DNA of 46,942 nt from Acidobacteriota bacterium (GTDB lineage: Bacteria > Acidobacteriota > Blastocatellia > Chloracidobacteriales > JADJPF01). Shown here one piece after another: positions 1 through 46,942 of the stretch. The notes beneath the pieces are model-generated. The model was given only the letters and a program-made list of their open reading frames with translations, did no database searches and was not told the origin of the DNA. Numbering within the stretch: position 1 is the stretch's first letter; each line of letters opens with the position of its first letter. The position numbers were made by a program, and so were the translations under genes. The stretch covers positions 1-46,942 of the forward strand of contig JACQZQ010000002.1 in assembly GCA_016213785.1 (NCBI GenBank), read 5' to 3'.

Positions 1-1247
1 ACAAAATTACTAATAATAAGCCTAAGTCTGCGGGTACTAATCTTTATCAAGAGTTAGATTTAGCTATTGATGAGTACTTAGAGCATCAAGATATTTCCTA
101 CATCAACAAAGCTAGAGAGATTGCTACTGATATTGACACCAAATATGGTGATAAGTATGGCGTGGATTTGGTGAGTTATTATCAAACTATTTCTAATTCT
201 CAAAAAAAGAATCTCCTGATCTATAGGAAAAAATTTGTAGAATTAAGCAATCAACCCAGTGGAGATAACTATGAGCATAGATTAAAAGAATCTGAAAAAC
301 TTAAAAGTAACTTTTTTTCCTTAGGAAATACTTTAGAAACTTATAAAATAAACACACTAATAGCAAAATTACATGTCAAACTACTTAAATATAAAATAGC
401 TGAAATTGTTATTAATGATGGTTTAAATTTTGCTGATAAACATAATTACTTGTTCTTAAAAGGGCATTTCTTACTTTGGCAAGCAAAAAATCTGAGTGAG
501 CTTTCAGATTTTTCCTTAGCAGAGAGCGTTTTTAAAGAGACTATCAAAATAGGAGAAGTCTTAAAAATAGAAGAACTTTTGATTAGCCCTGGAATGACAT
601 TAGCAGCAATATATCTGAAAAATGACGATAATAAAAAGGCATTAAAAACAGTGGAACAGGTTTTGAACAACTACTCCCTATCTAACATAGAACATACTAT
701 CTCTTTATTACAAATAGGAGGCGTTTCGGCCTTTAACTTAAAACTCTACAATTTATCTGAAGGTTACTTTCATGATGCAATAACACTATCAAAAAAACAC
801 TCTAACTCTTATGCCTTAATAATGTCTTATACCTTTTATGGTGTTACTTTAGCTCAAGCACAACGGTTTGAAAAAGCTGAAGAAGCCTTTGAAAAAGCTA
901 AAGAAGAGACAAAGAAAATACAAGAAGAAGCGAGCAGATTAAATGTATCTTCTATAACCTTAGGCTATCAAGCAAAAGCAAAACTATTAGCAGGCCAATT
1001 TACTAAAGCAATAGAACTCTATAAAGAGACTTTGGCTATTATTGATAAGTTAGAAATCACTAACACTTTAGAAGCCGGTCAAATACAAGAAGGTTTAGCG
1101 ATAGCACTAGAAAAGATTGGTAGAGAAGATGAAGCAAAACAACACATTACTATCGCTAAACACTATCAAGAATTGGCTGCAAGTAAAGAGGAAAGAGCAA
1201 ATTGCTTACTTTCATTTATGCCTAATATTTGTAACACTACTAGATAA
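1..1247 (+). CDS. TPR-repeat protein, 5'-partial (ORF is open to the window start)
   Basis: The frame beginning at nt 3 has no stop before the listed GTG at 162, so the gene most likely continues upstream of the window. The translation is helical and TPR-like (repeated A/Y/L-rich 34-residue-type pattern, e.g. 'AEEAFEKAKEE...LAGQFTKAIELYKETLAI'). Confidence 0.5.
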   Translation, partial: KITNNKPKSAGTNLYQELDLAIDEYLEHQDISYINKAREIATDIDTKYGDKYGVDLVSYYQTISNSQKKNLLIYRKKFVELSNQPSGDNYEHRLKESEKLKSNFFSLGNTLETYKINTLIAKLHVKLLKYKIAEIVINDGLNFADKHNYLFLKGHFLLWQAKNLSELSDFSLAESVFKETIKIGEVLKIEELLISPGMTLAAIYLKNDDNKKALKTVEQVLNNYSLSNIEHTISLLQIGGVSAFNLKLYNLSEGYFHDAITLSKKHSNSYALIMSYTFYGVTLAQAQRFEKAEEAFEKAKEETKKIQEEASRLNVSSITLGYQAKAKLLAGQFTKAIELYKETLAIIDKLEITNTLEAGQIQEGLAIALEKIGREDEAKQHITIAKHYQELAASKEERANCLLSFMPNICNTTR

Positions 1248-1254
1248 TTTGGGT

Positions 1255-2064
1255 CTACTTAATCTCAGATTTGCCAAAAACTAGTGCACCACACATATAA
1301 GGTCTGGGGCTGAAAGCCACCTTTTTACTGACTAAAGGCATAAATTGAGTAGTGTTAGTCTTAATAGCATCATAGTAAAAAGCAAAATGATCAATATTTG
1401 CCATTTCCTTAGGTGGTAAATTGGTAATATTAACTTGATAAGTAGAACCTAGTTGATAAGGTAAGGTGATTACTTGATTTAGACCATTAATTACTAACTT
1501 GTTTCCTTCTTGTAATTGAACTTTTGCAGAAGGTTCTCCTATTTGACGATTAAATGAATGGATTTTGCTTCCTGCTACAAATTGATATTTTTCTTCTGTA
1601 AGTCCATTTGCTAAAAACTCTCCTACTTGAAAATTAATCTTGTAGTAGAGCTTATCTTCCTTCAAATAAAGTTGTTTTTGAAAAAGGTCATTTTCAATAT
1701 CTAAGCACCAACGAAAATCACTAGTATCTTTATTCATATCAGGAGAATAATAACGTGTTGGCTTATGTGGATTGTTAGGCATTGAGATGTTTAATACTTT
1801 TTTATAAAGATCTTTTCCTTCAGCAGTAAAAATAACTTTTTCCTTACCTTTTAGAATCTCTTTTATCTCAAGTTTAGGAGTATGGTGATGAACATCTAAA
1901 ATACCATCTGTTACTTTATCGGGATTACCAAATGCTATTGCTTGCAAACCATCAAACATAAACTTTATTTCACACTTATTTGCTGCATTTACATCAACAT
2001 TATTTACCATCATTGTTGCTATACATATACACACAAATATCACTAAAATAGATACTTTTTTCAT
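1255..2064 (-). CDS. secreted hypothetical protein (N-terminal signal peptide)
   Basis: 269 aa ORF. The N-terminus 'MKKVSILVIFVCICIATMMVNNVDVNA' is a typical Sec signal peptide. An AGGAGA Shine-Dalgarno lies upstream of the ATG (reverse complement of 2066-2078). No recognisable catalytic motif. Confidence 0.5.
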   Translation of the reverse strand: MKKVSILVIFVCICIATMMVNNVDVNAANKCEIKFMFDGLQAIAFGNPDKVTDGILDVHHHTPKLEIKEILKGKEKVIFTAEGKDLYKKVLNISMPNNPHKPTRYYSPDMNKDTSDFRWCLDIENDLFQKQLYLKEDKLYYKINFQVGEFLANGLTEEKYQFVAGSKIHSFNRQIGEPSAKVQLQEGNKLVINGLNQVITLPYQLGSTYQVNITNLPPKEMANIDHFAFYYDAIKTNTTQFMPLVSKKVAFSPRPYMCGALVFGKSEIK

Positions 2065-2843
2065 ATTTTCTCTCCTTTAAGAAAGGGCTATTACCCAATT
2101 ATTTCTAGACTTATTTTGATTAATTAATTATTAACCATTGTGTTTAATTTAACATAAAACCATATAAGTTTTTCACGTAATTTATTTACTTATGTATTTT
2201 CAATAGCTTACGAGATTTATTTTTTTGATCTATTTCAGATCAATTAATAAAATAGTTAATTTATACTTTTTTATAGTACTTATCTTGTGCAACTACACTT
2301 AATATCCCTTGCTAGATCAGTAGAAATTAGGATCAACTAATTAGAACAATTAAAAGTTTCGGGATTTTTTAGCAAAAATTTTCTGTTTTCTGTGACAAAT
2401 CAACTTTTTGCAAACGGCTACATTTAGAAAGGGATAAGTTTAAGTAAGTCATGTTGCAGTAAAGTTGCAGTCTTTTATTAAAAGGATATACAAAACTAGT
2501 GCCAACTTTTTTATTACATAACCTACTTCCCCTATTAAAACCCTAAAACCCTGTCACAAATCAACTTAATTGCTAGGCTTGCTCTAATACTTTTCAAATG
2601 GATCTGTTGTGTTGGAAGAAAGCTTGGAATATATATAGATTGTTTTATTAGTAGGTTTGCTGCTTAGGGTATTGCCAATTTATTTCTAACATACCCCATT
2701 TTTTAGTGTTACTAAAGCTTAATATTTGAGAACTTATTGCAAAGAAATAACTCTTAAAAAAGCAGGAAAATTTAACCATAGAGGAAATAAGGAACACCTT
2801 TTTAGAACAACTTGGAAAGTAACAAACTAAGTATTGATTCAAG

Positions 2844-2870
2844 ATAAATAATCATAAATAATCATAAATA
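2844..2870. repeat. 10-nt tandem repeat (ataaataatc) x ~2.7 in intergenic region
   Basis: Direct reading of 2844-2870. Confidence 0.85.
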
Positions 2871-2998
2871 GCAATGAATACAATAAGATAAACCTACAAG
2901 AGTTAACTAATCTTTAAGCTTACACAAATATAGGCATAGTGATTGCTAAAATAAAATTTTAACCAACCAAAACAAGCTTTAATCATAAGGAGAAAGAT

Positions 2999-3328
2999 AT
3001 GGGCTATGCAAAAGAAAGTACTTATTTTAGAGTTAATAACAACTTATTTATAGATGCTAGTTTGCAGGAATTAACTCAAAGCTATCTAAATAATGAACAA
3101 ATAGCCCTAAACAATCTTAAAAAAGCATTGGAAAACAAAGATTTTAATACTCTCTTTACCATAGGGGATCAACTTTATGGACATGGCTATAGCTTTGGTT
3201 TTCCTGTTATTAGTGAGTTGGGCAAAAATATTGAACTTGCTGCTACAGCTAGAGACTTTTCTCACCTTAATGAGTTAATTGGTTCTCTTAGTTTTTACTT
3301 AGATAATATTAACATTGTTTACCTTTAA
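2999..3328 (+). CDS. hypothetical protein (weak resemblance to a helical HPt-like fold)
   Basis: 109 aa ORF with a strong RBS (AAGGAGAAAGATATG). The segment '...LFTIGDQLYGHGYSFGF...' is only loosely HPt-like, so the function call is not supported. Confidence 0.4.
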   Translation: MGYAKESTYFRVNNNLFIDASLQELTQSYLNNEQIALNNLKKALENKDFNTLFTIGDQLYGHGYSFGFPVISELGKNIELAATARDFSHLNELIGSLSFYLDNINIVYL

Positions 3329-3368
3329 GCTATGACCAAATCTTTTTATAAAACTTAAGCCTTAGTGC

Positions 3369-3638
3369 TTAAGTTTTTATTAAAGAATTAGAGTTTCTTT
3401 CTTTTTTAATTTTTTTATAAGATTCTTTTACCTCAACTATTGCCTTAAATGTATTAAATAGCCCAAAAATGATAATGCCATGATGGCCTTTTAGGCTAAG
3501 ATATTTTAAGTCATTATCAAGAGATTCATACGCTTCACTTAATCCTGCTAGAAACAATATAATAGATACTACTAGCTCTAAATGAATTTTTCCTAATATA
3601 TTTTTTGGACTATCTAATTGTTTTTCTTCGCTACTCAT
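3369..3638 (-). CDS. small hypothetical membrane protein
   Basis: 89 aa ORF with two hydrophobic stretches (LELVVSIILFLAGL; HGIIIFGLFNTF) and an AGGAAAG RBS-like element upstream. Confidence 0.35.
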   Translation of the reverse strand: MSSEEKQLDSPKNILGKIHLELVVSIILFLAGLSEAYESLDNDLKYLSLKGHHGIIIFGLFNTFKAIVEVKESYKKIKKERNSNSLIKT

Positions 3639-3728
3639 TATATTTTCTTTCCTATTATCTTAGAACCAATATAGTTTGGTCAGAGAGTCAAATCTAAAGT
3701 AAGCTTACTTGCAAGTTTTTGCTATTAA

Positions 3729-4124
3729 CTAACCTAGTTTTGTAGGATATCTCGCATCATCGGGAAAACTACCTTTGTTAGGAAGAGTTGCTATCCTTTT
3801 AGCATCGGATTCTGGAGTAGGGGTAGTCCAGGCTTCCCAACCTGGGATAAAACTATTACCTGGTGCTACATATTTTCCATTCTTCATATGTGCATGACCT
3901 ACAACACATAAACGCCATTTCTGGCTATCTATATCAGTATATTCTACGAATGTATATGCCCATTTAGTTTTTTCTGTAGGTTGTGTTACATATTCTGGGT
4001 CTGAGAAATTAGCATTGCCTACCACTACTGCTGCTGTGCTGTCGTTAAATCCAGCAGGCCCTTCTATAGGGTCTCGCCTAATTGTCTTACCTGTCTCATC
4101 TTTAATTGGTTTAGACCATCCCAT
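3729..4124 (-). CDS. hypothetical protein (start revised to the internal ATG)
   Basis: The track ORF runs to 4193. The internal Met 'MGWSKPIKDE...' at 4124 is preceded by GAGGAGAAAAAA, a strong RBS, whereas the upstream 23 codons have no RBS. No family recognised. Confidence 0.45.
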   Translation of the reverse strand: MGWSKPIKDETGKTIRRDPIEGPAGFNDSTAAVVVGNANFSDPEYVTQPTEKTKWAYTFVEYTDIDSQKWRLCVVGHAHMKNGKYVAPGNSFIPGWEAWTTPTPESDAKRIATLPNKGSFPDDARYPTKLG

Positions 4125-4454
4125 TTTTTTCTCCTCACAAACTATAGTACTGATAATCATTCTTATATTACGTAAAGCGAGATTTAGAGTCACAAGACGA
4201 CAGTTTTATAAGTGATTTTATTACATCTCAACACAAATCTTTTACGTATTTTATATGTAGTGTTAAGTTTTCAGTCTTAAAAATCTATCCATTATTCGTT
4301 TTTCGTTGAATTCATTCAATCCATTCATCTTTTCTAAAGAGTTTTATTTTTAAGTCTTAAAAACTAAAAGGTATAAATTATTGCAGTGTGATTTTTTCAC
4401 CTCTATTATTAATCTATATTTGGAAATTTATATTAAGGAACTGATAGTTTACTT

Positions 4455-5483
4455 ATGAAAATAGGTATTTTAGGGGCTGGTAGTATAGGGTGTTATTTAG
4501 GAGCACATTTTATTTATAAAGGGATAAATACTGTTCTTGTTGGACGTGAAAAAATAGTCCAAGAAATATCTGACAATGGACTAAGGATTACAGATTTTAG
4601 AGGGAAAGATTTCCATCTTTCATCAAAACAAGTTAATTGTACTACTAGCATAGGATCTCTTGCGGATAGAGATATAATTTTAATTACGCTAAAAAGTGCA
4701 TCCAGTGAAACTACTGCTAAGGAACTTAAAGGGTTTTTAACTGATAAGACAACTGTGATTAGCTTTCAAAATGGGGTTAGAAATGCAAGTATTTTGCGTT
4801 CTGTCTTAACACAAGCAGAAGTATTAGCTGGGATGGTTCCTTTCAATGTTCTGTGGAATGAAGGAGCACATTTTCATTGTGGAACCAGTGGCAAGCTTGT
4901 TGTTGAAAAACATGCTAGTTCTTCTACATCTACAGAAAAAGCAGTTTCCTTACTTAATAATGTAGGTTTAGAGACTAAAGCAAGTACAAATGTGGAAGGG
5001 ATACTTTGGGGTAAATTAATTTTTAATTTAAACAACGCTATCAATGCTTTAGCAGGAATTCCTTTAAAAGAAGAGTTTTCTAATATTGGATACCGCAAAA
5101 TTGTTGCAGCAACTATGAATGAAGCTCTTTTTATTCTGAAAAAAAGTGGTGTTAAAGCAAAAGCAACAGGTGGTATGATCCCAACAATAGCGCCTCTTGT
5201 TCTATCATTACCAGATTTTTTGTTTTTTAAAATTGCTGCTGGAATGATAAAGATTGATCCTCAAGCACGTTCTTCTATGTGGCAAGACCTAAAACAAGGG
5301 CGTAAAACAGAGATAGATTATATAAATGGAGAAATTGTTAATCTAGCTAAGAAAAATAATTTGATGGCTCCAATTAATACAGCAATTATTGCACTGATTA
5401 AAGAAATAGAAGAGTCTAAACATATACCTCATTTTTCTGCATCAGAACTTAGAAAACGTTTTGGATTAGAGGTTATAACCTAG
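4455..5483 (+). CDS. 2-dehydropantoate 2-reductase (ketopantoate reductase, ApbA/PanE family)
   Basis: N-terminal Rossmann motif 'MKIGILGAGSIGCYLGAHF', 342 aa length and a KPR-like C-terminal domain. Confidence 0.75.
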   Translation: MKIGILGAGSIGCYLGAHFIYKGINTVLVGREKIVQEISDNGLRITDFRGKDFHLSSKQVNCTTSIGSLADRDIILITLKSASSETTAKELKGFLTDKTTVISFQNGVRNASILRSVLTQAEVLAGMVPFNVLWNEGAHFHCGTSGKLVVEKHASSSTSTEKAVSLLNNVGLETKASTNVEGILWGKLIFNLNNAINALAGIPLKEEFSNIGYRKIVAATMNEALFILKKSGVKAKATGGMIPTIAPLVLSLPDFLFFKIAAGMIKIDPQARSSMWQDLKQGRKTEIDYINGEIVNLAKKNNLMAPINTAIIALIKEIEESKHIPHFSASELRKRFGLEVIT

Positions 5484-5646
5484 AAATTTTTACTGGATTT
5501 CCTTAGTTTTTAACATTATATTTTTTGTGCTCCCCTAGTTTTAAGTAGTTAATGAGTTTTGTTGCTTGACTAAACGTACTGATGCTAGAGAAAATAAGGC
5601 TCTAATAAAAGTAACAATACTATTTTAACTAGTTTGGAGATTTTTT

Positions 5647-6021
5647 ATGGAGTTTCATCCGGTTTGTAAATTTAGCGATATTGGTCTAGGTGAAGCTAAA
5701 GCTGCTGTGGTTGCAGGTCATTCAGTAGCAATATTTAATGTTAGAGGAAAGCTTTATGCTATTGAAAATATTTGTCCTCATATGGCTGCCCCGCTTGATG
5801 ATGGCTCTTTAGATGGAACTAAAGTTACTTGTCGCTTGCATTTTTGGGAAATAGATGTAACCAGTGGAAAATGTGTAGAACCTGATAATGGCCGTTGTGT
5901 AGCTACTTTTCCAGTTAAAGTTGAACGTGGGACTATAAAAGTGGGAATTGAGGAAATAAAAGCTGATGTTTCTGATGTTTCTGATGTTTCTGATGAAAAC
6001 TTTGATAAATTTTTACCTTAA
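5647..6021 (+). CDS. Rieske [2Fe-2S] ferredoxin-like protein (NirD / dioxygenase-ferredoxin type)
   Basis: Rieske ligand boxes 'CPHM' (CxH) and 'CRLHFW' (CxxH) with correct spacing, in a 124 aa protein. The C-terminus carries a (DVS)3 acidic repeat. Confidence 0.75.
   Translation: MEFHPVCKFSDIGLGEAKAAVVAGHSVAIFNVRGKLYAIENICPHMAAPLDDGSLDGTKVTCRLHFWEIDVTSGKCVEPDNGRCVATFPVKVERGTIKVGIEEIKADVSDVSDVSDENFDKFLP
5965..5994 (+). repeat. in-frame 9-nt tandem repeat (gatgtttct)x3 encoding (DVS)3
   Basis: Direct reading of 5965-5994 within the 3' end of the Rieske-ferredoxin gene. Confidence 0.9.
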
Positions 6022-6055
6022 GATGTTTCTCCTAAGGTAAAAATTGTGAATAAGT

Positions 6056-7123
6056 TTAGTTAATTATTCTGATTAGTTTTCCATCATATTCTTGAACTTC
6101 TCCTATTATATTTGCTTCAATAGCATGGGATTTAATTTTATCTAATAGAATGGCTGCTTTTTCTTTAGCTACACTAATAAGCAAACCTCCAGCAGTTTGA
6201 GGATCAAATAAAACTGATTGCATAAGAGCAGATATATCAGAAGAAAACTCTACTGTATCCCCTACGTAAGTACGATTATAACGATCTCCTTTAGTCTTTA
6301 TATTTTCAGCAAGTAATTCAAAGACTTGTGGCATTATAGATATGTTGCTTGCATTAAGTTTTAAGGTTACTTTACTTCCTTTAGCCATTTCATAAGCATG
6401 TCCTAACAATCCAAAGCCTGTAATATCAGTTGCAGAATTTACCCCTACTTCTTGCATTGCTTGAGACGCTAAACGATTAGGTTCTGTCATTGCACTAACT
6501 GCTTTTTGCATTGCTTCTTCAGATGCTTTTCCAAACTTAATAGCAGAGCTAATAATTCCTGTCCCCAAAGACTTAGTTAAAATTAATCTGTCTCCTGCTT
6601 TAGCTCCAGAGTTAGTAACAACTTTTTGTGGATGGATTAGCCCTGTTATTGCATAGCCAAACTTAAGTTCTCTATCTTCAACTGTATGGCCTCCAACAAG
6701 AGTTACTCCTACACTAGCAAGCATTTCTGCTCCACCTCTTACCACTTCACCAAAAACGTCTAATTCAGCATCCCCTAAAGGAAGCCCAACAATAGCAAGT
6801 GCTGTTAAAGGTTCGCCTCCCATTGCCCAAACATCGCTTAAAGAATTTACTGCGGCGATTTTGCCAAAAAGATAAGGATCATCCACAACAGGAGTAAAAA
6901 AGTCTACTGTCTGGACTAAGGCTATCTCGTCAGTAAGTTTATAAACCCCTGCATCATCAGAAGTGTTAAAACCTACTAGTAAGTTAGGGTTTGGTACAAA
7001 TTTTGGTAAATGGCTCAGAACTTGAGCTAAATCGCTTGGAGCGACTTTAGATGCTCAACCACCACATTTAGCCATTTCTGTTAATCTTAAGTTTTTTTCT
7101 TTAGAGCTTAATTCTTTAGACAT
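6056..7123 (-). CDS. selD: selenide, water dikinase (selenophosphate synthetase SelD), Sec-containing via in-frame TGA at 7055..7057
   Basis: The track ORF (6056..6886) covers only the AIR-synthase-like body ('DDPYLFGKIAAVNSLSDVWAMGG...'). Extending upstream on the minus strand through one TGA gives ATG at 7123 (GGAG RBS) and the N-terminus 'MSKELSSKEKNLRLTEMAKCGG-U-ASKVAPSDLAQVLSHLP...'. This is the canonical SelD N-terminus in which TGA occupies the catalytic Cys/Sec position. A hairpin follows the TGA. Confidence 0.88.
7027..7050 (-). promoter_or_regulatory. candidate bacterial SECIS-like hairpin, starting 4 nt after the selD TGA
   Basis: mRNA 5'-CUAAAGUCGC UCCAA GCGAUUUAG-3' forms a 9-bp stem with a 1-nt bulge and a 5-nt loop, directly 3' of the in-frame UGA. 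The loop lacks the GGUC-type apical motif of E. coli fdhF, so this is a positional and structural call only. Confidence 0.4.
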
Positions 7124-7159
7124 ATATTTCTCCAATTATAAATATCAATTTTTAGCAAT

Positions 7160-8128
7160 CTAGCACTCTGATAACTGTTGCAGCAAATCATACCAGCATT
7201 TTTCTTCTCTAACAGGGTCAATTAAATATGCTGCTTTCGCACAACTATTTTTTAATTCTTGATAAAAATTAGCATCCATTTCAGCTTTTAAGAATAGATT
7301 TTTAAGAGTCTCTGTATCTGCAACAGAAAAATAACCTGGATAATCTTCTCCTAATGTTGCAACTAGGCTAGGTATATTAGTAGTTATTACAGGGGTTTTG
7401 CTAGCAAGCGCTTCACATAAAACATTTGACCCACCTTCTAAGCGGGATGTAATAGATATTAAATTTGCCTCAGCTATTGCTTGCAAGGTTTTCTCATAAG
7501 AAAATCCTCCTAAATAATGGTAACGGGAGTTTTCTTTTTGAGCTAAATTTATTCTTTCTCTATATTCTGGATTAAGTGGTATTCCTATATGAAAAACCTG
7601 AATTTTTGATTCCGTTGGTAACAGTTTACTTGCTAAAGCAGTACGTAGAGGGTCTTTTTCTGGTCGAAAGTTTGCCACTACTAGAATATTGAAATTATCT
7701 TTAGAAAATACTTCTAACACTTCTCTAGAATTAAAACTAGTAGTTACTGACTGATAAATAACCCTAGTTTTATTTCTTAGATGTGGGGCTAACTCTTCTA
7801 ATGCTTGTTTTTGTAAGACAACTAAGCGAGTAGCGTAATGTAGGGATTGGCAAGCCTCTTCGCTAAATTTAATATGCTGATAAATATCTGTACCAGTTAG
7901 CATAACTACTAGAGGGCGATTAGGATAAAGCTCATAAAAATGCTTAATAGAATTAAAACTACGTAAAGCATGAAGAGCAATCATTAAATCTATGTCTTCG
8001 CCATTATATTCTTTGCTAGTAGATATTTGGTGTCCAAGTTTAGTAATAATTTGCTCAAGACGTAGGGCAGTAATATGATTACCATTAATTAAATCTGCGC
8101 TTGATGGGGTAATAAGTTTAATTTTCAT
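7160..8128 (-). CDS. GT-B fold glycosyltransferase (family-1-like); candidate selenosugar synthase SenB-like by context
   Basis: 322 aa protein with the two-Rossmann-domain layout and C-terminal 'E...GG' type nucleotide-sugar region typical of GT-B glycosyltransferases. It is co-directional with selD and separated by 36 nt. Confidence 0.65.
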   Translation of the reverse strand: MKIKLITPSSADLINGNHITALRLEQIITKLGHQISTSKEYNGEDIDLMIALHALRSFNSIKHFYELYPNRPLVVMLTGTDIYQHIKFSEEACQSLHYATRLVVLQKQALEELAPHLRNKTRVIYQSVTTSFNSREVLEVFSKDNFNILVVANFRPEKDPLRTALASKLLPTESKIQVFHIGIPLNPEYRERINLAQKENSRYHYLGGFSYEKTLQAIAEANLISITSRLEGGSNVLCEALASKTPVITTNIPSLVATLGEDYPGYFSVADTETLKNLFLKAEMDANFYQELKNSCAKAAYLIDPVREEKCWYDLLQQLSEC

Positions 8129-8433
8129 TTATTTATAACCTGTTAAAAAGAGTATCAAAAATCTAGTAGGTTTGTTAATAAGAAATGGCTTAAATTGCTC
8201 TATTGTGCATTCTATAGCTAATTTTTTCTCAACCCAACTGTGTAAAATTCCACTACAAATAGCCCTTAAAATCTATGTCTAGCATTTTCTAGTAATTAGA
8301 AGGGTTTTTCTTATGGCATATAGTTTGCCTAAATCCAAAAACAAGCTTTACATAACTTTTTAGTTCTGCCCATAGCATTAAAGACAGAAGAATTTTTTAT
8401 AGAAATTATCTTTGGTCAGATGAGGGTGTGAAG

Positions 8434-10347
8434 ATGTTAAAAGTGGAAGTGCCAAAAGAAAATTACCATCAAGAGTTAGTTTCTTGCCAAATGGCTTGTC
8501 CAGTTCATACAGATGCTAGAGGTTATGTTAGAGCAATTGCTGAAGGGCGTTTTGAAGAAGCATATTTAATTGCTCGTGGGCCAAATCCTTTTGCTTCAAT
8601 CTGTGGTCGTATTTGTGGCGCTCCTTGTGAAGTAGCTTGTCGTAGAGGAAAAATTCCCCGTCTAGATGATGATGGCAATTTTATTGCTTGGGATAGACCT
8701 ATTTCTATTAGAGCATTAAAACGATTTGCTTGTGAACAATTTGGGCCAGATATACGACCTACTCAAGAAGTTCTAGAAAATATTAAATCTTATATTCCTA
8801 AAATTGCTGGCAACAGTGAAGAAATAGCCGCACTTCTTCAAGCCAGTATCTCTAAAAAATTAATTAAAGCCAGTGGAGAAAAAATAGCAATTATTGGAGC
8901 AGGGCCAGCAGGGCTATCAGCCGCTCATGACCTAGCTTTAATGGGTTTTTCTCCTGTTGTTTTTGAAACTGAACCTGTTGCAGCAGGGATGCTTGCTCTA
9001 GGAGTTCCTGCCTATAGACTTCCTCGTGATTTAATTGTTCGTGAAATTGAAGTAATTAAAGCACTTGGAGTAGAGATTTGTTGTAACACTACTATTGGTA
9101 GAGATATTTCTTTTGCCAAACTTCGCAAGAATTTTGCTGCGGTCTTAATTGCTGTTGGAGCAAAGTCTTCTCGTAGCTTAAACCTTCCTGGTGAACAAGG
9201 CCCAAGAGTTTATGGCGCTGTAGATTTATTAAGGGCTGTTTCCTTAGGCGAGTCTTTAAATATAGGCCAAGATATTGTGGTTATTGGCGGTGGAAATGTT
9301 GCTTATGATGTTGCTAGAACTGTATTAAGACAAATTGCTTATGATGTAGCTCGTACTGCTAAACGCCTTACTTCTATTTCACAGGTTTGGCTAGTTTCTT
9401 TAGAAAGCCTAGAGGAAATGCCTGCCGATACACTAGAAATCCTAGAAGGGGATGAAGAAGGCATTATACGAATGAATGGTTGGGGGCCTTTAGAAATACT
9501 TCGTAGTGAAAACGGTAGTGTAAAGGGGGTAACTTTTAAGCGTTGCCTACAGGTTTATGATGAAAATAAACGCTTTGCCCCTGTTTTTGATGACAATGTT
9601 TGCCAAACTATTTCTTGTGACACAGTTTTACTTGCAGTAGGCCAAAGCCCCAATCTTTCTTTTCTTAAAGATGGAGGAAGCGATATAGAAGAATTTCGCC
9701 CCTCTTGGCCTAAAGTAAACCCTCAAAGTCTTTCTACTACAGCTAAAGGAGTGTTTGTTGCTGGAGATTTAGCTCATGGAACAAGACTTTTAATTGATGC
9801 TGTTGCTTCTGGAAAAAAAGCGGCTCGCTCTATTTATGAGTACCTAACAGGGCGTAGTCTAACCCTAGAATCTACTACTGCTCATATTGTTCAAGATAAT
9901 TATAGGCGTGAAGCTGGTTATGAAAATATTCCTAGAGTAGAAATTCCAGTACTTGAAGCAGAAGAAAGACTTCATCATCCAGATACAGTTGTTGAAAAGG
10001 GTTATAGCTTTGAACAAGCAATTAGAGAAGCCTCACGTTGTTTAGATTGTGGTGTAACACCTGTATTTGATGGAAACCGTTGTGTTTTATGTGGTGGTTG
10101 TGCTGATGTTTGTCCTACTGATTGTCTAAAGCTTGTTTCTTTATCAGAGATAATTCCTACTACAGAGCTAAATACAACAATTAATAATAGTTTAGGCCAA
10201 GATCAAGCCCTAAACCTAGATGAACATTCTGCAATCTTAAAAGATGAGGATAGATGTATTCGCTGTGCTTTATGTGAGATGCGTTGCCCTGTTGATGCAA
10301 TAACTATGGAGAGAGTAACTTTTTCAACTCTTTGGAGGTCACAATGA
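8434..10347 (+). CDS. GltD-like FAD/NAD(P)-binding iron-sulfur oxidoreductase with C-terminal 2x[4Fe-4S] ferredoxin domain; putative NAD(P)-linked subunit of a Rieske/cyt b complex
   Basis: The N-terminus 'CQMACPVHTD...NPFASICGRICGAPCEVACRRG' matches the GltD small-subunit Fe-S region. Two dinucleotide folds are present ('IAIIGAGPAGLSAAHDLA'; 'VVIGGGNVAYDVARTVLRQ'), and the C-terminus carries 'CLDCGV...CVLCGGCADVCP' and 'CIRCALCEMRCP'. The listed start 8428 is GTG; the ATG at 8434 has a GAGGGTG RBS. Confidence 0.85.
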   Translation: MLKVEVPKENYHQELVSCQMACPVHTDARGYVRAIAEGRFEEAYLIARGPNPFASICGRICGAPCEVACRRGKIPRLDDDGNFIAWDRPISIRALKRFACEQFGPDIRPTQEVLENIKSYIPKIAGNSEEIAALLQASISKKLIKASGEKIAIIGAGPAGLSAAHDLALMGFSPVVFETEPVAAGMLALGVPAYRLPRDLIVREIEVIKALGVEICCNTTIGRDISFAKLRKNFAAVLIAVGAKSSRSLNLPGEQGPRVYGAVDLLRAVSLGESLNIGQDIVVIGGGNVAYDVARTVLRQIAYDVARTAKRLTSISQVWLVSLESLEEMPADTLEILEGDEEGIIRMNGWGPLEILRSENGSVKGVTFKRCLQVYDENKRFAPVFDDNVCQTISCDTVLLAVGQSPNLSFLKDGGSDIEEFRPSWPKVNPQSLSTTAKGVFVAGDLAHGTRLLIDAVASGKKAARSIYEYLTGRSLTLESTTAHIVQDNYRREAGYENIPRVEIPVLEAEERLHHPDTVVEKGYSFEQAIREASRCLDCGVTPVFDGNRCVLCGGCADVCPTDCLKLVSLSEIIPTTELNTTINNSLGQDQALNLDEHSAILKDEDRCIRCALCEMRCPVDAITMERVTFSTLWRSQ

Positions 10348-10823
10348 CAGAAGAATCACCAAAAAAATCACGCCTTGATCCAGAACCAATTGCACGTAGA
10401 GATTTCTTAGGTCTATCAGCGCTATTTGCTGCTGCTTCAACTTTGTTTTTTGCTTTATTAGGAATGCTAAAGCTACCTAAAACAGCCGTGCTTTCTTCAC
10501 CATCAAAGAAATTTCCTGTTGTTTTGCCAGATTCTCTAGCTACTGGTGAGGCTTTTATTCCTCAAGGGCGCTCAGTAGCAGTATTTCGTGATGAAAAAGG
10601 AGTTTATGCTATCTCTACTATATGCACTCATTTAGGGTGTGTAGTGAAAAATAATCCAGAAGGTTTTGAATGTCCTTGTCATGGATCAAGATTTTCTGTT
10701 GATGGCACTGTTACTAAGGGGCCAGCACCTCGTCCATTACCTTGGCTAAAAGTAACAAGAAATGGTGATAAATGGCTTGTAGATGAAACTACTATTGTTA
10801 CTCCAGGAACTAAAGCTACATAG
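10344..10823 (+). CDS. Rieske iron-sulfur protein (bc1/b6f type) with Tat signal
   Basis: Twin-arginine motif 'RRDFLGLSALFAAAS', and Rieske boxes 'CTHLGC' and 'CPCHGS'. The ATG at 10344 overlaps the upstream stop as ATGA and is preceded by GGAGG; the listed 10332 is TTG. Confidence 0.9.
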   Translation: MTEESPKKSRLDPEPIARRDFLGLSALFAAASTLFFALLGMLKLPKTAVLSSPSKKFPVVLPDSLATGEAFIPQGRSVAVFRDEKGVYAISTICTHLGCVVKNNPEGFECPCHGSRFSVDGTVTKGPAPRPLPWLKVTRNGDKWLVDETTIVTPGTKAT

Positions 10824-10831
10824 GTGATCTT

Positions 10832-12391
10832 ATGAGTACAAATACAACAAATCAAAACCGCTCAGGATTAGAAAAGTTTTGGGATAACCTTCGCGCTCTT
10901 CCAGAGTACTTTCGCGGTACTGCTTTTAGAACAGGTGTTCCAAATACAGACCGTACTCGCTCTAGTTTTGTATTTGGAAATCTATTTCTACATCTGCACT
11001 CTGTTAGAACTCATTTGTGGAGCTTAAAGTGGTCTACAACTATGGGGCTTGGAATTATAACTACGGCAGCTTTTTTAATTACATTAATAACAGGCGTATT
11101 ACTAATGTTTTATTACAAGCCTTATCCAGATGTAGCTTATCTCTCAATGAAAGATATTCATTTTGTTGTTCCTACAGGCCGTTTTATAAGAAATATTCAT
11201 CGCTGGGCAGCTAATATAATGGTGGTAACAGTAATTCTACATATGGCAAGGGCTTTTTATACTGCTGCCTACCGTAAACCAAGAGAATTTAACTGGTTAA
11301 TGGGAATTGCTCTATTAGCTATTACTCTAGCAATGTCTTTTACTGGCTATTTACTCCCTTGGGATCAGCTAGCTTATTGGGCAATTACTATCGGCGCTAA
11401 TATTGCCCAATCGCCTAGAGAATTAACTGATGCCCTAGGTCTAACTGAATATATTGACCCAGGTGGATTAATTCGGTTATTACTACTTGGCTCTGATAAT
11501 GTTGGGCCAGAGGCTTTAATTAGATTTTATTTACTCCATATTATGATTTTGCCTTTGATACTTGCAATGTTAATGGGGGTACATTTTTGGCGAATCCGTA
11601 AAGATGGAGGACTTGCACGTCCTGTTGATGCTGAAAGTAGGCTTGGAGTCTTACCTACAAATACTTATCCTGTTTTTACCCAAGCTCCAGCAAAAACTTA
11701 TCAGCTTGCAGCAGTTGTAAAGGGTCGAACTCCTTTGGTTGGGCGTGGGCCAGAGTCTACTGTGCCATCAATGCCACATTTATTTTATGCAGAACTAGCA
11801 GTACTAATGTTTACAGTCTTTATCTGTGTAACTCTAGCTCTAATTTCTGATGCTCCGTTAAAAGAATTAGCTAACCCTTCTGTTCCAGAAAACCCAGCAA
11901 AAGCCCCTTGGTACTTTTTAGGTTTACAAGAGCTAGTATCTTTTTCTGCTTTTATGGGAGGAATTGGTATTCCAACTATTGTAATGATTGGGCTTGGGCT
12001 AATTCCTTTTCTAGATCGTGAAGAAAATGGTACAGGTGAATGGTTTGGGGGAACAGGAGGTTTAGATGTAGTTAAAAGAGCTACTTTTATAGGCTTAGCT
12101 GTTCCAATTTTTATTGAAACCATTGCTATTTCTTTTGGCTGGATTAGAGAATGGTTTCCTCAAACTCCTCAAATAATTGTGACTTTTATTAATCCAGCAA
12201 CAATTATCACGCTAGCTTATGCGCTTTACTCTATTTACTTAGTAAGACGTTATAACTCAACCCGAGCAGGTGCATTAGGTTTATTTACCTGCTTTTTATG
12301 TGGGTTTTTAGTTTTAACCATTATTGGGACTTATTTTCGTGGGCCAAATTGGGTGTTTTATTGGTCGCCTTTAGATTGGCCTAAACATTAA
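10832..12391 (+). CDS. cytochrome b (fused cyt b N-terminal plus subunit-IV-like C-terminal region, extra TM helices)
   Basis: Cyt b heme-ligand and Qo-region signatures are present: 'GNLFLHLHSVRTHLW', 'RNIHRWAANIMVVTVILHMARAFY', 'TGYLLPWDQLAYWA'. The 519 aa protein is multi-TM and has an AGGTGAT RBS. Confidence 0.9.
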   Translation: MSTNTTNQNRSGLEKFWDNLRALPEYFRGTAFRTGVPNTDRTRSSFVFGNLFLHLHSVRTHLWSLKWSTTMGLGIITTAAFLITLITGVLLMFYYKPYPDVAYLSMKDIHFVVPTGRFIRNIHRWAANIMVVTVILHMARAFYTAAYRKPREFNWLMGIALLAITLAMSFTGYLLPWDQLAYWAITIGANIAQSPRELTDALGLTEYIDPGGLIRLLLLGSDNVGPEALIRFYLLHIMILPLILAMLMGVHFWRIRKDGGLARPVDAESRLGVLPTNTYPVFTQAPAKTYQLAAVVKGRTPLVGRGPESTVPSMPHLFYAELAVLMFTVFICVTLALISDAPLKELANPSVPENPAKAPWYFLGLQELVSFSAFMGGIGIPTIVMIGLGLIPFLDREENGTGEWFGGTGGLDVVKRATFIGLAVPIFIETIAISFGWIREWFPQTPQIIVTFINPATIITLAYALYSIYLVRRYNSTRAGALGLFTCFLCGFLVLTIIGTYFRGPNWVFYWSPLDWPKH

Positions 12392-12426
12392 AGTAGATAT
12401 AAAACTAAAGATATGAAAGCAAAACT

Positions 12427-14076
12427 ATGGATAAAAACAAATATTTATTACTATGGTCAAGTTTTGCTGCTTTTATAGTGCTAGTAATTGCTGCACTTAG
12501 TGATAACTATTGGAAAGATTGGCAGCAAATTCAAAAAAATGCCCGTGCTGATGGTAAAACAATAGATGTTAAGTTAAGGCAAATTGTAATTCCTGAATTA
12601 AACACAACTGACCGTTGTGTAAGTTGCCATGTCAGTATGGCACCAGGCGAGCAAGCTATGACAGGGCATAATGCTTTGTTAGCCCATAAATCAGTAGTCC
12701 ATGACACTAGTAGCTTTGGTTGCACTATCTGTCACGGTGGTCAAGGGCTAGCAACAGAAAAAGATGATGCTCATGGCAATGTGCATTTTTGGCCTGAGCC
12801 AATGTTGCCTAAAGAGTTTAGCTATGCTGGCTGTGGCACCTGTCATACACCTTTAAGTGTTCCTAACTTAAATACCTTAACTAAAGGGAAAACTTTAATT
12901 GAGCGCTATGATTGTTTAGCCTGTCATCGAATGGATGGTAGAGGCGGTACTATACGCCCTGATGGCGGTGGAATGGAGGGTAATGACCTCTCTTATATTG
13001 GGATTAAAGGTTATGACTTAGCTTGGTATTCAAAGCATATAAATAATCATAATGAAGCTCAAACAGGTACTTGGAGAAACTCTTTTGGGGAAATTTCTGA
13101 GGATGACCAGAAAAATATTGCTAGCTTTCTCTCTACCCGCATTGGTGCGCCTAAGCTAATAGAAGCTAAGGCGCTTTTTAACTCTTTAGGTTGTATGGGT
13201 TGTCATAAAGTAAATGGCGTAGGGGGTGATGCTGGAGCAGACCTTTCTCGAATAGGTTTTAAGGATCCTGGTCAGCTAGATTTTTCTAATGTTACTGCTC
13301 AACATACTTTAGCAAACTGGCTGGCAGAACATTTTCGCTCACCTATTTCTTTAGTTGCAGGCTCTCAAATGCCTGCAATGGGGCTTTCTGAAAAAGAAAT
13401 AGAGCTACTTACAATGTATGTACTTTCTTTGCGGCGTAGGGAACTCCCTAGCAGCTTTTCACCTAAAGACCGTGCAAAGGTAATTCAGTTTAAGGAAAGA
13501 GAATTTGCTACAGATGGCAGAACGCTCTATGGAACATTTTGTGCAAGTTGTCATGGTAGAAATGGAGAAGGTGCACGCTATCCAAATACACAAGCTTTTC
13601 CTGCAATTGCTAGCCCAGATTTTTTAGCTATAGCATCTGATGAGTTTATTTCAAACACTATCCGCAAGGGGCGTGCTGGAAGGCGTATGGCTCCTTGGGA
13701 AAAAGATGGCGGGCTAAAGCCAAATGAAATAGAAGCTATTACTAAACATCTTCGAGAACTGGGTAAAACGTCGTTTACTCCAGAAATAACTCCACCTCGT
13801 TGGGTTAAAGGTGATGCTAATTTAGGTAGTCGTCTTTATAAAGCTAATTGTAGCGGCTGTCATGGCTTAAAAGGCCAAGGTGGAGAAGGGCCAGCACTTA
13901 ATAATAAAGAGTTTCTTGGTAGCGCTACAGATACTTTTCTAGTTCAAACTATTACTAAAGGTCGTCGCAATACCCCAATGGCAGGTTTTGAAAACCCATC
14001 ACCTATACGCCAAGCGCTTTCACAAAAAGAAGTAGAGGCGATTGTTACCCATATTCGCAACTGGAAAGGAGAATAG
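12427..14076 (+). CDS. membrane-anchored heptaheme c-type cytochrome
   Basis: It has an N-terminal TM helix and seven CxxCH motifs (CVSCH, CTICH, CGTCH, CLACH, CMGCH, CASCH, CSGCH). The first four are tightly spaced (NapC/NrfH-like tetraheme style). The last three sit in class-I-like monoheme domains with downstream Met ligands ('MPAMG', 'RRMAPW', 'NTPMAGF'). Confidence 0.9.
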
Positions 14077-14077
14077 T

Positions 14078-17000
14078 ATGGAGAAGTCAATTTCTAGAAG
14101 AGATTTTCTTAAAAGTGTTACTGCTGCCGGGTTTGGTGCTCTAGTTGCTACTAGCGTTGGAGCTTGGGGGCTAGAAAAAATTACTAATCCATTAGCTATT
14201 TATCCAAACCGAGATTGGGAAAAAGTTTACCGTGATTTATGGAAGCACGATTCTAAATTTACTTTTCTTTGTGCGCCTAATGATACACATAACTGTATTC
14301 TTAACGCTTATGTACGGTCTGGTGTGGTAACTCGTATTGGGCCAACAATGCGTTATGGAGAGGCTACAGACTTAGCAGGAAATAGTACTAGCCACCGTTG
14401 GGATCCTAGAATCTGTCAAAAAGGTCTAGCCCTAACACGTAGGTTTTATGGAGACCGTAGAGTTAATGAATGTATGGTGCGAGCAGGGTTTAAGCGTTGG
14501 TATGAAGCTAACTTTCCTCGTGGTCAAGATGGACTACCACCACGTGAATATTTCCAGCGTGCTAGAGATGAATGGGTAAGGATGTCCCACGATGAAGCAG
14601 CAAAAATTGTTGCAGCCGCATTAAAAAACATTGCTGAAACTTATACAGGTGAAAAAGGTAAACAACTTCTTAAAGCTCAACATTATGATGAGGCTACCAT
14701 TGAGGCTACTCAAGGTGTAGGCACTCAAGTTCTAAAATTCCGAGGAGGAATGCCGCTACTTGGTATTACTAGAGTCTTTGGGCTTTATCGAATGGCTAAT
14801 TCTATGGCTCTACTTGATGACCATATTCGTAAAGTTGGCGCAGATAAAGCAGTTGGTGGTAAAGGTTTTGATAACTACTCTTGGCACACAGACTTACCTC
14901 CAGGTCATCCAATGGTAACAGGTCAACAAACTGTAGAGTTTGATCTTTGTGCAGTTGAGCAGGCTAAAACTCTAGTAGTTTGGGGGATGAACTGGATTAC
15001 TACAAAAATGCCTGATTCCCATTGGTTAACCGAAGCACGTATGAAAGGCACTCGTATAGTGGTAATTGCTTGTGAGTATTCTGCTACTGCTACTAAAGGC
15101 GATGATGTTGTAGTTGTTAGACCAGGAACAACTCCTGCACTAGCCTTGGGTTTTGCCCATGTCATTATGAGAGATAAGCTTTATGACCTTGAATATGTAC
15201 GCCAATGGACGGACTTACCCATTCTAGTACGTATGGATAGCTTAAAATATTTACGTACTGAAGAAGTTTTTGGACAAAAGGCAGCAGAACTTACTAATCA
15301 AACCAGAATCTTAAAAGAAGGTGAAAAAGAACCTCCTGCCGCTCAACAAAGCGAGATGCTAATTTCAGAAAAAATGCGTCAGGAATGGGGTGACTACCTT
15401 TGGTGGGATCAAACTTCTAATAGCCCAAAACAACTTACTCGTGACCAAGTAGGTAAACAATCAAAAGTTGGAGAGGCTTTATTAGAAGGCACTGTAGAAG
15501 TAACTTTAGCAGATGGAAAAAAGGTTCGTTGTCGTCCAGTTTTTGATTTAGTAAAAGAATATGCTGCACATTTTGACCCTAAAACTACTGAAGAAATAAC
15601 TTGGGCACCCGCTAAGGCTGTAGAATCTCTTGCACGTCTTTTTGCTAAAGAACCAGGTACAACGCTTTTTGCAATTGGAATGGGGCCAAATCAATTTTTT
15701 AATAATGATAATAAGGATAGAGATATTTTCTTACTCGCAGCACTTACAGGAAATGTAGGAAAAATTGCAGGAAATGTTGGTTCTTATGCAGGTAATTACC
15801 GTGTAGCGCTCTTTAATGGTTCTCCTCAGTATATTAATGAAAACCCATTTGATATTGAACTAGACTCTTCAAAGCTTGCTAGAGTAAAACAATATTGGAG
15901 GGCTGAATCAGCGCATTATTATAACCATGAAGACCATCCATTAAGGGTTGGTAATAAATTACTTACAGGTAAAACTCATATACCTACCCCAACAAAATCA
16001 CTTTGGTTTGCAAATGCTAATTCAATACTTGGTAATGTGAAATGGCATTACAACACAGTAGTTAATGTGTTACCTAGAATTGAAATGATTGCTGTCCAAG
16101 AATGGTGGTGGTCAACTTCTTGTGAATGGGCAGATATAGTTTTTGGGGTAGATTGTTGGGCAGAACTAAAACATCCTGATATGACTGCCTCTGTAACAAA
16201 CCCATTTTTACAAATCTTTCCTCGAACACCTTTACCAAGAGCTTTTAATACTTTAGGGGATATTGAAGTACTTGCACTAGTGTCCTCTAAGTTAGCTGAC
16301 CTAACAAAAGATAATCGTTTTAATGATTATTGGAAATTTGTTAAAGAAGATAAAACTAGTATTTATTTACAAAGGATTTTAGACACTTCAACTAACACTA
16401 AAGGCTATAAGATTGAAGAGCTTGAAGCTAAAGCTAAAGAAGGTATTCCTGCTTTAATGAATAGCCGAACTACACCAAAAGTAGTTGGTTATGAACAAAT
16501 TGAAGATTCCCGCCCTTGGTACACTAAGAGCGGACGGCTAGAGTTTTATCGTGAAGAGGATGAGTTTATTGAAGCAGGAGAAAACTTACCTGTTCATCGT
16601 GAGCCTGTAGACTCAACTTTTTATGAGCCTAATATAATTATTGCTCCAAAACATGAGGCTATTCGTGCTGCTAGCCCAGAAAGTTATGGAGTTAAACGAG
16701 ATGATCTTTCTTGTGAGACTCGTTGTGGGCGTAATGTAGTTTTAAGTTGGGCAGAAGCTAAAAACACTAAACATCCGCTTGCTAAAGATGGATTTAAGTT
16801 TGTTTTTCACACTCCTAAATATAGACATGGTTCACACACTACGCCAATTGATACAGATATGGTGGCGGTACTTTTTGGCCCATTTGGAGACCTTTACCGA
16901 CATGACAAGCGCAAACCTTTTGTTACAGAGGGCTACGTAGATATTAACCCAGAAGATGCTCGTGAAATTGGTGTTGAAGATGGTGATTATGTTTGGCTTG

Positions 17001-17512
17001 ACCCTGATCCAGAAGATCGCCCTTTTCGAGGATGGCAAAAAAACTCTAAAGATTATGCTTTTGCTCGTCTGCTTTGTAGAGCACGTTATTATCCTGGGAC
17101 ACCTAGAGGAGTAACTAGGATGTGGTTCAATATGTATGCCGCTACTCCAGGCTCTATGGAAGGGCAAAAGACCCGCCAAGATGGTTTAGCAAAAAATCCT
17201 CGTACTAATTACCAGGCAATGTTTCGCTCAGGTTCTCATCAATCAGCAACTCGTGGTTGGTTAAAGCCTACCTGGATGACTGACTCTTTAGTTAGAAAAG
17301 GACTTTTTGGACAAGGTATAGGAAAAGGGTTTTTACCTGATGTCCATTGTCCAACAGGTGCCCCTCGTGAAGCAGTAGTTAAAATTACTAAAGCTGAGCC
17401 AGGCGGTATCAATGGACAAAAGCTTTGGCGACCAGCAGCGCTAGGTATTCGCCCACGTTATGAATCCGAAGCAATGAAAAAATATCTAGCAGGGGAATTT
17501 ATTAAAAAATAA
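14078..17512 (+). CDS. Tat-exported molybdopterin (bis-MGD) oxidoreductase alpha subunit, NarG/NxrA-like (type II DMSO-reductase family)
   Basis: The true start is ATG 14078 (AAGGAGAATAGT ATG; the upstream 12 codons of the track ORF lack an RBS). Tat motif '[26 protein letters not shown]'. The 1156 aa length matches periplasmic NxrA/NarG-clade enzymes rather than ~900-980 aa Ser/Ebd/Clr/Pcr alphas. An N-terminal FeS motif 'C-APN-D-THN-C' is present, and NarH-, gamma- and TorD-like genes follow. Confidence 0.85.
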
Positions 17513-17572
17513 GACTGTTAGGGTAGATCTATAGATTTACCCTTCTTATAAAATCATAAAGGAGCAAAGAAA

Positions 17573-18700
17573 ATGGCACGCGTTTATAATTGGCAAATAG
17601 GTAGAGAGATGTCTTATTGGTATCCAGAAAGCCGACCAGAAAAACAGTTTGCCGCAGTATTTGATGTTAATAAATGTATTGCTTGTCAGACTTGTACTCT
17701 AGCCTGTAAAACTACTTGGACATCTGGACGTGGACAAGAGTATATGCTCTGGAACAATGTAGAGACTAAACCATATGGTTTTTATCCTCTAGCTTGGGAT
17801 CTTAATTTGTTAAATTCCTTACAGGGACAAGAATGGCAGGGTAATGTTTATCAAGGTCAAACCGTTTTTGAAGCAGCACCAGAGGGTGAAAGGGTTTTAG
17901 GTTGGCGACCAGAAGAAGAAGATTACTCTTATCCAAATGTTGGAGAAGATGATTGTGTAGGACAAATTGAAAATGGTGCAAGTCTAGAAGTTCCCCATAT
18001 GATGTGGTTTTATTATCTAGCACGTATTTGTAATCATTGTACCTACCCAGCATGTTTAGCTTCTTGTCCTAGAGGCTCAATTTACAAACGTCCTGAGGAT
18101 GGAATTGTGCTAGTAGATCAAAGCCGTTGCCGAGGTTATCAAGAATGTGTTAAGGGCTGTCCATATAAAAAAGTATTTTTTAACCCAATGACAGGCACAT
18201 CAGAAAAATGTATTGCTTGCTTTCCTAAAATAGAACAAGGTATTCAACCACAATGTTTTGTTAATTGTATAGGCAAAATTCGCCTTGCAGGATGGCTTTC
18301 TAAGCCTGATCAAGCAAACCCAGAAAACCCACTTGATTACTTAGTCCATATTAAGAAAATTGCATTACCACTTTTTCCACAATTTGGGTTAGAGCCTAAT
18401 ATTTACTATATTCCTCCTGTACATGTACCAACACATTTCTTAAAACAAATGTTTGGGCCTGGAGTAGATGAAGCTGTTAAACAATATCGTAATATGGCAC
18501 AGGATTTGGATTTAGCAGGGCTTTTAGCTTTATTTGGCTCAACAGAGTTTATTGTTCCTAGATGGAAACGCCAAGGTGATTTAGTAATAGGGATGAGTGA
18601 AAAAGGTAGCGAACTTATTAAAGTACCACTCCGTGAGCCTGTATATATTCGCTCAGCCTATGATTCTAAATTTTCTATTGCTCGTGTTAATTGTCCATAA
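17573..18700 (+). CDS. NarH/NxrB-like iron-sulfur beta subunit (four Fe-S clusters)
   Basis: '[38 protein letters not shown]' is the hallmark NarH/NxrB N-terminus. Further Cys clusters are '[14 protein letters not shown]', '[12 protein letters not shown]' and '[11 protein letters not shown]...CFVNC'. Confidence 0.9.
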
Positions 18701-18762
18701 AGCCTTCATATAAAGACATTTACTTGGATTTTAGCAAAAGTAGATAGAGTAGATAGGAGTAG

Positions 18763-19668
18763 ATGATTATGTTAAGGGCAAAATTTATATTGATTTTAAT
18801 AGTAACCTTGATTTTAAGCAGCAATTTATTGATTTTAAGTTGTCGTAGTGGCGAAGGCCCCGTTACAGCGGAAGTAGTAATTATCCCATCTGCTAATGTT
18901 CCGCTTGAACCAAATGCTCCTTTATGGAAAGGTATTCCTCGCCATTTAGCTAAATTAATACCTCAAGATTTAGTTGAACCAAGGCTTACAAAATCCTCTA
19001 CTGCTGAAGTAGAAGTAAAAGCTTTGTCTAATGGCACTCTAGTAGCTTTTCGCTTAGAGTGGCTAGACCCAGTAAAAAATGATTTACCAGGGCCAGCACG
19101 CTTTATTGATGGCTGTGCAATTCAAATTCCTTCTAAAATAGCTGCTAATGTTCCTGATCCTCAAATGGGACAAGAAGGTCAATCTGTAGAAATAACTTTT
19201 TGGCGTGCTGATTGGCAAGCAATTGTAAATGGCCGTAAAGACTCTATTAAGGAACTCTACCCTAATGCTACAATTGACCATTATCCTTATGAAGCAAAAC
19301 CTTTAGAAAAAGACCCTGCTCTACAAAGCGAAATGGCAAAACGTTATTCTCCTGCAAGAGCTTTAGGTAATGGTAGGGAAGGGCCAAGAGATTCAGCAGT
19401 AGAAGAATTAATTGCAGAAGGCCCAGGTTCTTTATCTCCATCACCTAACCCTACAGGAGCAAAAGGAAAAGGGCTATATAATAGTAAAGGATGGTCAGTT
19501 GTAATTTTACGTAATTTACCAAAAGACTTAAGCCCTAATAATAGATCTCAAGTCGCTTTTGCTATTTGGGAAGGAGCACATGGTGAGGTAGGAGCAAGAA
19601 AAATGCGTAGCGGTTGGGTGCCTTTACTTATGAAGGCAGAAGGGGAGTTAAGCAAAAATGTACAATAA
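18763..19668 (+). CDS. putative gamma subunit (NxrC / type-II DMSOR gamma-like, signal peptide, probable heme b)
   Basis: 301 aa protein with N-terminal signal/anchor 'MIMLRAKFILILIVTLILSSNLLILSC'. Its size and position after the alpha and beta genes match EbdC/SerC/NxrC-type gamma subunits. No c-type heme motif is present. Assignment is by context. Confidence 0.55.
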   Translation: MIMLRAKFILILIVTLILSSNLLILSCRSGEGPVTAEVVIIPSANVPLEPNAPLWKGIPRHLAKLIPQDLVEPRLTKSSTAEVEVKALSNGTLVAFRLEWLDPVKNDLPGPARFIDGCAIQIPSKIAANVPDPQMGQEGQSVEITFWRADWQAIVNGRKDSIKELYPNATIDHYPYEAKPLEKDPALQSEMAKRYSPARALGNGREGPRDSAVEELIAEGPGSLSPSPNPTGAKGKGLYNSKGWSVVILRNLPKDLSPNNRSQVAFAIWEGAHGEVGARKMRSGWVPLLMKAEGELSKNVQ

Positions 19669-20308
19669 AATTAACTATAAAGAATTCTTAGTTGAAGCTA
19701 CTGAGTGGAGGCTAATTAGTTTACTTTTTGAATGTCCAAAAGATGATTGGAAAAAGAAAGTAAAAATGCTAGCTAAAGAAGTTTTAGACCCTGACTTAAA
19801 AGATGCTGCTAAGTTTGCTTGCAAAGAAGCTACAGAAGGGCTTTATCACTCAATTTTAGGCCCAGGCGGCCCAGCACCCGCTCGCGAAATAAGTTACAGT
19901 GGTGGTTGGACACAGCCTGGTTACTTGATGTCAGAGCTAGATAGTTATTATCAAGCTTTTTCCTATCAACCTGTTACAAAAGAAACCCTTGATCATATTT
20001 CTGTAGAAACAGGTTTTATTAGTTATCTAAGGCTAAAAGAAGCTTATGCCTTAGAATGCGGTGCAATAGAGCAAGTAGAAATTACTTCTCAATCTGCTAA
20101 AACCTTTATAAATGAGCATTTAACTGTTATAGCCCAACCTTTAGCTGAAATAATGGAAAACCTAGAGGTTAGCTATTTAGAATATGCTGCAAAAGCTTTG
20201 TTTAAGCGTGTAGGGACTACTAAAAATAAACCCTTACCAATTTATCAAACATCTTTTCAAGAAAATGATAGCTGTGAGTTTAGTTGTAGTGTAGAAACAG
20301 AGGAGTAA
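19658..20308 (+). CDS. TorD/NarJ-like molybdoenzyme maturation chaperone (delta subunit)
   Basis: 216 aa helical protein overlapping the gamma gene by 11 nt. Its position and size match the NarJ/SerD/EbdD system-specific chaperones of type II molybdoenzymes. The call rests mainly on context. Confidence 0.55.
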   Translation: MYNKINYKEFLVEATEWRLISLLFECPKDDWKKKVKMLAKEVLDPDLKDAAKFACKEATEGLYHSILGPGGPAPAREISYSGGWTQPGYLMSELDSYYQAFSYQPVTKETLDHISVETGFISYLRLKEAYALECGAIEQVEITSQSAKTFINEHLTVIAQPLAEIMENLEVSYLEYAAKALFKRVGTTKNKPLPIYQTSFQENDSCEFSCSVETEE

Positions 20309-20323
20309 TTTTCTCTAAAAAAA

Positions 20324-20353
20324 TTAAGGATAGAGTAGTTTCTCTATCCTTAA
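20324..20353. terminator. bidirectional intrinsic-terminator-like hairpin between convergent operons
   Basis: 12-bp perfect stem ttaaggatagag / ctctatccttaa with a 6-nt loop. A run of A (20314-20323) lies on the plus strand, so this is a U-run for the minus-strand DUF885 gene transcript. Confidence 0.5.
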
Positions 20354-20389
20354 TCACAAAAATTGTAAAACTGTGTTTTAGAAAATAAT

Positions 20390-22399
20390 CTATTTCGCTT
20401 TTTCTTTTAATTCTTTAAGCAATTGTTCACGAAAATAAGGTGGGGGAATTGTCCCAAATTGCATAAAAAGAATATGAAAATCTTTAGCTGAAAATTTATC
20501 TCCTAATGATTTGCTAGCCTCAGCACGAAGGGAAAAGATTTGATCTTTACCTAATCTATAAGTTATAGCTTGTGTAGGCCATTTAGAATAACGAAAGATT
20601 GCTTTTTCCGAAGATTCACAACTAGCGCGTTTGGCTGGATCTTTAAGCGCTTCAGGTGTTTGACAAGATCCTGGTAAAAAACTTACAACCTCAGAAAATA
20701 AGTCTACTGCTTCGGGAAATTTCATCTTACCAGTATGTATTCCAGTATCAATACGTACACGTAGATCTCTATAAAGCTTTCCTCTTAATTGATAAAGTCG
20801 TTCTTCTGGAGTGTAAAATCCTGTAGCGGCATTAGGTTGAGCCTCAGCCATTAATGCTTCTGAATAAAGCCCCCAACCTTCTGAAGCCATAGAATCTTGC
20901 CACATTGATGAAGAATCTTCGACTGCTCCAGGGGTAAGCCATCGAACAGGGGAAATTTTCTCACGATACTGAGTCATAACTTTGTAATTCCAGTCATGCC
21001 CAGGAAAACCTTCATGAGCAGAAAGATCAGCTATTGAAGCACGATTATTATTTTTTAGCCTTGCTTCATCGTTTTTAGTAGGAGAAATATAAAAACGTCC
21101 TACGCCTGTATTCTTAAATGGAGGAGCAGGATAATAAGCCGCGCCATCAATAGAAGCTTGAAGAGGTGGAGGAGTTTCTACGACTTCTAATTTATAGTCT
21201 GCTGGTACATCAAAGACTCCTGTTTTACGAGAATATTCTACAAGACGTTGTGCCGCGTCTGAGTACCATTTGACCATTTCAGTATCATTTTTAGGGTAAT
21301 CTTTAGAAAGCTCATCAAATACGGCTTTAACTGCTGATGGGCCATCTTCAGGGAGCTTAAGATTATTTTTTTGCCCAATTTCACGAGCAAGTTTAATCAT
21401 TTCATCACGAGTAGCTTGTACAATAGGCCAAGCCTCTTCATAAAGCTGAGCAGAAGACTTATCTATTTTAAGATTGTTTTTAATTGCCCAGTTATAAGCC
21501 TCTTCGCCCATAATAAAACGATCTCCACGAAATGCTTCTTTAACTCCTATATCGCCCTTAGCTGCTACATCATCAAAAAAGGTTTTTGCTACATAGTCTT
21601 TTAGATCGCGATAAGATTTTGCAGCCCCTTTTGAGGCTTCACCAAGCCTTTTTAATAAATCATCTCGCTTTGCTCCAGAAATACGCTCTGCTGCAAGCTT
21701 AGGCAATGTTTCTTCAAAATATTTAGCATCTGCTTCGGCTGTATCAAGCCCATTACGTTTAAGCATACGGTAATCAGGAGTATTTTTAGATTTAATTCCT
21801 GACTCTAACTGTTCTTGGGCGACTTTTAAGTAGCGAGGAACATCACTAAGTCGATTTATTACTAATTCCCATTCTTCTTCAGTCCCATAGGTCTTATCAC
21901 CTGTTTGGCTCATGCCTTGAAGTTGCCAATCAATAGCTCTAAAAGGCTCATCTGTAAAGGTATCAAGCGCACGCTCTTGGTATTTACGGGTTTGATGTTG
22001 ATTTAAGAGAAAACGGATTTGAGCTAAGGCTACTTCGCGATCAATTGCTAGGGTTGGGGAAAGTGTTTTGTTATCAATTTTTTCCAGCTTTTCTTGAGTT
22101 TCTTTTAACCATTTGTCTTCTGCTTCTAAAGCGCTTGCTGAGTGATCGCGCAACTTTCCATCAACTTCTTTTAGTGAAGGATTTAGCCCAGCCCCACCTA
22201 AATAAGTATTAACAGTAGGGTTACGTTTTAGAAATTCAACTACATAGCTATCAATAACTTCTTTACAAACCTTATCACCTTCTGTAGATGAGCTAGCTGT
22301 GTTACTAGGAGTATTACTAGGATTAGATGTATTGCTACTACATCTAATTGCACTAAATGCAAGAATTAACACTATTAAAAATAAAACGTTTCTTTTCAT
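20390..22399 (-). CDS. DUF885-family lipoprotein / putative metallopeptidase
   Basis: Signal peptide plus lipobox-like 'LAFSAIRCSSN'. The 'HEGFPGHDWNY' motif is characteristic of DUF885 proteins. 669 aa. Confidence 0.6.
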   Translation of the reverse strand: MKRNVLFLIVLILAFSAIRCSSNTSNPSNTPSNTASSSTEGDKVCKEVIDSYVVEFLKRNPTVNTYLGGAGLNPSLKEVDGKLRDHSASALEAEDKWLKETQEKLEKIDNKTLSPTLAIDREVALAQIRFLLNQHQTRKYQERALDTFTDEPFRAIDWQLQGMSQTGDKTYGTEEEWELVINRLSDVPRYLKVAQEQLESGIKSKNTPDYRMLKRNGLDTAEADAKYFEETLPKLAAERISGAKRDDLLKRLGEASKGAAKSYRDLKDYVAKTFFDDVAAKGDIGVKEAFRGDRFIMGEEAYNWAIKNNLKIDKSSAQLYEEAWPIVQATRDEMIKLAREIGQKNNLKLPEDGPSAVKAVFDELSKDYPKNDTEMVKWYSDAAQRLVEYSRKTGVFDVPADYKLEVVETPPPLQASIDGAAYYPAPPFKNTGVGRFYISPTKNDEARLKNNNRASIADLSAHEGFPGHDWNYKVMTQYREKISPVRWLTPGAVEDSSSMWQDSMASEGWGLYSEALMAEAQPNAATGFYTPEERLYQLRGKLYRDLRVRIDTGIHTGKMKFPEAVDLFSEVVSFLPGSCQTPEALKDPAKRASCESSEKAIFRYSKWPTQAITYRLGKDQIFSLRAEASKSLGDKFSAKDFHILFMQFGTIPPPYFREQLLKELKEKAK

Positions 22400-22455
22400 T
22401 AGAACACCTGTATAAAAATGTTTTTTAAGGGAATGAGTCTAAATTTTTTTATAAA

Positions 22456-22500
22456 AATAGCAGGTATTTAGCCTTATCATATAAACCTGCTATTTTTTAG
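22456..22500. terminator. hairpin followed by T-run (candidate terminator for the SDR gene region)
   Basis: aatagcaggt (22456-22465) and acctgctatt (22485-22494) form a 10-bp stem, followed by tttttt. The loop is long (19 nt). Confidence 0.35.
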
Positions 22501-22508
22501 ACTACCCT

Positions 22509-23330
22509 TTAGATGAAAAAATCTTGTACCGCCTCGACTCCTGGAGTCATTGCATATTTATCAAAGTCTGTTACTCCAATACTTCTAAGTAAATCTTCGT
22601 CAATAAAGAAGTTACCAGTACATTCACGGCTAGGACGAGTAAGAATATAGTGGGCAGCATCAGCCATAATATCAGGTTTGCGGGATTGTTTAATTGCTTG
22701 ACTGCCTCCAATTAAATTCATTACTGCGGCAGTAGCGATAATAGTTCTAGGCCAAAGTGCATTAACCGCTACACCTTGATCTCTAAATTCCCCTGCCATG
22801 CCTAAAACACACATACTCATACCAAATTTAGCCATTGTATAGGCTACATGAGGTGCAAACCAACGCTCTTCCATATTAAGCGGAGAGGAAAGGTTAAGGA
22901 TATGTGGATTTTCTGCTTTTAATAAAAAAGGAAGACAGGCTTGTGAACAAGCAAATGTTCCTCGTGTGTTAATTTGGTGCATTAGGTCATATTTTTTCAT
23001 TGAGGTTTCTAGAGTTCCAGTTAAGCTAATAGCACTAGCGTTATTTACTAGAATATCTATGCCTCCAAATTTATCTACAGCTTGTTTTACTGCGTCTTGG
23101 ATTTGGTCTTCTAGGCGAATGTCAACAACACAGGCTAAAGCTTGGCCTCCGGCCTCTTCTATTTCCTTTGCTGCTGTATAGATTGTGCCTGGTAATTTAG
23201 GGTGCTCTTCTGCGGTTTTAGCTGCAATTACAATATTAGCTCCATCTTGAGCCGCACGAATTGCTATAGCTTTACCAATGCCTCGACTAGCACCTGTGAT
23301 AAATAATGTTTTACCTTTTAAATTATTCAT
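22509..23330 (-). CDS. SDR-family NAD(P)-dependent oxidoreductase (HSDL2-like)
   Basis: 'KTLFITGASRGIGKAIAIRAA' is a classic TGxxxGxG SDR motif; a YxxxK catalytic region is also present. 273 aa. Confidence 0.9.
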   Translation of the reverse strand: MNNLKGKTLFITGASRGIGKAIAIRAAQDGANIVIAAKTAEEHPKLPGTIYTAAKEIEEAGGQALACVVDIRLEDQIQDAVKQAVDKFGGIDILVNNASAISLTGTLETSMKKYDLMHQINTRGTFACSQACLPFLLKAENPHILNLSSPLNMEERWFAPHVAYTMAKFGMSMCVLGMAGEFRDQGVAVNALWPRTIIATAAVMNLIGGSQAIKQSRKPDIMADAAHYILTRPSRECTGNFFIDEDLLRSIGVTDFDKYAMTPGVEAVQDFFI

Positions 23331-23504
23331 TAGTTTTTATCCCTTATAAATTTTAATTTGTTGGTTTAAGTAATGTAGGTATAGCCAAAAGAGTTTATTT
23401 CACATGAATTTAGACTACTGAGTTAGAAATAATTAAATAGATTATAGAACGCTAGTACTAACAAAACATTTTATGTAATACTTTGATAACACTCAGGTTA
23501 AGTT

Positions 23505-23984
23505 TTACTGTTTACTAAGTTCAAGTCTTATTTGACGAATTTGGCTAACATGGTTTTCACAATGTTCTGCATAAAGGCGAACTAAATTTATTAGACTCAT
23601 TTTACCGTGTTCATCATGAATACCAGTTCTTTCCCAATCATCTTCTTCTATTTCTTGGAATAACTCTGCGGTAGATTTACGGAGTAAGCGAAAAAGCTCT
23701 ACAGCTTGAGCAAGATTACGTTTACCATAGTTAAGATGATCAGCCCATTTATCTTGATCATAGCTAGTTAATTTAGGGTCATCTTCTGCTAGGACTCTAC
23801 GAATACGGTGTGCAGCAACAATTTCGCTATCACAAAGATGAATGGCTATTTCGCGTATATTCCATTTACCAGGAGCAGGCCGAAATTCTAGTTCATATTC
23901 GCCTAAACCATCAATACTACGTTCTAGCTTTCCATGCCCAGAACGAAACCGTTCTAGTATCTCTTTACGCTCAAGTGCGTCCAT
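23505..23984 (-). CDS. DinB/YfiT-like (DinB_2) metal-dependent four-helix-bundle protein
   Basis: 159 aa. His residues spaced as in DinB_2 proteins ('HLCDSEIVAAHRIRR', 'YAEHCENHVSQI'). Confidence 0.65.
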   Translation of the reverse strand: MDALERKEILERFRSGHGKLERSIDGLGEYELEFRPAPGKWNIREIAIHLCDSEIVAAHRIRRVLAEDDPKLTSYDQDKWADHLNYGKRNLAQAVELFRLLRKSTAELFQEIEEDDWERTGIHDEHGKMSLINLVRLYAEHCENHVSQIRQIRLELSKQ

Positions 23985-24189
23985 TGCAGAAACCTCCTTA
24001 TCTAGTTATCTAGATAGTTGAGTATGAAAATTTTTTTGCTTTTTGGTCAAACAGTGTAGCAGATTATCAAAAAATTTCAGATATTAAATTAATGCGTTTG
24101 TCAGATTTTTACCCCATTTCTCAAATAAAATCCATTTATTTTATTTATTGATAGGAAATTATACTAGGTTAAGTGCTTAGATAGTTAGA

Positions 24190-27100
24190 TTAGGATAGAA
24201 AACAAGTAGGTATTAACATAGCAGAGAATTTTTCTGGTGACTTAATTTTTTGTTCTGCCAAATACTCATCCGCCTCTTTTAACAAACTTTTTCCTTTATC
24301 GCCAAGAAGTTTACCTTGATAGTTTAAGGTAATAGCCCAATGGAGTTTCATATTTGCTAGCTCAAAGCCTAGGCTAGCTTCTTTTAATAGCCCAATAGCT
24401 TGACTAGAGTTTTTATTGTGGCTGGCTATTGTAGCATAAATAACTTGGGCAAAAGGATTACTCCAAGGCATGCTTTCTTCTTGAATTTTTTTAGCCATTT
24501 CTTCAGCAAGACGTAGAAAAGTATTATCCTTAGTGCTACTAAACATAGCTAAAGCGCTACGTGCAAAAGCATAAAGCCAAAATAGGTTTAGGATTTGGGC
24601 TTTTAATACAAAAGACTTTTTAAGTAAAGGCTCTTTATCTTTTATAAATTGCCAGGCCAGGCTTGCTTTACCAGAATATAAAGCTGTTTCTATCTCTGCT
24701 AAAAGTAGTAAGAAATGTTGCTGGTAAAATTCTTTGTCTGACCAACGTTCAGAAACTATACTTAGCTCTTTTTCTGCTTTTTCTGGTTTATCATTAGCTA
24801 AATGAAGCATATAGGAAACCCTATAGAGTAACATACTTTCCCCATAAATATCTCCACGACGATGAGCTTCATTTAATAAACCTGGTAGACGTTGGGAGGC
24901 TTCTGTATATCTACCTAGCAGTAATAAGTTATGTAGAGTATTAACATTAATACTGTCTATTTCCCATTGAACACCACTACATTTATTTCTAAACATTGGT
25001 TCTGCCAGACTATCAAACTCATAAGCATCCTTCCAACGGCCTTGCATAAAGGCAACAAAGCCATATATAAAAATATTTAATGCTATTGCATGAGGATGCT
25101 TGGATTCTTCGGCTAGTAGTTTTGCTTGTGCTAGTAGTTCTGCTGTATATTCTTGGGTTTTTCCTCCAGCAGCAGAAGAATAAGCGGCTTCAAATGATAA
25201 AGCACGAGCAATTCTATAAGGCTCACCAGCTTTTAGGGCTAAAAGCAAATGCTGAGATTGAAAATCTGCACCTCTAACTGTATCTATCATACTTAAGCCT
25301 AAAGCGGCAGACCAACAAGTGTCTATTTTAAGTAAATCAAAAGAATCTACATCTATTACATTATGTTTGTTAAATTCTAGTCCACGAATTTTTATTTTTA
25401 AGCGGTTATAAAGAAGTGATAAAAATGCTGGACTACGGGTTTTAGCTAATTTTAATCCTACTGAGTTTAAGACTTCGTTTAATATATCTAAACCTTCATA
25501 AATATGCCCACTAATAAGTAATTCTTCGGCAGCACGTCGCTTAAGATCTACAAATTCCTCTTGATTAATAGCGTCTTGTGCAGCTAGTAAATAAGCTTCT
25601 GAAGCTTGTTTTCCTCTACCAGCATTAGTAAGTGCTGTTGCTAGTTTTACTCTTGTTTGATGAATTTCTGTCTTCAAAACAGGAATTTTATGCTCAATAA
25701 TTAACTTAAGTGCTAATTCATAAAGTTCGCTTGCATGGTCAAAGGCTAGGGTTTGATCTGCATGTGCTGCGGCAATAACTGCATAATGATAAGCTTTATG
25801 ATAAAGCTGAGCCTGATAAAAATGATTTATTAGTCTTTCTGGATCTGTGTCAATATCGCTTTCTAACGCTAGGGCTAAATTCAAGTGATATTCCTTAAGG
25901 GTATTTTCATCTAAGTAGCTTAGTATAGTTTCACGGATACGGTCATGGTAGGTCTCTATTTCTTCAAAATCTTGAGTTTCGCGGATTCTAATTAAATGAC
26001 TAGAGCGAAGAGGTAGAAGTATCCCATGTTTTTTAATCTTTTCTTTTAATATATTGCCTAAAACCTCAAGTTTTATAGGCTGACCAGCTATAGCAATAAT
26101 TTCTAATAGGTATTTTGCTTTATCAGGAAGTTCAGAAATTCTATGTTTTAATGCTTCGTCTAAAGTGTTGCTAGTAAAGGCTTGAAGCCCTGAGTTAGAA
26201 GCATCACTGGTTTGTAAATATTTTGCCAGTTCAATAATAAAAAATGGACTACCGCTAGATTGATGGAGGAGTTTTGCTAAAGGCAGTTGATTAGTTGAAA
26301 AAGCAGCTAAGGAGTTTTTATTTAGTAGAGAGATTATTAATTCTTGAGCTTGTCTAATATTAAATTTTCCAATCTCAATTTGGCGGACTTCTGCCAATTT
26401 ATCGTTTTTAGCTAAGGGAAGTAGAGTTTTTAGAACAGGGCTAGAATTAATTTCTTCTGATCGATAAGTAGCTATTAAAAGCAGAGCAGGGGGATCAGGG
26501 GCAGAAAAAATTTCTGTTATTAAAGCTACACTATCAATATCTCCCCATTGAAGATCGTCTATATAAACTACTACAGAGTGTTGCTTTGTTAGCCAAACAA
26601 GCATTTGTCTTAATGCACTAAAGGCTTGCCTTCTAAGCTCATTAGAACTTAATGTACTAGTAGAATTGCTAGTAGCTTTAGCTATTTCTTTAACTTGTTC
26701 TAGAACAGGAAATAAACGCGCTAGGGCTATTGTTTCTTTAGGGATAAATAAATCTTTTTCTTCAGAGAATTCTTTTAGGTATTGACTTAAACTATCAATA
26801 ACTCCATCAAAAGCTTTATAAGGAAGTGATTCTTGTTGGTAGCATCTTCCTGATAAAATCACAGGTGAGGGGAGAGTAGTTTGGAGTTGATCTAAAAAGT
26901 AGCGAGTTAGAGCACTTTTACCCATTCCAGAACTACCATGAACAAAAACCGTTATGGGTTTATTTTCCTGATTAACAACAGAAAAAGCTTCTTTTAAGCC
27001 AGATAATTCTTCTTGACGGCCTACAAATGGAATTTCTTGAGATGAAATTCTATAAGCATCTTCTTTATCTACGTCTTTTATTGGCTCTGCTGCAAGTTCT

Positions 27101-28029
27101 CTAAACTTTGCTAAAATTTCTTGACCACTTGGACGATCTTTAGCATTAGGTTTTAATAACTCCATGCTTAGGTCTGATAAACTTTGGGGCAGATCTGGAA
27201 ATAGCTCTTTAGGGTGTTTAGGTTTATGAGTCAGTTTATTAACTAAAATATCTTGTAATGAACCAAAAAAAGGCAGTTGTCCTGTTAATGATTGATACAG
27301 TATTACTCCTAGGCAATACCAGTCTGTCGCTTCGGTTAAATCTCCGCAAAGGCTTTGTTCTGGGGACATATAGGCAGGAGTACCTGCTCCAATTTGTTCT
27401 GGAGAAAGATTCCTACGAGTAAGTTCTCTTACTAGGCCAAAATCCAGGATTTTTACTTCTCCATCAGATGTTACTAACACATTTGAAGGTTTTATGTCAC
27501 AGTGTAGTTTTCCAGCTTGATGAATTGCAAAAATGCCTTCTGCTAATTGTTTTAAGGACTTTTCTAAGAAAGGTAAATTTAGCCTAACTCGTTTGTTTCT
27601 ATGATATTGAGGAATAAAATTTATTGTAGAGTTTGTAAATATTTTAGTTGGTAAGGTTTGTAGAGCTTCTAAGTGACTAGTAAGACTTCCTATTTTATTA
27701 GTTAAAGATGAAGTAGTGCATTCTTCCCAAATATAATCAAGAAAGCTTATTCCATTTACAAGTTCCATTGTAAAGAACCATTCTGTTTCTTCAGAATATA
27801 GTTCATACAGAGTAATTAAATTAGGGTGAATAATATCTGCAAGTGAGCGGAACTCTTGTTTTAAGTTATAAAGTGCTTCTCCGTTCCATTTTTGAAGCAT
27901 TTTAAGTGCTACAATTTCATCTTGATGTTGATCATAGACTTGATAAACTATGCCAAAACCGCCCTCACCTAGTTGACGCTGAACTAAAAACCGATTTGCA
28001 GCAAGAAAACTCCCTACTTCTAAAGGCAT
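24190..28029 (-). CDS. serine/threonine protein kinase fused to an AAA/STAND-type NTPase and C-terminal TPR repeats
   Basis: Hanks kinase motifs are present: 'GEGGFGIVYQV', 'ALK', 'HCDIKPSNVLV', 'DFGL' and 'GTPAYMSPE'. A P-loop 'HGSSGMGKSALT' follows, then long TPR-like helical repeats. 1279 aa. Confidence 0.85.
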   Translation of the reverse strand: MPLEVGSFLAANRFLVQRQLGEGGFGIVYQVYDQHQDEIVALKMLQKWNGEALYNLKQEFRSLADIIHPNLITLYELYSEETEWFFTMELVNGISFLDYIWEECTTSSLTNKIGSLTSHLEALQTLPTKIFTNSTINFIPQYHRNKRVRLNLPFLEKSLKQLAEGIFAIHQAGKLHCDIKPSNVLVTSDGEVKILDFGLVRELTRRNLSPEQIGAGTPAYMSPEQSLCGDLTEATDWYCLGVILYQSLTGQLPFFGSLQDILVNKLTHKPKHPKELFPDLPQSLSDLSMELLKPNAKDRPSGQEILAKFRELAAEPIKDVDKEDAYRISSQEIPFVGRQEELSGLKEAFSVVNQENKPITVFVHGSSGMGKSALTRYFLDQLQTTLPSPVILSGRCYQQESLPYKAFDGVIDSLSQYLKEFSEEKDLFIPKETIALARLFPVLEQVKEIAKATSNSTSTLSSNELRRQAFSALRQMLVWLTKQHSVVVYIDDLQWGDIDSVALITEIFSAPDPPALLLIATYRSEEINSSPVLKTLLPLAKNDKLAEVRQIEIGKFNIRQAQELIISLLNKNSLAAFSTNQLPLAKLLHQSSGSPFFIIELAKYLQTSDASNSGLQAFTSNTLDEALKHRISELPDKAKYLLEIIAIAGQPIKLEVLGNILKEKIKKHGILLPLRSSHLIRIRETQDFEEIETYHDRIRETILSYLDENTLKEYHLNLALALESDIDTDPERLINHFYQAQLYHKAYHYAVIAAAHADQTLAFDHASELYELALKLIIEHKIPVLKTEIHQTRVKLATALTNAGRGKQASEAYLLAAQDAINQEEFVDLKRRAAEELLISGHIYEGLDILNEVLNSVGLKLAKTRSPAFLSLLYNRLKIKIRGLEFNKHNVIDVDSFDLLKIDTCWSAALGLSMIDTVRGADFQSQHLLLALKAGEPYRIARALSFEAAYSSAAGGKTQEYTAELLAQAKLLAEESKHPHAIALNIFIYGFVAFMQGRWKDAYEFDSLAEPMFRNKCSGVQWEIDSINVNTLHNLLLLGRYTEASQRLPGLLNEAHRRGDIYGESMLLYRVSYMLHLANDKPEKAEKELSIVSERWSDKEFYQQHFLLLLAEIETALYSGKASLAWQFIKDKEPLLKKSFVLKAQILNLFWLYAFARSALAMFSSTKDNTFLRLAEEMAKKIQEESMPWSNPFAQVIYATIASHNKNSSQAIGLLKEASLGFELANMKLHWAITLNYQGKLLGDKGKSLLKEADEYLAEQKIKSPEKFSAMLIPTCFLS

Positions 28030-28068
28030 AGCAATTGTTTTTAAGTAGTTAATAACTAATAGTAGAAT

Positions 28069-28671
28069 TTATTTAAGTTTGCCAGATAGTTTAATCTTGC
28101 AATCAGAACAAAAATCCTTTTCATTGTCAACCGTTTTCAATGTTCCTTTGGCATCTTCCATAATACACTTAAAATTAGGACAATGATCTAGTCCAAACGT
28201 ATGCCCAATCTCATGAATTACCACCTTACCTAAACGCTCTAAGAATAGCTTTTCAGAGGCTTTCCCTTTTTTTAGACGGAAGGTTGAAACTACTGCTGGA
28301 GGTTGATTTAATAAGGCTAATCCTAAAATTCCCCAATCTAGAAATTCCCCTTTGGTTGTGGAAATATCTTTAACTGTTAGGCCAAGAATTTTTGTAGTCT
28401 TACTATCTATTTTACTTAAGTAGACAGCAAGTTTTTCTGCTCGATAGCGATTTCTTGGTTGATAGTAAGCCTCTTGAGGCAATTCTTTAGCTGGTAAAAT
28501 AGCTACATCAACTGCATAGGTAGCTAAAATTAATTGTTTAACCTGTTCTACCAATTTAGTATCAATTTGTCCTAGGGGTTGAATAGCTATGGAAAGTTTT
28601 GATTCTGCTAAAGTTAGTTGAGGGATTAGTAGAAAAGTAACTAAGAAAAATAAAAAGGATAATTTTTTCAT
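28069..28671 (-). CDS. archaemetzincin-like zinc metallopeptidase (M54 family) with signal peptide
   Basis: 'HEIGHTFGLDHCPNFKCIM...(16 aa)...CSDC' matches the archaemetzincin motif HExxHxxGxxHCx4CxM...CxxC. The N-terminus 'MKKLSFLFFLVTFLLIPQLTLAES' is a signal peptide. Confidence 0.75.
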   Translation of the reverse strand: MKKLSFLFFLVTFLLIPQLTLAESKLSIAIQPLGQIDTKLVEQVKQLILATYAVDVAILPAKELPQEAYYQPRNRYRAEKLAVYLSKIDSKTTKILGLTVKDISTTKGEFLDWGILGLALLNQPPAVVSTFRLKKGKASEKLFLERLGKVVIHEIGHTFGLDHCPNFKCIMEDAKGTLKTVDNEKDFCSDCKIKLSGKLK

Positions 28672-28818
28672 AATTTTTCCTCTAGAATCCTAGACTTTTG
28701 GATTATTAGAATTATGTTTTATAAAAAGATTATTTGCTAGATAAAAAGATGCTAGATAAAATATAAACAAAATCAAAAAGTGAAAAAGCCTTAAAAACTT
28801 AAGCTAAAATTTATTATT

Positions 28819-30363
28819 GTGAGGCAAACATTGAAAAACGATTATTTAGAACAAGTACAAGCAAAACAACGACAAGTAGAGCAAGATTTACGTAGAAATG
28901 TTGTAGTAGCTCCTTTAGATAATGTTGCTCCTCAACCAGCACAAGCCGCTATTAGAATGTCGCGTTCAAGAAGCGATTTACCTAGCATTCAAAATAACTC
29001 TGCTGCTGTAAATGTAAAAATTACTGGCTTTTGGCGATGGAAAACTGTTGTTATTCCTCCTAATGCTTATGTTGTTCATACTCGTAGAGGTTATAGCGAA
29101 CCTCTTCATTTAGGTATGGGCGTTTCTTTTAGCTTTAATCCTTATTTAGATTCATTTATTGTGGTTCCTTCTACTATGCAAACTATCTTGATTAACGCCG
29201 ACTGTATTTGTAAGGAATTACAAGGCTTACTTGTTCAAGGCTATGTTCAATGGATTATAGAGGATTTTAGTACTGCTTATAAAAAATTAGATTTTAGTGA
29301 TCCTACTGACCCTATGAGAATGGTCAATGTTCAGCTTAGAGAACAAGCCGAAGCTGCAATTAAAGATAAAGTTGCTACAATGAGTATTGATGAAGTTCTT
29401 TCTGATAAACAGCCTATTATAGAAGAATTAACTACTCGCTTAAGACAGGTTGCTGAAGGTGGCGGAAATGCTAATAAAGGACTTGGTTTAAGCATTGTTA
29501 CTGTGCAAATAAAAGAAGCTGTGGTTAGTTCAGCAAATCTTTGGGAAAACCTACAAAAACCATTTCGTGCAGAACGCCAACAACGTGCACGTTTAGCAGA
29601 ACTTGATGCTCAATCTGTTATCCAAGCCCGTGAACTTGAACAAGAAACTGCACGCACCACTAGCCAAATAGAAAATGATAGCCAACTTGCTCAACTAAGG
29701 TCAGAAAAAGATGCCCAAGTTTTTGATAGAGAACAAATAGAAAAAGTCCGCCGCCAACAAAAAGAACAAGAAGTGACGCGTCAGATAATAATTGAGCAAA
29801 ATATTACTTCTAAACAAGAACAAGAGGCAAAACGCCAATTAGAAGAGCTTAACTTAAAAAACACACTTCTTATAGAAACTGCTCGAATGCAGGCTAAACA
29901 CGAAGAATTCTTAAAGGAAAACGAACTACGTATAGCTCAGCTATCTAAAGAAATAGAGTCTGCTAACTCAATTGCTGAGCTAGATAAAGTCCGCTTAGAA
30001 AAAGAATCTGAGCTAACAATATTAAAAGCTAGTAGAGAAGCCGCACAAAAAGAAATTGTTACTAAAGCAGAACTAGCGCTTCAAGAGTTAATGAGGGTTG
30101 CTAATAATCGTCAAACCCAGGTAGAAATAGAGTTTGAGACTGCTCGCCAAAAAATACTTAACAATATGTCTTCAAACCATTTAGGCGCACAATTAATAGA
30201 AACTCTACCCTCTATTGTTGAAAAACTGCCCAAACCAAAAGAATTACGTACAGTTTCTATAGGCACAAACTCACAACCTATTGAAACACTTGCTACACTG
30301 ATTGCTCAAATACTTGAAGTAATGAATACTTTTAAGGTTGCTGGTAAAGAAAAAAATGAGTAA
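28819..30363 (+). CDS. flotillin-like SPFH/band-7 domain protein with long coiled-coil tail
   Basis: SPFH-like core ('VVIPPNAYVVHTRRGYSEPL...IVTVQIKEAVVSS') followed by ~250 aa of E/Q/R-rich coiled coil. The start is GTG at 28819. Confidence 0.7.
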   Translation: MRQTLKNDYLEQVQAKQRQVEQDLRRNVVVAPLDNVAPQPAQAAIRMSRSRSDLPSIQNNSAAVNVKITGFWRWKTVVIPPNAYVVHTRRGYSEPLHLGMGVSFSFNPYLDSFIVVPSTMQTILINADCICKELQGLLVQGYVQWIIEDFSTAYKKLDFSDPTDPMRMVNVQLREQAEAAIKDKVATMSIDEVLSDKQPIIEELTTRLRQVAEGGGNANKGLGLSIVTVQIKEAVVSSANLWENLQKPFRAERQQRARLAELDAQSVIQARELEQETARTTSQIENDSQLAQLRSEKDAQVFDREQIEKVRRQQKEQEVTRQIIIEQNITSKQEQEAKRQLEELNLKNTLLIETARMQAKHEEFLKENELRIAQLSKEIESANSIAELDKVRLEKESELTILKASREAAQKEIVTKAELALQELMRVANNRQTQVEIEFETARQKILNNMSSNHLGAQLIETLPSIVEKLPKPKELRTVSIGTNSQPIETLATLIAQILEVMNTFKVAGKEKNE

Positions 30364-30546
30364 TCATAAAATAAACCTCTATATATAGTTTAATAATAAA
30401 TCATAGCTACTATATATAGAGGCTATTGCTTGGTAGATTTTATTCTTTAAGCGTGTTATGATTTGCGGTTTTAGCAGGCTAACTTAGGCTATTAGGCTTT
30501 GCTTAAACAGCAATTAATTTCATTTTTAAAAGTCACAGAATTTGTT

Positions 30547-33500
30547 ATGTCTAAAATAAAACCTCAGTATTGTCACTTACACTTACACACAGACTATAGT
30601 TTACTTGATGGAGCTATTCAACATAGCCCTTTAGCTAAAAGGCTTACAGAGTTAGAGATGCCTGCTGTAGCTATAACCGACCATGGAAATTTATTTGGTG
30701 CAATTTCTTTTTATAATACGATGAAATCTAGCAATATTAAGCCGATTATTGGTATGGAGGCTTATATTGCTCGTAAATCTCGTCATGATAAAACTACTGC
30801 CGATGCTCCTGGTTTAGGACATGATGGTGAAAAAGGAATTAATCATTTAATACTATTAGCAAAGGATTTAACAGGCTATCAGAATTTAGTAAAGCTCTCA
30901 TCCTTAGCTTATACTGAAGGCTATTATTATAAACCACGAATTGATAGAGAGCTTTTATCTATTCATAGTGAAGGATTAATAGCCCTTTCAGCTTGTTTAA
31001 GTGGTGTTCCTCAAGCTTACTTACTACAAGGAAAATTTGATGAAGCTGCTAAAGCCTCTTTAGAATTTCAAGATATAATGGGTAAGGGTAATTACTACTT
31101 AGAGATTCAGGATCAAGGCATAGACTTACAACATAAAATAAATGGCCCGCTTGTTGAATTATCCAAAAAAGTTGAAATCCCGCTAGTTGCTACTAATGAT
31201 TGCCACTTTTTAACAGCAGATGACCATGAAGCACATGATGCGCTTATTTGTCTTCAAACAGGGCGTTTTGTTAAAGAAGATAAACGAATGCGTTATAGCC
31301 CTATGCATTATGTGCGTAGCGCAGAAGAAATGTGGGGAGTTTTTGGTGCTGAACTCCCTGATGTATTAAAAAGAACTATGGAAGTTGCTGATAAATGTAA
31401 CCTTGAACTTCCAAAAGGTAAAAACTATCTACCAATCTATCCTGTCCCTGATGGCTACACTATTGATACTTATTTTGAAAAAGTTGTTTGGGATGGCTAT
31501 CAAGATAGGTTAAAATTACTTAAGGTAATTGCGTCTCAAGGTAAGCTTAAATATAGCCTAGAACGTTATGAGCAAAGGCTTAAGCTAGAAATCGAAACTG
31601 TTAAGAAAATGGGTTTTCCAGGTTATTTTTTAATAGTTTGGGATTTTATTAAATTTGCTAAGCAACAAGGCATCCCTGTAGGGCCTGGTCGGGGTTCTGC
31701 TGCTGGTAGTTTAGTTGCTTATTGTCTATCAATTACAGACGTTGACCCAATGGAATATGAGCTAATGTTTGAGCGTTTTCTTAACCCTGAACGGGTTTCA
31801 ATGCCAGATATTGATATTGATTTTTGCGTTCGTGGCCGTTCAGCAGTAATTAAATATGTTAGTGAATTTTACGGCAGCCAAAATGTATCTCAAATTATTA
31901 CATTTGGTACTATGGCTTCAAAGGCTGCTATTAAAGACATTGGGCGAGTTTTAGAAATGCCTTATGCTGAGGTAGAAAAAATCGCTAAAATGATTCCTCC
32001 CCCTGTTCGTGGTCGCAATGTTTCAATTGATGATGCAATAAAACAAGTCCCTGATTTAAAAAAAGCCATAGATACTAATGAGCAAGTGGCTAAATTAATA
32101 GATTTAGCCAAACGTATAGAAGGTTGTGCTCGGCATGCTTCTCTACATGCAGCAGGCGTAGTTATTTCACCACAGCCAATTTATGAGCTTGTACCTGTTT
32201 ACCGCTCAAATAAAGATGAAATTGCTACACAATATGAAATGAATGACCTAGAAAAAACAGGTATGCTTAAGATGGATTTTCTAGGGTTAACTACTCTTAC
32301 AATTATTTCTGATTGCTTGCGCTCAATTGAAAGAGAGTATGATGAAAAAATAGACTTAAATCTAATCCCGCTAGATGATGAAAAGGCCTTAAAACTCTTT
32401 GCTGATGGGGCAACAGATGCTATTTTCCAATTTGAATCTGAAGGAATGAAAGACCTTTGTAGGCGTATGAAACCTGATGGACTAGAAGACCTTGCAGCCT
32501 TAAATGCTCTTTACCGTCCAGGCCCAATTGATAGCGGAATGGTGGATGATTACATTGAACGCCGTCATGGTCGTAAACAAGTGCGCTTTGATATTAATTC
32601 CTTAAAAGAAGTAATGGGAAATACTTATGGCGTTCCAGTTTATCAAGAACAAATTATGGCTATTTTCCAAGTTCTTGCTGGCTATAGTCTAGGTGAAGCC
32701 GACCTTGTACGCCGAGCAATGGGTAAAAAGAAACGCGAAGAACTAGATGCACACCGAGACAAATTTTTTAGCCAGGCAATTGAACGCGGACATAATAAAG
32801 AAAAACTAGAAAAACTTTGGAATAGTCTAGAAGGCTTCGCAGATTATGCGTTTAACCGTAGCCATTCTATGGCATATGGTTTTCTAGCCTATCATACTGC
32901 ATATCTTAAGGCTCATTATCCTGCAAATTTCTGGGCTGCTGTGCTTTCTAATGAGCTTGGTGATATAGATAAGGTTGCTCGCTATATTGATAAAGCTAAG
33001 CAAATGGGAATGAACATCTTGCCTCCTGATATTAATGTAAGTTTAGATAGTTTTACTCCTCAAGGCGATACTATACGTTTTGGGCTTGCTGCAATTAAAG
33101 GAATTGGTCAGGCTACAGTAACAGAAATTATTGCTGCTAGAGAAAAGGGCGGCCCATTTAAATCAGTTTATGATTTGGCTGAACGTGTTGAAAATAAAGC
33201 ACTTAATAAACGTGTATTTGAAAATTTAGTAAAATCTGGTGCTTTTGATAGTGTAAATAAGTTTGCTGATGTTGCTTTATGGCGGGCTAAGCTTTTTGCT
33301 GCTATTGATTCAGCCTTAGAAAGCGGTGCAAGACTCCAGCGCGACCGCAACAGTGGACAAGAATCTTTATTTGGAATGCTTGCAACAGAAACTACTTCTG
33401 AACCTGTTGAAATGGAACTTCCTGATGTAGAAGCTTGGTCAAGAATAAAAATGCTTGCAGCAGAAAAAGAAACTCTAGGGTTTTATATTACTGGTCATCC

Positions 33501-34083
33501 ACTGGAACAGTATCAAAGCTTAATGCAAGAATTTTCTATTATGAATTTAGATGAGCTAAATAATTCTATTTCTGGGAGTATTGTAAAGGTAGCAGGTATT
33601 ATTAACTCAATTAATATTAGAGCTACTAAAAAGGGGGATAAATTTGCTATTTGTCAAATAGAAGACCAGTTTGGAACAGTAAGATTAACTATTTGGCCTG
33701 AGGTCTATCAAAAGACTGCAAGCAAATTAAAAGAGGAAGAAACCATAGTAGCAACAGGTGTACTTGAAATAGATACCGAAGGAGTTAAGTCAATAGTTAC
33801 TCAAGACCTACAACCACTTGATGGAATTAGTGAACGAAGCGCAAAGAAGATTATTTTAAGAATAAAAAGCGCTTTAATGACAAATGAGAAGATAGAAAAA
33901 CTCTATCACTTGCTTGACGATAATAGAGGGGATTGTGAAATCATATTTGAAATTGAACTACCAGGACATATTATTGTTCAAATTAAACCACATAGCTATG
34001 TTATGGTTAAATCAAATAAAGAGTTGTTTAATGAAATTAAACAACTCTTTGGTGATTGTCAGATTCAGATAAAAAATAAGTAG
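30547..34083 (+). CDS. dnaE: DNA polymerase III alpha subunit
   Basis: PHP domain N-terminus 'HLHLHTDYSLLDGA', a polymerase core ('GPGRGSAAGSLVAYCLSITDVDP', 'PDIDIDF') and an OB-fold C-terminus. The listed start 30499 is TTG; the ATG at 30547 begins 'MSKIKPQYCHLHLHTDYS'. Confidence 0.95.
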   Translation: MSKIKPQYCHLHLHTDYSLLDGAIQHSPLAKRLTELEMPAVAITDHGNLFGAISFYNTMKSSNIKPIIGMEAYIARKSRHDKTTADAPGLGHDGEKGINHLILLAKDLTGYQNLVKLSSLAYTEGYYYKPRIDRELLSIHSEGLIALSACLSGVPQAYLLQGKFDEAAKASLEFQDIMGKGNYYLEIQDQGIDLQHKINGPLVELSKKVEIPLVATNDCHFLTADDHEAHDALICLQTGRFVKEDKRMRYSPMHYVRSAEEMWGVFGAELPDVLKRTMEVADKCNLELPKGKNYLPIYPVPDGYTIDTYFEKVVWDGYQDRLKLLKVIASQGKLKYSLERYEQRLKLEIETVKKMGFPGYFLIVWDFIKFAKQQGIPVGPGRGSAAGSLVAYCLSITDVDPMEYELMFERFLNPERVSMPDIDIDFCVRGRSAVIKYVSEFYGSQNVSQIITFGTMASKAAIKDIGRVLEMPYAEVEKIAKMIPPPVRGRNVSIDDAIKQVPDLKKAIDTNEQVAKLIDLAKRIEGCARHASLHAAGVVISPQPIYELVPVYRSNKDEIATQYEMNDLEKTGMLKMDFLGLTTLTIISDCLRSIEREYDEKIDLNLIPLDDEKALKLFADGATDAIFQFESEGMKDLCRRMKPDGLEDLAALNALYRPGPIDSGMVDDYIERRHGRKQVRFDINSLKEVMGNTYGVPVYQEQIMAIFQVLAGYSLGEADLVRRAMGKKKREELDAHRDKFFSQAIERGHNKEKLEKLWNSLEGFADYAFNRSHSMAYGFLAYHTAYLKAHYPANFWAAVLSNELGDIDKVARYIDKAKQMGMNILPPDINVSLDSFTPQGDTIRFGLAAIKGIGQATVTEIIAAREKGGPFKSVYDLAERVENKALNKRVFENLVKSGAFDSVNKFADVALWRAKLFAAIDSALESGARLQRDRNSGQESLFGMLATETTSEPVEMELPDVEAWSRIKMLAAEKETLGFYITGHPLEQYQSLMQEFSIMNLDELNNSISGSIVKVAGIINSINIRATKKGDKFAICQIEDQFGTVRLTIWPEVYQKTASKLKEEETIVATGVLEIDTEGVKSIVTQDLQPLDGISERSAKKIILRIKSALMTNEKIEKLYHLLDDNRGDCEIIFEIELPGHIIVQIKPHSYVMVKSNKELFNEIKQLFGDCQIQIKNK

Positions 34084-34150
34084 AAAATAAGTAGAAAGCG
34101 GTTTTATGGCTAATTTGGCTTTTGGTTATAGGAAATCGCAGGTAATAAAG

Positions 34151-35497
34151 ATGTCTAAAATATTAGTTGTAGATGATGAGCGAGGCATTCAACGTGCGCT
34201 CAAAGGAGTTTTAGAAGATGAAGGATATTTGGTAGAAACTGTTGCTACTGGGGAAGAATGCTTAAGGCTTTTAGAAGGTGAATCTTTTAGCTGTATTTTG
34301 CTAGATGTTTGGCTACCTGGAATAGATGGGATAGAAACTTTTAAGCAAATTAAAGCTAGTTATCCTGATATAGTAGTGTTAATGATTTCTGGACATGGGA
34401 CTATAGAGACTGCTGTAAGAGCTACTAAATTAGGAGCATTTGATTTTATTGAAAAGCCCTTGCAACTTGAAAAAACTGTCCAAAGTGTTCGTCATGCTCT
34501 TCAACAAAGACAATTAGAGCTTGATAGTCAACAACTACGTGTTAATGAATTAATTAATGAGTGCAAAATAATTGGAGATAGCGCTCCGATGCGTGCCTTG
34601 CGTCAGCAAATTAGTGTTGCTGCTCCTACTAATGGACGAGTTTTAATTTATGGTGAGTCTGGAACAGGGAAAGAATTAGTTGCACGTGCTTTACATGCTC
34701 AATCTTTAAGAAATCAAAACTCTTTTATTGCAATGAATTGTGCTGCTGTACCAGAGGAATTAATTGAATCAGAGCTTTTTGGACACCATAAAGGGGCTTT
34801 TACAGGTGCTTATCAAAATAAACGGGGAAAGTTTGAGTTAGCTGATACAGGGACACTTTTCTTAGATGAAGTTGCTGATATGAGCTTAAAAATGCAAGCT
34901 AAAGTTTTACGTGTTTTAGAAGAGCAGAGCTTTGAACCTGTAGGTAGTTCTAACTCTATTACAGTAGATGTAAGAATAATTGCTGCTACTAATAAATTAC
35001 TTGATGAAGAAATAGAGAAAGGGAATTTTCGTAGAGATTTATTTTATCGCTTAAATGTAATTCCTTTTCAAATCCCATCTTTACGCGAGCATATAGAAGA
35101 TATTCCACAACTAGTTGAGCATTTTAATCAACTACATTGCAAAAGAAACAAGTTACAAAATAAAAAATTTACTGATGAGGCTATTGATGTAATGCAAAGT
35201 TATGATTGGCCTGGTAATGTACGCGAGCTAAGTAGTGTAGTAGAACGAGTTGCAATTATGAATCAGAAAATAAAAATTGAGGCTGAAGATATACCTATAA
35301 ATAAAAGTGAACAAGTGTCAAATATTCATTACAATTATGATAGTTATCGTGAAGCAAATGAGGCTTATGAAAAAGAATTTATTTCTCGCAAATTAATAGA
35401 GTTTCAGGGTAATATTACACGTACTGCTGAAGCTATCGGGATAGATCGTAGTTACCTTTATAGGCGAATGAAAGCCCTAGGGATTTCAAGTAAGTAA
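34151..35497 (+). CDS. sigma-54-dependent response regulator (NtrC/AtoC family: receiver + AAA+ + Fis-type HTH)
   Basis: Receiver domain ('ILVVDDERGI...LDVWLPG') followed by a sigma54-interaction AAA+ domain ('GESGTGKE', 'ESELFGHHKGAFTGA', 'GNVREL') and a C-terminal HTH. The likely start is ATG 34151 ('MSKILVVDDE'). Confidence 0.9.
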   Translation: MSKILVVDDERGIQRALKGVLEDEGYLVETVATGEECLRLLEGESFSCILLDVWLPGIDGIETFKQIKASYPDIVVLMISGHGTIETAVRATKLGAFDFIEKPLQLEKTVQSVRHALQQRQLELDSQQLRVNELINECKIIGDSAPMRALRQQISVAAPTNGRVLIYGESGTGKELVARALHAQSLRNQNSFIAMNCAAVPEELIESELFGHHKGAFTGAYQNKRGKFELADTGTLFLDEVADMSLKMQAKVLRVLEEQSFEPVGSSNSITVDVRIIAATNKLLDEEIEKGNFRRDLFYRLNVIPFQIPSLREHIEDIPQLVEHFNQLHCKRNKLQNKKFTDEAIDVMQSYDWPGNVRELSSVVERVAIMNQKIKIEAEDIPINKSEQVSNIHYNYDSYREANEAYEKEFISRKLIEFQGNITRTAEAIGIDRSYLYRRMKALGISSK

Positions 35498-35652
35498 AAT
35501 ACTAGTTGAAAATTCTAAAATGTTTTTCTGCTCTAAGCTATTAAGCCCCAAGCGCCCAGCCATAAATGGCAACGCTATTATCAACCGCCCCTTTGGGGCT
35601 TAAGATTAAGAATCTACATATCAGATTATATATTGCATAGTATTAAGCTATT

Positions 35653-38163
35653 ATGAGTACTAAACTTTTTCCTAAAACTAAAGAAGAATTGTTGGCTGAG
35701 ATAGACTTACTACGCCAAGAAGTAGCCAACTTAAAGAAAAATCAAACAGAAACTCCTTCTAATCCTAGAACCTCTTTAGAATTATCAAGTAATTATTTTC
35801 GTGCTATTTTTGAGCAATCTCCTTTTAGTATCCAGATTTATGGGCTTAATGGTGAGTTGTTAGAGATGAATGAGGCATCGGAAAAACTTTGGGGAGTTAC
35901 TTATAAAGAGATTGGTTATTACAATGTGTTTGAGGATAACCAAGTTGAAGCTTTAGGAATTATGTCTCTTTTTAGAAGAGCTTTTAGTGGGGAGATGATT
36001 ACTTTACCGCCAATATTTTATGATCCTGCTAAAACCTTCCCTGGTTATAAAGGTAGATCTCGTTGGGTAGAAGCAAGAGTTTGTCCAATAAAAGACCCTG
36101 AAGGAAAAGTTGTTCAAATAGCTTTAGTTCATAATGATATTACAGAAAAAAAGCTAGCCGAAGATGCACTTCAATTTGCTTATGGGGATCTGGAAAATAG
36201 TGTAATTAAACGGACTAAAGAACTTTCTCAAGCAAATATTCAGTTAAAACAACAACTAGAAGAGCTTAAAGTAGCAGCAGAAGAAAGGGAAATACTCCAA
36301 CTAATTTTAGAAAATATTCCTTTAATGATTAATTATTATGATGAGAATAGAAATTTTTTATTAGTTAATAGGGAGTGGGAAAAAACTTTTGGATGGACAT
36401 TTGAAAGACTAAAAAGAGAAGGTACAGAAGAGTTTCTTAATTATATTTTTCCTGATGTTGAAGAGAGAGAAAATATATATGAAATGATGAAAAACCCATC
36501 CCCTAATTGGTATGATGTAAAAGTAAGAGTAGCCAATAACAAAATATTAGAAACCTCTTGGATTACACGTAAGCTTTCTAATGGAAAAACTATTTGTATT
36601 GGTCAAGATATAACTGATAGTAGAGACTCAGAAGTGGCACTGCAAAAAAGCGAAGCTACTCTACGTACCATAATAGAAAGCGCTACAGATGCGATTTTTA
36701 TAAAAGACTTACGAGGAAAATATCTTTTAATTAATTCTGCTGGGGCTAGGTTTTTAGGTAGAAAAGTAGAAGATGTAATAGGTAAAGATGATAGTGAGCT
36801 TTTTTCTTTAGATACTGCTGAAGAGATTATGGCTGGTGATAGACGAGTTATGATTTCAAATCAAACCCATAGCTATGAAGATATTGGTACAGCAGCAGGA
36901 TTTACACGTACTTATCTATCAATTAAAACCCCTTATCATGATAGTGATGGAAATGTAATAGGGTTAATAGGAATTTCAAGAGATATTACCGAGCGAAAAC
37001 GTGCTGAAGAAGCAATTGCTGCGGAAAAAGAGCTTTTAGCTGTTACTCTAGCTTCTATTAATGATGGTGTTATAACTGTTGATAAAGAAGGAAAAATAAT
37101 TTTAATTAACCAATCAGCAGAACAAATAATAGGTGTTAGTCAAGAAGAGGCTATTAATAAACCTGTTAGTAAAGTCTTAAAATTATTTAGCGAAACTAAT
37201 CGTAAAACTCGCCGAAATACTGTTAATAAAGCATTAAAAACTGGTAAACGTTTTGAACATACTACGGCTAGTATTTTAGTTACTAAAGATGGTCTAGAAA
37301 GGATTGTTGCTGAAAGCGCTTTACCAATTTTTGATACAGATAGTAAATTAGTAGGTGTAGTTTTAGTATTTAGAGATATTACAGAAAAACGTAAAATTGA
37401 AGAAAAATTAATGCACGAACAAGCAGCACGTGCCGTTAGTAAATTAGTTGAATTAGAATTAGAAAAATCTAATCTACAATTACAAGCTCTTTCTGCTTAT
37501 GTATTAAAAGCGCAGGAAGAGGAAAGAATACGTTTAGCTAGAGAATTACACGATGAATTAGGACAAGCATTGACTTCTATTCGTTTAGGTTTAGAATTAG
37601 CGTCGGCTTCACTTCCTGAAGCCCAAGTAGACAAAACTAGTAAAATACTTAGTGACTTATGTGACTATGTAGAAACTACTGCTAAAGATGTACAAAGGGT
37701 TGCTCGTGATCTGCGACCCTCTGTATTAGATGATTTTGGACTCTCAGCCGCACTAGAAGCTTATGCAGATGCCTATGCTAAGCGTACAGGTATTAGAGTT
37801 AATTTATTTTTAGATAAATTCTTAAAGCCATTAACTAAAGAAGTAGAAACAGCATTTTATAGAATTGTACAAGAAGCCCTAAATAACTCTGCTAAGCACT
37901 CAATAGCAAAAAATATTTCTATTGATTTAACTGAAAGAAATACACAGGTTGTTTTAACTATTGTTGATGATGGTAGAGGATGCATTTTAGATATTGACCA
38001 AAAAAATAGCTTTGGATTAATGGGAATGTCAGAAAGAGCTAGAATTGTTGGCGCGGAAATATCTATGAAATCTCAAGTGGGAAAAGGTTTTTGGATTCAG
38101 GTAACTTTGCCTAAGGGGAAAACCGGGAGCTATGAGAAAATTAAGAATATTATTGGCCGATGA
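35653..38163 (+). CDS. multi-PAS sensor histidine kinase (HisKA_3 / NarX-DegS type)
   Basis: Several PAS/PAC segments ('DITEKK', 'DITERKRAEE', 'DITEKRKIEE' boundaries). H-box 'LARELHDELGQALTSIRL' (HisKA_3) and an HATPase_c region ('VDDGRGC...GFGLMGMSERARIVGA'). 836 aa. Confidence 0.85.
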   Translation: MSTKLFPKTKEELLAEIDLLRQEVANLKKNQTETPSNPRTSLELSSNYFRAIFEQSPFSIQIYGLNGELLEMNEASEKLWGVTYKEIGYYNVFEDNQVEALGIMSLFRRAFSGEMITLPPIFYDPAKTFPGYKGRSRWVEARVCPIKDPEGKVVQIALVHNDITEKKLAEDALQFAYGDLENSVIKRTKELSQANIQLKQQLEELKVAAEEREILQLILENIPLMINYYDENRNFLLVNREWEKTFGWTFERLKREGTEEFLNYIFPDVEERENIYEMMKNPSPNWYDVKVRVANNKILETSWITRKLSNGKTICIGQDITDSRDSEVALQKSEATLRTIIESATDAIFIKDLRGKYLLINSAGARFLGRKVEDVIGKDDSELFSLDTAEEIMAGDRRVMISNQTHSYEDIGTAAGFTRTYLSIKTPYHDSDGNVIGLIGISRDITERKRAEEAIAAEKELLAVTLASINDGVITVDKEGKIILINQSAEQIIGVSQEEAINKPVSKVLKLFSETNRKTRRNTVNKALKTGKRFEHTTASILVTKDGLERIVAESALPIFDTDSKLVGVVLVFRDITEKRKIEEKLMHEQAARAVSKLVELELEKSNLQLQALSAYVLKAQEEERIRLARELHDELGQALTSIRLGLELASASLPEAQVDKTSKILSDLCDYVETTAKDVQRVARDLRPSVLDDFGLSAALEAYADAYAKRTGIRVNLFLDKFLKPLTKEVETAFYRIVQEALNNSAKHSIAKNISIDLTERNTQVVLTIVDDGRGCILDIDQKNSFGLMGMSERARIVGAEISMKSQVGKGFWIQVTLPKGKTGSYEKIKNIIGR

Positions 38164-38782
38164 TCATGCGTTAGTTCGTAGTGGAATCCGTGCTTTATTA
38201 GAGGCTCAACCTGATATAGAAGTAGTAGGCGAAGCCGATGATGGACGTGAAGCTATACGTCTTGCTAGAGATTTAATACCAGACATTGCTATTATCGATA
38301 TTGCTATGCCAGAGCTAAATGGAATTGATACATTAAGACAAATTTTTGATGCCTGCCCTAATATAAAAGTATTAGCTTGTTCTATGTATTCAGACTTACC
38401 TTATATTGTTCAATCTTTAAGACTTGGCGCTTGCGGTTATTTAATGAAAACTAGCGCAAAAGATGATCTAATTCGTGCAGTTCAAGCAGCAAAAGCAGGT
38501 AAATGTTTTCTTAGCCTTGATGCTACTACACAGCTAGTAGAAGGTTTTGTCCGCAAAGTAGACAATGAAGACATAAAAGACTCTTTAACCAGCCGAGAAA
38601 GAGAAATATTACAATTAATTGCTGAGGGTAAAACAAATAAAGAAATTGCCAATATTTTGAATTTAAGCCTTAAAACTATTGAAACTCACCGAACTAACTT
38701 AATGAGAAAACTTCAAGTTAAAGAAGTTACAGGGCTTGTACAATATGCTATTAGGAAAGGTCTTATTAGATTAACCAACTAA
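38132..38782 (+). CDS. NarL/FixJ-family (LuxR-type HTH) response regulator
   Basis: Receiver domain ('ILLADDHALVRSGIRALLE...DIAMPELNG') plus LuxR HTH ('LTSREREILQLIAEGKTNKEIANILNLSLKTIETHR'). It overlaps the kinase gene by 32 nt, consistent with translational coupling. Confidence 0.9.
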   Translation: MRKLRILLADDHALVRSGIRALLEAQPDIEVVGEADDGREAIRLARDLIPDIAIIDIAMPELNGIDTLRQIFDACPNIKVLACSMYSDLPYIVQSLRLGACGYLMKTSAKDDLIRAVQAAKAGKCFLSLDATTQLVEGFVRKVDNEDIKDSLTSREREILQLIAEGKTNKEIANILNLSLKTIETHRTNLMRKLQVKEVTGLVQYAIRKGLIRLTN

Positions 38783-38804
38783 AATATAAAATTTAGGAGT
38801 AAAA

Positions 38805-39284
38805 ATGTCTGTTACTAAAGAAGCATTTAAACAAACTATGAGTTGTTGGGCTAGTGGTATTACAGTTGTTACAATAAAACACGAAGATGGACTACTGGCA
38901 ATGACAGCTAGTTCCTTTACCTCGCTTTCTGCTGAACCGCCGCTTATTTTAGTAGCAGTAAATAAAAATGCTCGTATACATTCAAAAATCGCAGAGCAAA
39001 AGGCTTTTGGAGTAATGATCTTATCTAGTACTCAAGAGGAAATTTCTAATGGTGGTGCTGGTTTTCGCGGGCCAGAAGGAAGTTTTCTTCCTGGAATAAG
39101 CTTTCGCCAAGAAATCACTGGAGCACCTATTCTGGATGACTGTTTAGCTTGGATGGATTGCTCGCTTGATGCTTCTTATGAAGCAGGCGATCATACTATT
39201 TATGTAGGAAAACTAGAGGCTACAGGCTCTTTTCAGGGAGAACCCTTGCTTTGGTATTCTCGTGGATATAGAAAGTTAACTTAA
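38805..39284 (+). CDS. flavin reductase-like FMN-binding domain protein
   Basis: 159 aa flavin_reduct-type split-barrel sequence ('ASGITVVT...MTASSFTSLSAEPPLILVAVNK'). Confidence 0.65.
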   Translation: MSVTKEAFKQTMSCWASGITVVTIKHEDGLLAMTASSFTSLSAEPPLILVAVNKNARIHSKIAEQKAFGVMILSSTQEEISNGGAGFRGPEGSFLPGISFRQEITGAPILDDCLAWMDCSLDASYEAGDHTIYVGKLEATGSFQGEPLLWYSRGYRKLT

Positions 39285-39301
39285 AATTTTAATTTATTTT
39301 C

Positions 39302-41470
39302 TTAAGGATTTTCTATTGTTATTTTCTCGATTAAGTCGCCTCGAACAATTTTATCCACAATTTCAATACCAGCAATTACTTGACCAAAAACTGTATAGCC
39401 TCCATCTAAATGTGGTTGAGGAGAATGACAGATAAAAAACTGGCTTCCACCAGTGTCTTTTCCTGAAAGTGCCATACCTACTGTACCCCGCAAGTAAGGC
39501 TTCATATTGATTTCGCACCTTATTTGATGCCCTGGGCCACCATTTCCATCACCACGAGGATCACCACCTTGAATAACAAAACTAGGCACAACTCTATGAA
39601 AAGAAAGATTATTAAAATAACCTTTTTTAGCTAAATTAATAAAATTGGCTACTGTTAATGGGGCATCTTGGTGAAATAATTCTATTCTAATTCTACCTTT
39701 TGATGTAATTATTTCTGCAATAGGCGCTTTATCTCGGTTAGTACTAGTAGAAATATCTTCATAAAACTTTCTATTACGATCTGTTGCTACTGCTCCTATT
39801 TTATTTTCAAAGTTTCCTACTTCAAGCATTTTTAGTAAATCTACTGCCTGGCGGCGAACTAAGTGATCAGGATCTTTAAGTGCAGAGGTTAAAATAGTAT
39901 TAGCTTTTGTTCCAAACTTAGCAAGCGCCATTAAAATAGCTAGCTTAGCATCATTCATTGTATCTTTGCTGCTTTGTTCATAAGCAGTAGTTAAAACCTT
40001 AAAATCATCATCTGATTTAGTCCCGTCCATTAATAATTCTGCTACAGTAGCGCGAATAATCACATCCTCAGACTTTATTTGTTCTTTTAGTATATTACTA
40101 ATATTGGGGTAATTGACTTTACTCATTGCTCTAAGTACTTCTGGGACTGCACGAGGATCAAGTGTCCCTATAGCTTTACCTGTAAATATTTCATCTAAAA
40201 GTTTTAATGCGCGTTCACCTCCAACTTCACCTAACCCACTTGCAAAGTTTGCTGCTGCTTGCCAATTACCAGATTTAAGACCTGTTTTTGAGTCATAATC
40301 AAAAAATGCATCTGCTCCAAAACGAGCAATTGCTGTTTCTGTCTCAATATTACTTCCTATTGTTGCATTTGGGACTAGCCGCAGTGACTTTATTAGCGAA
40401 AGTGCTGAAGGGTCTTTTATTTGCCCTAAAGCAGTGGAGAGTAAGTAAAGTAAATTAAGCTCATAATTAAGAGGGTCTTTGCTTTTACGATATTCTGAAA
40501 GCAATCGCTCACCCAGTTCTAATAAAGGTTTTGTAGCTTTTTTGTCTTCTAGTGCGCCTAAGGCACGAATAGCATTTGCTTGTACTTGCTGGTCGCTATC
40601 ATTCAGTAATTTTAATAAAGAGTCTAAAACTATTGGGTTTTTAGTTGCACCTAGTGCGGTTGCAATAGCTGCTCTTACTAGTGGATCTTGGTCTTTAGCC
40701 CCAGTTAAAGCTAAATCAATAACAGTTTTAGTCGCTTTACCAGGATTAGCTCTTAATATACGGGCTAAACTATTAGCTGCAACAAATCTTATTTGTAAGT
40801 TAGGCGAGGTTAGTTGCAGAGCTATGGGTTCAATAGCATTTAGAGCACGAACACGCATAAGTGCGGTAAGTGTGTTAGCTACTAGAGCCTCTTGGTTAGA
40901 TTTTAATTCTGATGTTGGCTTAGGCAATATACTAGTAAGCACATTAATAATACGCTCATTTGTTTCATCACCAAGTTGTTTAGCATTTTCACTATTACCA
41001 GCTATTTTTCCTAGTGCTTCTGCTGAGCGAGTGCGGACTTCTGTTACTTCTCCACTGCTTATTAAAGCAGAAATTAAAGCCCTTACACCTTTAACATCTT
41101 CTATTTCACCTAAAGCAAAAGCCGCCATTTCTCTTACTTTAGGATTTCCATCATCTAGTAGGACTTGGCTTAGTGTTCCTACCATAGAGCGTTCACCTAT
41201 TCGCCCAAGTGTTAGTGCTGCTTGCTTTCTTACGCCAGCATGCGAACTAGTAAGATATTGTATAAAATCACTACTAATACCTCGCTCATCTTCCATCTGT
41301 CTTAGGCGAATATAAATTTGTTGAGCAGAGCGGTCTTTTTGAAGTGTAGGAACTTGATTACCACGCTTTAAGTCTTTAAGGTCTTTAAGGTCAATAGGAG
41401 CAGCTTGTGAAAAGGTAATAGAGTAAAAAGTAAAGATTAAAATGATAGAAAAGAGAAATTTTTGTCGCAT
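39302..41470 (-). CDS. secreted HEAT/PBS-lyase-repeat protein with C-terminal cyclophilin-type peptidyl-prolyl cis-trans isomerase domain
   Basis: Signal peptide '[23 protein letters not shown]', then repeated 'VRxxAAxALGxIG' HEAT-like units. The C-terminus '[15 protein letters not shown]...[25 protein letters not shown]' is a canonical cyclophilin core. Confidence 0.8.
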
Positions 41471-41609
41471 AGTTTTAAGAATATTGTCAAAGTTAAAATA
41501 TTAAATGCTGACTCACACAAGGTGACATCACTAATAAAGTTTAGTAGGATGATAACCTTTAGAACCAATATTTATCAACCTTAAGTAAGAACAAGCTAGG
41601 AGAGAATTT

Positions 41610-43070
41610 GTGGATATTGTTGGATTAACAATAGAAAAATTACATAAAGCAATAAAAAATAAAGAAACTACAGTTACAGAAGTTTGTCAGGCTACATTTG
41701 AACGTATTGAAAAACTAAACCCAAAACTAAATGCCTTTCTTAATATCAATAAAGAAAAGTCTTTAGAACGAGCTAAAACTTTAGATGCAAAGCTAAAGAA
41801 TACCTTAGATTTACCTCCGCTTTTTGGTGTTACTGTAGCAATAAAAGATAATATGTGTACGGAAGGAATAACTACTACATGTGGTTCTAAAATTTTAGAA
41901 AATTTTGTTCCTCCTTATTCTGCAACAGCAGTTTTAAGGCTTGAAGAAGCAGGAGCTATTATAGTAGGTAAAACTAATTGTGATGAATTTGCAATGGGAT
42001 CGTCAAATGAAAACTCTGCTTATGGCGTAGTACATAACCCTTGGGATTTAACAAGGGTTCCAGGTGGATCTAGTGGAGGTTCAGCCGCAGCAGTTACCGC
42101 AGACCTTTCTATTGTAGCCTTAGGGTCTGATACTGGAGGTTCTGTTCGTGAGCCTGCTTCTTTTTGTGGCATTTTTGGCTTAAAGCCCACTTATGGTAGA
42201 GTCTCACGCTATGGACTAGTAGCTTTTGGGTCTTCTTTAGATCAAATAGGGCAGTTTGGTAAAACTACTTTAGATGTTGCTAAAGTTCTAAGTGTGGTTG
42301 CTGGTCGTGATCCAAATGATGCTACTTCTTCAAATTGTGAAGTCCCAGACTATTTAGCTGCTCTAAAGAGTCTAGATATTAAAGGTTTACGCGTTGGAAT
42401 ACCAAAAGAAGCTTTTGGAGCAGGATTAAATCCAGAAGTAAAAGATAATGTAGAAAAAGCAATTAAAAATTTAGAAACATTAGGAGCAACTACTGTAGAT
42501 GTAACCTTAGCACATTCTGAGTATGCTATTGCTGATTATTATATTATTGCTACTGCCGAAGCTAGTGCTAACTTAGCCCGTTTTGATGGGGTAAGATATG
42601 GATTTCGTTCTGAGAATGTAAAAAATCTTTCTGATATGTATAAATATACTCGCGATTTAGGTTTTGGTGCTGAAGTAAAACGGCGCATAATGCTTGGTAC
42701 TTATGTTCTTTCTTCAGGTTATTATGATGCTTATTACTTAAAAGCTCAAAAAGTACGTACTTTAATAGAACAAGATTTTCGTAATGCTTTTACAAAGTGC
42801 GATATAATCGCAATGCCTACAGCACCTGTTCCAGCCTTTAAGCTAGGAGAAAAAACCGAAGATCCTTTAGAGATGTATTTGGCTGATATTTATACTGTCA
42901 CATTAAATTTAGCAGGCTTACCAGGTCTTAATGTTCCATGTGGTTTTTCTCAAGGAGGTTTGCCAATAGGCTGCCAACTTGTAGCACCTCATTTTCAAGA
43001 AGCTAAACTTTTACAAGTTGCTAATACCTATGAACAAAATTATCCAAATACAAAACACTTGGAAATCTAA
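41610..43070 (+). CDS. gatA: glutamyl-tRNA(Gln) amidotransferase subunit A
   Basis: Amidase signature '[51 protein letters not shown]' and typical GatA length (486 aa). GTG start. Confidence 0.93.
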
Positions 43071-43124
43071 TGTAATTATCCAGAGATTTTATTTTTGGAT
43101 TAACTAAATTGAGGTTAAATAAAA

Positions 43125-45290
43125 ATGACAATGGATAGAATGACTTTAGCAGAAAAATTAGATTATACACATCGCCGCCTTCTATCAACCATAGATAGTG
43201 AACAAGAAATGGCTGTTTGGAATGAATTCCTTGTCCCTTTAGGTAGAGGAGAGACTTTCCCAGAAATGGTTCGTTATTTTACAACTCGGCTTGAAGATGT
43301 GGTAGCTAAATTGCGCCAAATTACTGCTCAAAATAAACCGCCTGGCTACTTAGCTAGGCTAGAAATGCCTCAATTATGGAATAATTTAGCTTGGACTTTG
43401 ATTGAAAGAAAACTTCCTCAAATAGGGCGAGATTTACTTGTAGCAATGTATGAATTTCAGCTACTACAACAAACCGATATGCGCCGAAGATTTTATAAAG
43501 GCTTTAGTTTACAAAATTTAGGCTGGGCTAATTATTTATTAGGTGATGAAGCTAATGCTCGTAAAGTAGTACGCTTAGCTTTGCTTGAAGAAGTCTTTAA
43601 TACTTTAGAAATGGATTCTAATAATCAGCTTAGGATTGTTTCTTCTAACCCAGCCTATTTAATGCTAAGACAGTCACTAAAATGTAGCACTGTTGAGCTT
43701 AATAACTTTATTTCTTTTGCTCGTGATTTTGCCCGCCGTTATTCAGATAGATGTTTTTATCCAGAGGATTGCTATACTAATTATTTACGTGTTTCAAAAA
43801 CTAGCACTGCTATTTATTCAGCTAGTGAGAATGCCTATATTAATAGTTTTAATTACACTTATTTTTATACATTAATGGATTTATTTCGTAGGGTTAATAC
43901 TGTTGAAGCAATAGAACCTTGTCTATCAGATATCATCTCATATTTATTTAATTCTGTACCAGATTTTGTTATTTGTGAGGAAACTATTTCTCAAAATAAT
44001 TTTAATTTAATTGTTCGTAGTAGTATTACTGATCCAGTAATAACAGAGCTAGGCCATTATTTAGCTGTTGAATGGCGCTATTGGGTTAAAGAAGTACACC
44101 CAGAAGATTTAGTTATACTTGCAAATAAATTAAAAATAGTAGGTATCAGCACAGTGATTTTATTTGTTAGGGATACAGAAACTTCTAGTAATCTATTTGA
44201 CCCAGTTCGCTTAAAAGAAGTAATGCAACGTTTTTATTATCAAGAGAAAATAAACTTTATAGTAATTAAACAGAATGACTTTTTAGAAATTGAAAGAAAA
44301 AATACTAACTTGCTAGCTTTGCTAAAGTTAAGGTTAGAAGCATTAAAATTTGGAAAAATAAATCTTTTAGATAAAGCTTCAGGCTATGAGGTGAGAACAG
44401 ATTTTCCACCTCATATGATAGAAATGAGACCTCAACCTATTGCAGCAATTATAAATGCAGTGGCACCTGCTATGGTTCAAAATCCAGTACAAGCACAAAT
44501 GCCAATGATGAGCCAACATCAAATGATGTCACAAATGCCCCAAGTACAAAATCAAATGATGCCAGCACCACAAATGCCAATGATGCCACAAAATCAAATG
44601 ATGCAAGCCCCGCAAATGCCACCACAAATGCCAATGATGCCACAAAATCAAATGGCTATAATGCCTTTGTCACAAAACCAAATGATGCCGATGCCACCAC
44701 AAAACCAAATGATGCCAGCGCCTCCGCAAATGCCTGGCCCAGCTATGACAATGACTCCTGGTGCAGTTATTCCCCCTGTTCCAAACCAAATGATGCAAGG
44801 TATGCCTATGACACCAGCATTACCTCCTTTTGCTCCTAATCAAGATAGAAACCAAAATCAATCAAAATCACCAAGGCTGGTAATTCGTAACACTGCTAAA
44901 CCTAAAATAACAGAAAGCCCAAATCCTAATGTCTATAAGCCAATGGTTATAAAACCAAGCTTTGAGGCAAAACAAAATTTTGAGGTCAAACCACCAAGTT
45001 TTGAAGTTAAACAAAATTTTGAAGTTAAACCAAGTTTTGAGGTCAAACCAAGCTTTGAAGTCAAACCAAGTTTTGAATCAAAATCAAACTTTGAATCAAA
45101 TAATAGATCTTTTGATGCACAAATATTAAAACCCTGTACTAACTGTCAAAATCAAACATCTTTAAGTTGTAAGACTTGTAATAAAGCCTTTTGTAACGTT
45201 CATATTGATGTTTCTTTATTAAAATGTGAAAGCTGTGCTAATCCAAAATCAGTTGAGGAAAACACTGATATTACAAATAAATTGGAATAG
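43125..45290 (+). CDS. hypothetical protein: ~445 aa unknown N-terminal domain, Q/M/P-rich low-complexity region, 'SFEVKP' hexapeptide repeats, C-terminal Cys-rich zinc-finger-like module
   Basis: 721 aa ORF. The central region contains 'QMPMMPQNQMM...' repeats and 'KPSFEVKPSFEVKPSFE...' repeats. The C-terminus 'CTNCQNQTSLSCKTCNKAFCNVHIDVSLLKCESC' reads CxxC-x7-CxxC-x4-CxxH-x7-CxxC. Confidence 0.6.
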   Translation: MTMDRMTLAEKLDYTHRRLLSTIDSEQEMAVWNEFLVPLGRGETFPEMVRYFTTRLEDVVAKLRQITAQNKPPGYLARLEMPQLWNNLAWTLIERKLPQIGRDLLVAMYEFQLLQQTDMRRRFYKGFSLQNLGWANYLLGDEANARKVVRLALLEEVFNTLEMDSNNQLRIVSSNPAYLMLRQSLKCSTVELNNFISFARDFARRYSDRCFYPEDCYTNYLRVSKTSTAIYSASENAYINSFNYTYFYTLMDLFRRVNTVEAIEPCLSDIISYLFNSVPDFVICEETISQNNFNLIVRSSITDPVITELGHYLAVEWRYWVKEVHPEDLVILANKLKIVGISTVILFVRDTETSSNLFDPVRLKEVMQRFYYQEKINFIVIKQNDFLEIERKNTNLLALLKLRLEALKFGKINLLDKASGYEVRTDFPPHMIEMRPQPIAAIINAVAPAMVQNPVQAQMPMMSQHQMMSQMPQVQNQMMPAPQMPMMPQNQMMQAPQMPPQMPMMPQNQMAIMPLSQNQMMPMPPQNQMMPAPPQMPGPAMTMTPGAVIPPVPNQMMQGMPMTPALPPFAPNQDRNQNQSKSPRLVIRNTAKPKITESPNPNVYKPMVIKPSFEAKQNFEVKPPSFEVKQNFEVKPSFEVKPSFEVKPSFESKSNFESNNRSFDAQILKPCTNCQNQTSLSCKTCNKAFCNVHIDVSLLKCESCANPKSVEENTDITNKLE

Positions 45291-45370
45291 AACAGAGTAC
45301 AAAATTACTTAAAAAGTGTTATAAGTTAGTAAGTGTTTGTTAAAATTATTGCTAGAAAGAGAACTCTATT

Positions 45371-46165
45371 ATGATTAAAGTGATGACTTTTAATATTCGT
45401 TATGGAACGGCTGAAGATAGTATAAATCATTGGGATAATCGTAAACATTTAGTAATAGAAAGAATTAGAGCTTTTGATCCTGACTTACTTGGTTTACAAG
45501 AATGCCGTGATGATGAACAAGCACAATATATAAAAGAAAAACTTTCTGACTATCAATTTATCGGTGTTCGCCGTGCTTTAGAAGGTAATGATAGTGTAGA
45601 AATGTCTCCAATGCTTTATAAAAAATCTCGTTTTACAGAAATGGCAAGTAGCTTTTTTTGGCTTAGTGATAGTCCACACATTCCTGCTAGTGTTTTTCAA
45701 GGTAGCGCTTTTCCAAGAACTGTTACCTGGGCTTCACTACAGCCTCATGAAAATAGAAAACGCATTTTTACTTTTTTTAATACACATTTTGATTATCAAA
45801 GCCCCTCAGTCCAATTAAAATCTGCTCAACTCTTACGCCGACGTATTGAAGCCTTGGGTGCTAGTATGCCTGTGATAGTTACAGGTGATTTTAATGCTAA
45901 TCGAGGAAGCGAACCTTTCCGTCATTTAGCCGATACTGAAAGCCTAAACCCCTTAAGTGATGCTTACTCACAACTTCATCCAAATGATAGGCAAGGTACT
46001 TATCATGAGTATGGTAGTCTTTCAATCCCTACTTCAATAGATTGGGTTTTATTTTCTTCTAAACATTTCTTTACCCGCTTATCAAAAATTGATTTTACTA
46101 CTCAAGGTCGTATTTATCCTTCTGATCACTATCCAATTTGTGTAGAGTTTGACTGGTCTAGCTAA
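45371..46165 (+). CDS. endonuclease/exonuclease/phosphatase (EEP) family protein
   Basis: 264 aa protein. The N-terminus 'VMTFNIRYG' and the C-terminal 'SDHYPICVEF' are typical catalytic ends of EEP-fold enzymes. Confidence 0.7.
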   Translation: MIKVMTFNIRYGTAEDSINHWDNRKHLVIERIRAFDPDLLGLQECRDDEQAQYIKEKLSDYQFIGVRRALEGNDSVEMSPMLYKKSRFTEMASSFFWLSDSPHIPASVFQGSAFPRTVTWASLQPHENRKRIFTFFNTHFDYQSPSVQLKSAQLLRRRIEALGASMPVIVTGDFNANRGSEPFRHLADTESLNPLSDAYSQLHPNDRQGTYHEYGSLSIPTSIDWVLFSSKHFFTRLSKIDFTTQGRIYPSDHYPICVEFDWSS

Positions 46166-46239
46166 ACTTAAATTAAAGCTTAAGGATTAAGCTATTTTTA
46201 TTAAAACTTTTCGAGCCTAAAATTTTAGAGATTATTAAC

Positions 46240-46296
46240 TTAACACTTGAAAAATTTTATTTAGATAATGTTTTTCAAGTGTTAAATTTCTTTTTG
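46240..46296 (+). terminator. long perfect hairpin followed by T-rich tract (candidate terminator after the EEP gene)
   Basis: ttaacacttgaaaaa (46240-46254) and tttttcaagtgttaa (46271-46285) form a 15-bp perfect stem with a 16-nt loop, then 'atttctttttg'. Confidence 0.45.
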
Positions 46297-46377
46297 CTTG
46301 TGGGACTTTGAAAGAGTTGCTCGTGAAGAGCTATTATCCCTCTTATATCAAGGGTGTGGCTCTTTTGGTGGTGTCCC

Positions 46378-46617
46378 TCAGTTGAAGTGATGAGAAGTAT
46401 CAAATTCAGGAAACAAATGTTGAATTGTACTCAAAGTATCTAAAAAGGTTGCAAGCACACGATAGCCAAGCAATTCAGAAGTTGTCCAAATATGATCGGT
46501 CATGCCAGCAGCCATAGCAGGAGTAAATTGTTTCCACTTTTGAGGGCTACCATTACCTCTAGTCGGTTTTAATTCGGACAGTTTTTGGGGGCTGTCAAAC
46601 AGTTTGTGTAAATAAAA
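46378..46617 (-). pseudogene. C-terminal remnant of an IS1/IS1595-superfamily-like transposase
   Basis: The minus-strand translation '...PTRGNGSPQKWKQFTPAMAAGMTDHIWTTSELLGYRVL...' carries the 'TPAMAAG(L/M)TDH(V/I)W...EEL' tail that I recall from IS1/IS1595-type DDE transposases. Only ~80 codons remain between stops and there is no upstream catalytic domain. Confidence 0.4.
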
Positions 46618-46792
46618 TTAAAAAGGCAAAGGAACACGGTTATCAAAGAAAATAGTAAATTGGTTAATGGTGTCAGACCAGCTACGTATAGGCATAGTCC
46701 ACTTCTTAGAAATACAGCAATATGAGTAGGAAAAGAATACAAAATATAATAATATAAATGAATAAGGAAATACTAAGTAAAATAGAGGGAAA

Positions 46793-46942
46793 ATGTATTC
46801 AAGAGGGAAAATGTATTCAATAGACATAAGAGAAAAGATAATAGAGGTATATTTAGAGGGGGAAGAAAGCTTAAGAAGTGTAGCAGAGAGATTCAAAGTA
46901 AGCTTTTCATTTGTATACAGAATATGGACAAAATATAAGGAA
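46793..46942 (+). mobile_element. IS630/Tc1-mariner-family transposase, N-terminal HTH region (3'-partial at window end)
   Basis: Translation 'M(YSRGK)MYSIDIREKIIEVYLEGEESLRSVAERFKVSFSFVYRIWTKYKE' matches the conserved N-terminal HTH of IS630-family transposases (DxRxKv...Y..G.s......F.VS...V..W). An 18-bp tandem duplication (gagggaaaatgtattcaa x2, 46784-46819) spans the start region. Confidence 0.55.

Follow-up and report, generated by a model that had tools for sequence, protein, structure and literature searches.

A senB–selD gene pair in a low-GC Blastocatellia-like acidobacterium as a predicted selenosugar-synthesis cassette

Two consecutive genes on the minus strand of the window, that is, the whole 46,942-nucleotide stretch of DNA that was analysed, form the core of the locus: a glycosyltransferase gene of the senB family and, downstream of it, selD (Table 1). 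The original prediction had described a 322-residue glycosyltransferase ending 36 nt before selD on the same strand, and this description is exact. No terminator-like site was detected by a terminator scan of 5500..8600. On the other side, the ORF map shows an intergenic region, presumed to hold the promoter, that separates senB from a divergent operon starting with a GltD-like gene. Promoter-like hexamers occur there on the minus strand (8178..8151), yet their count is not above shuffle expectation. Most likely, a single transcript starting in the region upstream of 8128 covers both genes. In relatives of the locus, the senB–selD spacer measures 34–59 nt in six cases and approximately 440–520 nt in two (L013 and L093). 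Beyond selD lies a gene for a Rieske ferredoxin-like protein, whose previously proposed position and convergent orientation hold. Its stop codon is separated from that of selD by 34 nt and, being convergent, it is not co-transcribed with selD.

Table 1. Genes and sequence elements of the senB–selD locus, numbered by position in the window
Feature	Position	Strand	Details
senB-family Se-glycosyltransferase (selenosugar synthase, predicted)	8128..7160	-	322 aa; ATG start; TAG stop 7162..7160
senB–selD spacer, 36 nt	7159..7124	-	ribosome-binding site GGAG 7133..7130, 6 nt before selD ATG
selD (selenide, water dikinase; SenC role)	7123..6056	-	ATG 7123..7121; TAA 6058..6056; 355 codons including one Sec
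In-frame TGA, Sec codon 23 of selD	7057..7055	-	motif AKCGG-U-ASK
Two conserved hairpins, candidate bacterial SECIS	7013..7047	-	10–44 nt 3' of the selD TGA
Rieske [2Fe-2S] ferredoxin-like protein	5647..6021	+	PF00355, 68.6 bits; full CPH...CRLH ligand set
Divergent intergenic region, 299 nt	8129..8427	.	between senB and GltD-like first operon gene; presumed promoter region

Family assignment of the glycosyltransferase is based primarily on the NCBIfam hidden Markov models. The protein matches the equivalog model TIGR04348, currently named 'selenoneine biosynthesis selenosugar synthase SenB', with 328.1 bits against a cutoff of 300, a margin of only 28 bits (E 4.7e-98; residues 3–317 on model positions 1–309/310). 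The original prediction had named this accession for the SelD-associated glycosyltransferase family, and it is the right one. In the same search, no named GT4 family other than SenB was above its cutoff: the runner-up, NF038229, reached 112.5 bits against 400, and the remaining models scored below 28 bits each, with cutoffs of approximately 260–800. Standard annotation with current NCBI models would already call this protein SenB. The competing explanation is that an ordinary family-4 envelope or polysaccharide glycosyltransferase merely happens to lie beside a housekeeping selD. It can draw on the Pfam result, which shows only the generic Glycos_transf_1 domain (PF00534), and on a weak similarity to GT4 envelope enzymes, but the model scores argue against it, and the earlier caveat that the protein might fit ordinary GT4 families did not materialise.

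Structural comparisons lead in the same direction. Among solved structures compared by sequence, the SenB entries 8k5u, 8jjq, 8jjn, and 8fbx were retrieved with E-values of 6.5e-43 to 1e-41, and the first non-SenB glycosyltransferases appeared at 7.8e-5. An AlphaFold model of the protein (pLDDT 91.0, pTM 0.84) was compared with the PDB using Foldseek, in which all of ranks 1–15 were SenB or RsSenB chains with TM scores of 0.79–0.89, 30–34% identity, and E-values of 1e-26 to 1e-31. BshA followed at 2e-16, which leaves the E-values of the SenB matches ahead of those of other GT4 enzymes by 10 orders of magnitude or more. This ranking also counts against an unrelated glycosyltransferase.

The retention of SenB-specific catalytic residues is a further argument against chance proximity. 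Mutagenesis of the Variovorax paradoxus enzyme identified N20, T23, T83, T85, R155, K158, E231, and E239 as important, with Lys158 as the catalytic residue, N20/T83/T85 forming the selenophosphate pocket, N20/T23/E231 the sugar triad, and R155/E239 contacting UDP (PMC10891094). According to an alignment to RsSenB and a 15-sequence alignment, the equivalents in the window protein are N17, T20, T78, T80, R155, K158, E231, and E239; most of these positions are invariant across the 15 sequences, and H53, D81, and Q126 are conserved in the window protein as well. Comparison with the characterised V. paradoxus SenB, which had been proposed as a check, thus shows agreement in sequence and fold together with conserved catalytic residues. 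Two sugar-pocket positions are changed relative to that enzyme (V157 to E and H235 to N), and both changes are common to senA-linked relatives. At the site of the sugar-donor motif 'EGGAHV', described for beta-proteobacterial SenB-like enzymes, the window protein reads EGGSNV, in which E231 is retained while A is replaced by S and H235 by N. Because the S-N variant is invariant in 15 of 15 aligned sequences, including senA-linked ones, it probably represents a trait of the subgroup rather than a loss of function, and it may affect donor preference. The gene is under purifying selection (dN/dS 0.07–0.25). By sequence and modelled fold, the protein belongs to the SenB family of selenosugar synthases, with an activity and a sugar donor predicted from those of its characterised homologues.

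The second gene encodes, as judged from its sequence, a true SelD containing selenocysteine. It scores 381.9 bits with TIGR00476 (cutoff 125) and 338.9 bits with NF002098 (cutoff 299), and has the AIRS and AIRS_C domains (PF00586, PF02769). The mechanical ORF list gives only 6056..6886 for selD because of the in-frame TGA at codon 23. This TGA and the coding sequence on either side of it are kept in eight related loci, among them the distant Blastocatellales locus L079. By motif alignment, we take U23 to correspond to Cys17 of the Escherichia coli enzyme, and the Lys after it to Lys20. Global reassignment of TGA was considered and rejected, as two genes of the window terminate in TGA and the only in-frame TGA among its 31 ORFs is that of selD. 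The candidate SECIS folds at -13.6 kcal/mol (z -2.59; 3 of 200 shuffles equally good), its second hairpin has the form GCUCAR-GUU-YUGAGC, and the fold of the alignment contains four pairs with compensatory changes. An Rfam scan of the window gave no match, the candidate SECIS included, and a tRNA scan of the window found none. Since SelD carries selenocysteine, the host must decode it, and the same SelD probably also serves selenocysteine synthesis in a housekeeping role. Consequently, its adjacency to senB is no proof of a dedicated pathway.

Nine distinct related low-GC loci have senB followed by selD; their glycosyltransferases share 61–98% identity, and their outer flanks differ. The named members are Blastocatellia metagenome-assembled genomes, and the genomes of the clade include GCA_023265235.1 (JAHFUF01), GCA_964492845.1 (CAZBMZ01), JBDIBI01, and CAZHXL01. 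All of 30 bootstraps recover the clade as monophyletic, and it stands on a long stem branch. Persistence of the order amid different flanks in nine loci places the pairing far beyond chance. Together with the family, fold, and residue evidence, this effectively refutes the view of an envelope glycosyltransferase lying by accident beside selD, to which only a very small residual probability is assigned.

The nearest relatives outside the clade (43–50% identity; L014–L090) belong to Binatia, Deltaproteobacteria, Acidobacteriota, and other groups. They fall in the same TIGR04348 subgroup, form sister branches in the tree, and have in common with the window protein the EG(G/S)SNV motif and E157. 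Their gene context is the reverse of that in the window clade: in 68 of the 77 loci senA immediately precedes senB, and selD occurs within 10 kb of senB in only one. A GH84 N-acetylglucosaminidase and an MFS transporter are often encoded there as well. In L079, where NCBI labels the gene adjoining senB 'selenoneine synthase SenA', a TGA-containing selD is located 5 kb from senA–senB. The position of the non-clade relatives directly downstream of senA and the naming of this neighbour tie the whole family to selenosugar chemistry. L079 also leaves unsupported the earlier suggestion that a selenosugar locus would be unusual in a selenocysteine-using host. The base of the clade is thus marked by a clean context switch, with linkage to senA lost and linkage to selD gained.

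Taken together, the locus can be read, with a probability of approximately 0.8, as a two-gene selenosugar-synthesis cassette, senB–selD ('senBC' in published work), a reading that derives from sequence comparison and structural modelling and supports the original SenB/SenC-like interpretation. SelD, with its selenocysteine in the catalytic N-terminal loop, would use ATP to phosphorylate selenide to selenophosphate, with which the SenB-family GT-B enzyme would attack a UDP-sugar; in characterised SenB enzymes, the latter is UDP-GlcNAc or UDP-Glc. Lys158 would aid cleavage of the Se–P bond, freeing a 1-seleno-beta-D-sugar. This product would then most likely be passed on to an iron enzyme of the SenA or OvsA type whose gene lies at another place in the genome, yielding selenoneine or ovoselenol, although its use may also be independent of such an enzyme.

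Two published systems are suitable for comparison. The selenoneine cluster of V. paradoxus has the composition senABC (Kayrouz et al. 2022), and its SenB family is represented by the structures 8FBX, 8JJN/Q/T, and 8RZ3. The window locus resembles its SenB/SenC part in having the same two families adjacent on one strand, a SenB fold matching at TM 0.88–0.89, and the same catalytic Lys158, selenophosphate pocket, and UDP contacts. It differs in sequence (30–34% identity; E157 and N235 where that enzyme has V157 and H235), in having neither senA nor egtD at the locus, in the selenocysteine of its SelD, and in its host, a low-GC Blastocatellia-like acidobacterium as opposed to the beta-proteobacterium or actinomycete of known selenoneine systems. 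The closest published precedent for the architecture is the ovoselenol (ovs) system of Marinobacter vinifirmus, where senBC is chromosomally apart from ovsA/ovsM (PMC11030361), i.e., a two-gene selenosugar cassette separated from the consuming enzyme. The ovs clusters are found almost exclusively in aquatic gamma-proteobacteria, and neither ovsA nor ovsM has been tied to the window clade.

The search for the partner enzymes was conducted at several levels. No PF03781 (FGE-sulfatase) domain was found by a Pfam scan of the window ORFs of at least 100 aa, so no EgtB-, SenA-, or OvsA-type gene is present among them, and tblastn with SenA and EgtD queries returned nothing in the whole 47-kb window or in 9–21 kb at the eight other clade loci. 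The earlier observation that the window has no EgtB-like senA was therefore correct and extends to the rest of the clade loci. It should be noted that egtD is optional even in published selenoneine clusters. A 159-aa DinB_2 protein (23505..23984) was considered as an EgtB remnant and rejected, being a YfiT-like thiol transferase that has no FGE-sulfatase domain. At a larger scale, a SenA profile built from eight acidobacterial sequences was run on a set of 5.8 billion proteins and gave more than 8000 matches; none of the best 120 had the low-GC amino-acid composition of the clade, all being of the high-GC type. A DNA pattern for MIGNVWEWT in low-GC codons was also scanned over JGI metagenomes. 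Eighty loci were loaded out of 120 matching stretches, and no SenA attributable to the clade was found among them. The only low-GC SenA-like match, L102, spans 1.4 kb and is followed by a DjlA-like gene, with nothing tying it to the clade.

These results bear on two ways of placing the cassette in a wider metabolism. According to one of them, which has about an even chance of being correct, the cassette would be one half of a selenoneine or ovoselenol route, with SenA or OvsA and EgtD or OvsM encoded elsewhere on the chromosome. The modularity of sen genes is consistent with such a split: most of the nearest non-clade loci combine senA and senB with no selD within 10 kb, the selD of L079 is 5 kb away, and in the original survey only 827 of 2,353 TIGR04348 genes were at most 5 kb from both egtB and selD homologues (preprint 10.1101/2022.04.13.486033). 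In addition, other Blastocatellia do carry SenA. The empty neighbourhoods of the nine clade loci and the JGI scan speak against a split route, as does the profile search, although the latter is weak evidence. The original 'senBC-only' proposal is valid for the locus, with no senA in 47 kb, and is only a possibility for the genome, given that relatives split their sen genes and that ovs clusters are separable (PMC11030361).

The other possibility, which appears unlikely though appreciable, is that the clade does without SenA and OvsA altogether and that the selenosugar is itself an end product (a redox buffer, a selenium store, or a detoxification form) or a selenium donor for an unidentified acceptor enzyme, perhaps with participation of the Rieske protein. 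The context switch at the base of the clade and the persistence of purifying selection on senB are compatible with this possibility, and, in the words of the pathway's own authors, selenosugars 'could play yet unknown roles'. On the other hand, the absence of senA pertains to loci and not to genomes.

The Rieske gene itself gives a mixed picture. It adjoins selD in eight of the nine distinct clade loci while everything further out differs, which favours a selenosugar module of its own. Beyond it lie ApbA in the window, an opp ABC operon in L095, an 85-aa ORF and a methyltransferase in L004, and a 134-aa ORF in L002. Against its involvement stand its convergent orientation, the occurrence of Rieske homologues of 65–69% identity beside a PGM1_C/ATP-grasp gene in L091 and L092, where neither selD nor senB is present, and the L008 lineage, in which senB–selD lies beside the same PGM1_C/ATP-grasp gene type and the Rieske gene is missing. 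An obligatory partnership is rejected on these grounds, and the gene is kept as a weak lead. For this gene, originally raised as a possible redox partner or an unrelated neighbour, the comparison shows a frequent but not obligatory neighbour. The divergent operon of the type II DMSO-reductase family (8428..20308), every subunit of which falls below its NCBIfam cutoff, was likewise rejected as a functional partner, since no relative has it next to the cassette.

A separate observation concerns senB in two basal lineages of the clade, for example in L013 and L095, which has a conserved in-frame TGA at codon 66 or 67. This codon falls where a helix ends, probably away from the active site. In a search for a SECIS at this TGA, no predicted structure outperformed shuffled sequences (z -0.04 to -1.1). 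A more far-reaching and distinctly improbable proposal is that the clade cassette works in the absence of SenA/OvsA, the selenosugar being an end product or a selenium donor for an undiscovered, possibly Rieske-served acceptor, and that the UGA of basal senB might act as a selenocysteine-dependent translational gate, through which selenosugar would be made only when selenium is plentiful. If this TGA is decoded as selenocysteine, SenB would be the first enzyme of selenium-metabolite biosynthesis besides SelD to have a selenoprotein form.

The main result is confirmatory: the senB–selD pair of this low-GC, uncultured, Blastocatellia-like acidobacterium adds a new member to a known cassette type, and its value is that of a data point. 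Throughout an acidobacterial clade, senB stays tied to a selD with a selenocysteine codon, and the linkage to senA found in the nearest relatives has been dropped. If SenA and OvsA prove to be absent at the genome level, this clade would lend itself to studying the role of selenosugars alone, a question left open by the discoverers of the pathway.

The best-supported interpretation of the senB-selD pair is that it would form a cassette for selenosugar synthesis. The glycosyltransferase (GT) matches NCBIfam TIGR04348, whose current name is 'selenoneine biosynthesis selenosugar synthase SenB', at 328.1 bits (curated cutoff 300), covering model positions 1-309 of 310. The NCBIfam model in second place scores 112.5 bits (cutoff 400), and Pfam returns the generic Glycos_transf_1 alone. 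The original prediction of a SenB-like enzyme is supported by this check, with every other model far below its own cutoff, and current annotation pipelines would already call the gene SenB. The only strong PDB sequence matches are the SenB entries 8K5U, 8JJQ, 8JJN, and 8FBX (E 6.5e-43 to 1e-41). A 15-sequence alignment served as input for an AlphaFold model (pLDDT 91.0, pTM 0.84). When this model was compared with the PDB using Foldseek, ranks 1-15 were all SenB chains (TM 0.79-0.89, best 0.88-0.89; 30-34% identity; E 1e-26 to 1e-31), and the first non-SenB glycosyltransferase was BshA (E 2e-16).

Mutagenesis of V. paradoxus SenB has linked K158 to Se-P bond cleavage, N20, T83, and T85 to the selenophosphate pocket, N20, T23, and E231 to the sugar, and R155 and E239 to UDP (PMC10891094). 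All eight residues are found in the GT (K158, N17, T78, T80, T20, E231, R155, and E239), and in the alignment they are mostly invariant across its relatives. In contrast to the V. paradoxus enzyme, the GT pocket carries V157->E and H235->N, with EGGSNV instead of EGGAHV; E157 and N235 are common to the whole 43-100% identity group, including senA-adjacent genes. In the proposed mechanism, SelD would convert selenide and ATP into selenophosphate, which SenB would join to a UDP-sugar with cleavage of the Se-P bond, yielding a 1-seleno-beta-sugar. Biochemical work on the V. paradoxus enzymes has shown this chemistry (10.1101/2022.04.13.486033; PMC10891094). The profile match, fold, residues, and conserved senB->selD order thus support the selenosugar module first proposed for this locus.

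Coordinates of the cassette, its neighbors, and features of the fetched homologous loci (L numbers)
Feature	Locus	Coordinates	Strand	Details
senB (GT)	window	8128..7160	-	322 codons; ATG start, TAG stop 7162..7160
senB-selD spacer	window	7159..7124	-	36 nt; GGAG 7133..7130
selD	window	ATG 7123 to TAA 6058..6056	-	355 codons
selD in-frame TGA, codon 23	window	7057..7055	-	motif AKCGG-U-ASK
Rieske ORF	window	5647..6021	+	convergent with selD; full CPH...CRLH ligand set
Rieske tandem repeat	window	about 5960..5995	+	9-nt unit
Long respiratory-type operon	window	8428..20308	+	divergent from senB
TGA-terminated genes	window	stops 10345..10347 and 38161..38163		each overlaps next gene
DinB_2/YfiT-like protein	window	23505..23984	-	159 aa
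TGA-bearing senB	L013	10001-10957	+	
TGA-bearing senB	L093	12918-11956	-	
TGA-bearing senB	L095	9785-10744	+	
TGA-bearing senB	L096	3131-4090	+	
TGA-bearing senB	L097	3534-4493	+	
GH84 example	L062	4572-5735	same as senB	PF07555
MFS transporter example	L072	4017-5279		convergent with senB
Tail-to-tail arrangement	L091	3082-5119		
Tail-to-tail arrangement	L092	237-2397		
Tail-to-tail arrangement	L008	3667-6306		
SenA-like C-terminus and following gene	L102	1-1081		JGI contig, 37.8% GC

The positions originally claimed for the GT, the 36-nt gap, and selD proved exact on re-reading of the sequence, and around the cassette the window is identical to a 42-kb Logan contig (run SRR12113407). The short spacer with its ribosome-binding site, together with the lack of a terminator-like site between the genes in a scan of 5500..8600, suggests that senB and selD are co-transcribed. 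The spacer extends to about 440-520 nt in two sister loci (L013 and L093). SelD passes TIGR00476 (381.9 bits against 125) and NF002098 (338.9 against 299). Because of the codon-23 TGA, a mechanical ORF list contains only a 276-codon tail of selD. Eight loci, among them the distant L079, keep both this TGA and the coding sequence flanking it. Two hairpins 10-44 nt 3' of the TGA, whose fold beats 197 of 200 shuffles (z -2.59) and which show compensatory changes, are consistent with a candidate bacterial SECIS. TGA is rare as a stop in this lineage, with 20 TAA, 9 TAG, and 2 TGA stops in the window. Since two genes nevertheless stop at TGA, and selD is the sole gene with an internal TGA among 31 ORFs, the genetic code is standard.

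A protein search with the GT found one relative at 98%, five at 77-79%, truncated gene calls at about 63%, and then matches at about 50% or less. When one genome per species was scanned, the nearest genomes were metagenome-assembled and labelled Blastocatellia (77% and 61% GT identity), with a further 75% match labelled 'Clostridia'; Binatia, Deltaproteobacteria, Acidobacteriota, Planctomycetota, and others followed at 43-50%. The 'uncultured Clostridia bacterium' locus L012 (CAZHXL010000202.1) has a senB-selD-Rieske block with 75-88% identity both to the window and to Blastocatellia locus L002/L011, with the same genes upstream; its tag probably reflects a binning or labelling error.

For the context survey, ORFs were called and clustered in all fetched loci, and tblastn was run with SelD, SenA, EgtD, and Rieske queries; the contexts fell cleanly into two groups. 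The window clade comprises nine distinct loci (window, L002, L004, L008, L012, L013, L093, L095, and L097) with a GC content of 32.5-38.9%. All nine carry senB->selD with the Sec TGA. The absence of senA noted for the window was borne out and extends to the clade: neither SenA (selenoneine synthase) nor EgtD (hercynine supply) was detected by tblastn in any of the nine loci (9-47 kb each). Among 77 non-clade loci, a SenA gene lies immediately 5' of senB in 68, and selD lies <10 kb from senB in just one, L079 (Blastocatellales), whose gene NCBI names 'selenoneine synthase SenA'. A neighbor-joining tree of 87 SenB sequences rooted on RsSenB, a solved homologue, recovers the window clade in 30/30 bootstraps on a long stem, with senA-linked sister branches. 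The clade has dropped senA linkage, and its senB is under purifying selection (dN/dS 0.07-0.25).

Upstream genes also vary. In most clade members (L002, L004, L012, L013, L093, L095, and L097), the genes preceding senB on its strand code for a 484-aa aldehyde dehydrogenase and for a chromate transporter of the CHR family, joined by MsrA in L095 and L097; the window and L008 have neither gene at this position. Among the loci that pair senA with senB (L014-L090; Binatia, Deltaproteobacteria, Acidobacteriota, and others), 40 have a same-strand upstream GH84 beta-N-acetylglucosaminidase (PF07555, 281 bits), and 32 a convergent MFS transporter just 3' of senB. No paper tying a GlcNAc hydrolase to selenoneine clusters was found in the literature.

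Two basal branches of the clade carry a conserved in-frame TGA within senB itself. In L013 and L093 it occupies codon 66 (CGC TGA CTA), and in L095, L096, and L097 codon 67 (CAA TGA TAT); the window reads GAG-CTT (Glu66-Leu67). Gene callers report two separate products, of 66 aa and 247 aa, and both halves are under purifying selection (omega 0.08-0.24 in divergent pairs). In the GT model the position falls in the last turn of helix 58-67, ahead of strand 73-77, and judging from Rossmann-fold topology it probably lies well away from the active site. Two distant homologues, L079 and L052, have Cys66 (motif 'RFRCEHP'). A structure search of the TGA-bearing loci gave no convincing SECIS, the literature yielded no account of SenB as a selenoprotein, and not one of the 30 genes called in L093 and L095 stops at TGA. 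The senB TGA may be decoded as Sec, may be a seldom-used stop that is read through leakily, or may divide the protein into two pieces.

The products of the divergent operon include a GltD/YgfK-like Fe-S flavoprotein and a Rieske protein, along with cytochrome b and a 549-aa multihaem cytochrome c. It also encodes a molybdopterin (alpha) subunit of 1156 aa, a beta subunit with Fe-S clusters, a gamma subunit of the EB_dh type with haem b, and a chaperone. Every subunit falls below the cutoffs of type II DMSO reductase family models. There is no sign of a functional link to the cassette, since no relative among the fetched loci has the operon beside it. The convergent Rieske gene, proposed as either a redox partner or unrelated, neighbors selD in 8/9 distinct clade loci, with genes beyond differing each time. 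It is missing beside the cassette in the L008 lineage, and homologues at 65-69% identity adjoin a PGM1_C/ATP-grasp gene in loci that lack selenium genes; the link is a weak lead. At the C-terminus of the Rieske ORF in the window, about three tandem copies of GATGTTTCT encode DVSDVSDVSD and bring the protein to 124 aa, against 110-113 aa in relatives. The Rieske gene, selD, and the PGM1_C/ATP-grasp gene (533-540 aa) each stand tail-to-tail with another, depending on lineage, a pattern that points to recurrent local rearrangement near the cassette.

As to the fate of the selenosugar, there is about an even chance that senA, or its ovoselenol counterpart ovsA, is encoded elsewhere in the genome, because splitting of such pathways is common: the first survey placed only 827 of 2,353 TIGR04348 genes in clusters of three genes (10.1101/2022.04.13.486033), ovoselenol genes can sit chromosomally apart from senBC (PMC11030361), and senAB is separate from selD in 68 of 77 relatives. 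A truly partner-less selenosugar module is rather unlikely. The proposed senBC-only arrangement holds at the level of the locus alone, across all nine clade members. In a SenA profile search, the best 120 of at least 8000 matches all had high-GC-type composition, and a low-GC codon pattern scan of JGI metagenomes for a clade SenA gave, among the 80 loci loaded, only an unrelated fragment. On this fragment, L102, a SenA-like C-terminus is followed by a DjlA-like co-chaperone gene, without senB; this is another unlinked senA, from an unrelated organism. Within the window, the stand-alone DinB_2/YfiT-like protein (81.6 bits against the bacillithiol transferase model, cutoff 160) was rejected as an EgtB/SenA remnant and is a putative thiol S-transferase.

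Follow-up and report, generated by a model that had tools for sequence, protein, structure and literature searches.

Nitrite oxidoreductase (NXR) is usually encoded separately from bc-type complexes in the known nitrite oxidisers and in anammox bacteria, and at the anammox locus compared here (L084) the Rieske/cytochrome b (R/b) genes do not adjoin the NXR genes. The R/b-3 (Kuste4569-4574) and R/b-2 (Kustd1480-1485) complexes of Kuenenia stuttgartiensis combine a Tat-exported Rieske protein, a GltD/NfnB-like NAD(P) oxidoreductase with iron-sulfur clusters, a b6-type cytochrome b, an enlarged subunit IV and a multihaem cytochrome c replacing cytochrome f, and the R/b-3 operon closes with an N-oxide enzyme that is HAO-like. 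NxrABC of Kuenenia (PDB 7B04; also Nitrospira and Nitrospina) pairs a Tat-exported alpha subunit bearing an N-terminal C-x3-D-x3-C motif with an iron-sulfur beta and an EB_dh haem-b gamma. Haloarchaea possess a narB-narC-narGH cluster, and antimycin impairs their growth on nitrate (PMC7754194, PMC3509893), while a similar Nar and R/b model exists for Methanoperedens (PMC4683180). The cultured Thermogutta terrifontis R1 grows anaerobically with nitrate and carries TorD-'NarI'-NarH-NarG beside cyt c-cyt b-Rieske (THTE_1506-1512), the only Nar described for its genome (PMC5673643); its NarG falls in the NXR clade (PMC10732223).

We analysed a window of 46,942 nucleotides from an Acidobacteriota bacterium (contig JACQZQ010000002.1), in which an ORF scan finds exactly eight co-directional plus-strand ORFs from 8428 to 20308 (Table 1). 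The scan and the domain assignments agree with a preliminary description of this stretch on gene content and order, and also on the junctions it had listed: an ATGA overlap between the flavoprotein and Rieske genes (10344-10347), a 1-nt gap at 14077 between the cytochrome c and alpha genes, the latter beginning with ATG 14078, and an 11-nt overlap between the gamma and chaperone genes (19658-19668). The remaining gaps are 8 nt ahead of the cytochrome b gene at 10832, 35 nt ahead of the cytochrome c gene at 12427, 60 nt ahead of the beta gene at 17573 and 62 nt ahead of the gamma gene at 18763. The first ORF opens at GTG 8428, and ATG 8434, with GAGG 8 nt upstream, is the likelier true start. 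Positions 8129 to 8433 hold no regulator gene, unlike many related loci, and no FNR-box-like site was found there; promoter-like and terminator-like sites inside the operon do not exceed the shuffled expectation. The operon probably ends at the downstream hairpin, a likely bidirectional terminator, and from this layout the eight genes are predicted to be co-transcribed.

Table 1. Features of the operon and its borders, in window coordinates
Feature	Position	Strand	Basis
Intergenic, AT-rich, presumed promoter region	8129..8433	+	Sequence read; upstream of operon
GltD/NfnB-like FAD/NAD(P)-binding iron-sulfur flavoprotein, cytoplasmic; NAD(P) oxidoreductase subunit of R/b complex	8434..10347	+	Pfam Fer4_20, Pyr_redox_2, 2x Fer4
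Rieske [2Fe-2S] protein, Tat-exported, membrane-anchored	10344..10823	+	Pfam Rieske; ARRDFLG motif and TM helix
Cytochrome b: b6-type four-helix N-half fused to subunit-IV-like C-half, about 8-9 TM helices	10832..12391	+	Pfam Cytochrome_B
Heptahaem cytochrome c, periplasmic, membrane-anchored	12427..14076	+	7 CxxCH motifs and N-terminal TM helix; Cytochrom_C and CBB3 domains
Molybdopterin catalytic alpha, Tat-exported, NxrA / periplasmic-Nar branch	14078..17512	+	SRRDFLK motif; match to Kuenenia NxrA 7b04_B
Iron-sulfur beta, NxrB/NarH-like	17573..18700	+	Fer4_11 and TIGR03478
Haem-b gamma, EB_dh fold, NxrC/EbdC-like, N-terminal signal or lipobox-like sequence	18763..19668	+	PF09459
NarJ/TorD-type assembly chaperone	19658..20308	+	Weak TIGR03482 match, 26 bits
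Palindromic hairpin	20322..20355		14-pair stem then T run; between convergent genes, after last gene

As had been proposed, the R/b half resembles anammox R/b-2/-3, with the flavoprotein, the Rieske protein and both cytochrome b halves sharing 35-46% identity with the Kuenenia sp. R/b-3 locus. The flavoprotein, in which neither TM helix nor signal peptide was found, joins Fer4_20 and Pyr_redox_2 domains to two [4Fe-4S] sites, gives a PRK12771-like NCBIfam match (392 bits) and shares 35% identity with the R/b-3 NAD(P) subunit along its whole length; its top PDB matches, NfnABC-type 9bov/9bp5 and FwdF 5t5i, are the same structural homologues given for Kuste4570 (PMC12954380). The Rieske protein (38% identity) keeps its CTHLGC and CPCHGSxF boxes throughout the family and best matches two Rieske structures from Kuenenia, 9rk4 and 9rk3. 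The Ser/Tyr and Ser/Phe signatures of these structures agree with those of the Kuenenia Rieske proteins in PMC12954380, and the Ser/Phe signature of the operon's own Rieske cluster suggests a fairly high potential. Cytochrome b is 46% identical to R/b-3 b6 in its N-half and 44% identical to subunit IV in its C-half, with H-x13-H and H-x14-H pairs, a Qo-region NPAKAPWYFLGLQE motif identical in Kuenenia, and NCBIfam matches to ExtP (residues 49-261) and ExtQ (312-421). Seven haem motifs are present in the cytochrome c of all 66 full-length orthologues.

The molybdoenzyme half is closest among solved structures to Kuenenia NxrABC. Alpha matches Kuenenia NxrA over its full length with 816 bits, compared with partial matches of 120-165 bits to NarG, EbdA and PcrA, which upholds its earlier placement in the periplasmic NXR branch; its Tat motif is conserved throughout the family, and CAPNDTHNC and a second motif are kept in 80-81 of the 81 related loci. 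Beta scores 388 bits against Kuenenia NxrB (7b04_A), and Kuenenia NxrC is the top PDB match of gamma, whose hydrophobic N-terminus ends in LILSC. Two gamma residues, a Met (PQMG) and a Lys (RKMR), align with Kuenenia NxrC and EbdC and are conserved; by analogy with the EbdC structure they are putative haem ligands. The weak chaperone match is to the type-II DMSO-reductase chaperone family, and positional orthologues at other loci match PF02613 Nitrate_red_del (NarJ/TorD family).

Comparison with 81 related loci from species-representative genomes revealed that all 52 with complete coverage carry the eight genes in identical order and strand, and that no locus with sufficient upstream DNA lacks the first gene, a regularity beyond what chance would give. 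The arrangement is not rare but a fixed and widespread module. It is found again in numerous uncultured bacteria from soil and wastewater and occurs in Acidobacteriota, Planctomycetota, Binatia and Zixibacteria, with near-invariant cofactor motifs; a Thermoguttaceae MAG holds the full module with an alpha 83% identical to that of the window. Because its R/b part, homologous to Kuenenia R/b-3, occurs in non-anammox bacteria of these four groups, R/b complexes linked to NAD(P) are not the anammox peculiarity they had been taken for. Across loci, alpha identity to the window correlates with the identities of the other genes (Spearman 0.40-0.71). NXR-like genes free of bc genes do exist, as had been expected, among alpha relatives outside the clade: the next-nearest alpha clades, Gaiellaceae and SAR202, both lack Rieske/cytochrome b genes, so the fusion marks one alpha clade and the pairing is therefore derived and stable, more than a casual adjacency. 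Collectively, collinearity, co-varying identities and sister clades devoid of R/b genes indicate that the R/b and molybdoenzyme genes behave as one unit.

Nor is the arrangement wholly undescribed, as had been supposed, since seven of its eight genes were already given in this order for T. terrifontis (PMC5673643), where THTE_1506-1512 corresponds to genes 2-8 of the operon on the opposite strand. Its authors annotated a cytoplasmic NarGHI beside a conventional complex III and did not discuss the flavoprotein gene (expected THTE_1513); judged from gene order and the published tree, T. terrifontis is a probable member of the same clade. We found no description of the eight-gene module as a unit, papers naming the genes narGHI or "putative NXR". 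Among 58 related loci with flanks, an Rrf2 regulator lies directly upstream on the operon's strand in 27, and a RIC/YtfE di-iron repair protein above the NCBIfam cut-off in 20, a Crp/Fnr regulator in 19, a YwiC-like protein in 18 and MoaA in 9 lie nearby. These recurrent neighbours, which include no carbon-fixation or oxidase genes, look like an anaerobic or nitrosative-stress setting.

On balance, we lean towards a single respiratory module in which a dedicated quinol-oxidising R/b complex is wired to a periplasmic NXR-type nitrate reductase. We infer a physical association of the two halves, and likewise the direction of electron flow, the substrate and the action of the flavoprotein. The Qo site of the b6-type cytochrome b would oxidise (mena)quinol, the first electron passing to the Rieske cluster and from there, via the membrane-anchored heptahaem c, the haem-b gamma and the iron-sulfur beta, to the molybdenum of alpha, where nitrate would be reduced to nitrite outside the cytoplasmic membrane. 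The second electron would cross the membrane via the b haems and either return to quinone in a Q cycle that generates pmf or be exchanged with the GltD/NfnB-like flavoprotein, which may couple NAD(P)+/NAD(P)H to the low-potential branch, a role already suggested for the homologous anammox R/b-2/-3. Against this reading, it is not obvious why a heterotroph would have to make NAD(P)H by bifurcation. For the NAD(P)H-generating bifurcation that has been suggested for the anammox complexes, the module may provide a culturable model.

We regard it as unlikely that the R/b half is instead a general complex III, serving oxygen respiration as well, that merely adjoins an NXR-type nitrate reductase, one of several acceptors, and shares its regulation, with neither an obligatory supercomplex nor a special NAD(P)-nitrate coupling. 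For T. terrifontis no complex III other than THTE_1510-1512 is listed, and this one is assigned also to the aerobic chain (PMC5673643); the domains at the end of the heptahaem c are class-I cytochrome c domains, a kind that docks to various partners. However, eight-gene collinearity with overlapping stop and start codons across several phyla, the complete absence of R/b genes from sister alpha clades and the co-variation of R/b gene identities with alpha argue against this view.

The preliminary description had left two directions of electron flow open, of which nitrate reduction fits the physiology and neighbourhoods better. More doubtful than the general complex III is uphill transfer, in which the enzyme oxidises periplasmic nitrite and a pmf-driven R/b complex pushes electrons to quinone and, via the flavoprotein, to NAD(P)+, so that the carriers would be nitrite oxidisers, perhaps facultative ones, that have gone unrecognised. 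The closest matches of alpha, beta and gamma are to a physiological nitrite oxidoreductase, a lithoautotroph whose donor sits at +430 mV would require a subunit that reduces NAD(P), and a putative NXR function has been proposed in two metagenomic papers for related Planctomycetota sequences (PMC10732223; bioRxiv 10.1101/2020.05.19.103440). Against this, we favour nitrate reduction because T. terrifontis, the sole cultured organism reported with this gene order, respires nitrate, because the genes that recur nearby are those for Rrf2, Crp/Fnr, RIC and Moco biosynthesis, and because the carriers appear to be heterotrophs; the gene content of the window itself gives no sign of lithoautotrophy. 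According to PMC8100337, Acidobacteriota MAGs from wastewater plants, unmatched to the loci here, represent organoheterotrophs that are facultatively anaerobic and encode narGHI and nrfAH. Weighing on the other side of the nitrate-reduction reading, NXR enzymes are reversible and their direction is not readable from sequence, Kuenenia NXR, the closest characterised relative of alpha, is physiologically a nitrite oxidase, and tblastn found no match to the recurrent flank families, including Rrf2 and RIC, anywhere in the window.

Least probable is another substrate (chlorate/perchlorate, selenate, or an organic compound as in Ebd-type dehydrogenases): type II DMSO-reductase enzymes are diverse in substrates, alpha reaches no curated NCBIfam equivalog cut-off and ExtP and ExtQ, the top NCBIfam matches of cytochrome b, belong to a selenite/tellurite reduction operon, but the full-length NxrA score is five to seven times that of PcrA, EbdA or NarG, the N-terminal C-x3-D-x3-C and WHTD region align with Kuenenia NxrA, the RIC and Rrf2 neighbours point to N-oxide chemistry and T. 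terrifontis physiology points to nitrate.

The module that we favour, a dedicated R/b complex joined to a nitrate reductase, has the same membrane-side subunit set as Kuenenia R/b-2 and R/b-3, although the flavoprotein gene comes first, b6 and subunit IV form a single polypeptide, the seven-haem cytochrome c has very little similarity to the hexahaem protein of Kuenenia, an NxrABC-type molybdoenzyme and its chaperone take the terminal place of the HAO-like octahaem protein, and the hosts are non-anammox bacteria. In addition, the cysteine for covalent haem ci that Kuenenia b6 has is missing from the whole family, so the electron path of the anammox complexes cannot be carried over as it stands. 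Compared with NxrABC, the NXR-type genes share one operon with a bc-type complex, gamma bears a lipobox-like signal, and the physiological direction is probably nitrate reduction. The haloarchaeal pNar cluster (narB Rieske, narC cytochrome b, narG, narH, orf7, narJ) and the Methanoperedens model rest on the same principle: a Tat-exported enzyme of Nar/NXR type, which faces outwards and has haem b in its third subunit, receives quinol electrons via R/b. They provide a precedent for an R/b complex feeding such a Nar. In haloarchaea, too, the R/b complex lies in the Nar cluster; there, however, the cytochrome b linked to Nar belongs to the Actinobacteria/Thermus type (PMC3509893), with neither a multihaem c nor an NAD(P) flavoprotein, whereas the complex described here is of the b6/anammox type and bacterial, so the association of Nar with R/b is probably an independent invention.

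An ORF scan of the window identified eight plus-strand reading frames extending from 8428/8434 to 20308, and together with the Pfam and NCBIfam assignments this bears out the gene content, order, co-directionality and junctions of the preliminary description. Adjacent frames overlap at two junctions, by ATGA at 10344 and by 11 nt at 19658, and the five junctions in between are spacers of 8, 35, 1 (at 14077), 60 and 62 nt, in this order; probable starts are the ATG codons 8434 (GAGG upstream), 10344 and 14078. A 14-pair hairpin lies directly 3' of the chaperone gene; apart from this hairpin, scans for FNR boxes, sigma-70 promoters and terminators returned nothing above shuffled expectation, and no tRNA or Rfam feature was found in the window. 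The 46,942-nt window has a G+C content of about 35%. In the operon (measured over 8001-20000) this value is 37.5-40% compared to 29-36% in the surrounding DNA, an excess that could stem from strong constraint on the amino-acid sequence or from lateral acquisition.

Features of the operon, of the remaining window and of variant loci
Feature	Sequence	Position	Strand	Properties
Gene 1, flavoprotein	window		+	Fer4_20, FAD/NAD(P) fold, two ferredoxin-type clusters, no TM helix, predicted cytoplasmic; GltD/NfnB-like (Pfam, NCBIfam, motif counts)
Gene 2, Rieske protein	window		+	ARRDFLG and one TM helix (motif counts)
Gene 3, cytochrome b	window		+	about 8-9 TM helices; N-half similar to b6/ExtP, C-half to ExtQ/subunit IV (Pfam, NCBIfam)
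Gene 4, cytochrome c	window		+	seven CxxCH, one N-terminal TM helix
Gene 5, alpha	window		+	molybdopterin subunit, 1144 aa, SRRDFLK
Gene 6, beta	window		+	Fer4_11
Gene 7, gamma	window		+	EB_dh; N-terminus hydrophobic, ends LILSC
Gene 8, chaperone	window		+	type-II DMSO-reductase chaperone family, weak score
AT-rich stretch	window	2065-3728		1.6 kb, about 29% G+C; no ORF ≥120 aa, short ORFs of 52-109 aa
Soluble Rieske-type ferredoxin	window	5647-6021	+	124 aa; Rieske, Rieske_2/NirD-like; 2.4 kb upstream of the operon, same strand
Protein of 514 aa	window	28819-30363		no Pfam match at E ≤ 0.01
Regulatory genes	window	34106-38782		sigma-54 response regulator, then PAS-rich HisKA_3 histidine kinase and LuxR/GerE response regulator, a pair of NarX/NarL-type architecture; 14 kb downstream of the operon
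Protein of 721 aa	window	43125-45290		no Pfam match at E ≤ 0.01
Extra gene between alpha and beta	L025	13438-13974		178 aa, several hydrophobic segments
Extra ORF between gamma and chaperone	L025	15979-16485		168 aa, hemerythrin-like by eye
ORF between alpha and beta	L086; also a SAR202-type locus	3636-4046 in L086		about 135 aa, seen in distant alpha clades
Truncated module	L004	11869-15500		genes 1-6, then unrelated opposite-strand genes after beta
Split alpha	L083	15618-19071		alpha called as two ORFs of 312 and 852 aa

Among solved structures, the best matches of alpha, beta and gamma were NxrA, NxrB and NxrC of the Kuenenia nitrite oxidoreductase (NXR), at 816, 388 and 58 bits, respectively. 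The alpha alignment to NxrA (7b04_B) spanned residues 17-1155, whereas the other type II enzymes PcrA, EbdA and E. coli NarG gave partial matches of 165, 139 and about 120 bits, and the TIGR01580 narG model scored 139.7 bits against a cut-off of 1084. SRRDFLK occupies residues 6-12 of alpha and its RR motif is kept in 80 loci; the beta N-terminus is not hydrophobic and is predicted from motifs to lack a signal, which fits hitch-hiker export with the Tat-bearing alpha. The alpha motif CAPNDTHNC aligns with the Kuenenia FS0 motif CSPNDTHAC, and the alpha Asp region aligns with Kuenenia WHGDQAPGHP; each recurs unchanged in 80-81 of 81 loci, and from the published structures we take them to be metal ligands. 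Gamma scored 63.8 bits against PF09459; its Met (PQMG) and Lys (RKMR) line up with the corresponding residues of Kuenenia NxrC and EbdC, are conserved in related loci and, as in the EbdC structure, are presumably haem-b ligands. Cytoplasmic NarGHI is ruled out by the Tat signal of alpha, by the scores and by the lack of a NarI, the third subunit being a soluble EB_dh protein. Because neither a cytoplasmic-NarG placement nor a spurious Tat motif holds, alpha is predicted to be a periplasmic enzyme of the NXR or outward-facing Nar (pNar) type, in the NxrABC-like branch of type II DMSO-reductase enzymes, and its initial description as a Tat-exported member of the NarG/NxrA clade stands.

Turning to the Rieske/cytochrome b (R/b) half, the best PDB matches of the Rieske protein were 9rk4 and 9rk3, which the Ser/Tyr and Ser/Phe signatures together with PMC12954380 identify as Kuste4569 and Kustd1480. 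Those of the flavoprotein were NfnABC (9bov/9bp5) and FwdF (5t5i), and 9bp5 and 5t5i are also the structural homologues given for Kuste4570, the NAD(P) reductase subunit in anammox bacteria (PMC12954380). For direct comparison we used L084, the R/b-3 locus of a Kuenenia sp., which encodes a Rieske protein, an NAD(P) oxidoreductase, b6, subunit IV, a hexahaem cytochrome c and an HAO-like protein. The flavoprotein aligned over its full length with the Kuenenia NAD(P) subunit (residues 3-637 against 1-572; 35% identity, 303 bits), and the Rieske protein was 38% identical to its R/b-3 counterpart. The N-half of cytochrome b shared 46% identity with b6, with the H-x13-H and H-x14-H pairs present, and its C-half 44% with subunit IV, the NPAKAPWYFLGLQE motif being identical; between the cytochromes c we observed a weak local match only. 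The module differs from Kuenenia R/b-3 in gene order, in carrying b6 and subunit IV as one fused polypeptide instead of two separate ones, and in having seven haems in its cytochrome c as opposed to six. A further difference concerns the haem ci cysteine, where Kuenenia b6 reads TWCMGG and the window protein STTMGLG; none of 67 family members has Cys at the haem ci/cN position, around residues 66-77 of the window protein. In Kuenenia and cyanobacterial cytochrome b6 this cysteine binds haem ci. Despite its absence, the cytochrome b is otherwise b6-like, and its Qo-region motif is the same as that of Kuenenia.

We then assessed how widely the module is distributed. Alpha has at least 120 database clusters at ≥79% identity among the matches listed, with MAG names from Acidobacteriota, Blastocatellia, Bryobacteraceae, Pirellulales, Planctomycetota and Zixibacteria, and a scan limited to one genome for each GTDB species returned 583 stretches with an alpha relative, the best 80 of which were 74-94% identical. 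When the eight window proteins were compared by tblastn with these best 80 loci and one Planctomycetota MAG locus, all eight genes were found in every sufficiently long locus except L004, which is without gamma and chaperone. Order and strand were identical in 52 of 52 complete loci, and the flavoprotein gene was never absent where a locus had more than 5.8 kb upstream. Cofactor motifs were near-invariant (the Rieske boxes, both RR motifs, CAPNDTHNC, the gamma Met/Lys and the cytochrome b His pairs), seven haem motifs were present in 66/66 cytochrome c orthologues, and per-gene identity tracked alpha identity (Spearman 0.40-0.71). Chance adjacency of the two halves is ruled out by the collinearity of the complete loci. 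The fused arrangement is widespread, and any view of it as rare is wrong.

The next-nearest full-length alpha clades, from Gaiellaceae (54% identity), SAR202/Chloroflexota (45%) and a third clade (41%), lie in alpha-beta-(gamma)-chaperone clusters from which R/b and flavoprotein genes are absent. Given this absence and the conservation of the module, the fusion is a derived, stable trait of a single widely distributed clade. Loci from different phyla are as similar to one another as loci from the same phylum, which suggests that the module may have spread laterally. A representative search for alpha yielded mostly fragments; Gaiellaceae, SAR202, Tectomicrobia, Halorussus and Thermincola were the full-length clusters that carried a name, and reference nitrite oxidisers were not among them.

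Several loci depart from the common layout. Two additional genes lie within the module in a Pyrinomonadaceae/'Chloracidobacterium' subgroup; they are described for L025, and the spacing is similar in L020, L028, L032, L035 and L046. The absence of gamma and chaperone in L004, a MAG labelled 'uncultured Clostridia', could be a true deletion variant or an assembly join, and the split alpha of L083, on a 3.27-Mb contig of a long-read assembly, probably reflects a frameshift error or a pseudogene. L004, L008, L059 and L077 come from MAGs labelled Clostridia, Bifidobacteriaceae and Bordetella; their modules share 78-86% identity with the acidobacterial one, and the labels are probably artefacts of mis-binning or mis-classification during co-assembly projects that do not name the real hosts.

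The putative reaction of alpha-beta-gamma is nitrite oxidation or nitrate reduction, for which the physiology of Thermogutta terrifontis provides indirect support. The sequence itself does not give the direction; we favour nitrate reduction as the likelier of the two on three indirect lines, namely T. terrifontis physiology, the neighbouring genes and precedents for R/b complexes coupled to pNar. T. terrifontis R1 respires nitrate, and its TorD, 'NarI', NarH and NarG genes (THTE_1506-1509) adjoin those for cytochrome c, cytochrome b and Rieske protein (THTE_1510-1512) (PMC5673643), in the same relative order as genes 2-8 of the window operon. The supplement of that paper confirms the numbering and roles of THTE_1510-1512 and does not annotate THTE_1513, and T. 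terrifontis NarG falls in the NXR clade (PMC10732223). A Thermoguttaceae MAG (L006) has the complete module, with an alpha 83% identical to that of the window; a search started from the flavoprotein of this MAG gave no isolate among the best 120 matches listed (75-98% identity), which were MAG or unnamed proteins throughout. Across the 58 loci with flanks, an Rrf2 regulator lies directly upstream in 27, the iron-sulfur repair protein RIC/YtfE (above the NCBIfam cut-off) occurs in 20, a Crp/Fnr regulator in 19 and a YwiC-like protein in 18, with MoaA, MobA and MoeA as further recurrent neighbours. This set suggests anaerobic N-oxide respiration and nitrosative stress as opposed to lithoautotrophy. 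The window itself carries no member of these recurrent families (Rrf2, RIC, Crp/Fnr, YwiC and others); housekeeping-like genes flank its operon. R/b complexes that feed an outward-facing Nar have been described in haloarchaea (PMC7754194, PMC3509893), and a comparable model has been put forward for Methanoperedens (PMC4683180).

Our main explanation, to which we give slightly better than even chances, is that a quinol-oxidising R/b complex supplies an NXR-type periplasmic nitrate reductase, the two forming one respiratory module. Quinol would be oxidised at the Qo site of cytochrome b. One electron would pass from the Rieske cluster to the heptahaem cytochrome c and on along gamma, beta and alpha to nitrate; the other would move over the b haems and either go back to quinone or enter an exchange with NAD(P)(H) via the flavoprotein. 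A more tentative proposal, which we consider rather doubtful, is that periplasmic nitrate/nitrite chemistry is coupled directly to cytoplasmic NAD(P)(H) via the R/b complex, through bifurcation or its reverse; in the bifurcation variant, nitrate reduction would pull the second electron up to NAD(P)+. In the main model, the Rieske signature CPCHGSxF (Ser/Phe, as in Kustd1480), read from sequence in 62 of 64 loci, would fit a large driving force on the low-potential branch; potentials above +300 mV were measured for the two Kuenenia Rieske proteins (PMC12954380). Quinol-driven NAD(P)+ reduction by bifurcation, put forward by Kartal et al. as recounted in PMC12954380, is still a hypothesis even in anammox bacteria. 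If direct coupling were true, the anammox R/b mechanism, proposed since 2013 and never demonstrated, would operate in many non-anammox species, one of them culturable, with its high-potential partner reaction fixed by the operon itself.

The preliminary description had treated the NAD(P)-linked R/b complex as an anammox peculiarity, a view that must be widened: homologous multihaem complexes are widespread in Acidobacteriota and Planctomycetota of soil, sediment and wastewater. There they are hard-wired to one terminal enzyme, providing the untested anammox NAD(P)H bifurcation hypothesis with a defined partner reaction and, in Thermogutta, possibly with a culturable test system. Annotation is affected as well, as surveys score these alphas by KO as narG (denitrification potential) or nxrA (nitrification potential), and the choice alters nitrogen-cycle inferences for very abundant lineages. 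The same genes have been annotated narGHI by KO (PMC8100337) and given as Nar beside complex III in T. terrifontis (PMC5673643), and similar genes have been called "putative NXR" (PMC10732223; bioRxiv 10.1101/2020.05.19.103440). Neither the eight-gene unit nor its anammox R/b link turned up in the searchable literature, which does not extend to subscription journals.

A bacterial R/b complex that feeds a periplasmic nitrate reductase would be a counterpart, probably independent, of the haloarchaeal R/b-pNar system, and would run against the textbook view that bacterial Nar bypasses the bc complex. The haloarchaeal cluster, like the module, combines a Rieske protein and cytochrome b with a Tat-NarG, NarH, a haem-b protein and NarJ (PMC7754194, PMC3509893); however, its NarC-type cytochrome b is of the Actinobacteria/Thermus type (PMC3509893), whereas that of the window is of the b6/anammox type. 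As the cytochrome b types differ and bacterial Nar is held to bypass the R/b complex (PMC3509893), the bacterial module is likely a different solution of independent origin. Collectively, NxrABC-type enzymes are already known, as are R/b complexes of the anammox type with an NAD(P) link and the R/b-pNar clusters of haloarchaea; what appears to be new, no description having been found in the searchable literature, is the joining of the first two in a single eight-gene module.

Follow-up and report, generated by a model that had tools for sequence, protein, structure and literature searches.

The window analysed here is the whole 46,942-nucleotide stretch of an Acidobacteriota contig, and the region of interest within it holds a single long open reading frame that encodes a protein of 721 amino acids. 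A GAGG sequence lies upstream of the frame, at 43112-43115, and homologues begin at the position of M3, with the ATG at 43131 as a possible alternative start codon. The GC content of the frame is like that of the surrounding genes. The gene directly upstream on the same strand is gatA, which is probably co-transcribed with it, and a scan for promoters and terminators found sites no commoner than in shuffled sequence and lent no support to operon boundaries. The features on which the analysis rests are as follows.

41610..43070, forward strand: gatA (Amidase, PF01425), 54 nt upstream of the frame at 43125..45290
43125..45290, forward strand: the whole open reading frame, 721 aa
43125..43949, forward strand: TPR-like alpha-solenoid of 14 helices, aa 1-275
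43926..43931, forward strand: S268-D269, where S268 takes the place of the helix Glu of relatives and D269 is a clade-specific invariant residue
43950..44360, forward strand: Mrr_cat-type PD-(D/E)XK restriction-endonuclease fold with a degenerate active site, aa 276-412 (from hmmsearch, hhalign and an AF2 model)
44004..44006, forward strand: N294, at the catalytic Asp position
44070..44078, forward strand: E316-W317-R318, what is left of the E-x-K motif, which reads ‘VECKNW’ in relatives and ‘VEWRYW’ in this protein
44361..44870, forward strand: disordered linker, aa 413-582, with an M/P/Q-rich core at aa 446-575, made of imperfect 18-27-nt tandem units
44871..44891, forward strand: conserved basic motif P-R-L-V-I-R-N, aa 583-589
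44958..45125, forward strand: nine (S/N)F(E/D)xKx hexapeptide repeats, aa 612-667, found in the closest sub-clade only
45135..45236, forward strand: predicted C5HC2 binuclear cross-brace zinc finger, aa 671-704

The 721-aa protein is cytoplasmic and is built, in order, from a TPR-like solenoid, an Mrr-type PD-(D/E)XK fold, a disordered linker of ~170 aa, the PRLVIRN motif, a spacer and the C5HC2 finger. It carries neither a signal peptide nor a transmembrane segment; its N-terminus is polar, and its lone hydrophobic peak belongs to a beta-strand stretch within the globular part. At full length the protein has no significant match in Pfam, NCBIfam, PADLOC or PDB sequence searches, and the PADLOC-DB defence models return no match at E<=10.

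The ancestry of the protein becomes visible through its N-terminal domain. An hmmsearch with a profile of this domain retrieved 239 proteins (55 at E<=1e-10), which are mostly standalone and about 380 aa long. Relatives carrying Mrr_cat were matched at E 8e-32 to 1e-10, and those sampled score 25-43 bits against Pfam Mrr_cat (PF04471), above its gathering threshold of 21 bits. When the clade that bears the zinc finger was compared with these relatives by hhalign (probability 100%, E 1.2e-50, 345 columns), the Mrr_cat region fell on aa 255-365. Homology to bona fide Mrr_cat members is thereby demonstrable by hmmsearch and hhalign, even though the Pfam profile itself finds no match in the 721-aa protein at E<=10 and does not admit it to the family by score. 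In the AF2 model, strands and helices alternate through the nuclease-fold region (aa 276-412), and the N-terminal half forms a helical-repeat fold that resembles solved TPR proteins; the Pfam TPR HMM matches relatives weakly (E 0.002-0.07) and has no match in the 721-aa protein. The first 53 residues, including an invariant ‘FTTRL’ motif, are particular to the zinc-finger clade. The N-domain descends from standalone TPR-Mrr_cat proteins of ~380 aa that have an intact E/D/ExK site.

In the 721-aa protein the Mrr catalytic signature (helix Glu, Asp, (E/Q)xK) is absent. Its catalytic residues are replaced, by S268, N294 and E316-W-R318, and the nuclease is therefore predicted to be dead, as are those of the zinc-finger clade as a whole. 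The helix Glu is present in 47/48 active relatives versus 0/12 clade members, which have S, A, K or T there; the catalytic Asp is found in 48/48 versus 2/12 (retained in P0008 and P0010, and replaced by N, S or G in the other ten); and the Lys of the E-x-K motif occurs in 47/48 versus 0/12, with R in 11/12 and Q in 1/12. The Glu of the same motif is E or D in all clade members, and five residues (D269, W317, R318, D350 and Q383) have become invariant in the clade. Every member that bears the finger has a degenerate active site, and the finger is confined to this degenerate clade. The net charge of the REase subdomain did not discriminate between the clade and its active relatives.

The linker accounts for the most conspicuous part of the sequence. 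Its core (aa 446-575) consists of 25% M, 24% P, 19% Q and 6% N, and M+P+Q reach 74% in the richest 100-aa segment of the protein. By this measure the other long open reading frames of the window have a median of 10% and their 99th percentile lies at 46%; background Met is 2.2%. Linker Met is ~20% in the 721-aa protein, P0001, P0003-5 and L016, and 15% in L011; the linker sequences diverge among these seven Met-rich members. The linkers of P0006-8 are P-rich with 2-6% Met, and P0010 keeps PKLVIKN and the finger with a linker of just 20 aa, without the M/P/Q tract and without the SFEVKP repeats. The copy number of these repeats varies from 0 to 9 among family members; in the DNA at 44951-45100, TRF reports 7-8 copies of a unit with an 18-nt period. 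The L011 linker contains perfect NQMGQMPPPMMQ repeats. Both the M/P/Q tract and the SFEVKP repeats thus represent lineage-specific, slippage-type expansions of a tether and lie outside the conserved core, and the function conserved at that core cannot be condensate formation or Cu/oxidant buffering. The low-complexity tracts, eye-catching as they are, amount to evolutionary noise on the tether; they break assemblies and invite spurious names, among them ‘prolamin’, the NCBI name of P0001, which reflects composition only. The basic motif that follows, by comparison, is found as P[RK]LVI[RK][NS] in all family members that reach it, within a segment (aa 583-611) of pI 10.6 and net charge +5.

The C-terminal finger follows the pattern C-x2-C-x7-C-x2-C-x4-C-x2-H-x7-C-x2-C, and its eight ligands (C671, C674, C682, C685, C690, H693, C701 and C704) are invariant in 10/10 family members that extend to the C-terminus. 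By analogy with the piggyBac CRD, C671, C674, C690 and H693 are predicted to hold one zinc ion and C682, C685, C701 and C704 a second. This interleaved coordination (ligands 1, 2, 5 and 6 against 3, 4, 7 and 8) would follow from the likeness of the metal-free AF2 model to cross-brace folds; the model resembles the FYVE, PHD and piggyBac-CRD fingers, and the ligand order C-C-C-C-C-H-C-C and central spacing fit the piggyBac CRD type. A regular expression for the finger, run over 154 retrieved proteins, hit only P0001, P0003-8, P0010 and P0080. A metagenome scan with the finger yielded two further family members and otherwise weak partial matches, among them L017 and L018, which are membrane proteins with a Cys8 tail, while L019 proved spurious; the viral contigs scanned held no relatives. 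A homologue search with the 51-aa finger alignment returned nothing and failed to recover the family itself, and is uninformative for queries this short.

The AN1, B-box, HIT and FYVE families do not accommodate this module. It has no significant sequence similarity to any eukaryotic family, and its profile gave noise against PDB sequences, where its partial matches to the PML B-box (E 1.3) and to C2H2 fingers are spurious. For zf-AN1 (PF01428) the scores are 7-15 bits against 27.9; the AN1 pattern tested was C-x2-C-x9-12-C-x1-2-C-x4-C-x2-H-x5-H-x-C, and the family finger has a first loop of x7 and a final C-x2-C pair after x7. The B-box models (PF00643, PF22586) stay below cutoff, with ANCHR-like_BBOX best at E 0.0019 (~18 bits against 27) and zf-B_box at 0.025, as does zf-HIT (PF04438), whose best E of 0.001 is below the gathering score; these sub-cutoff B-box and zf-HIT matches recur in 4-9 of 9 members. 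None of the FYVE motifs WxxD, R(R/K)HHCR and RVC was seen when aa 660-710 were inspected directly.

These results bear on an earlier note made on the same DNA. Its M/P/Q-rich tract, its C-terminal C2-C2-CH-C2 module and its absence of a signal peptide all stand. It was right that an N-terminal domain and a run of SFEVKP-type repeats exist; the domain, whose function was given there as unknown, ends near aa 412 and not at ~445 and has a TPR-like plus an Mrr_cat-type fold, while the repeats number nine units (aa 612-667) and not eight. The tract that it placed in ~115 aa after residue ~445 is part of a biased linker that spans about aa 413-582. High proline disfavours amyloid and cross-beta assembly, and ‘prion-like’ is a poor label for this tract because proline makes up 24% of it.

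Judged by conservation, the core of the family comprises the N-domain, the basic PRLVIRN motif and the C5HC2 finger. The family is bacterial and uncharacterised, is not of eukaryotic derivation, and is confined to a few Blastocatellia/Acidobacteriota MAGs. Its members (44-75% identical) keep a stable housekeeping synteny beside gatA and a HEAT-cyclophilin gene, and gatA is the upstream neighbour in 4/7 family contexts; we treat gatA as context rather than as an established functional partner of the 721-aa protein. Of the four contexts examined for catalytically intact relatives, two are defence or mobile islands, and in another the relative is encoded after an Xre-type HTH gene; the neighbourhoods include a Gabija-like OLD-TOPRIM/UvrD pair and an integrase/Xre/SNase island. 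PADLOC on the relatives gave a weak PDC-S02 match for P0017 as its sole match, and cluster look-ups of active relatives returned no informative names.

We hold the architecture, ancestry and inactivation described above with high confidence. For the function we favour, with moderate confidence, a nuclease that was exapted (‘domesticated’), has ceased to cleave and most likely serves as a bivalent adaptor or binding protein. One ligand would be held by the dead REase/TPR module; it may be nucleic acid, by analogy with other inactive REase domains, or a peptide or protein lodged in the groove of the TPR half. A second binding head, carried on a long and flexible tether, would consist of the cross-brace finger together with the basic PRLVIRN segment, with DNA (as for the piggyBac CRD) or a protein partner as its putative target. 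That nucleic-acid binding is the actual activity is a tentative proposal, to which we give somewhat less than even chances.

Other readings of the same data deserve consideration. The protein could be a still-active nuclease or defence effector with a non-canonical N/S-E-R site, for which finger and tether would act as a targeting or sensor module. The ExK Glu is, after all, still an E or a D throughout the clade, the Asp survives in P0008 and P0010, and the relatives are intact nucleases, some of them in defence or mobile contexts; we nevertheless consider this unlikely, given that none of the 12 members keeps the helix Glu or the Lys and that 10/12 have lost the Asp, and given the lack of a PADLOC match for the 721-aa protein, and a stable synteny near gatA and the HEAT-cyclophilin gene that is unlike defence islands. 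Somewhat less improbable, yet still doubtful, is a condensate or redox scaffold in which the Met-rich tract self-associates, switchable by methionine oxidation in the way suggested for eukaryotic Met-rich low-complexity domains, and the folded domains merely recruit clients. Seven members maintain ~20% Met in their linkers despite sequence divergence, and Met-rich low-complexity domains have been tied to oxidation-regulated phase separation (PMC8394241, PMC7682574). Met-richness is, however, not a family-wide trait (2-6% in P0006-8, and P0010 is nearly without a linker), and the tracts, with perfect repeats in L011, look like recent slippage products. Their ~20-30% Pro would in addition disfavour cross-beta assembly. 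We give about the same small weight to a protein-protein adaptor in translation or transcription, in which the finger would bind a protein and the TPR groove a peptide, the gatA/def link would be functional, and the RING, B-box, AN1 and bacterial CsfB/Gin anti-sigma fingers would serve as models.

The earlier note had also considered a eukaryote-flavoured or horizontally influenced protein, or a Met-rich protein that buffers copper. The families that the cross-brace finger weakly resembles are mostly eukaryotic, and periplasmic copper proteins do bind Cu(I) through Met-rich motifs. Both ideas are already largely refuted and appear highly improbable: the TPR + Mrr_cat N-domain is bacterial and has hundreds of prokaryotic-type relatives in metagenomes, no eukaryotic family is significant, the GC content matches that of neighbouring genes, and the name ‘prolamin’ stems from composition; a periplasmic copper protein of the CopA/PcoA/CueO/CusF type is contradicted by the absence of an export signal and of Pfam, NCBIfam or PDB similarity, and by Met-richness that is not conserved across the family. 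As a finding that would count against its reading, the note had named homology of the whole protein to a bacterial family of known fold with the repeats as a strain-specific expansion, and this holds in part: homology to a bacterial family of known fold is clear, and the expansions are lineage-specific, being absent in P0010 and not Met-rich in P0006-8. Cross-brace fingers of the FYVE/PHD/piggyBac-CRD-like class are considered largely eukaryotic. A far-reaching version of domestication, in which a defence-type TPR-Mrr nuclease became a redox-switchable, condensate-forming DNA-binding scaffold (a non-catalytic chromatin or regulatory factor with a genuine bacterial finger of this class and an oxidation-responsive Met-rich tether), strikes us as decidedly unlikely.

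Should the non-cutting, exapted binding protein prove to be the right reading, it would offer a clean natural case of a defence-type REase fold that was inactivated and then re-used as a housekeeping binding protein, with an inactivation that coincides with the gain of a C5HC2 finger, a signature otherwise known from the piggyBac DNA-binding domain. It would also contribute a bacterial example to the question of where FYVE/PHD/RING-like fingers arose and how they spread. The analysis further defines a previously unannotated TPR-Mrr_cat family of ~240 representatives, some of which may be single-gene defence nucleases. With so narrow a distribution and a function that is a proposal, the finding has a modest impact for now.

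Several known systems share individual parts of this protein. The Met-rich low-complexity domains of yeast ataxin-2/Pbp1 and TDP-43, which tune phase separation, resemble its linker in their high Met within a disordered, low-charge tract; the tract here is bacterial, very Pro-rich and not Met-rich family-wide. The AN1, B-box and HIT fingers have the same spacing over ligands one to six (C-x2-C...C-x2-C-x4-C-x2-H, with the ‘FCxxH’ known from AN1), and all 9 family fingers match ANCHR-like_BBOX and zf-AN1 weakly (best E 0.002-0.003), with 7-18 bits against cutoffs of 25-28; the last pair is H-x-C in AN1 and H...H in the B-box, whereas the family has C-x2-C. Compared with FYVE, PHD and RING, the family finger is without FYVE motifs, a PHD aromatic cage signature or a Pfam match. 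The piggyBac CRD, which belongs to a eukaryotic DDE transposase, unlike the finger of this bacterial family, has loops of x11/x4 instead of x7/x7, and the similarity is not statistically significant; two-Zn2+ and specific-DNA binding have been demonstrated for the piggyBac CRD only (PMC5861402).

For the N-domain, the inactive REase-fold domains of NA-iREase1 (PF22722) are alike in concept, as a PD-(D/E)XK fold deprived of catalysis and kept for binding. Active relatives match this model weakly (E 0.015-0.08) and the 721-aa protein not significantly; it also has no NACHT/STAND partner, and the inactivation in the zinc-finger clade is clade-specific and independent. The dead nuclease partners of the ERCC1/EME1 type are other inactive REase-fold domains. 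The closest comparison is with the standalone TPR + Mrr_cat proteins (e.g. P0013-P0060), which are homologous to the 721-aa protein over aa 54-412 and share its TPR-like helical half and REase-fold half, together with the YLF helix, the xLxxRN strand, the ILF strand and the terminal YE..RF helix. These relatives keep E/D/ExK, end directly after the nuclease fold and lie in defence or mobile islands in 2/4 contexts, whereas the 721-aa protein has S/N/ExR, 53 additional residues at its N-terminus, ~310 more at its C-terminus (tether and finger), and a housekeeping context.

The earlier note had described this ORF as encoding a domain of about 445 aa, a Met-rich tract, eight short repeats and a C-terminal zinc finger. 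The ORF itself was confirmed, but the N-terminal domain ends near aa 412 and the repeats number nine.

43125..45290, forward strand: window ORF, 721 aa, with no other substantial ORF over the repeats in either strand
S268, N294 and E316-W317-R318 of the window protein: residues of the degenerate nuclease site
aa 612-667 of the window protein: nine (S/N)F(E/D) hexapeptide units
C671, C674, C682, C685, C690, H693, C701 and C704 of the window protein: zinc-finger ligands

Met makes up 25%, Pro 24% and Gln 19% of aa 446-575, compared with a background of 2.2% Met, and M+P+Q peaks at 74% in a 100-aa window, as against a median of 10% in the other long ORFs of the window. The hexapeptide repeats correspond to an imperfect 18-nt tandem array in the DNA, and the M/P/Q tract likewise holds tandem units of 18-27 nt. 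No signal peptide was found, as previously reported, nor was a TM helix.

Searches with the window protein against Pfam, NCBIfam, PADLOC and PDB sequences all failed, leaving it unrecognised by curated libraries. A homologue search identified eight relatives (44-75% identity), all in metagenome-assembled genomes and labelled, where the label looks credible, Blastocatellia/Acidobacteriota; later scans added P0010, P0080, L011, L013 and L016. Two loci, L010 and L011, carry the MAG title ‘uncultured Clostridia bacterium’ despite a Blastocatellia-type gene, and this label is probably wrong. The family alignment reveals a conserved core of three parts: the first 412 aa, where mean column identity is 71%, the basic motif P[RK]LVI[RK][NS], and the zinc finger, in which 8/8 ligands are invariant, as are the residues ‘L-x-P-C-T’ and ‘N-x-T-S-L’ that flank them.

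The features that first caught the eye are the variable parts of the family, and are lineage-specific repeat expansions. The first linker measures 164-172 aa with ~20% Met in the window protein, P0001 and P0003-5, 61-116 aa in P0006-8, where it is Pro-rich with 2-6% Met, and ~20 aa in P0010; the hexapeptides number 0-9 and are confined to the closest sub-clade. In one homologous locus the linker also coincides with an assembly gap.

L011, about 7400..7960: M/P/Q linker with perfect NQMGQMPPPMMQ tandem copies, broken by a 100-N scaffold gap

The ‘partial’ protein P0002 stops in the same tract. From both cases, these tracts seem to expand by slippage and evidently break metagenome assemblies, so that the count of family members may be too low or some may be wrongly called truncated. 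The NCBI name of the closest homologue, P0001 (KAF0249525.1), ‘prolamin’, a plant seed-storage protein, is a pure P/Q-composition artefact.

The N-terminal domain combines a TPR-like solenoid with an Mrr-type nuclease domain that is predicted to be dead. The alignment of clade N-terminal domains was used as the profile for an exhaustive search, which returned 55 representatives at E<=1e-10 and 239 at E<=1e-3; most are standalone proteins of 370-420 aa, whose alignment starts at profile positions 50-100 and runs to 407. Of ten relatives sampled, nine exceed the gathering score of Pfam Mrr_cat (25-43 bits vs 21), several with weak TPR matches N-terminal to this region, and a profile-profile comparison of the clade with 30 relatives gave a probability of 100% (E 1.2e-50, 345 columns). 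These relatives retain the Mrr signature, namely the helix Glu in ‘L-E-x-L-x-x-Y-L’ (47/48), the Asp in ‘E-x-D-L-x-x-R-N’ (48/48), and the Glu and Lys in ‘V-E-C-K-N-W’ (48/48 and 47/48). In the finger clade the helix-Glu position holds S/A/K/T (Glu in 0/12), the Asp position N/S/G, with Asp retained by P0008 and P0010 only, and the ExK position E-W-R, with Lys in none of the 12 (Arg 11, Gln 1). From this residue loss we conclude that the nuclease is probably inactivated. The clade has invariant residues of its own (D269, W317, R318, D350 and Q383), which argues for a site under different constraint rather than mere decay, and the zinc finger is found solely in proteins with the degenerate site.

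The genomic context of the catalytically intact relatives differs in kind from that of the clade.

L021, 443..6125: intact relative P0014 adjoining genes for a Gabija-like pair of OLD-TOPRIM ATPase and UvrD helicase, and for an RNase T-like exonuclease
L020, 7001..13143: island of intact relative P0025 with SNase, Xre-type HTH and phage integrase genes

An Xre-type HTH gene also lies just before P0015; the P0013 contig is too short to inform on context. No named PADLOC or NCBIfam family fits the intact relatives examined, with P0017 matching the PADLOC candidate PDC-S02 weakly, and these 380-aa proteins may represent a single-gene defence nuclease that has so far gone unrecognised.

The window gene lies on an ordinary bacterial chromosome (dnaE, two-component systems, a flavin reductase), 54 nt 3' of gatA on the same strand, and no convincing terminator was found between the two.

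39302..41470, reverse strand: secreted HEAT-cyclophilin fusion, 722 aa, with a signal-peptide-like N-terminus, a long HEAT array and a C-terminal cyclophilin-type PPIase
45371..46165, forward strand: EEP (endonuclease/exonuclease/phosphatase) family gene, directly 3' of the window gene

The gatA arrangement recurs in contigs L001, L003 and L016, and looks like inherited synteny; P0005, P0008 and P0010 have other neighbours, and thus there is no conserved partner gene. The EEP gene is absent beside family genes in the other contexts examined and is therefore probably unrelated. The unusual HEAT-cyclophilin gene is divergent to the adjoining gatA, an arrangement kept in L001 and L003. Positions 1..8000 of the window have a GC content of 27-33%, below the 35-42% of the remainder.

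The C2-C2-CH-C2 pattern proposed for the C-terminus was borne out, with eight Cys/His ligands spaced C-x2-C-x7-C-x2-C-x4-C-x2-H-x7-C-x2-C. All nine finger segments gave Pfam matches that recur but stay below threshold, to fingers of the binuclear interleaved type: ANCHR-like B-box (9/9), zf-AN1 (9/9), C5HCH (8/9), zf-HIT (7/9) and zf-B_box (4/9). AN1, B-box and HIT membership is rejected on the scores and the last ligand pair, and FYVE membership on the lack of WxxD, RRHHCR and RVC. An AF2 model of the 51-aa segment reached pLDDT 79 (84-90 for residues 11-40). Foldseek found nothing significant in the PDB; the best-ranked, non-significant matches were cross-brace fingers, with the cysteine-rich domain (CRD) of the piggyBac transposase first (TMq 0.54, 49 columns, 31% identity) and then RING, PHD and PML B-box1. 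These results support a cross-brace treble-clef fold class but no named family. A paralogous pair of membrane proteins has similarly spaced cysteines.

L017, 2470..3129 and 3178..3771, forward strand: adjacent paralogues, each with an N-terminal signal/TM, a ~130-aa domain, a TM helix and a C-terminal Cys8 module

This module (C-x2-C-x7-C-x2-C-x4-C-x2-C-x4-C-x2-C) shares the spacing of its first six ligands with the window finger, which suggests that a small binuclear module recurs as the cytoplasmic tail of unrelated prokaryotic proteins.

We infer that exaptation is the most economical reading of the window protein. In an ancestor within Blastocatellia, a defence-type TPR-Mrr nuclease would have ceased to cut and gained a tethered basic motif and cross-brace finger, to yield a bivalent, non-catalytic binder; its disordered linker, 20-170 aa long, would determine the reach and perhaps the local concentration. 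Inactive PD-(D/E)XK domains serve elsewhere as nucleic-acid-binding or dimerisation modules, Pfam has NACHT-associated inactive REases, TPR solenoids are peptide binders, and C-terminal cross-brace fingers bind either DNA, as in the piggyBac CRD, or protein. The proposed architecture, ancestry and inactivation we hold with high confidence; nucleic-acid binding is put forward tentatively, as possible rather than probable, charge analysis being uninformative as to the ligand.

Residual nuclease or defence activity is one rival to exaptation, held as unlikely: some intact relatives sit in defence or mobile settings, which speaks for it, and the clade's loss of the helix Glu and the Lys speaks against it. 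A Met-rich redox or condensate scaffold, a second and also unlikely rival, would draw on a tract whose length and Met content vary across the family. A protein-protein adaptor tied to translation or transcription is a further unlikely rival. A eukaryotic origin or copper binding, as floated in the earlier note, is essentially refuted.

The window protein makes a neat case of putative domestication and provides a bacterial finger of the cross-brace type, with a narrow distribution, limited to a few Acidobacteriota, and a predicted function. Its finger matches the piggyBac CRD in ligand order and in the central C-x2-C-x4-C-x2-H spacing. That domain, which has a C5HC2 motif called unusual by the authors of the study and binds a specific DNA motif, holds two zincs, through C559, C562, C582, H585 and C574, C577, C590, C593 (PMC5861402); the likeness predicts Zn1 at C671/C674/C690/H693 and Zn2 at C682/C685/C701/C704. 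The components, a TPR-like solenoid, a PD-(D/E)XK fold and a cross-brace zinc finger, are all of known kinds; their combination, in which an expandable low-complexity tether links a presumably dead Mrr_cat domain with a C5HC2 finger, appears to be undescribed and unannotated, and the parent TPR-Mrr_cat family likewise appears to be undescribed.
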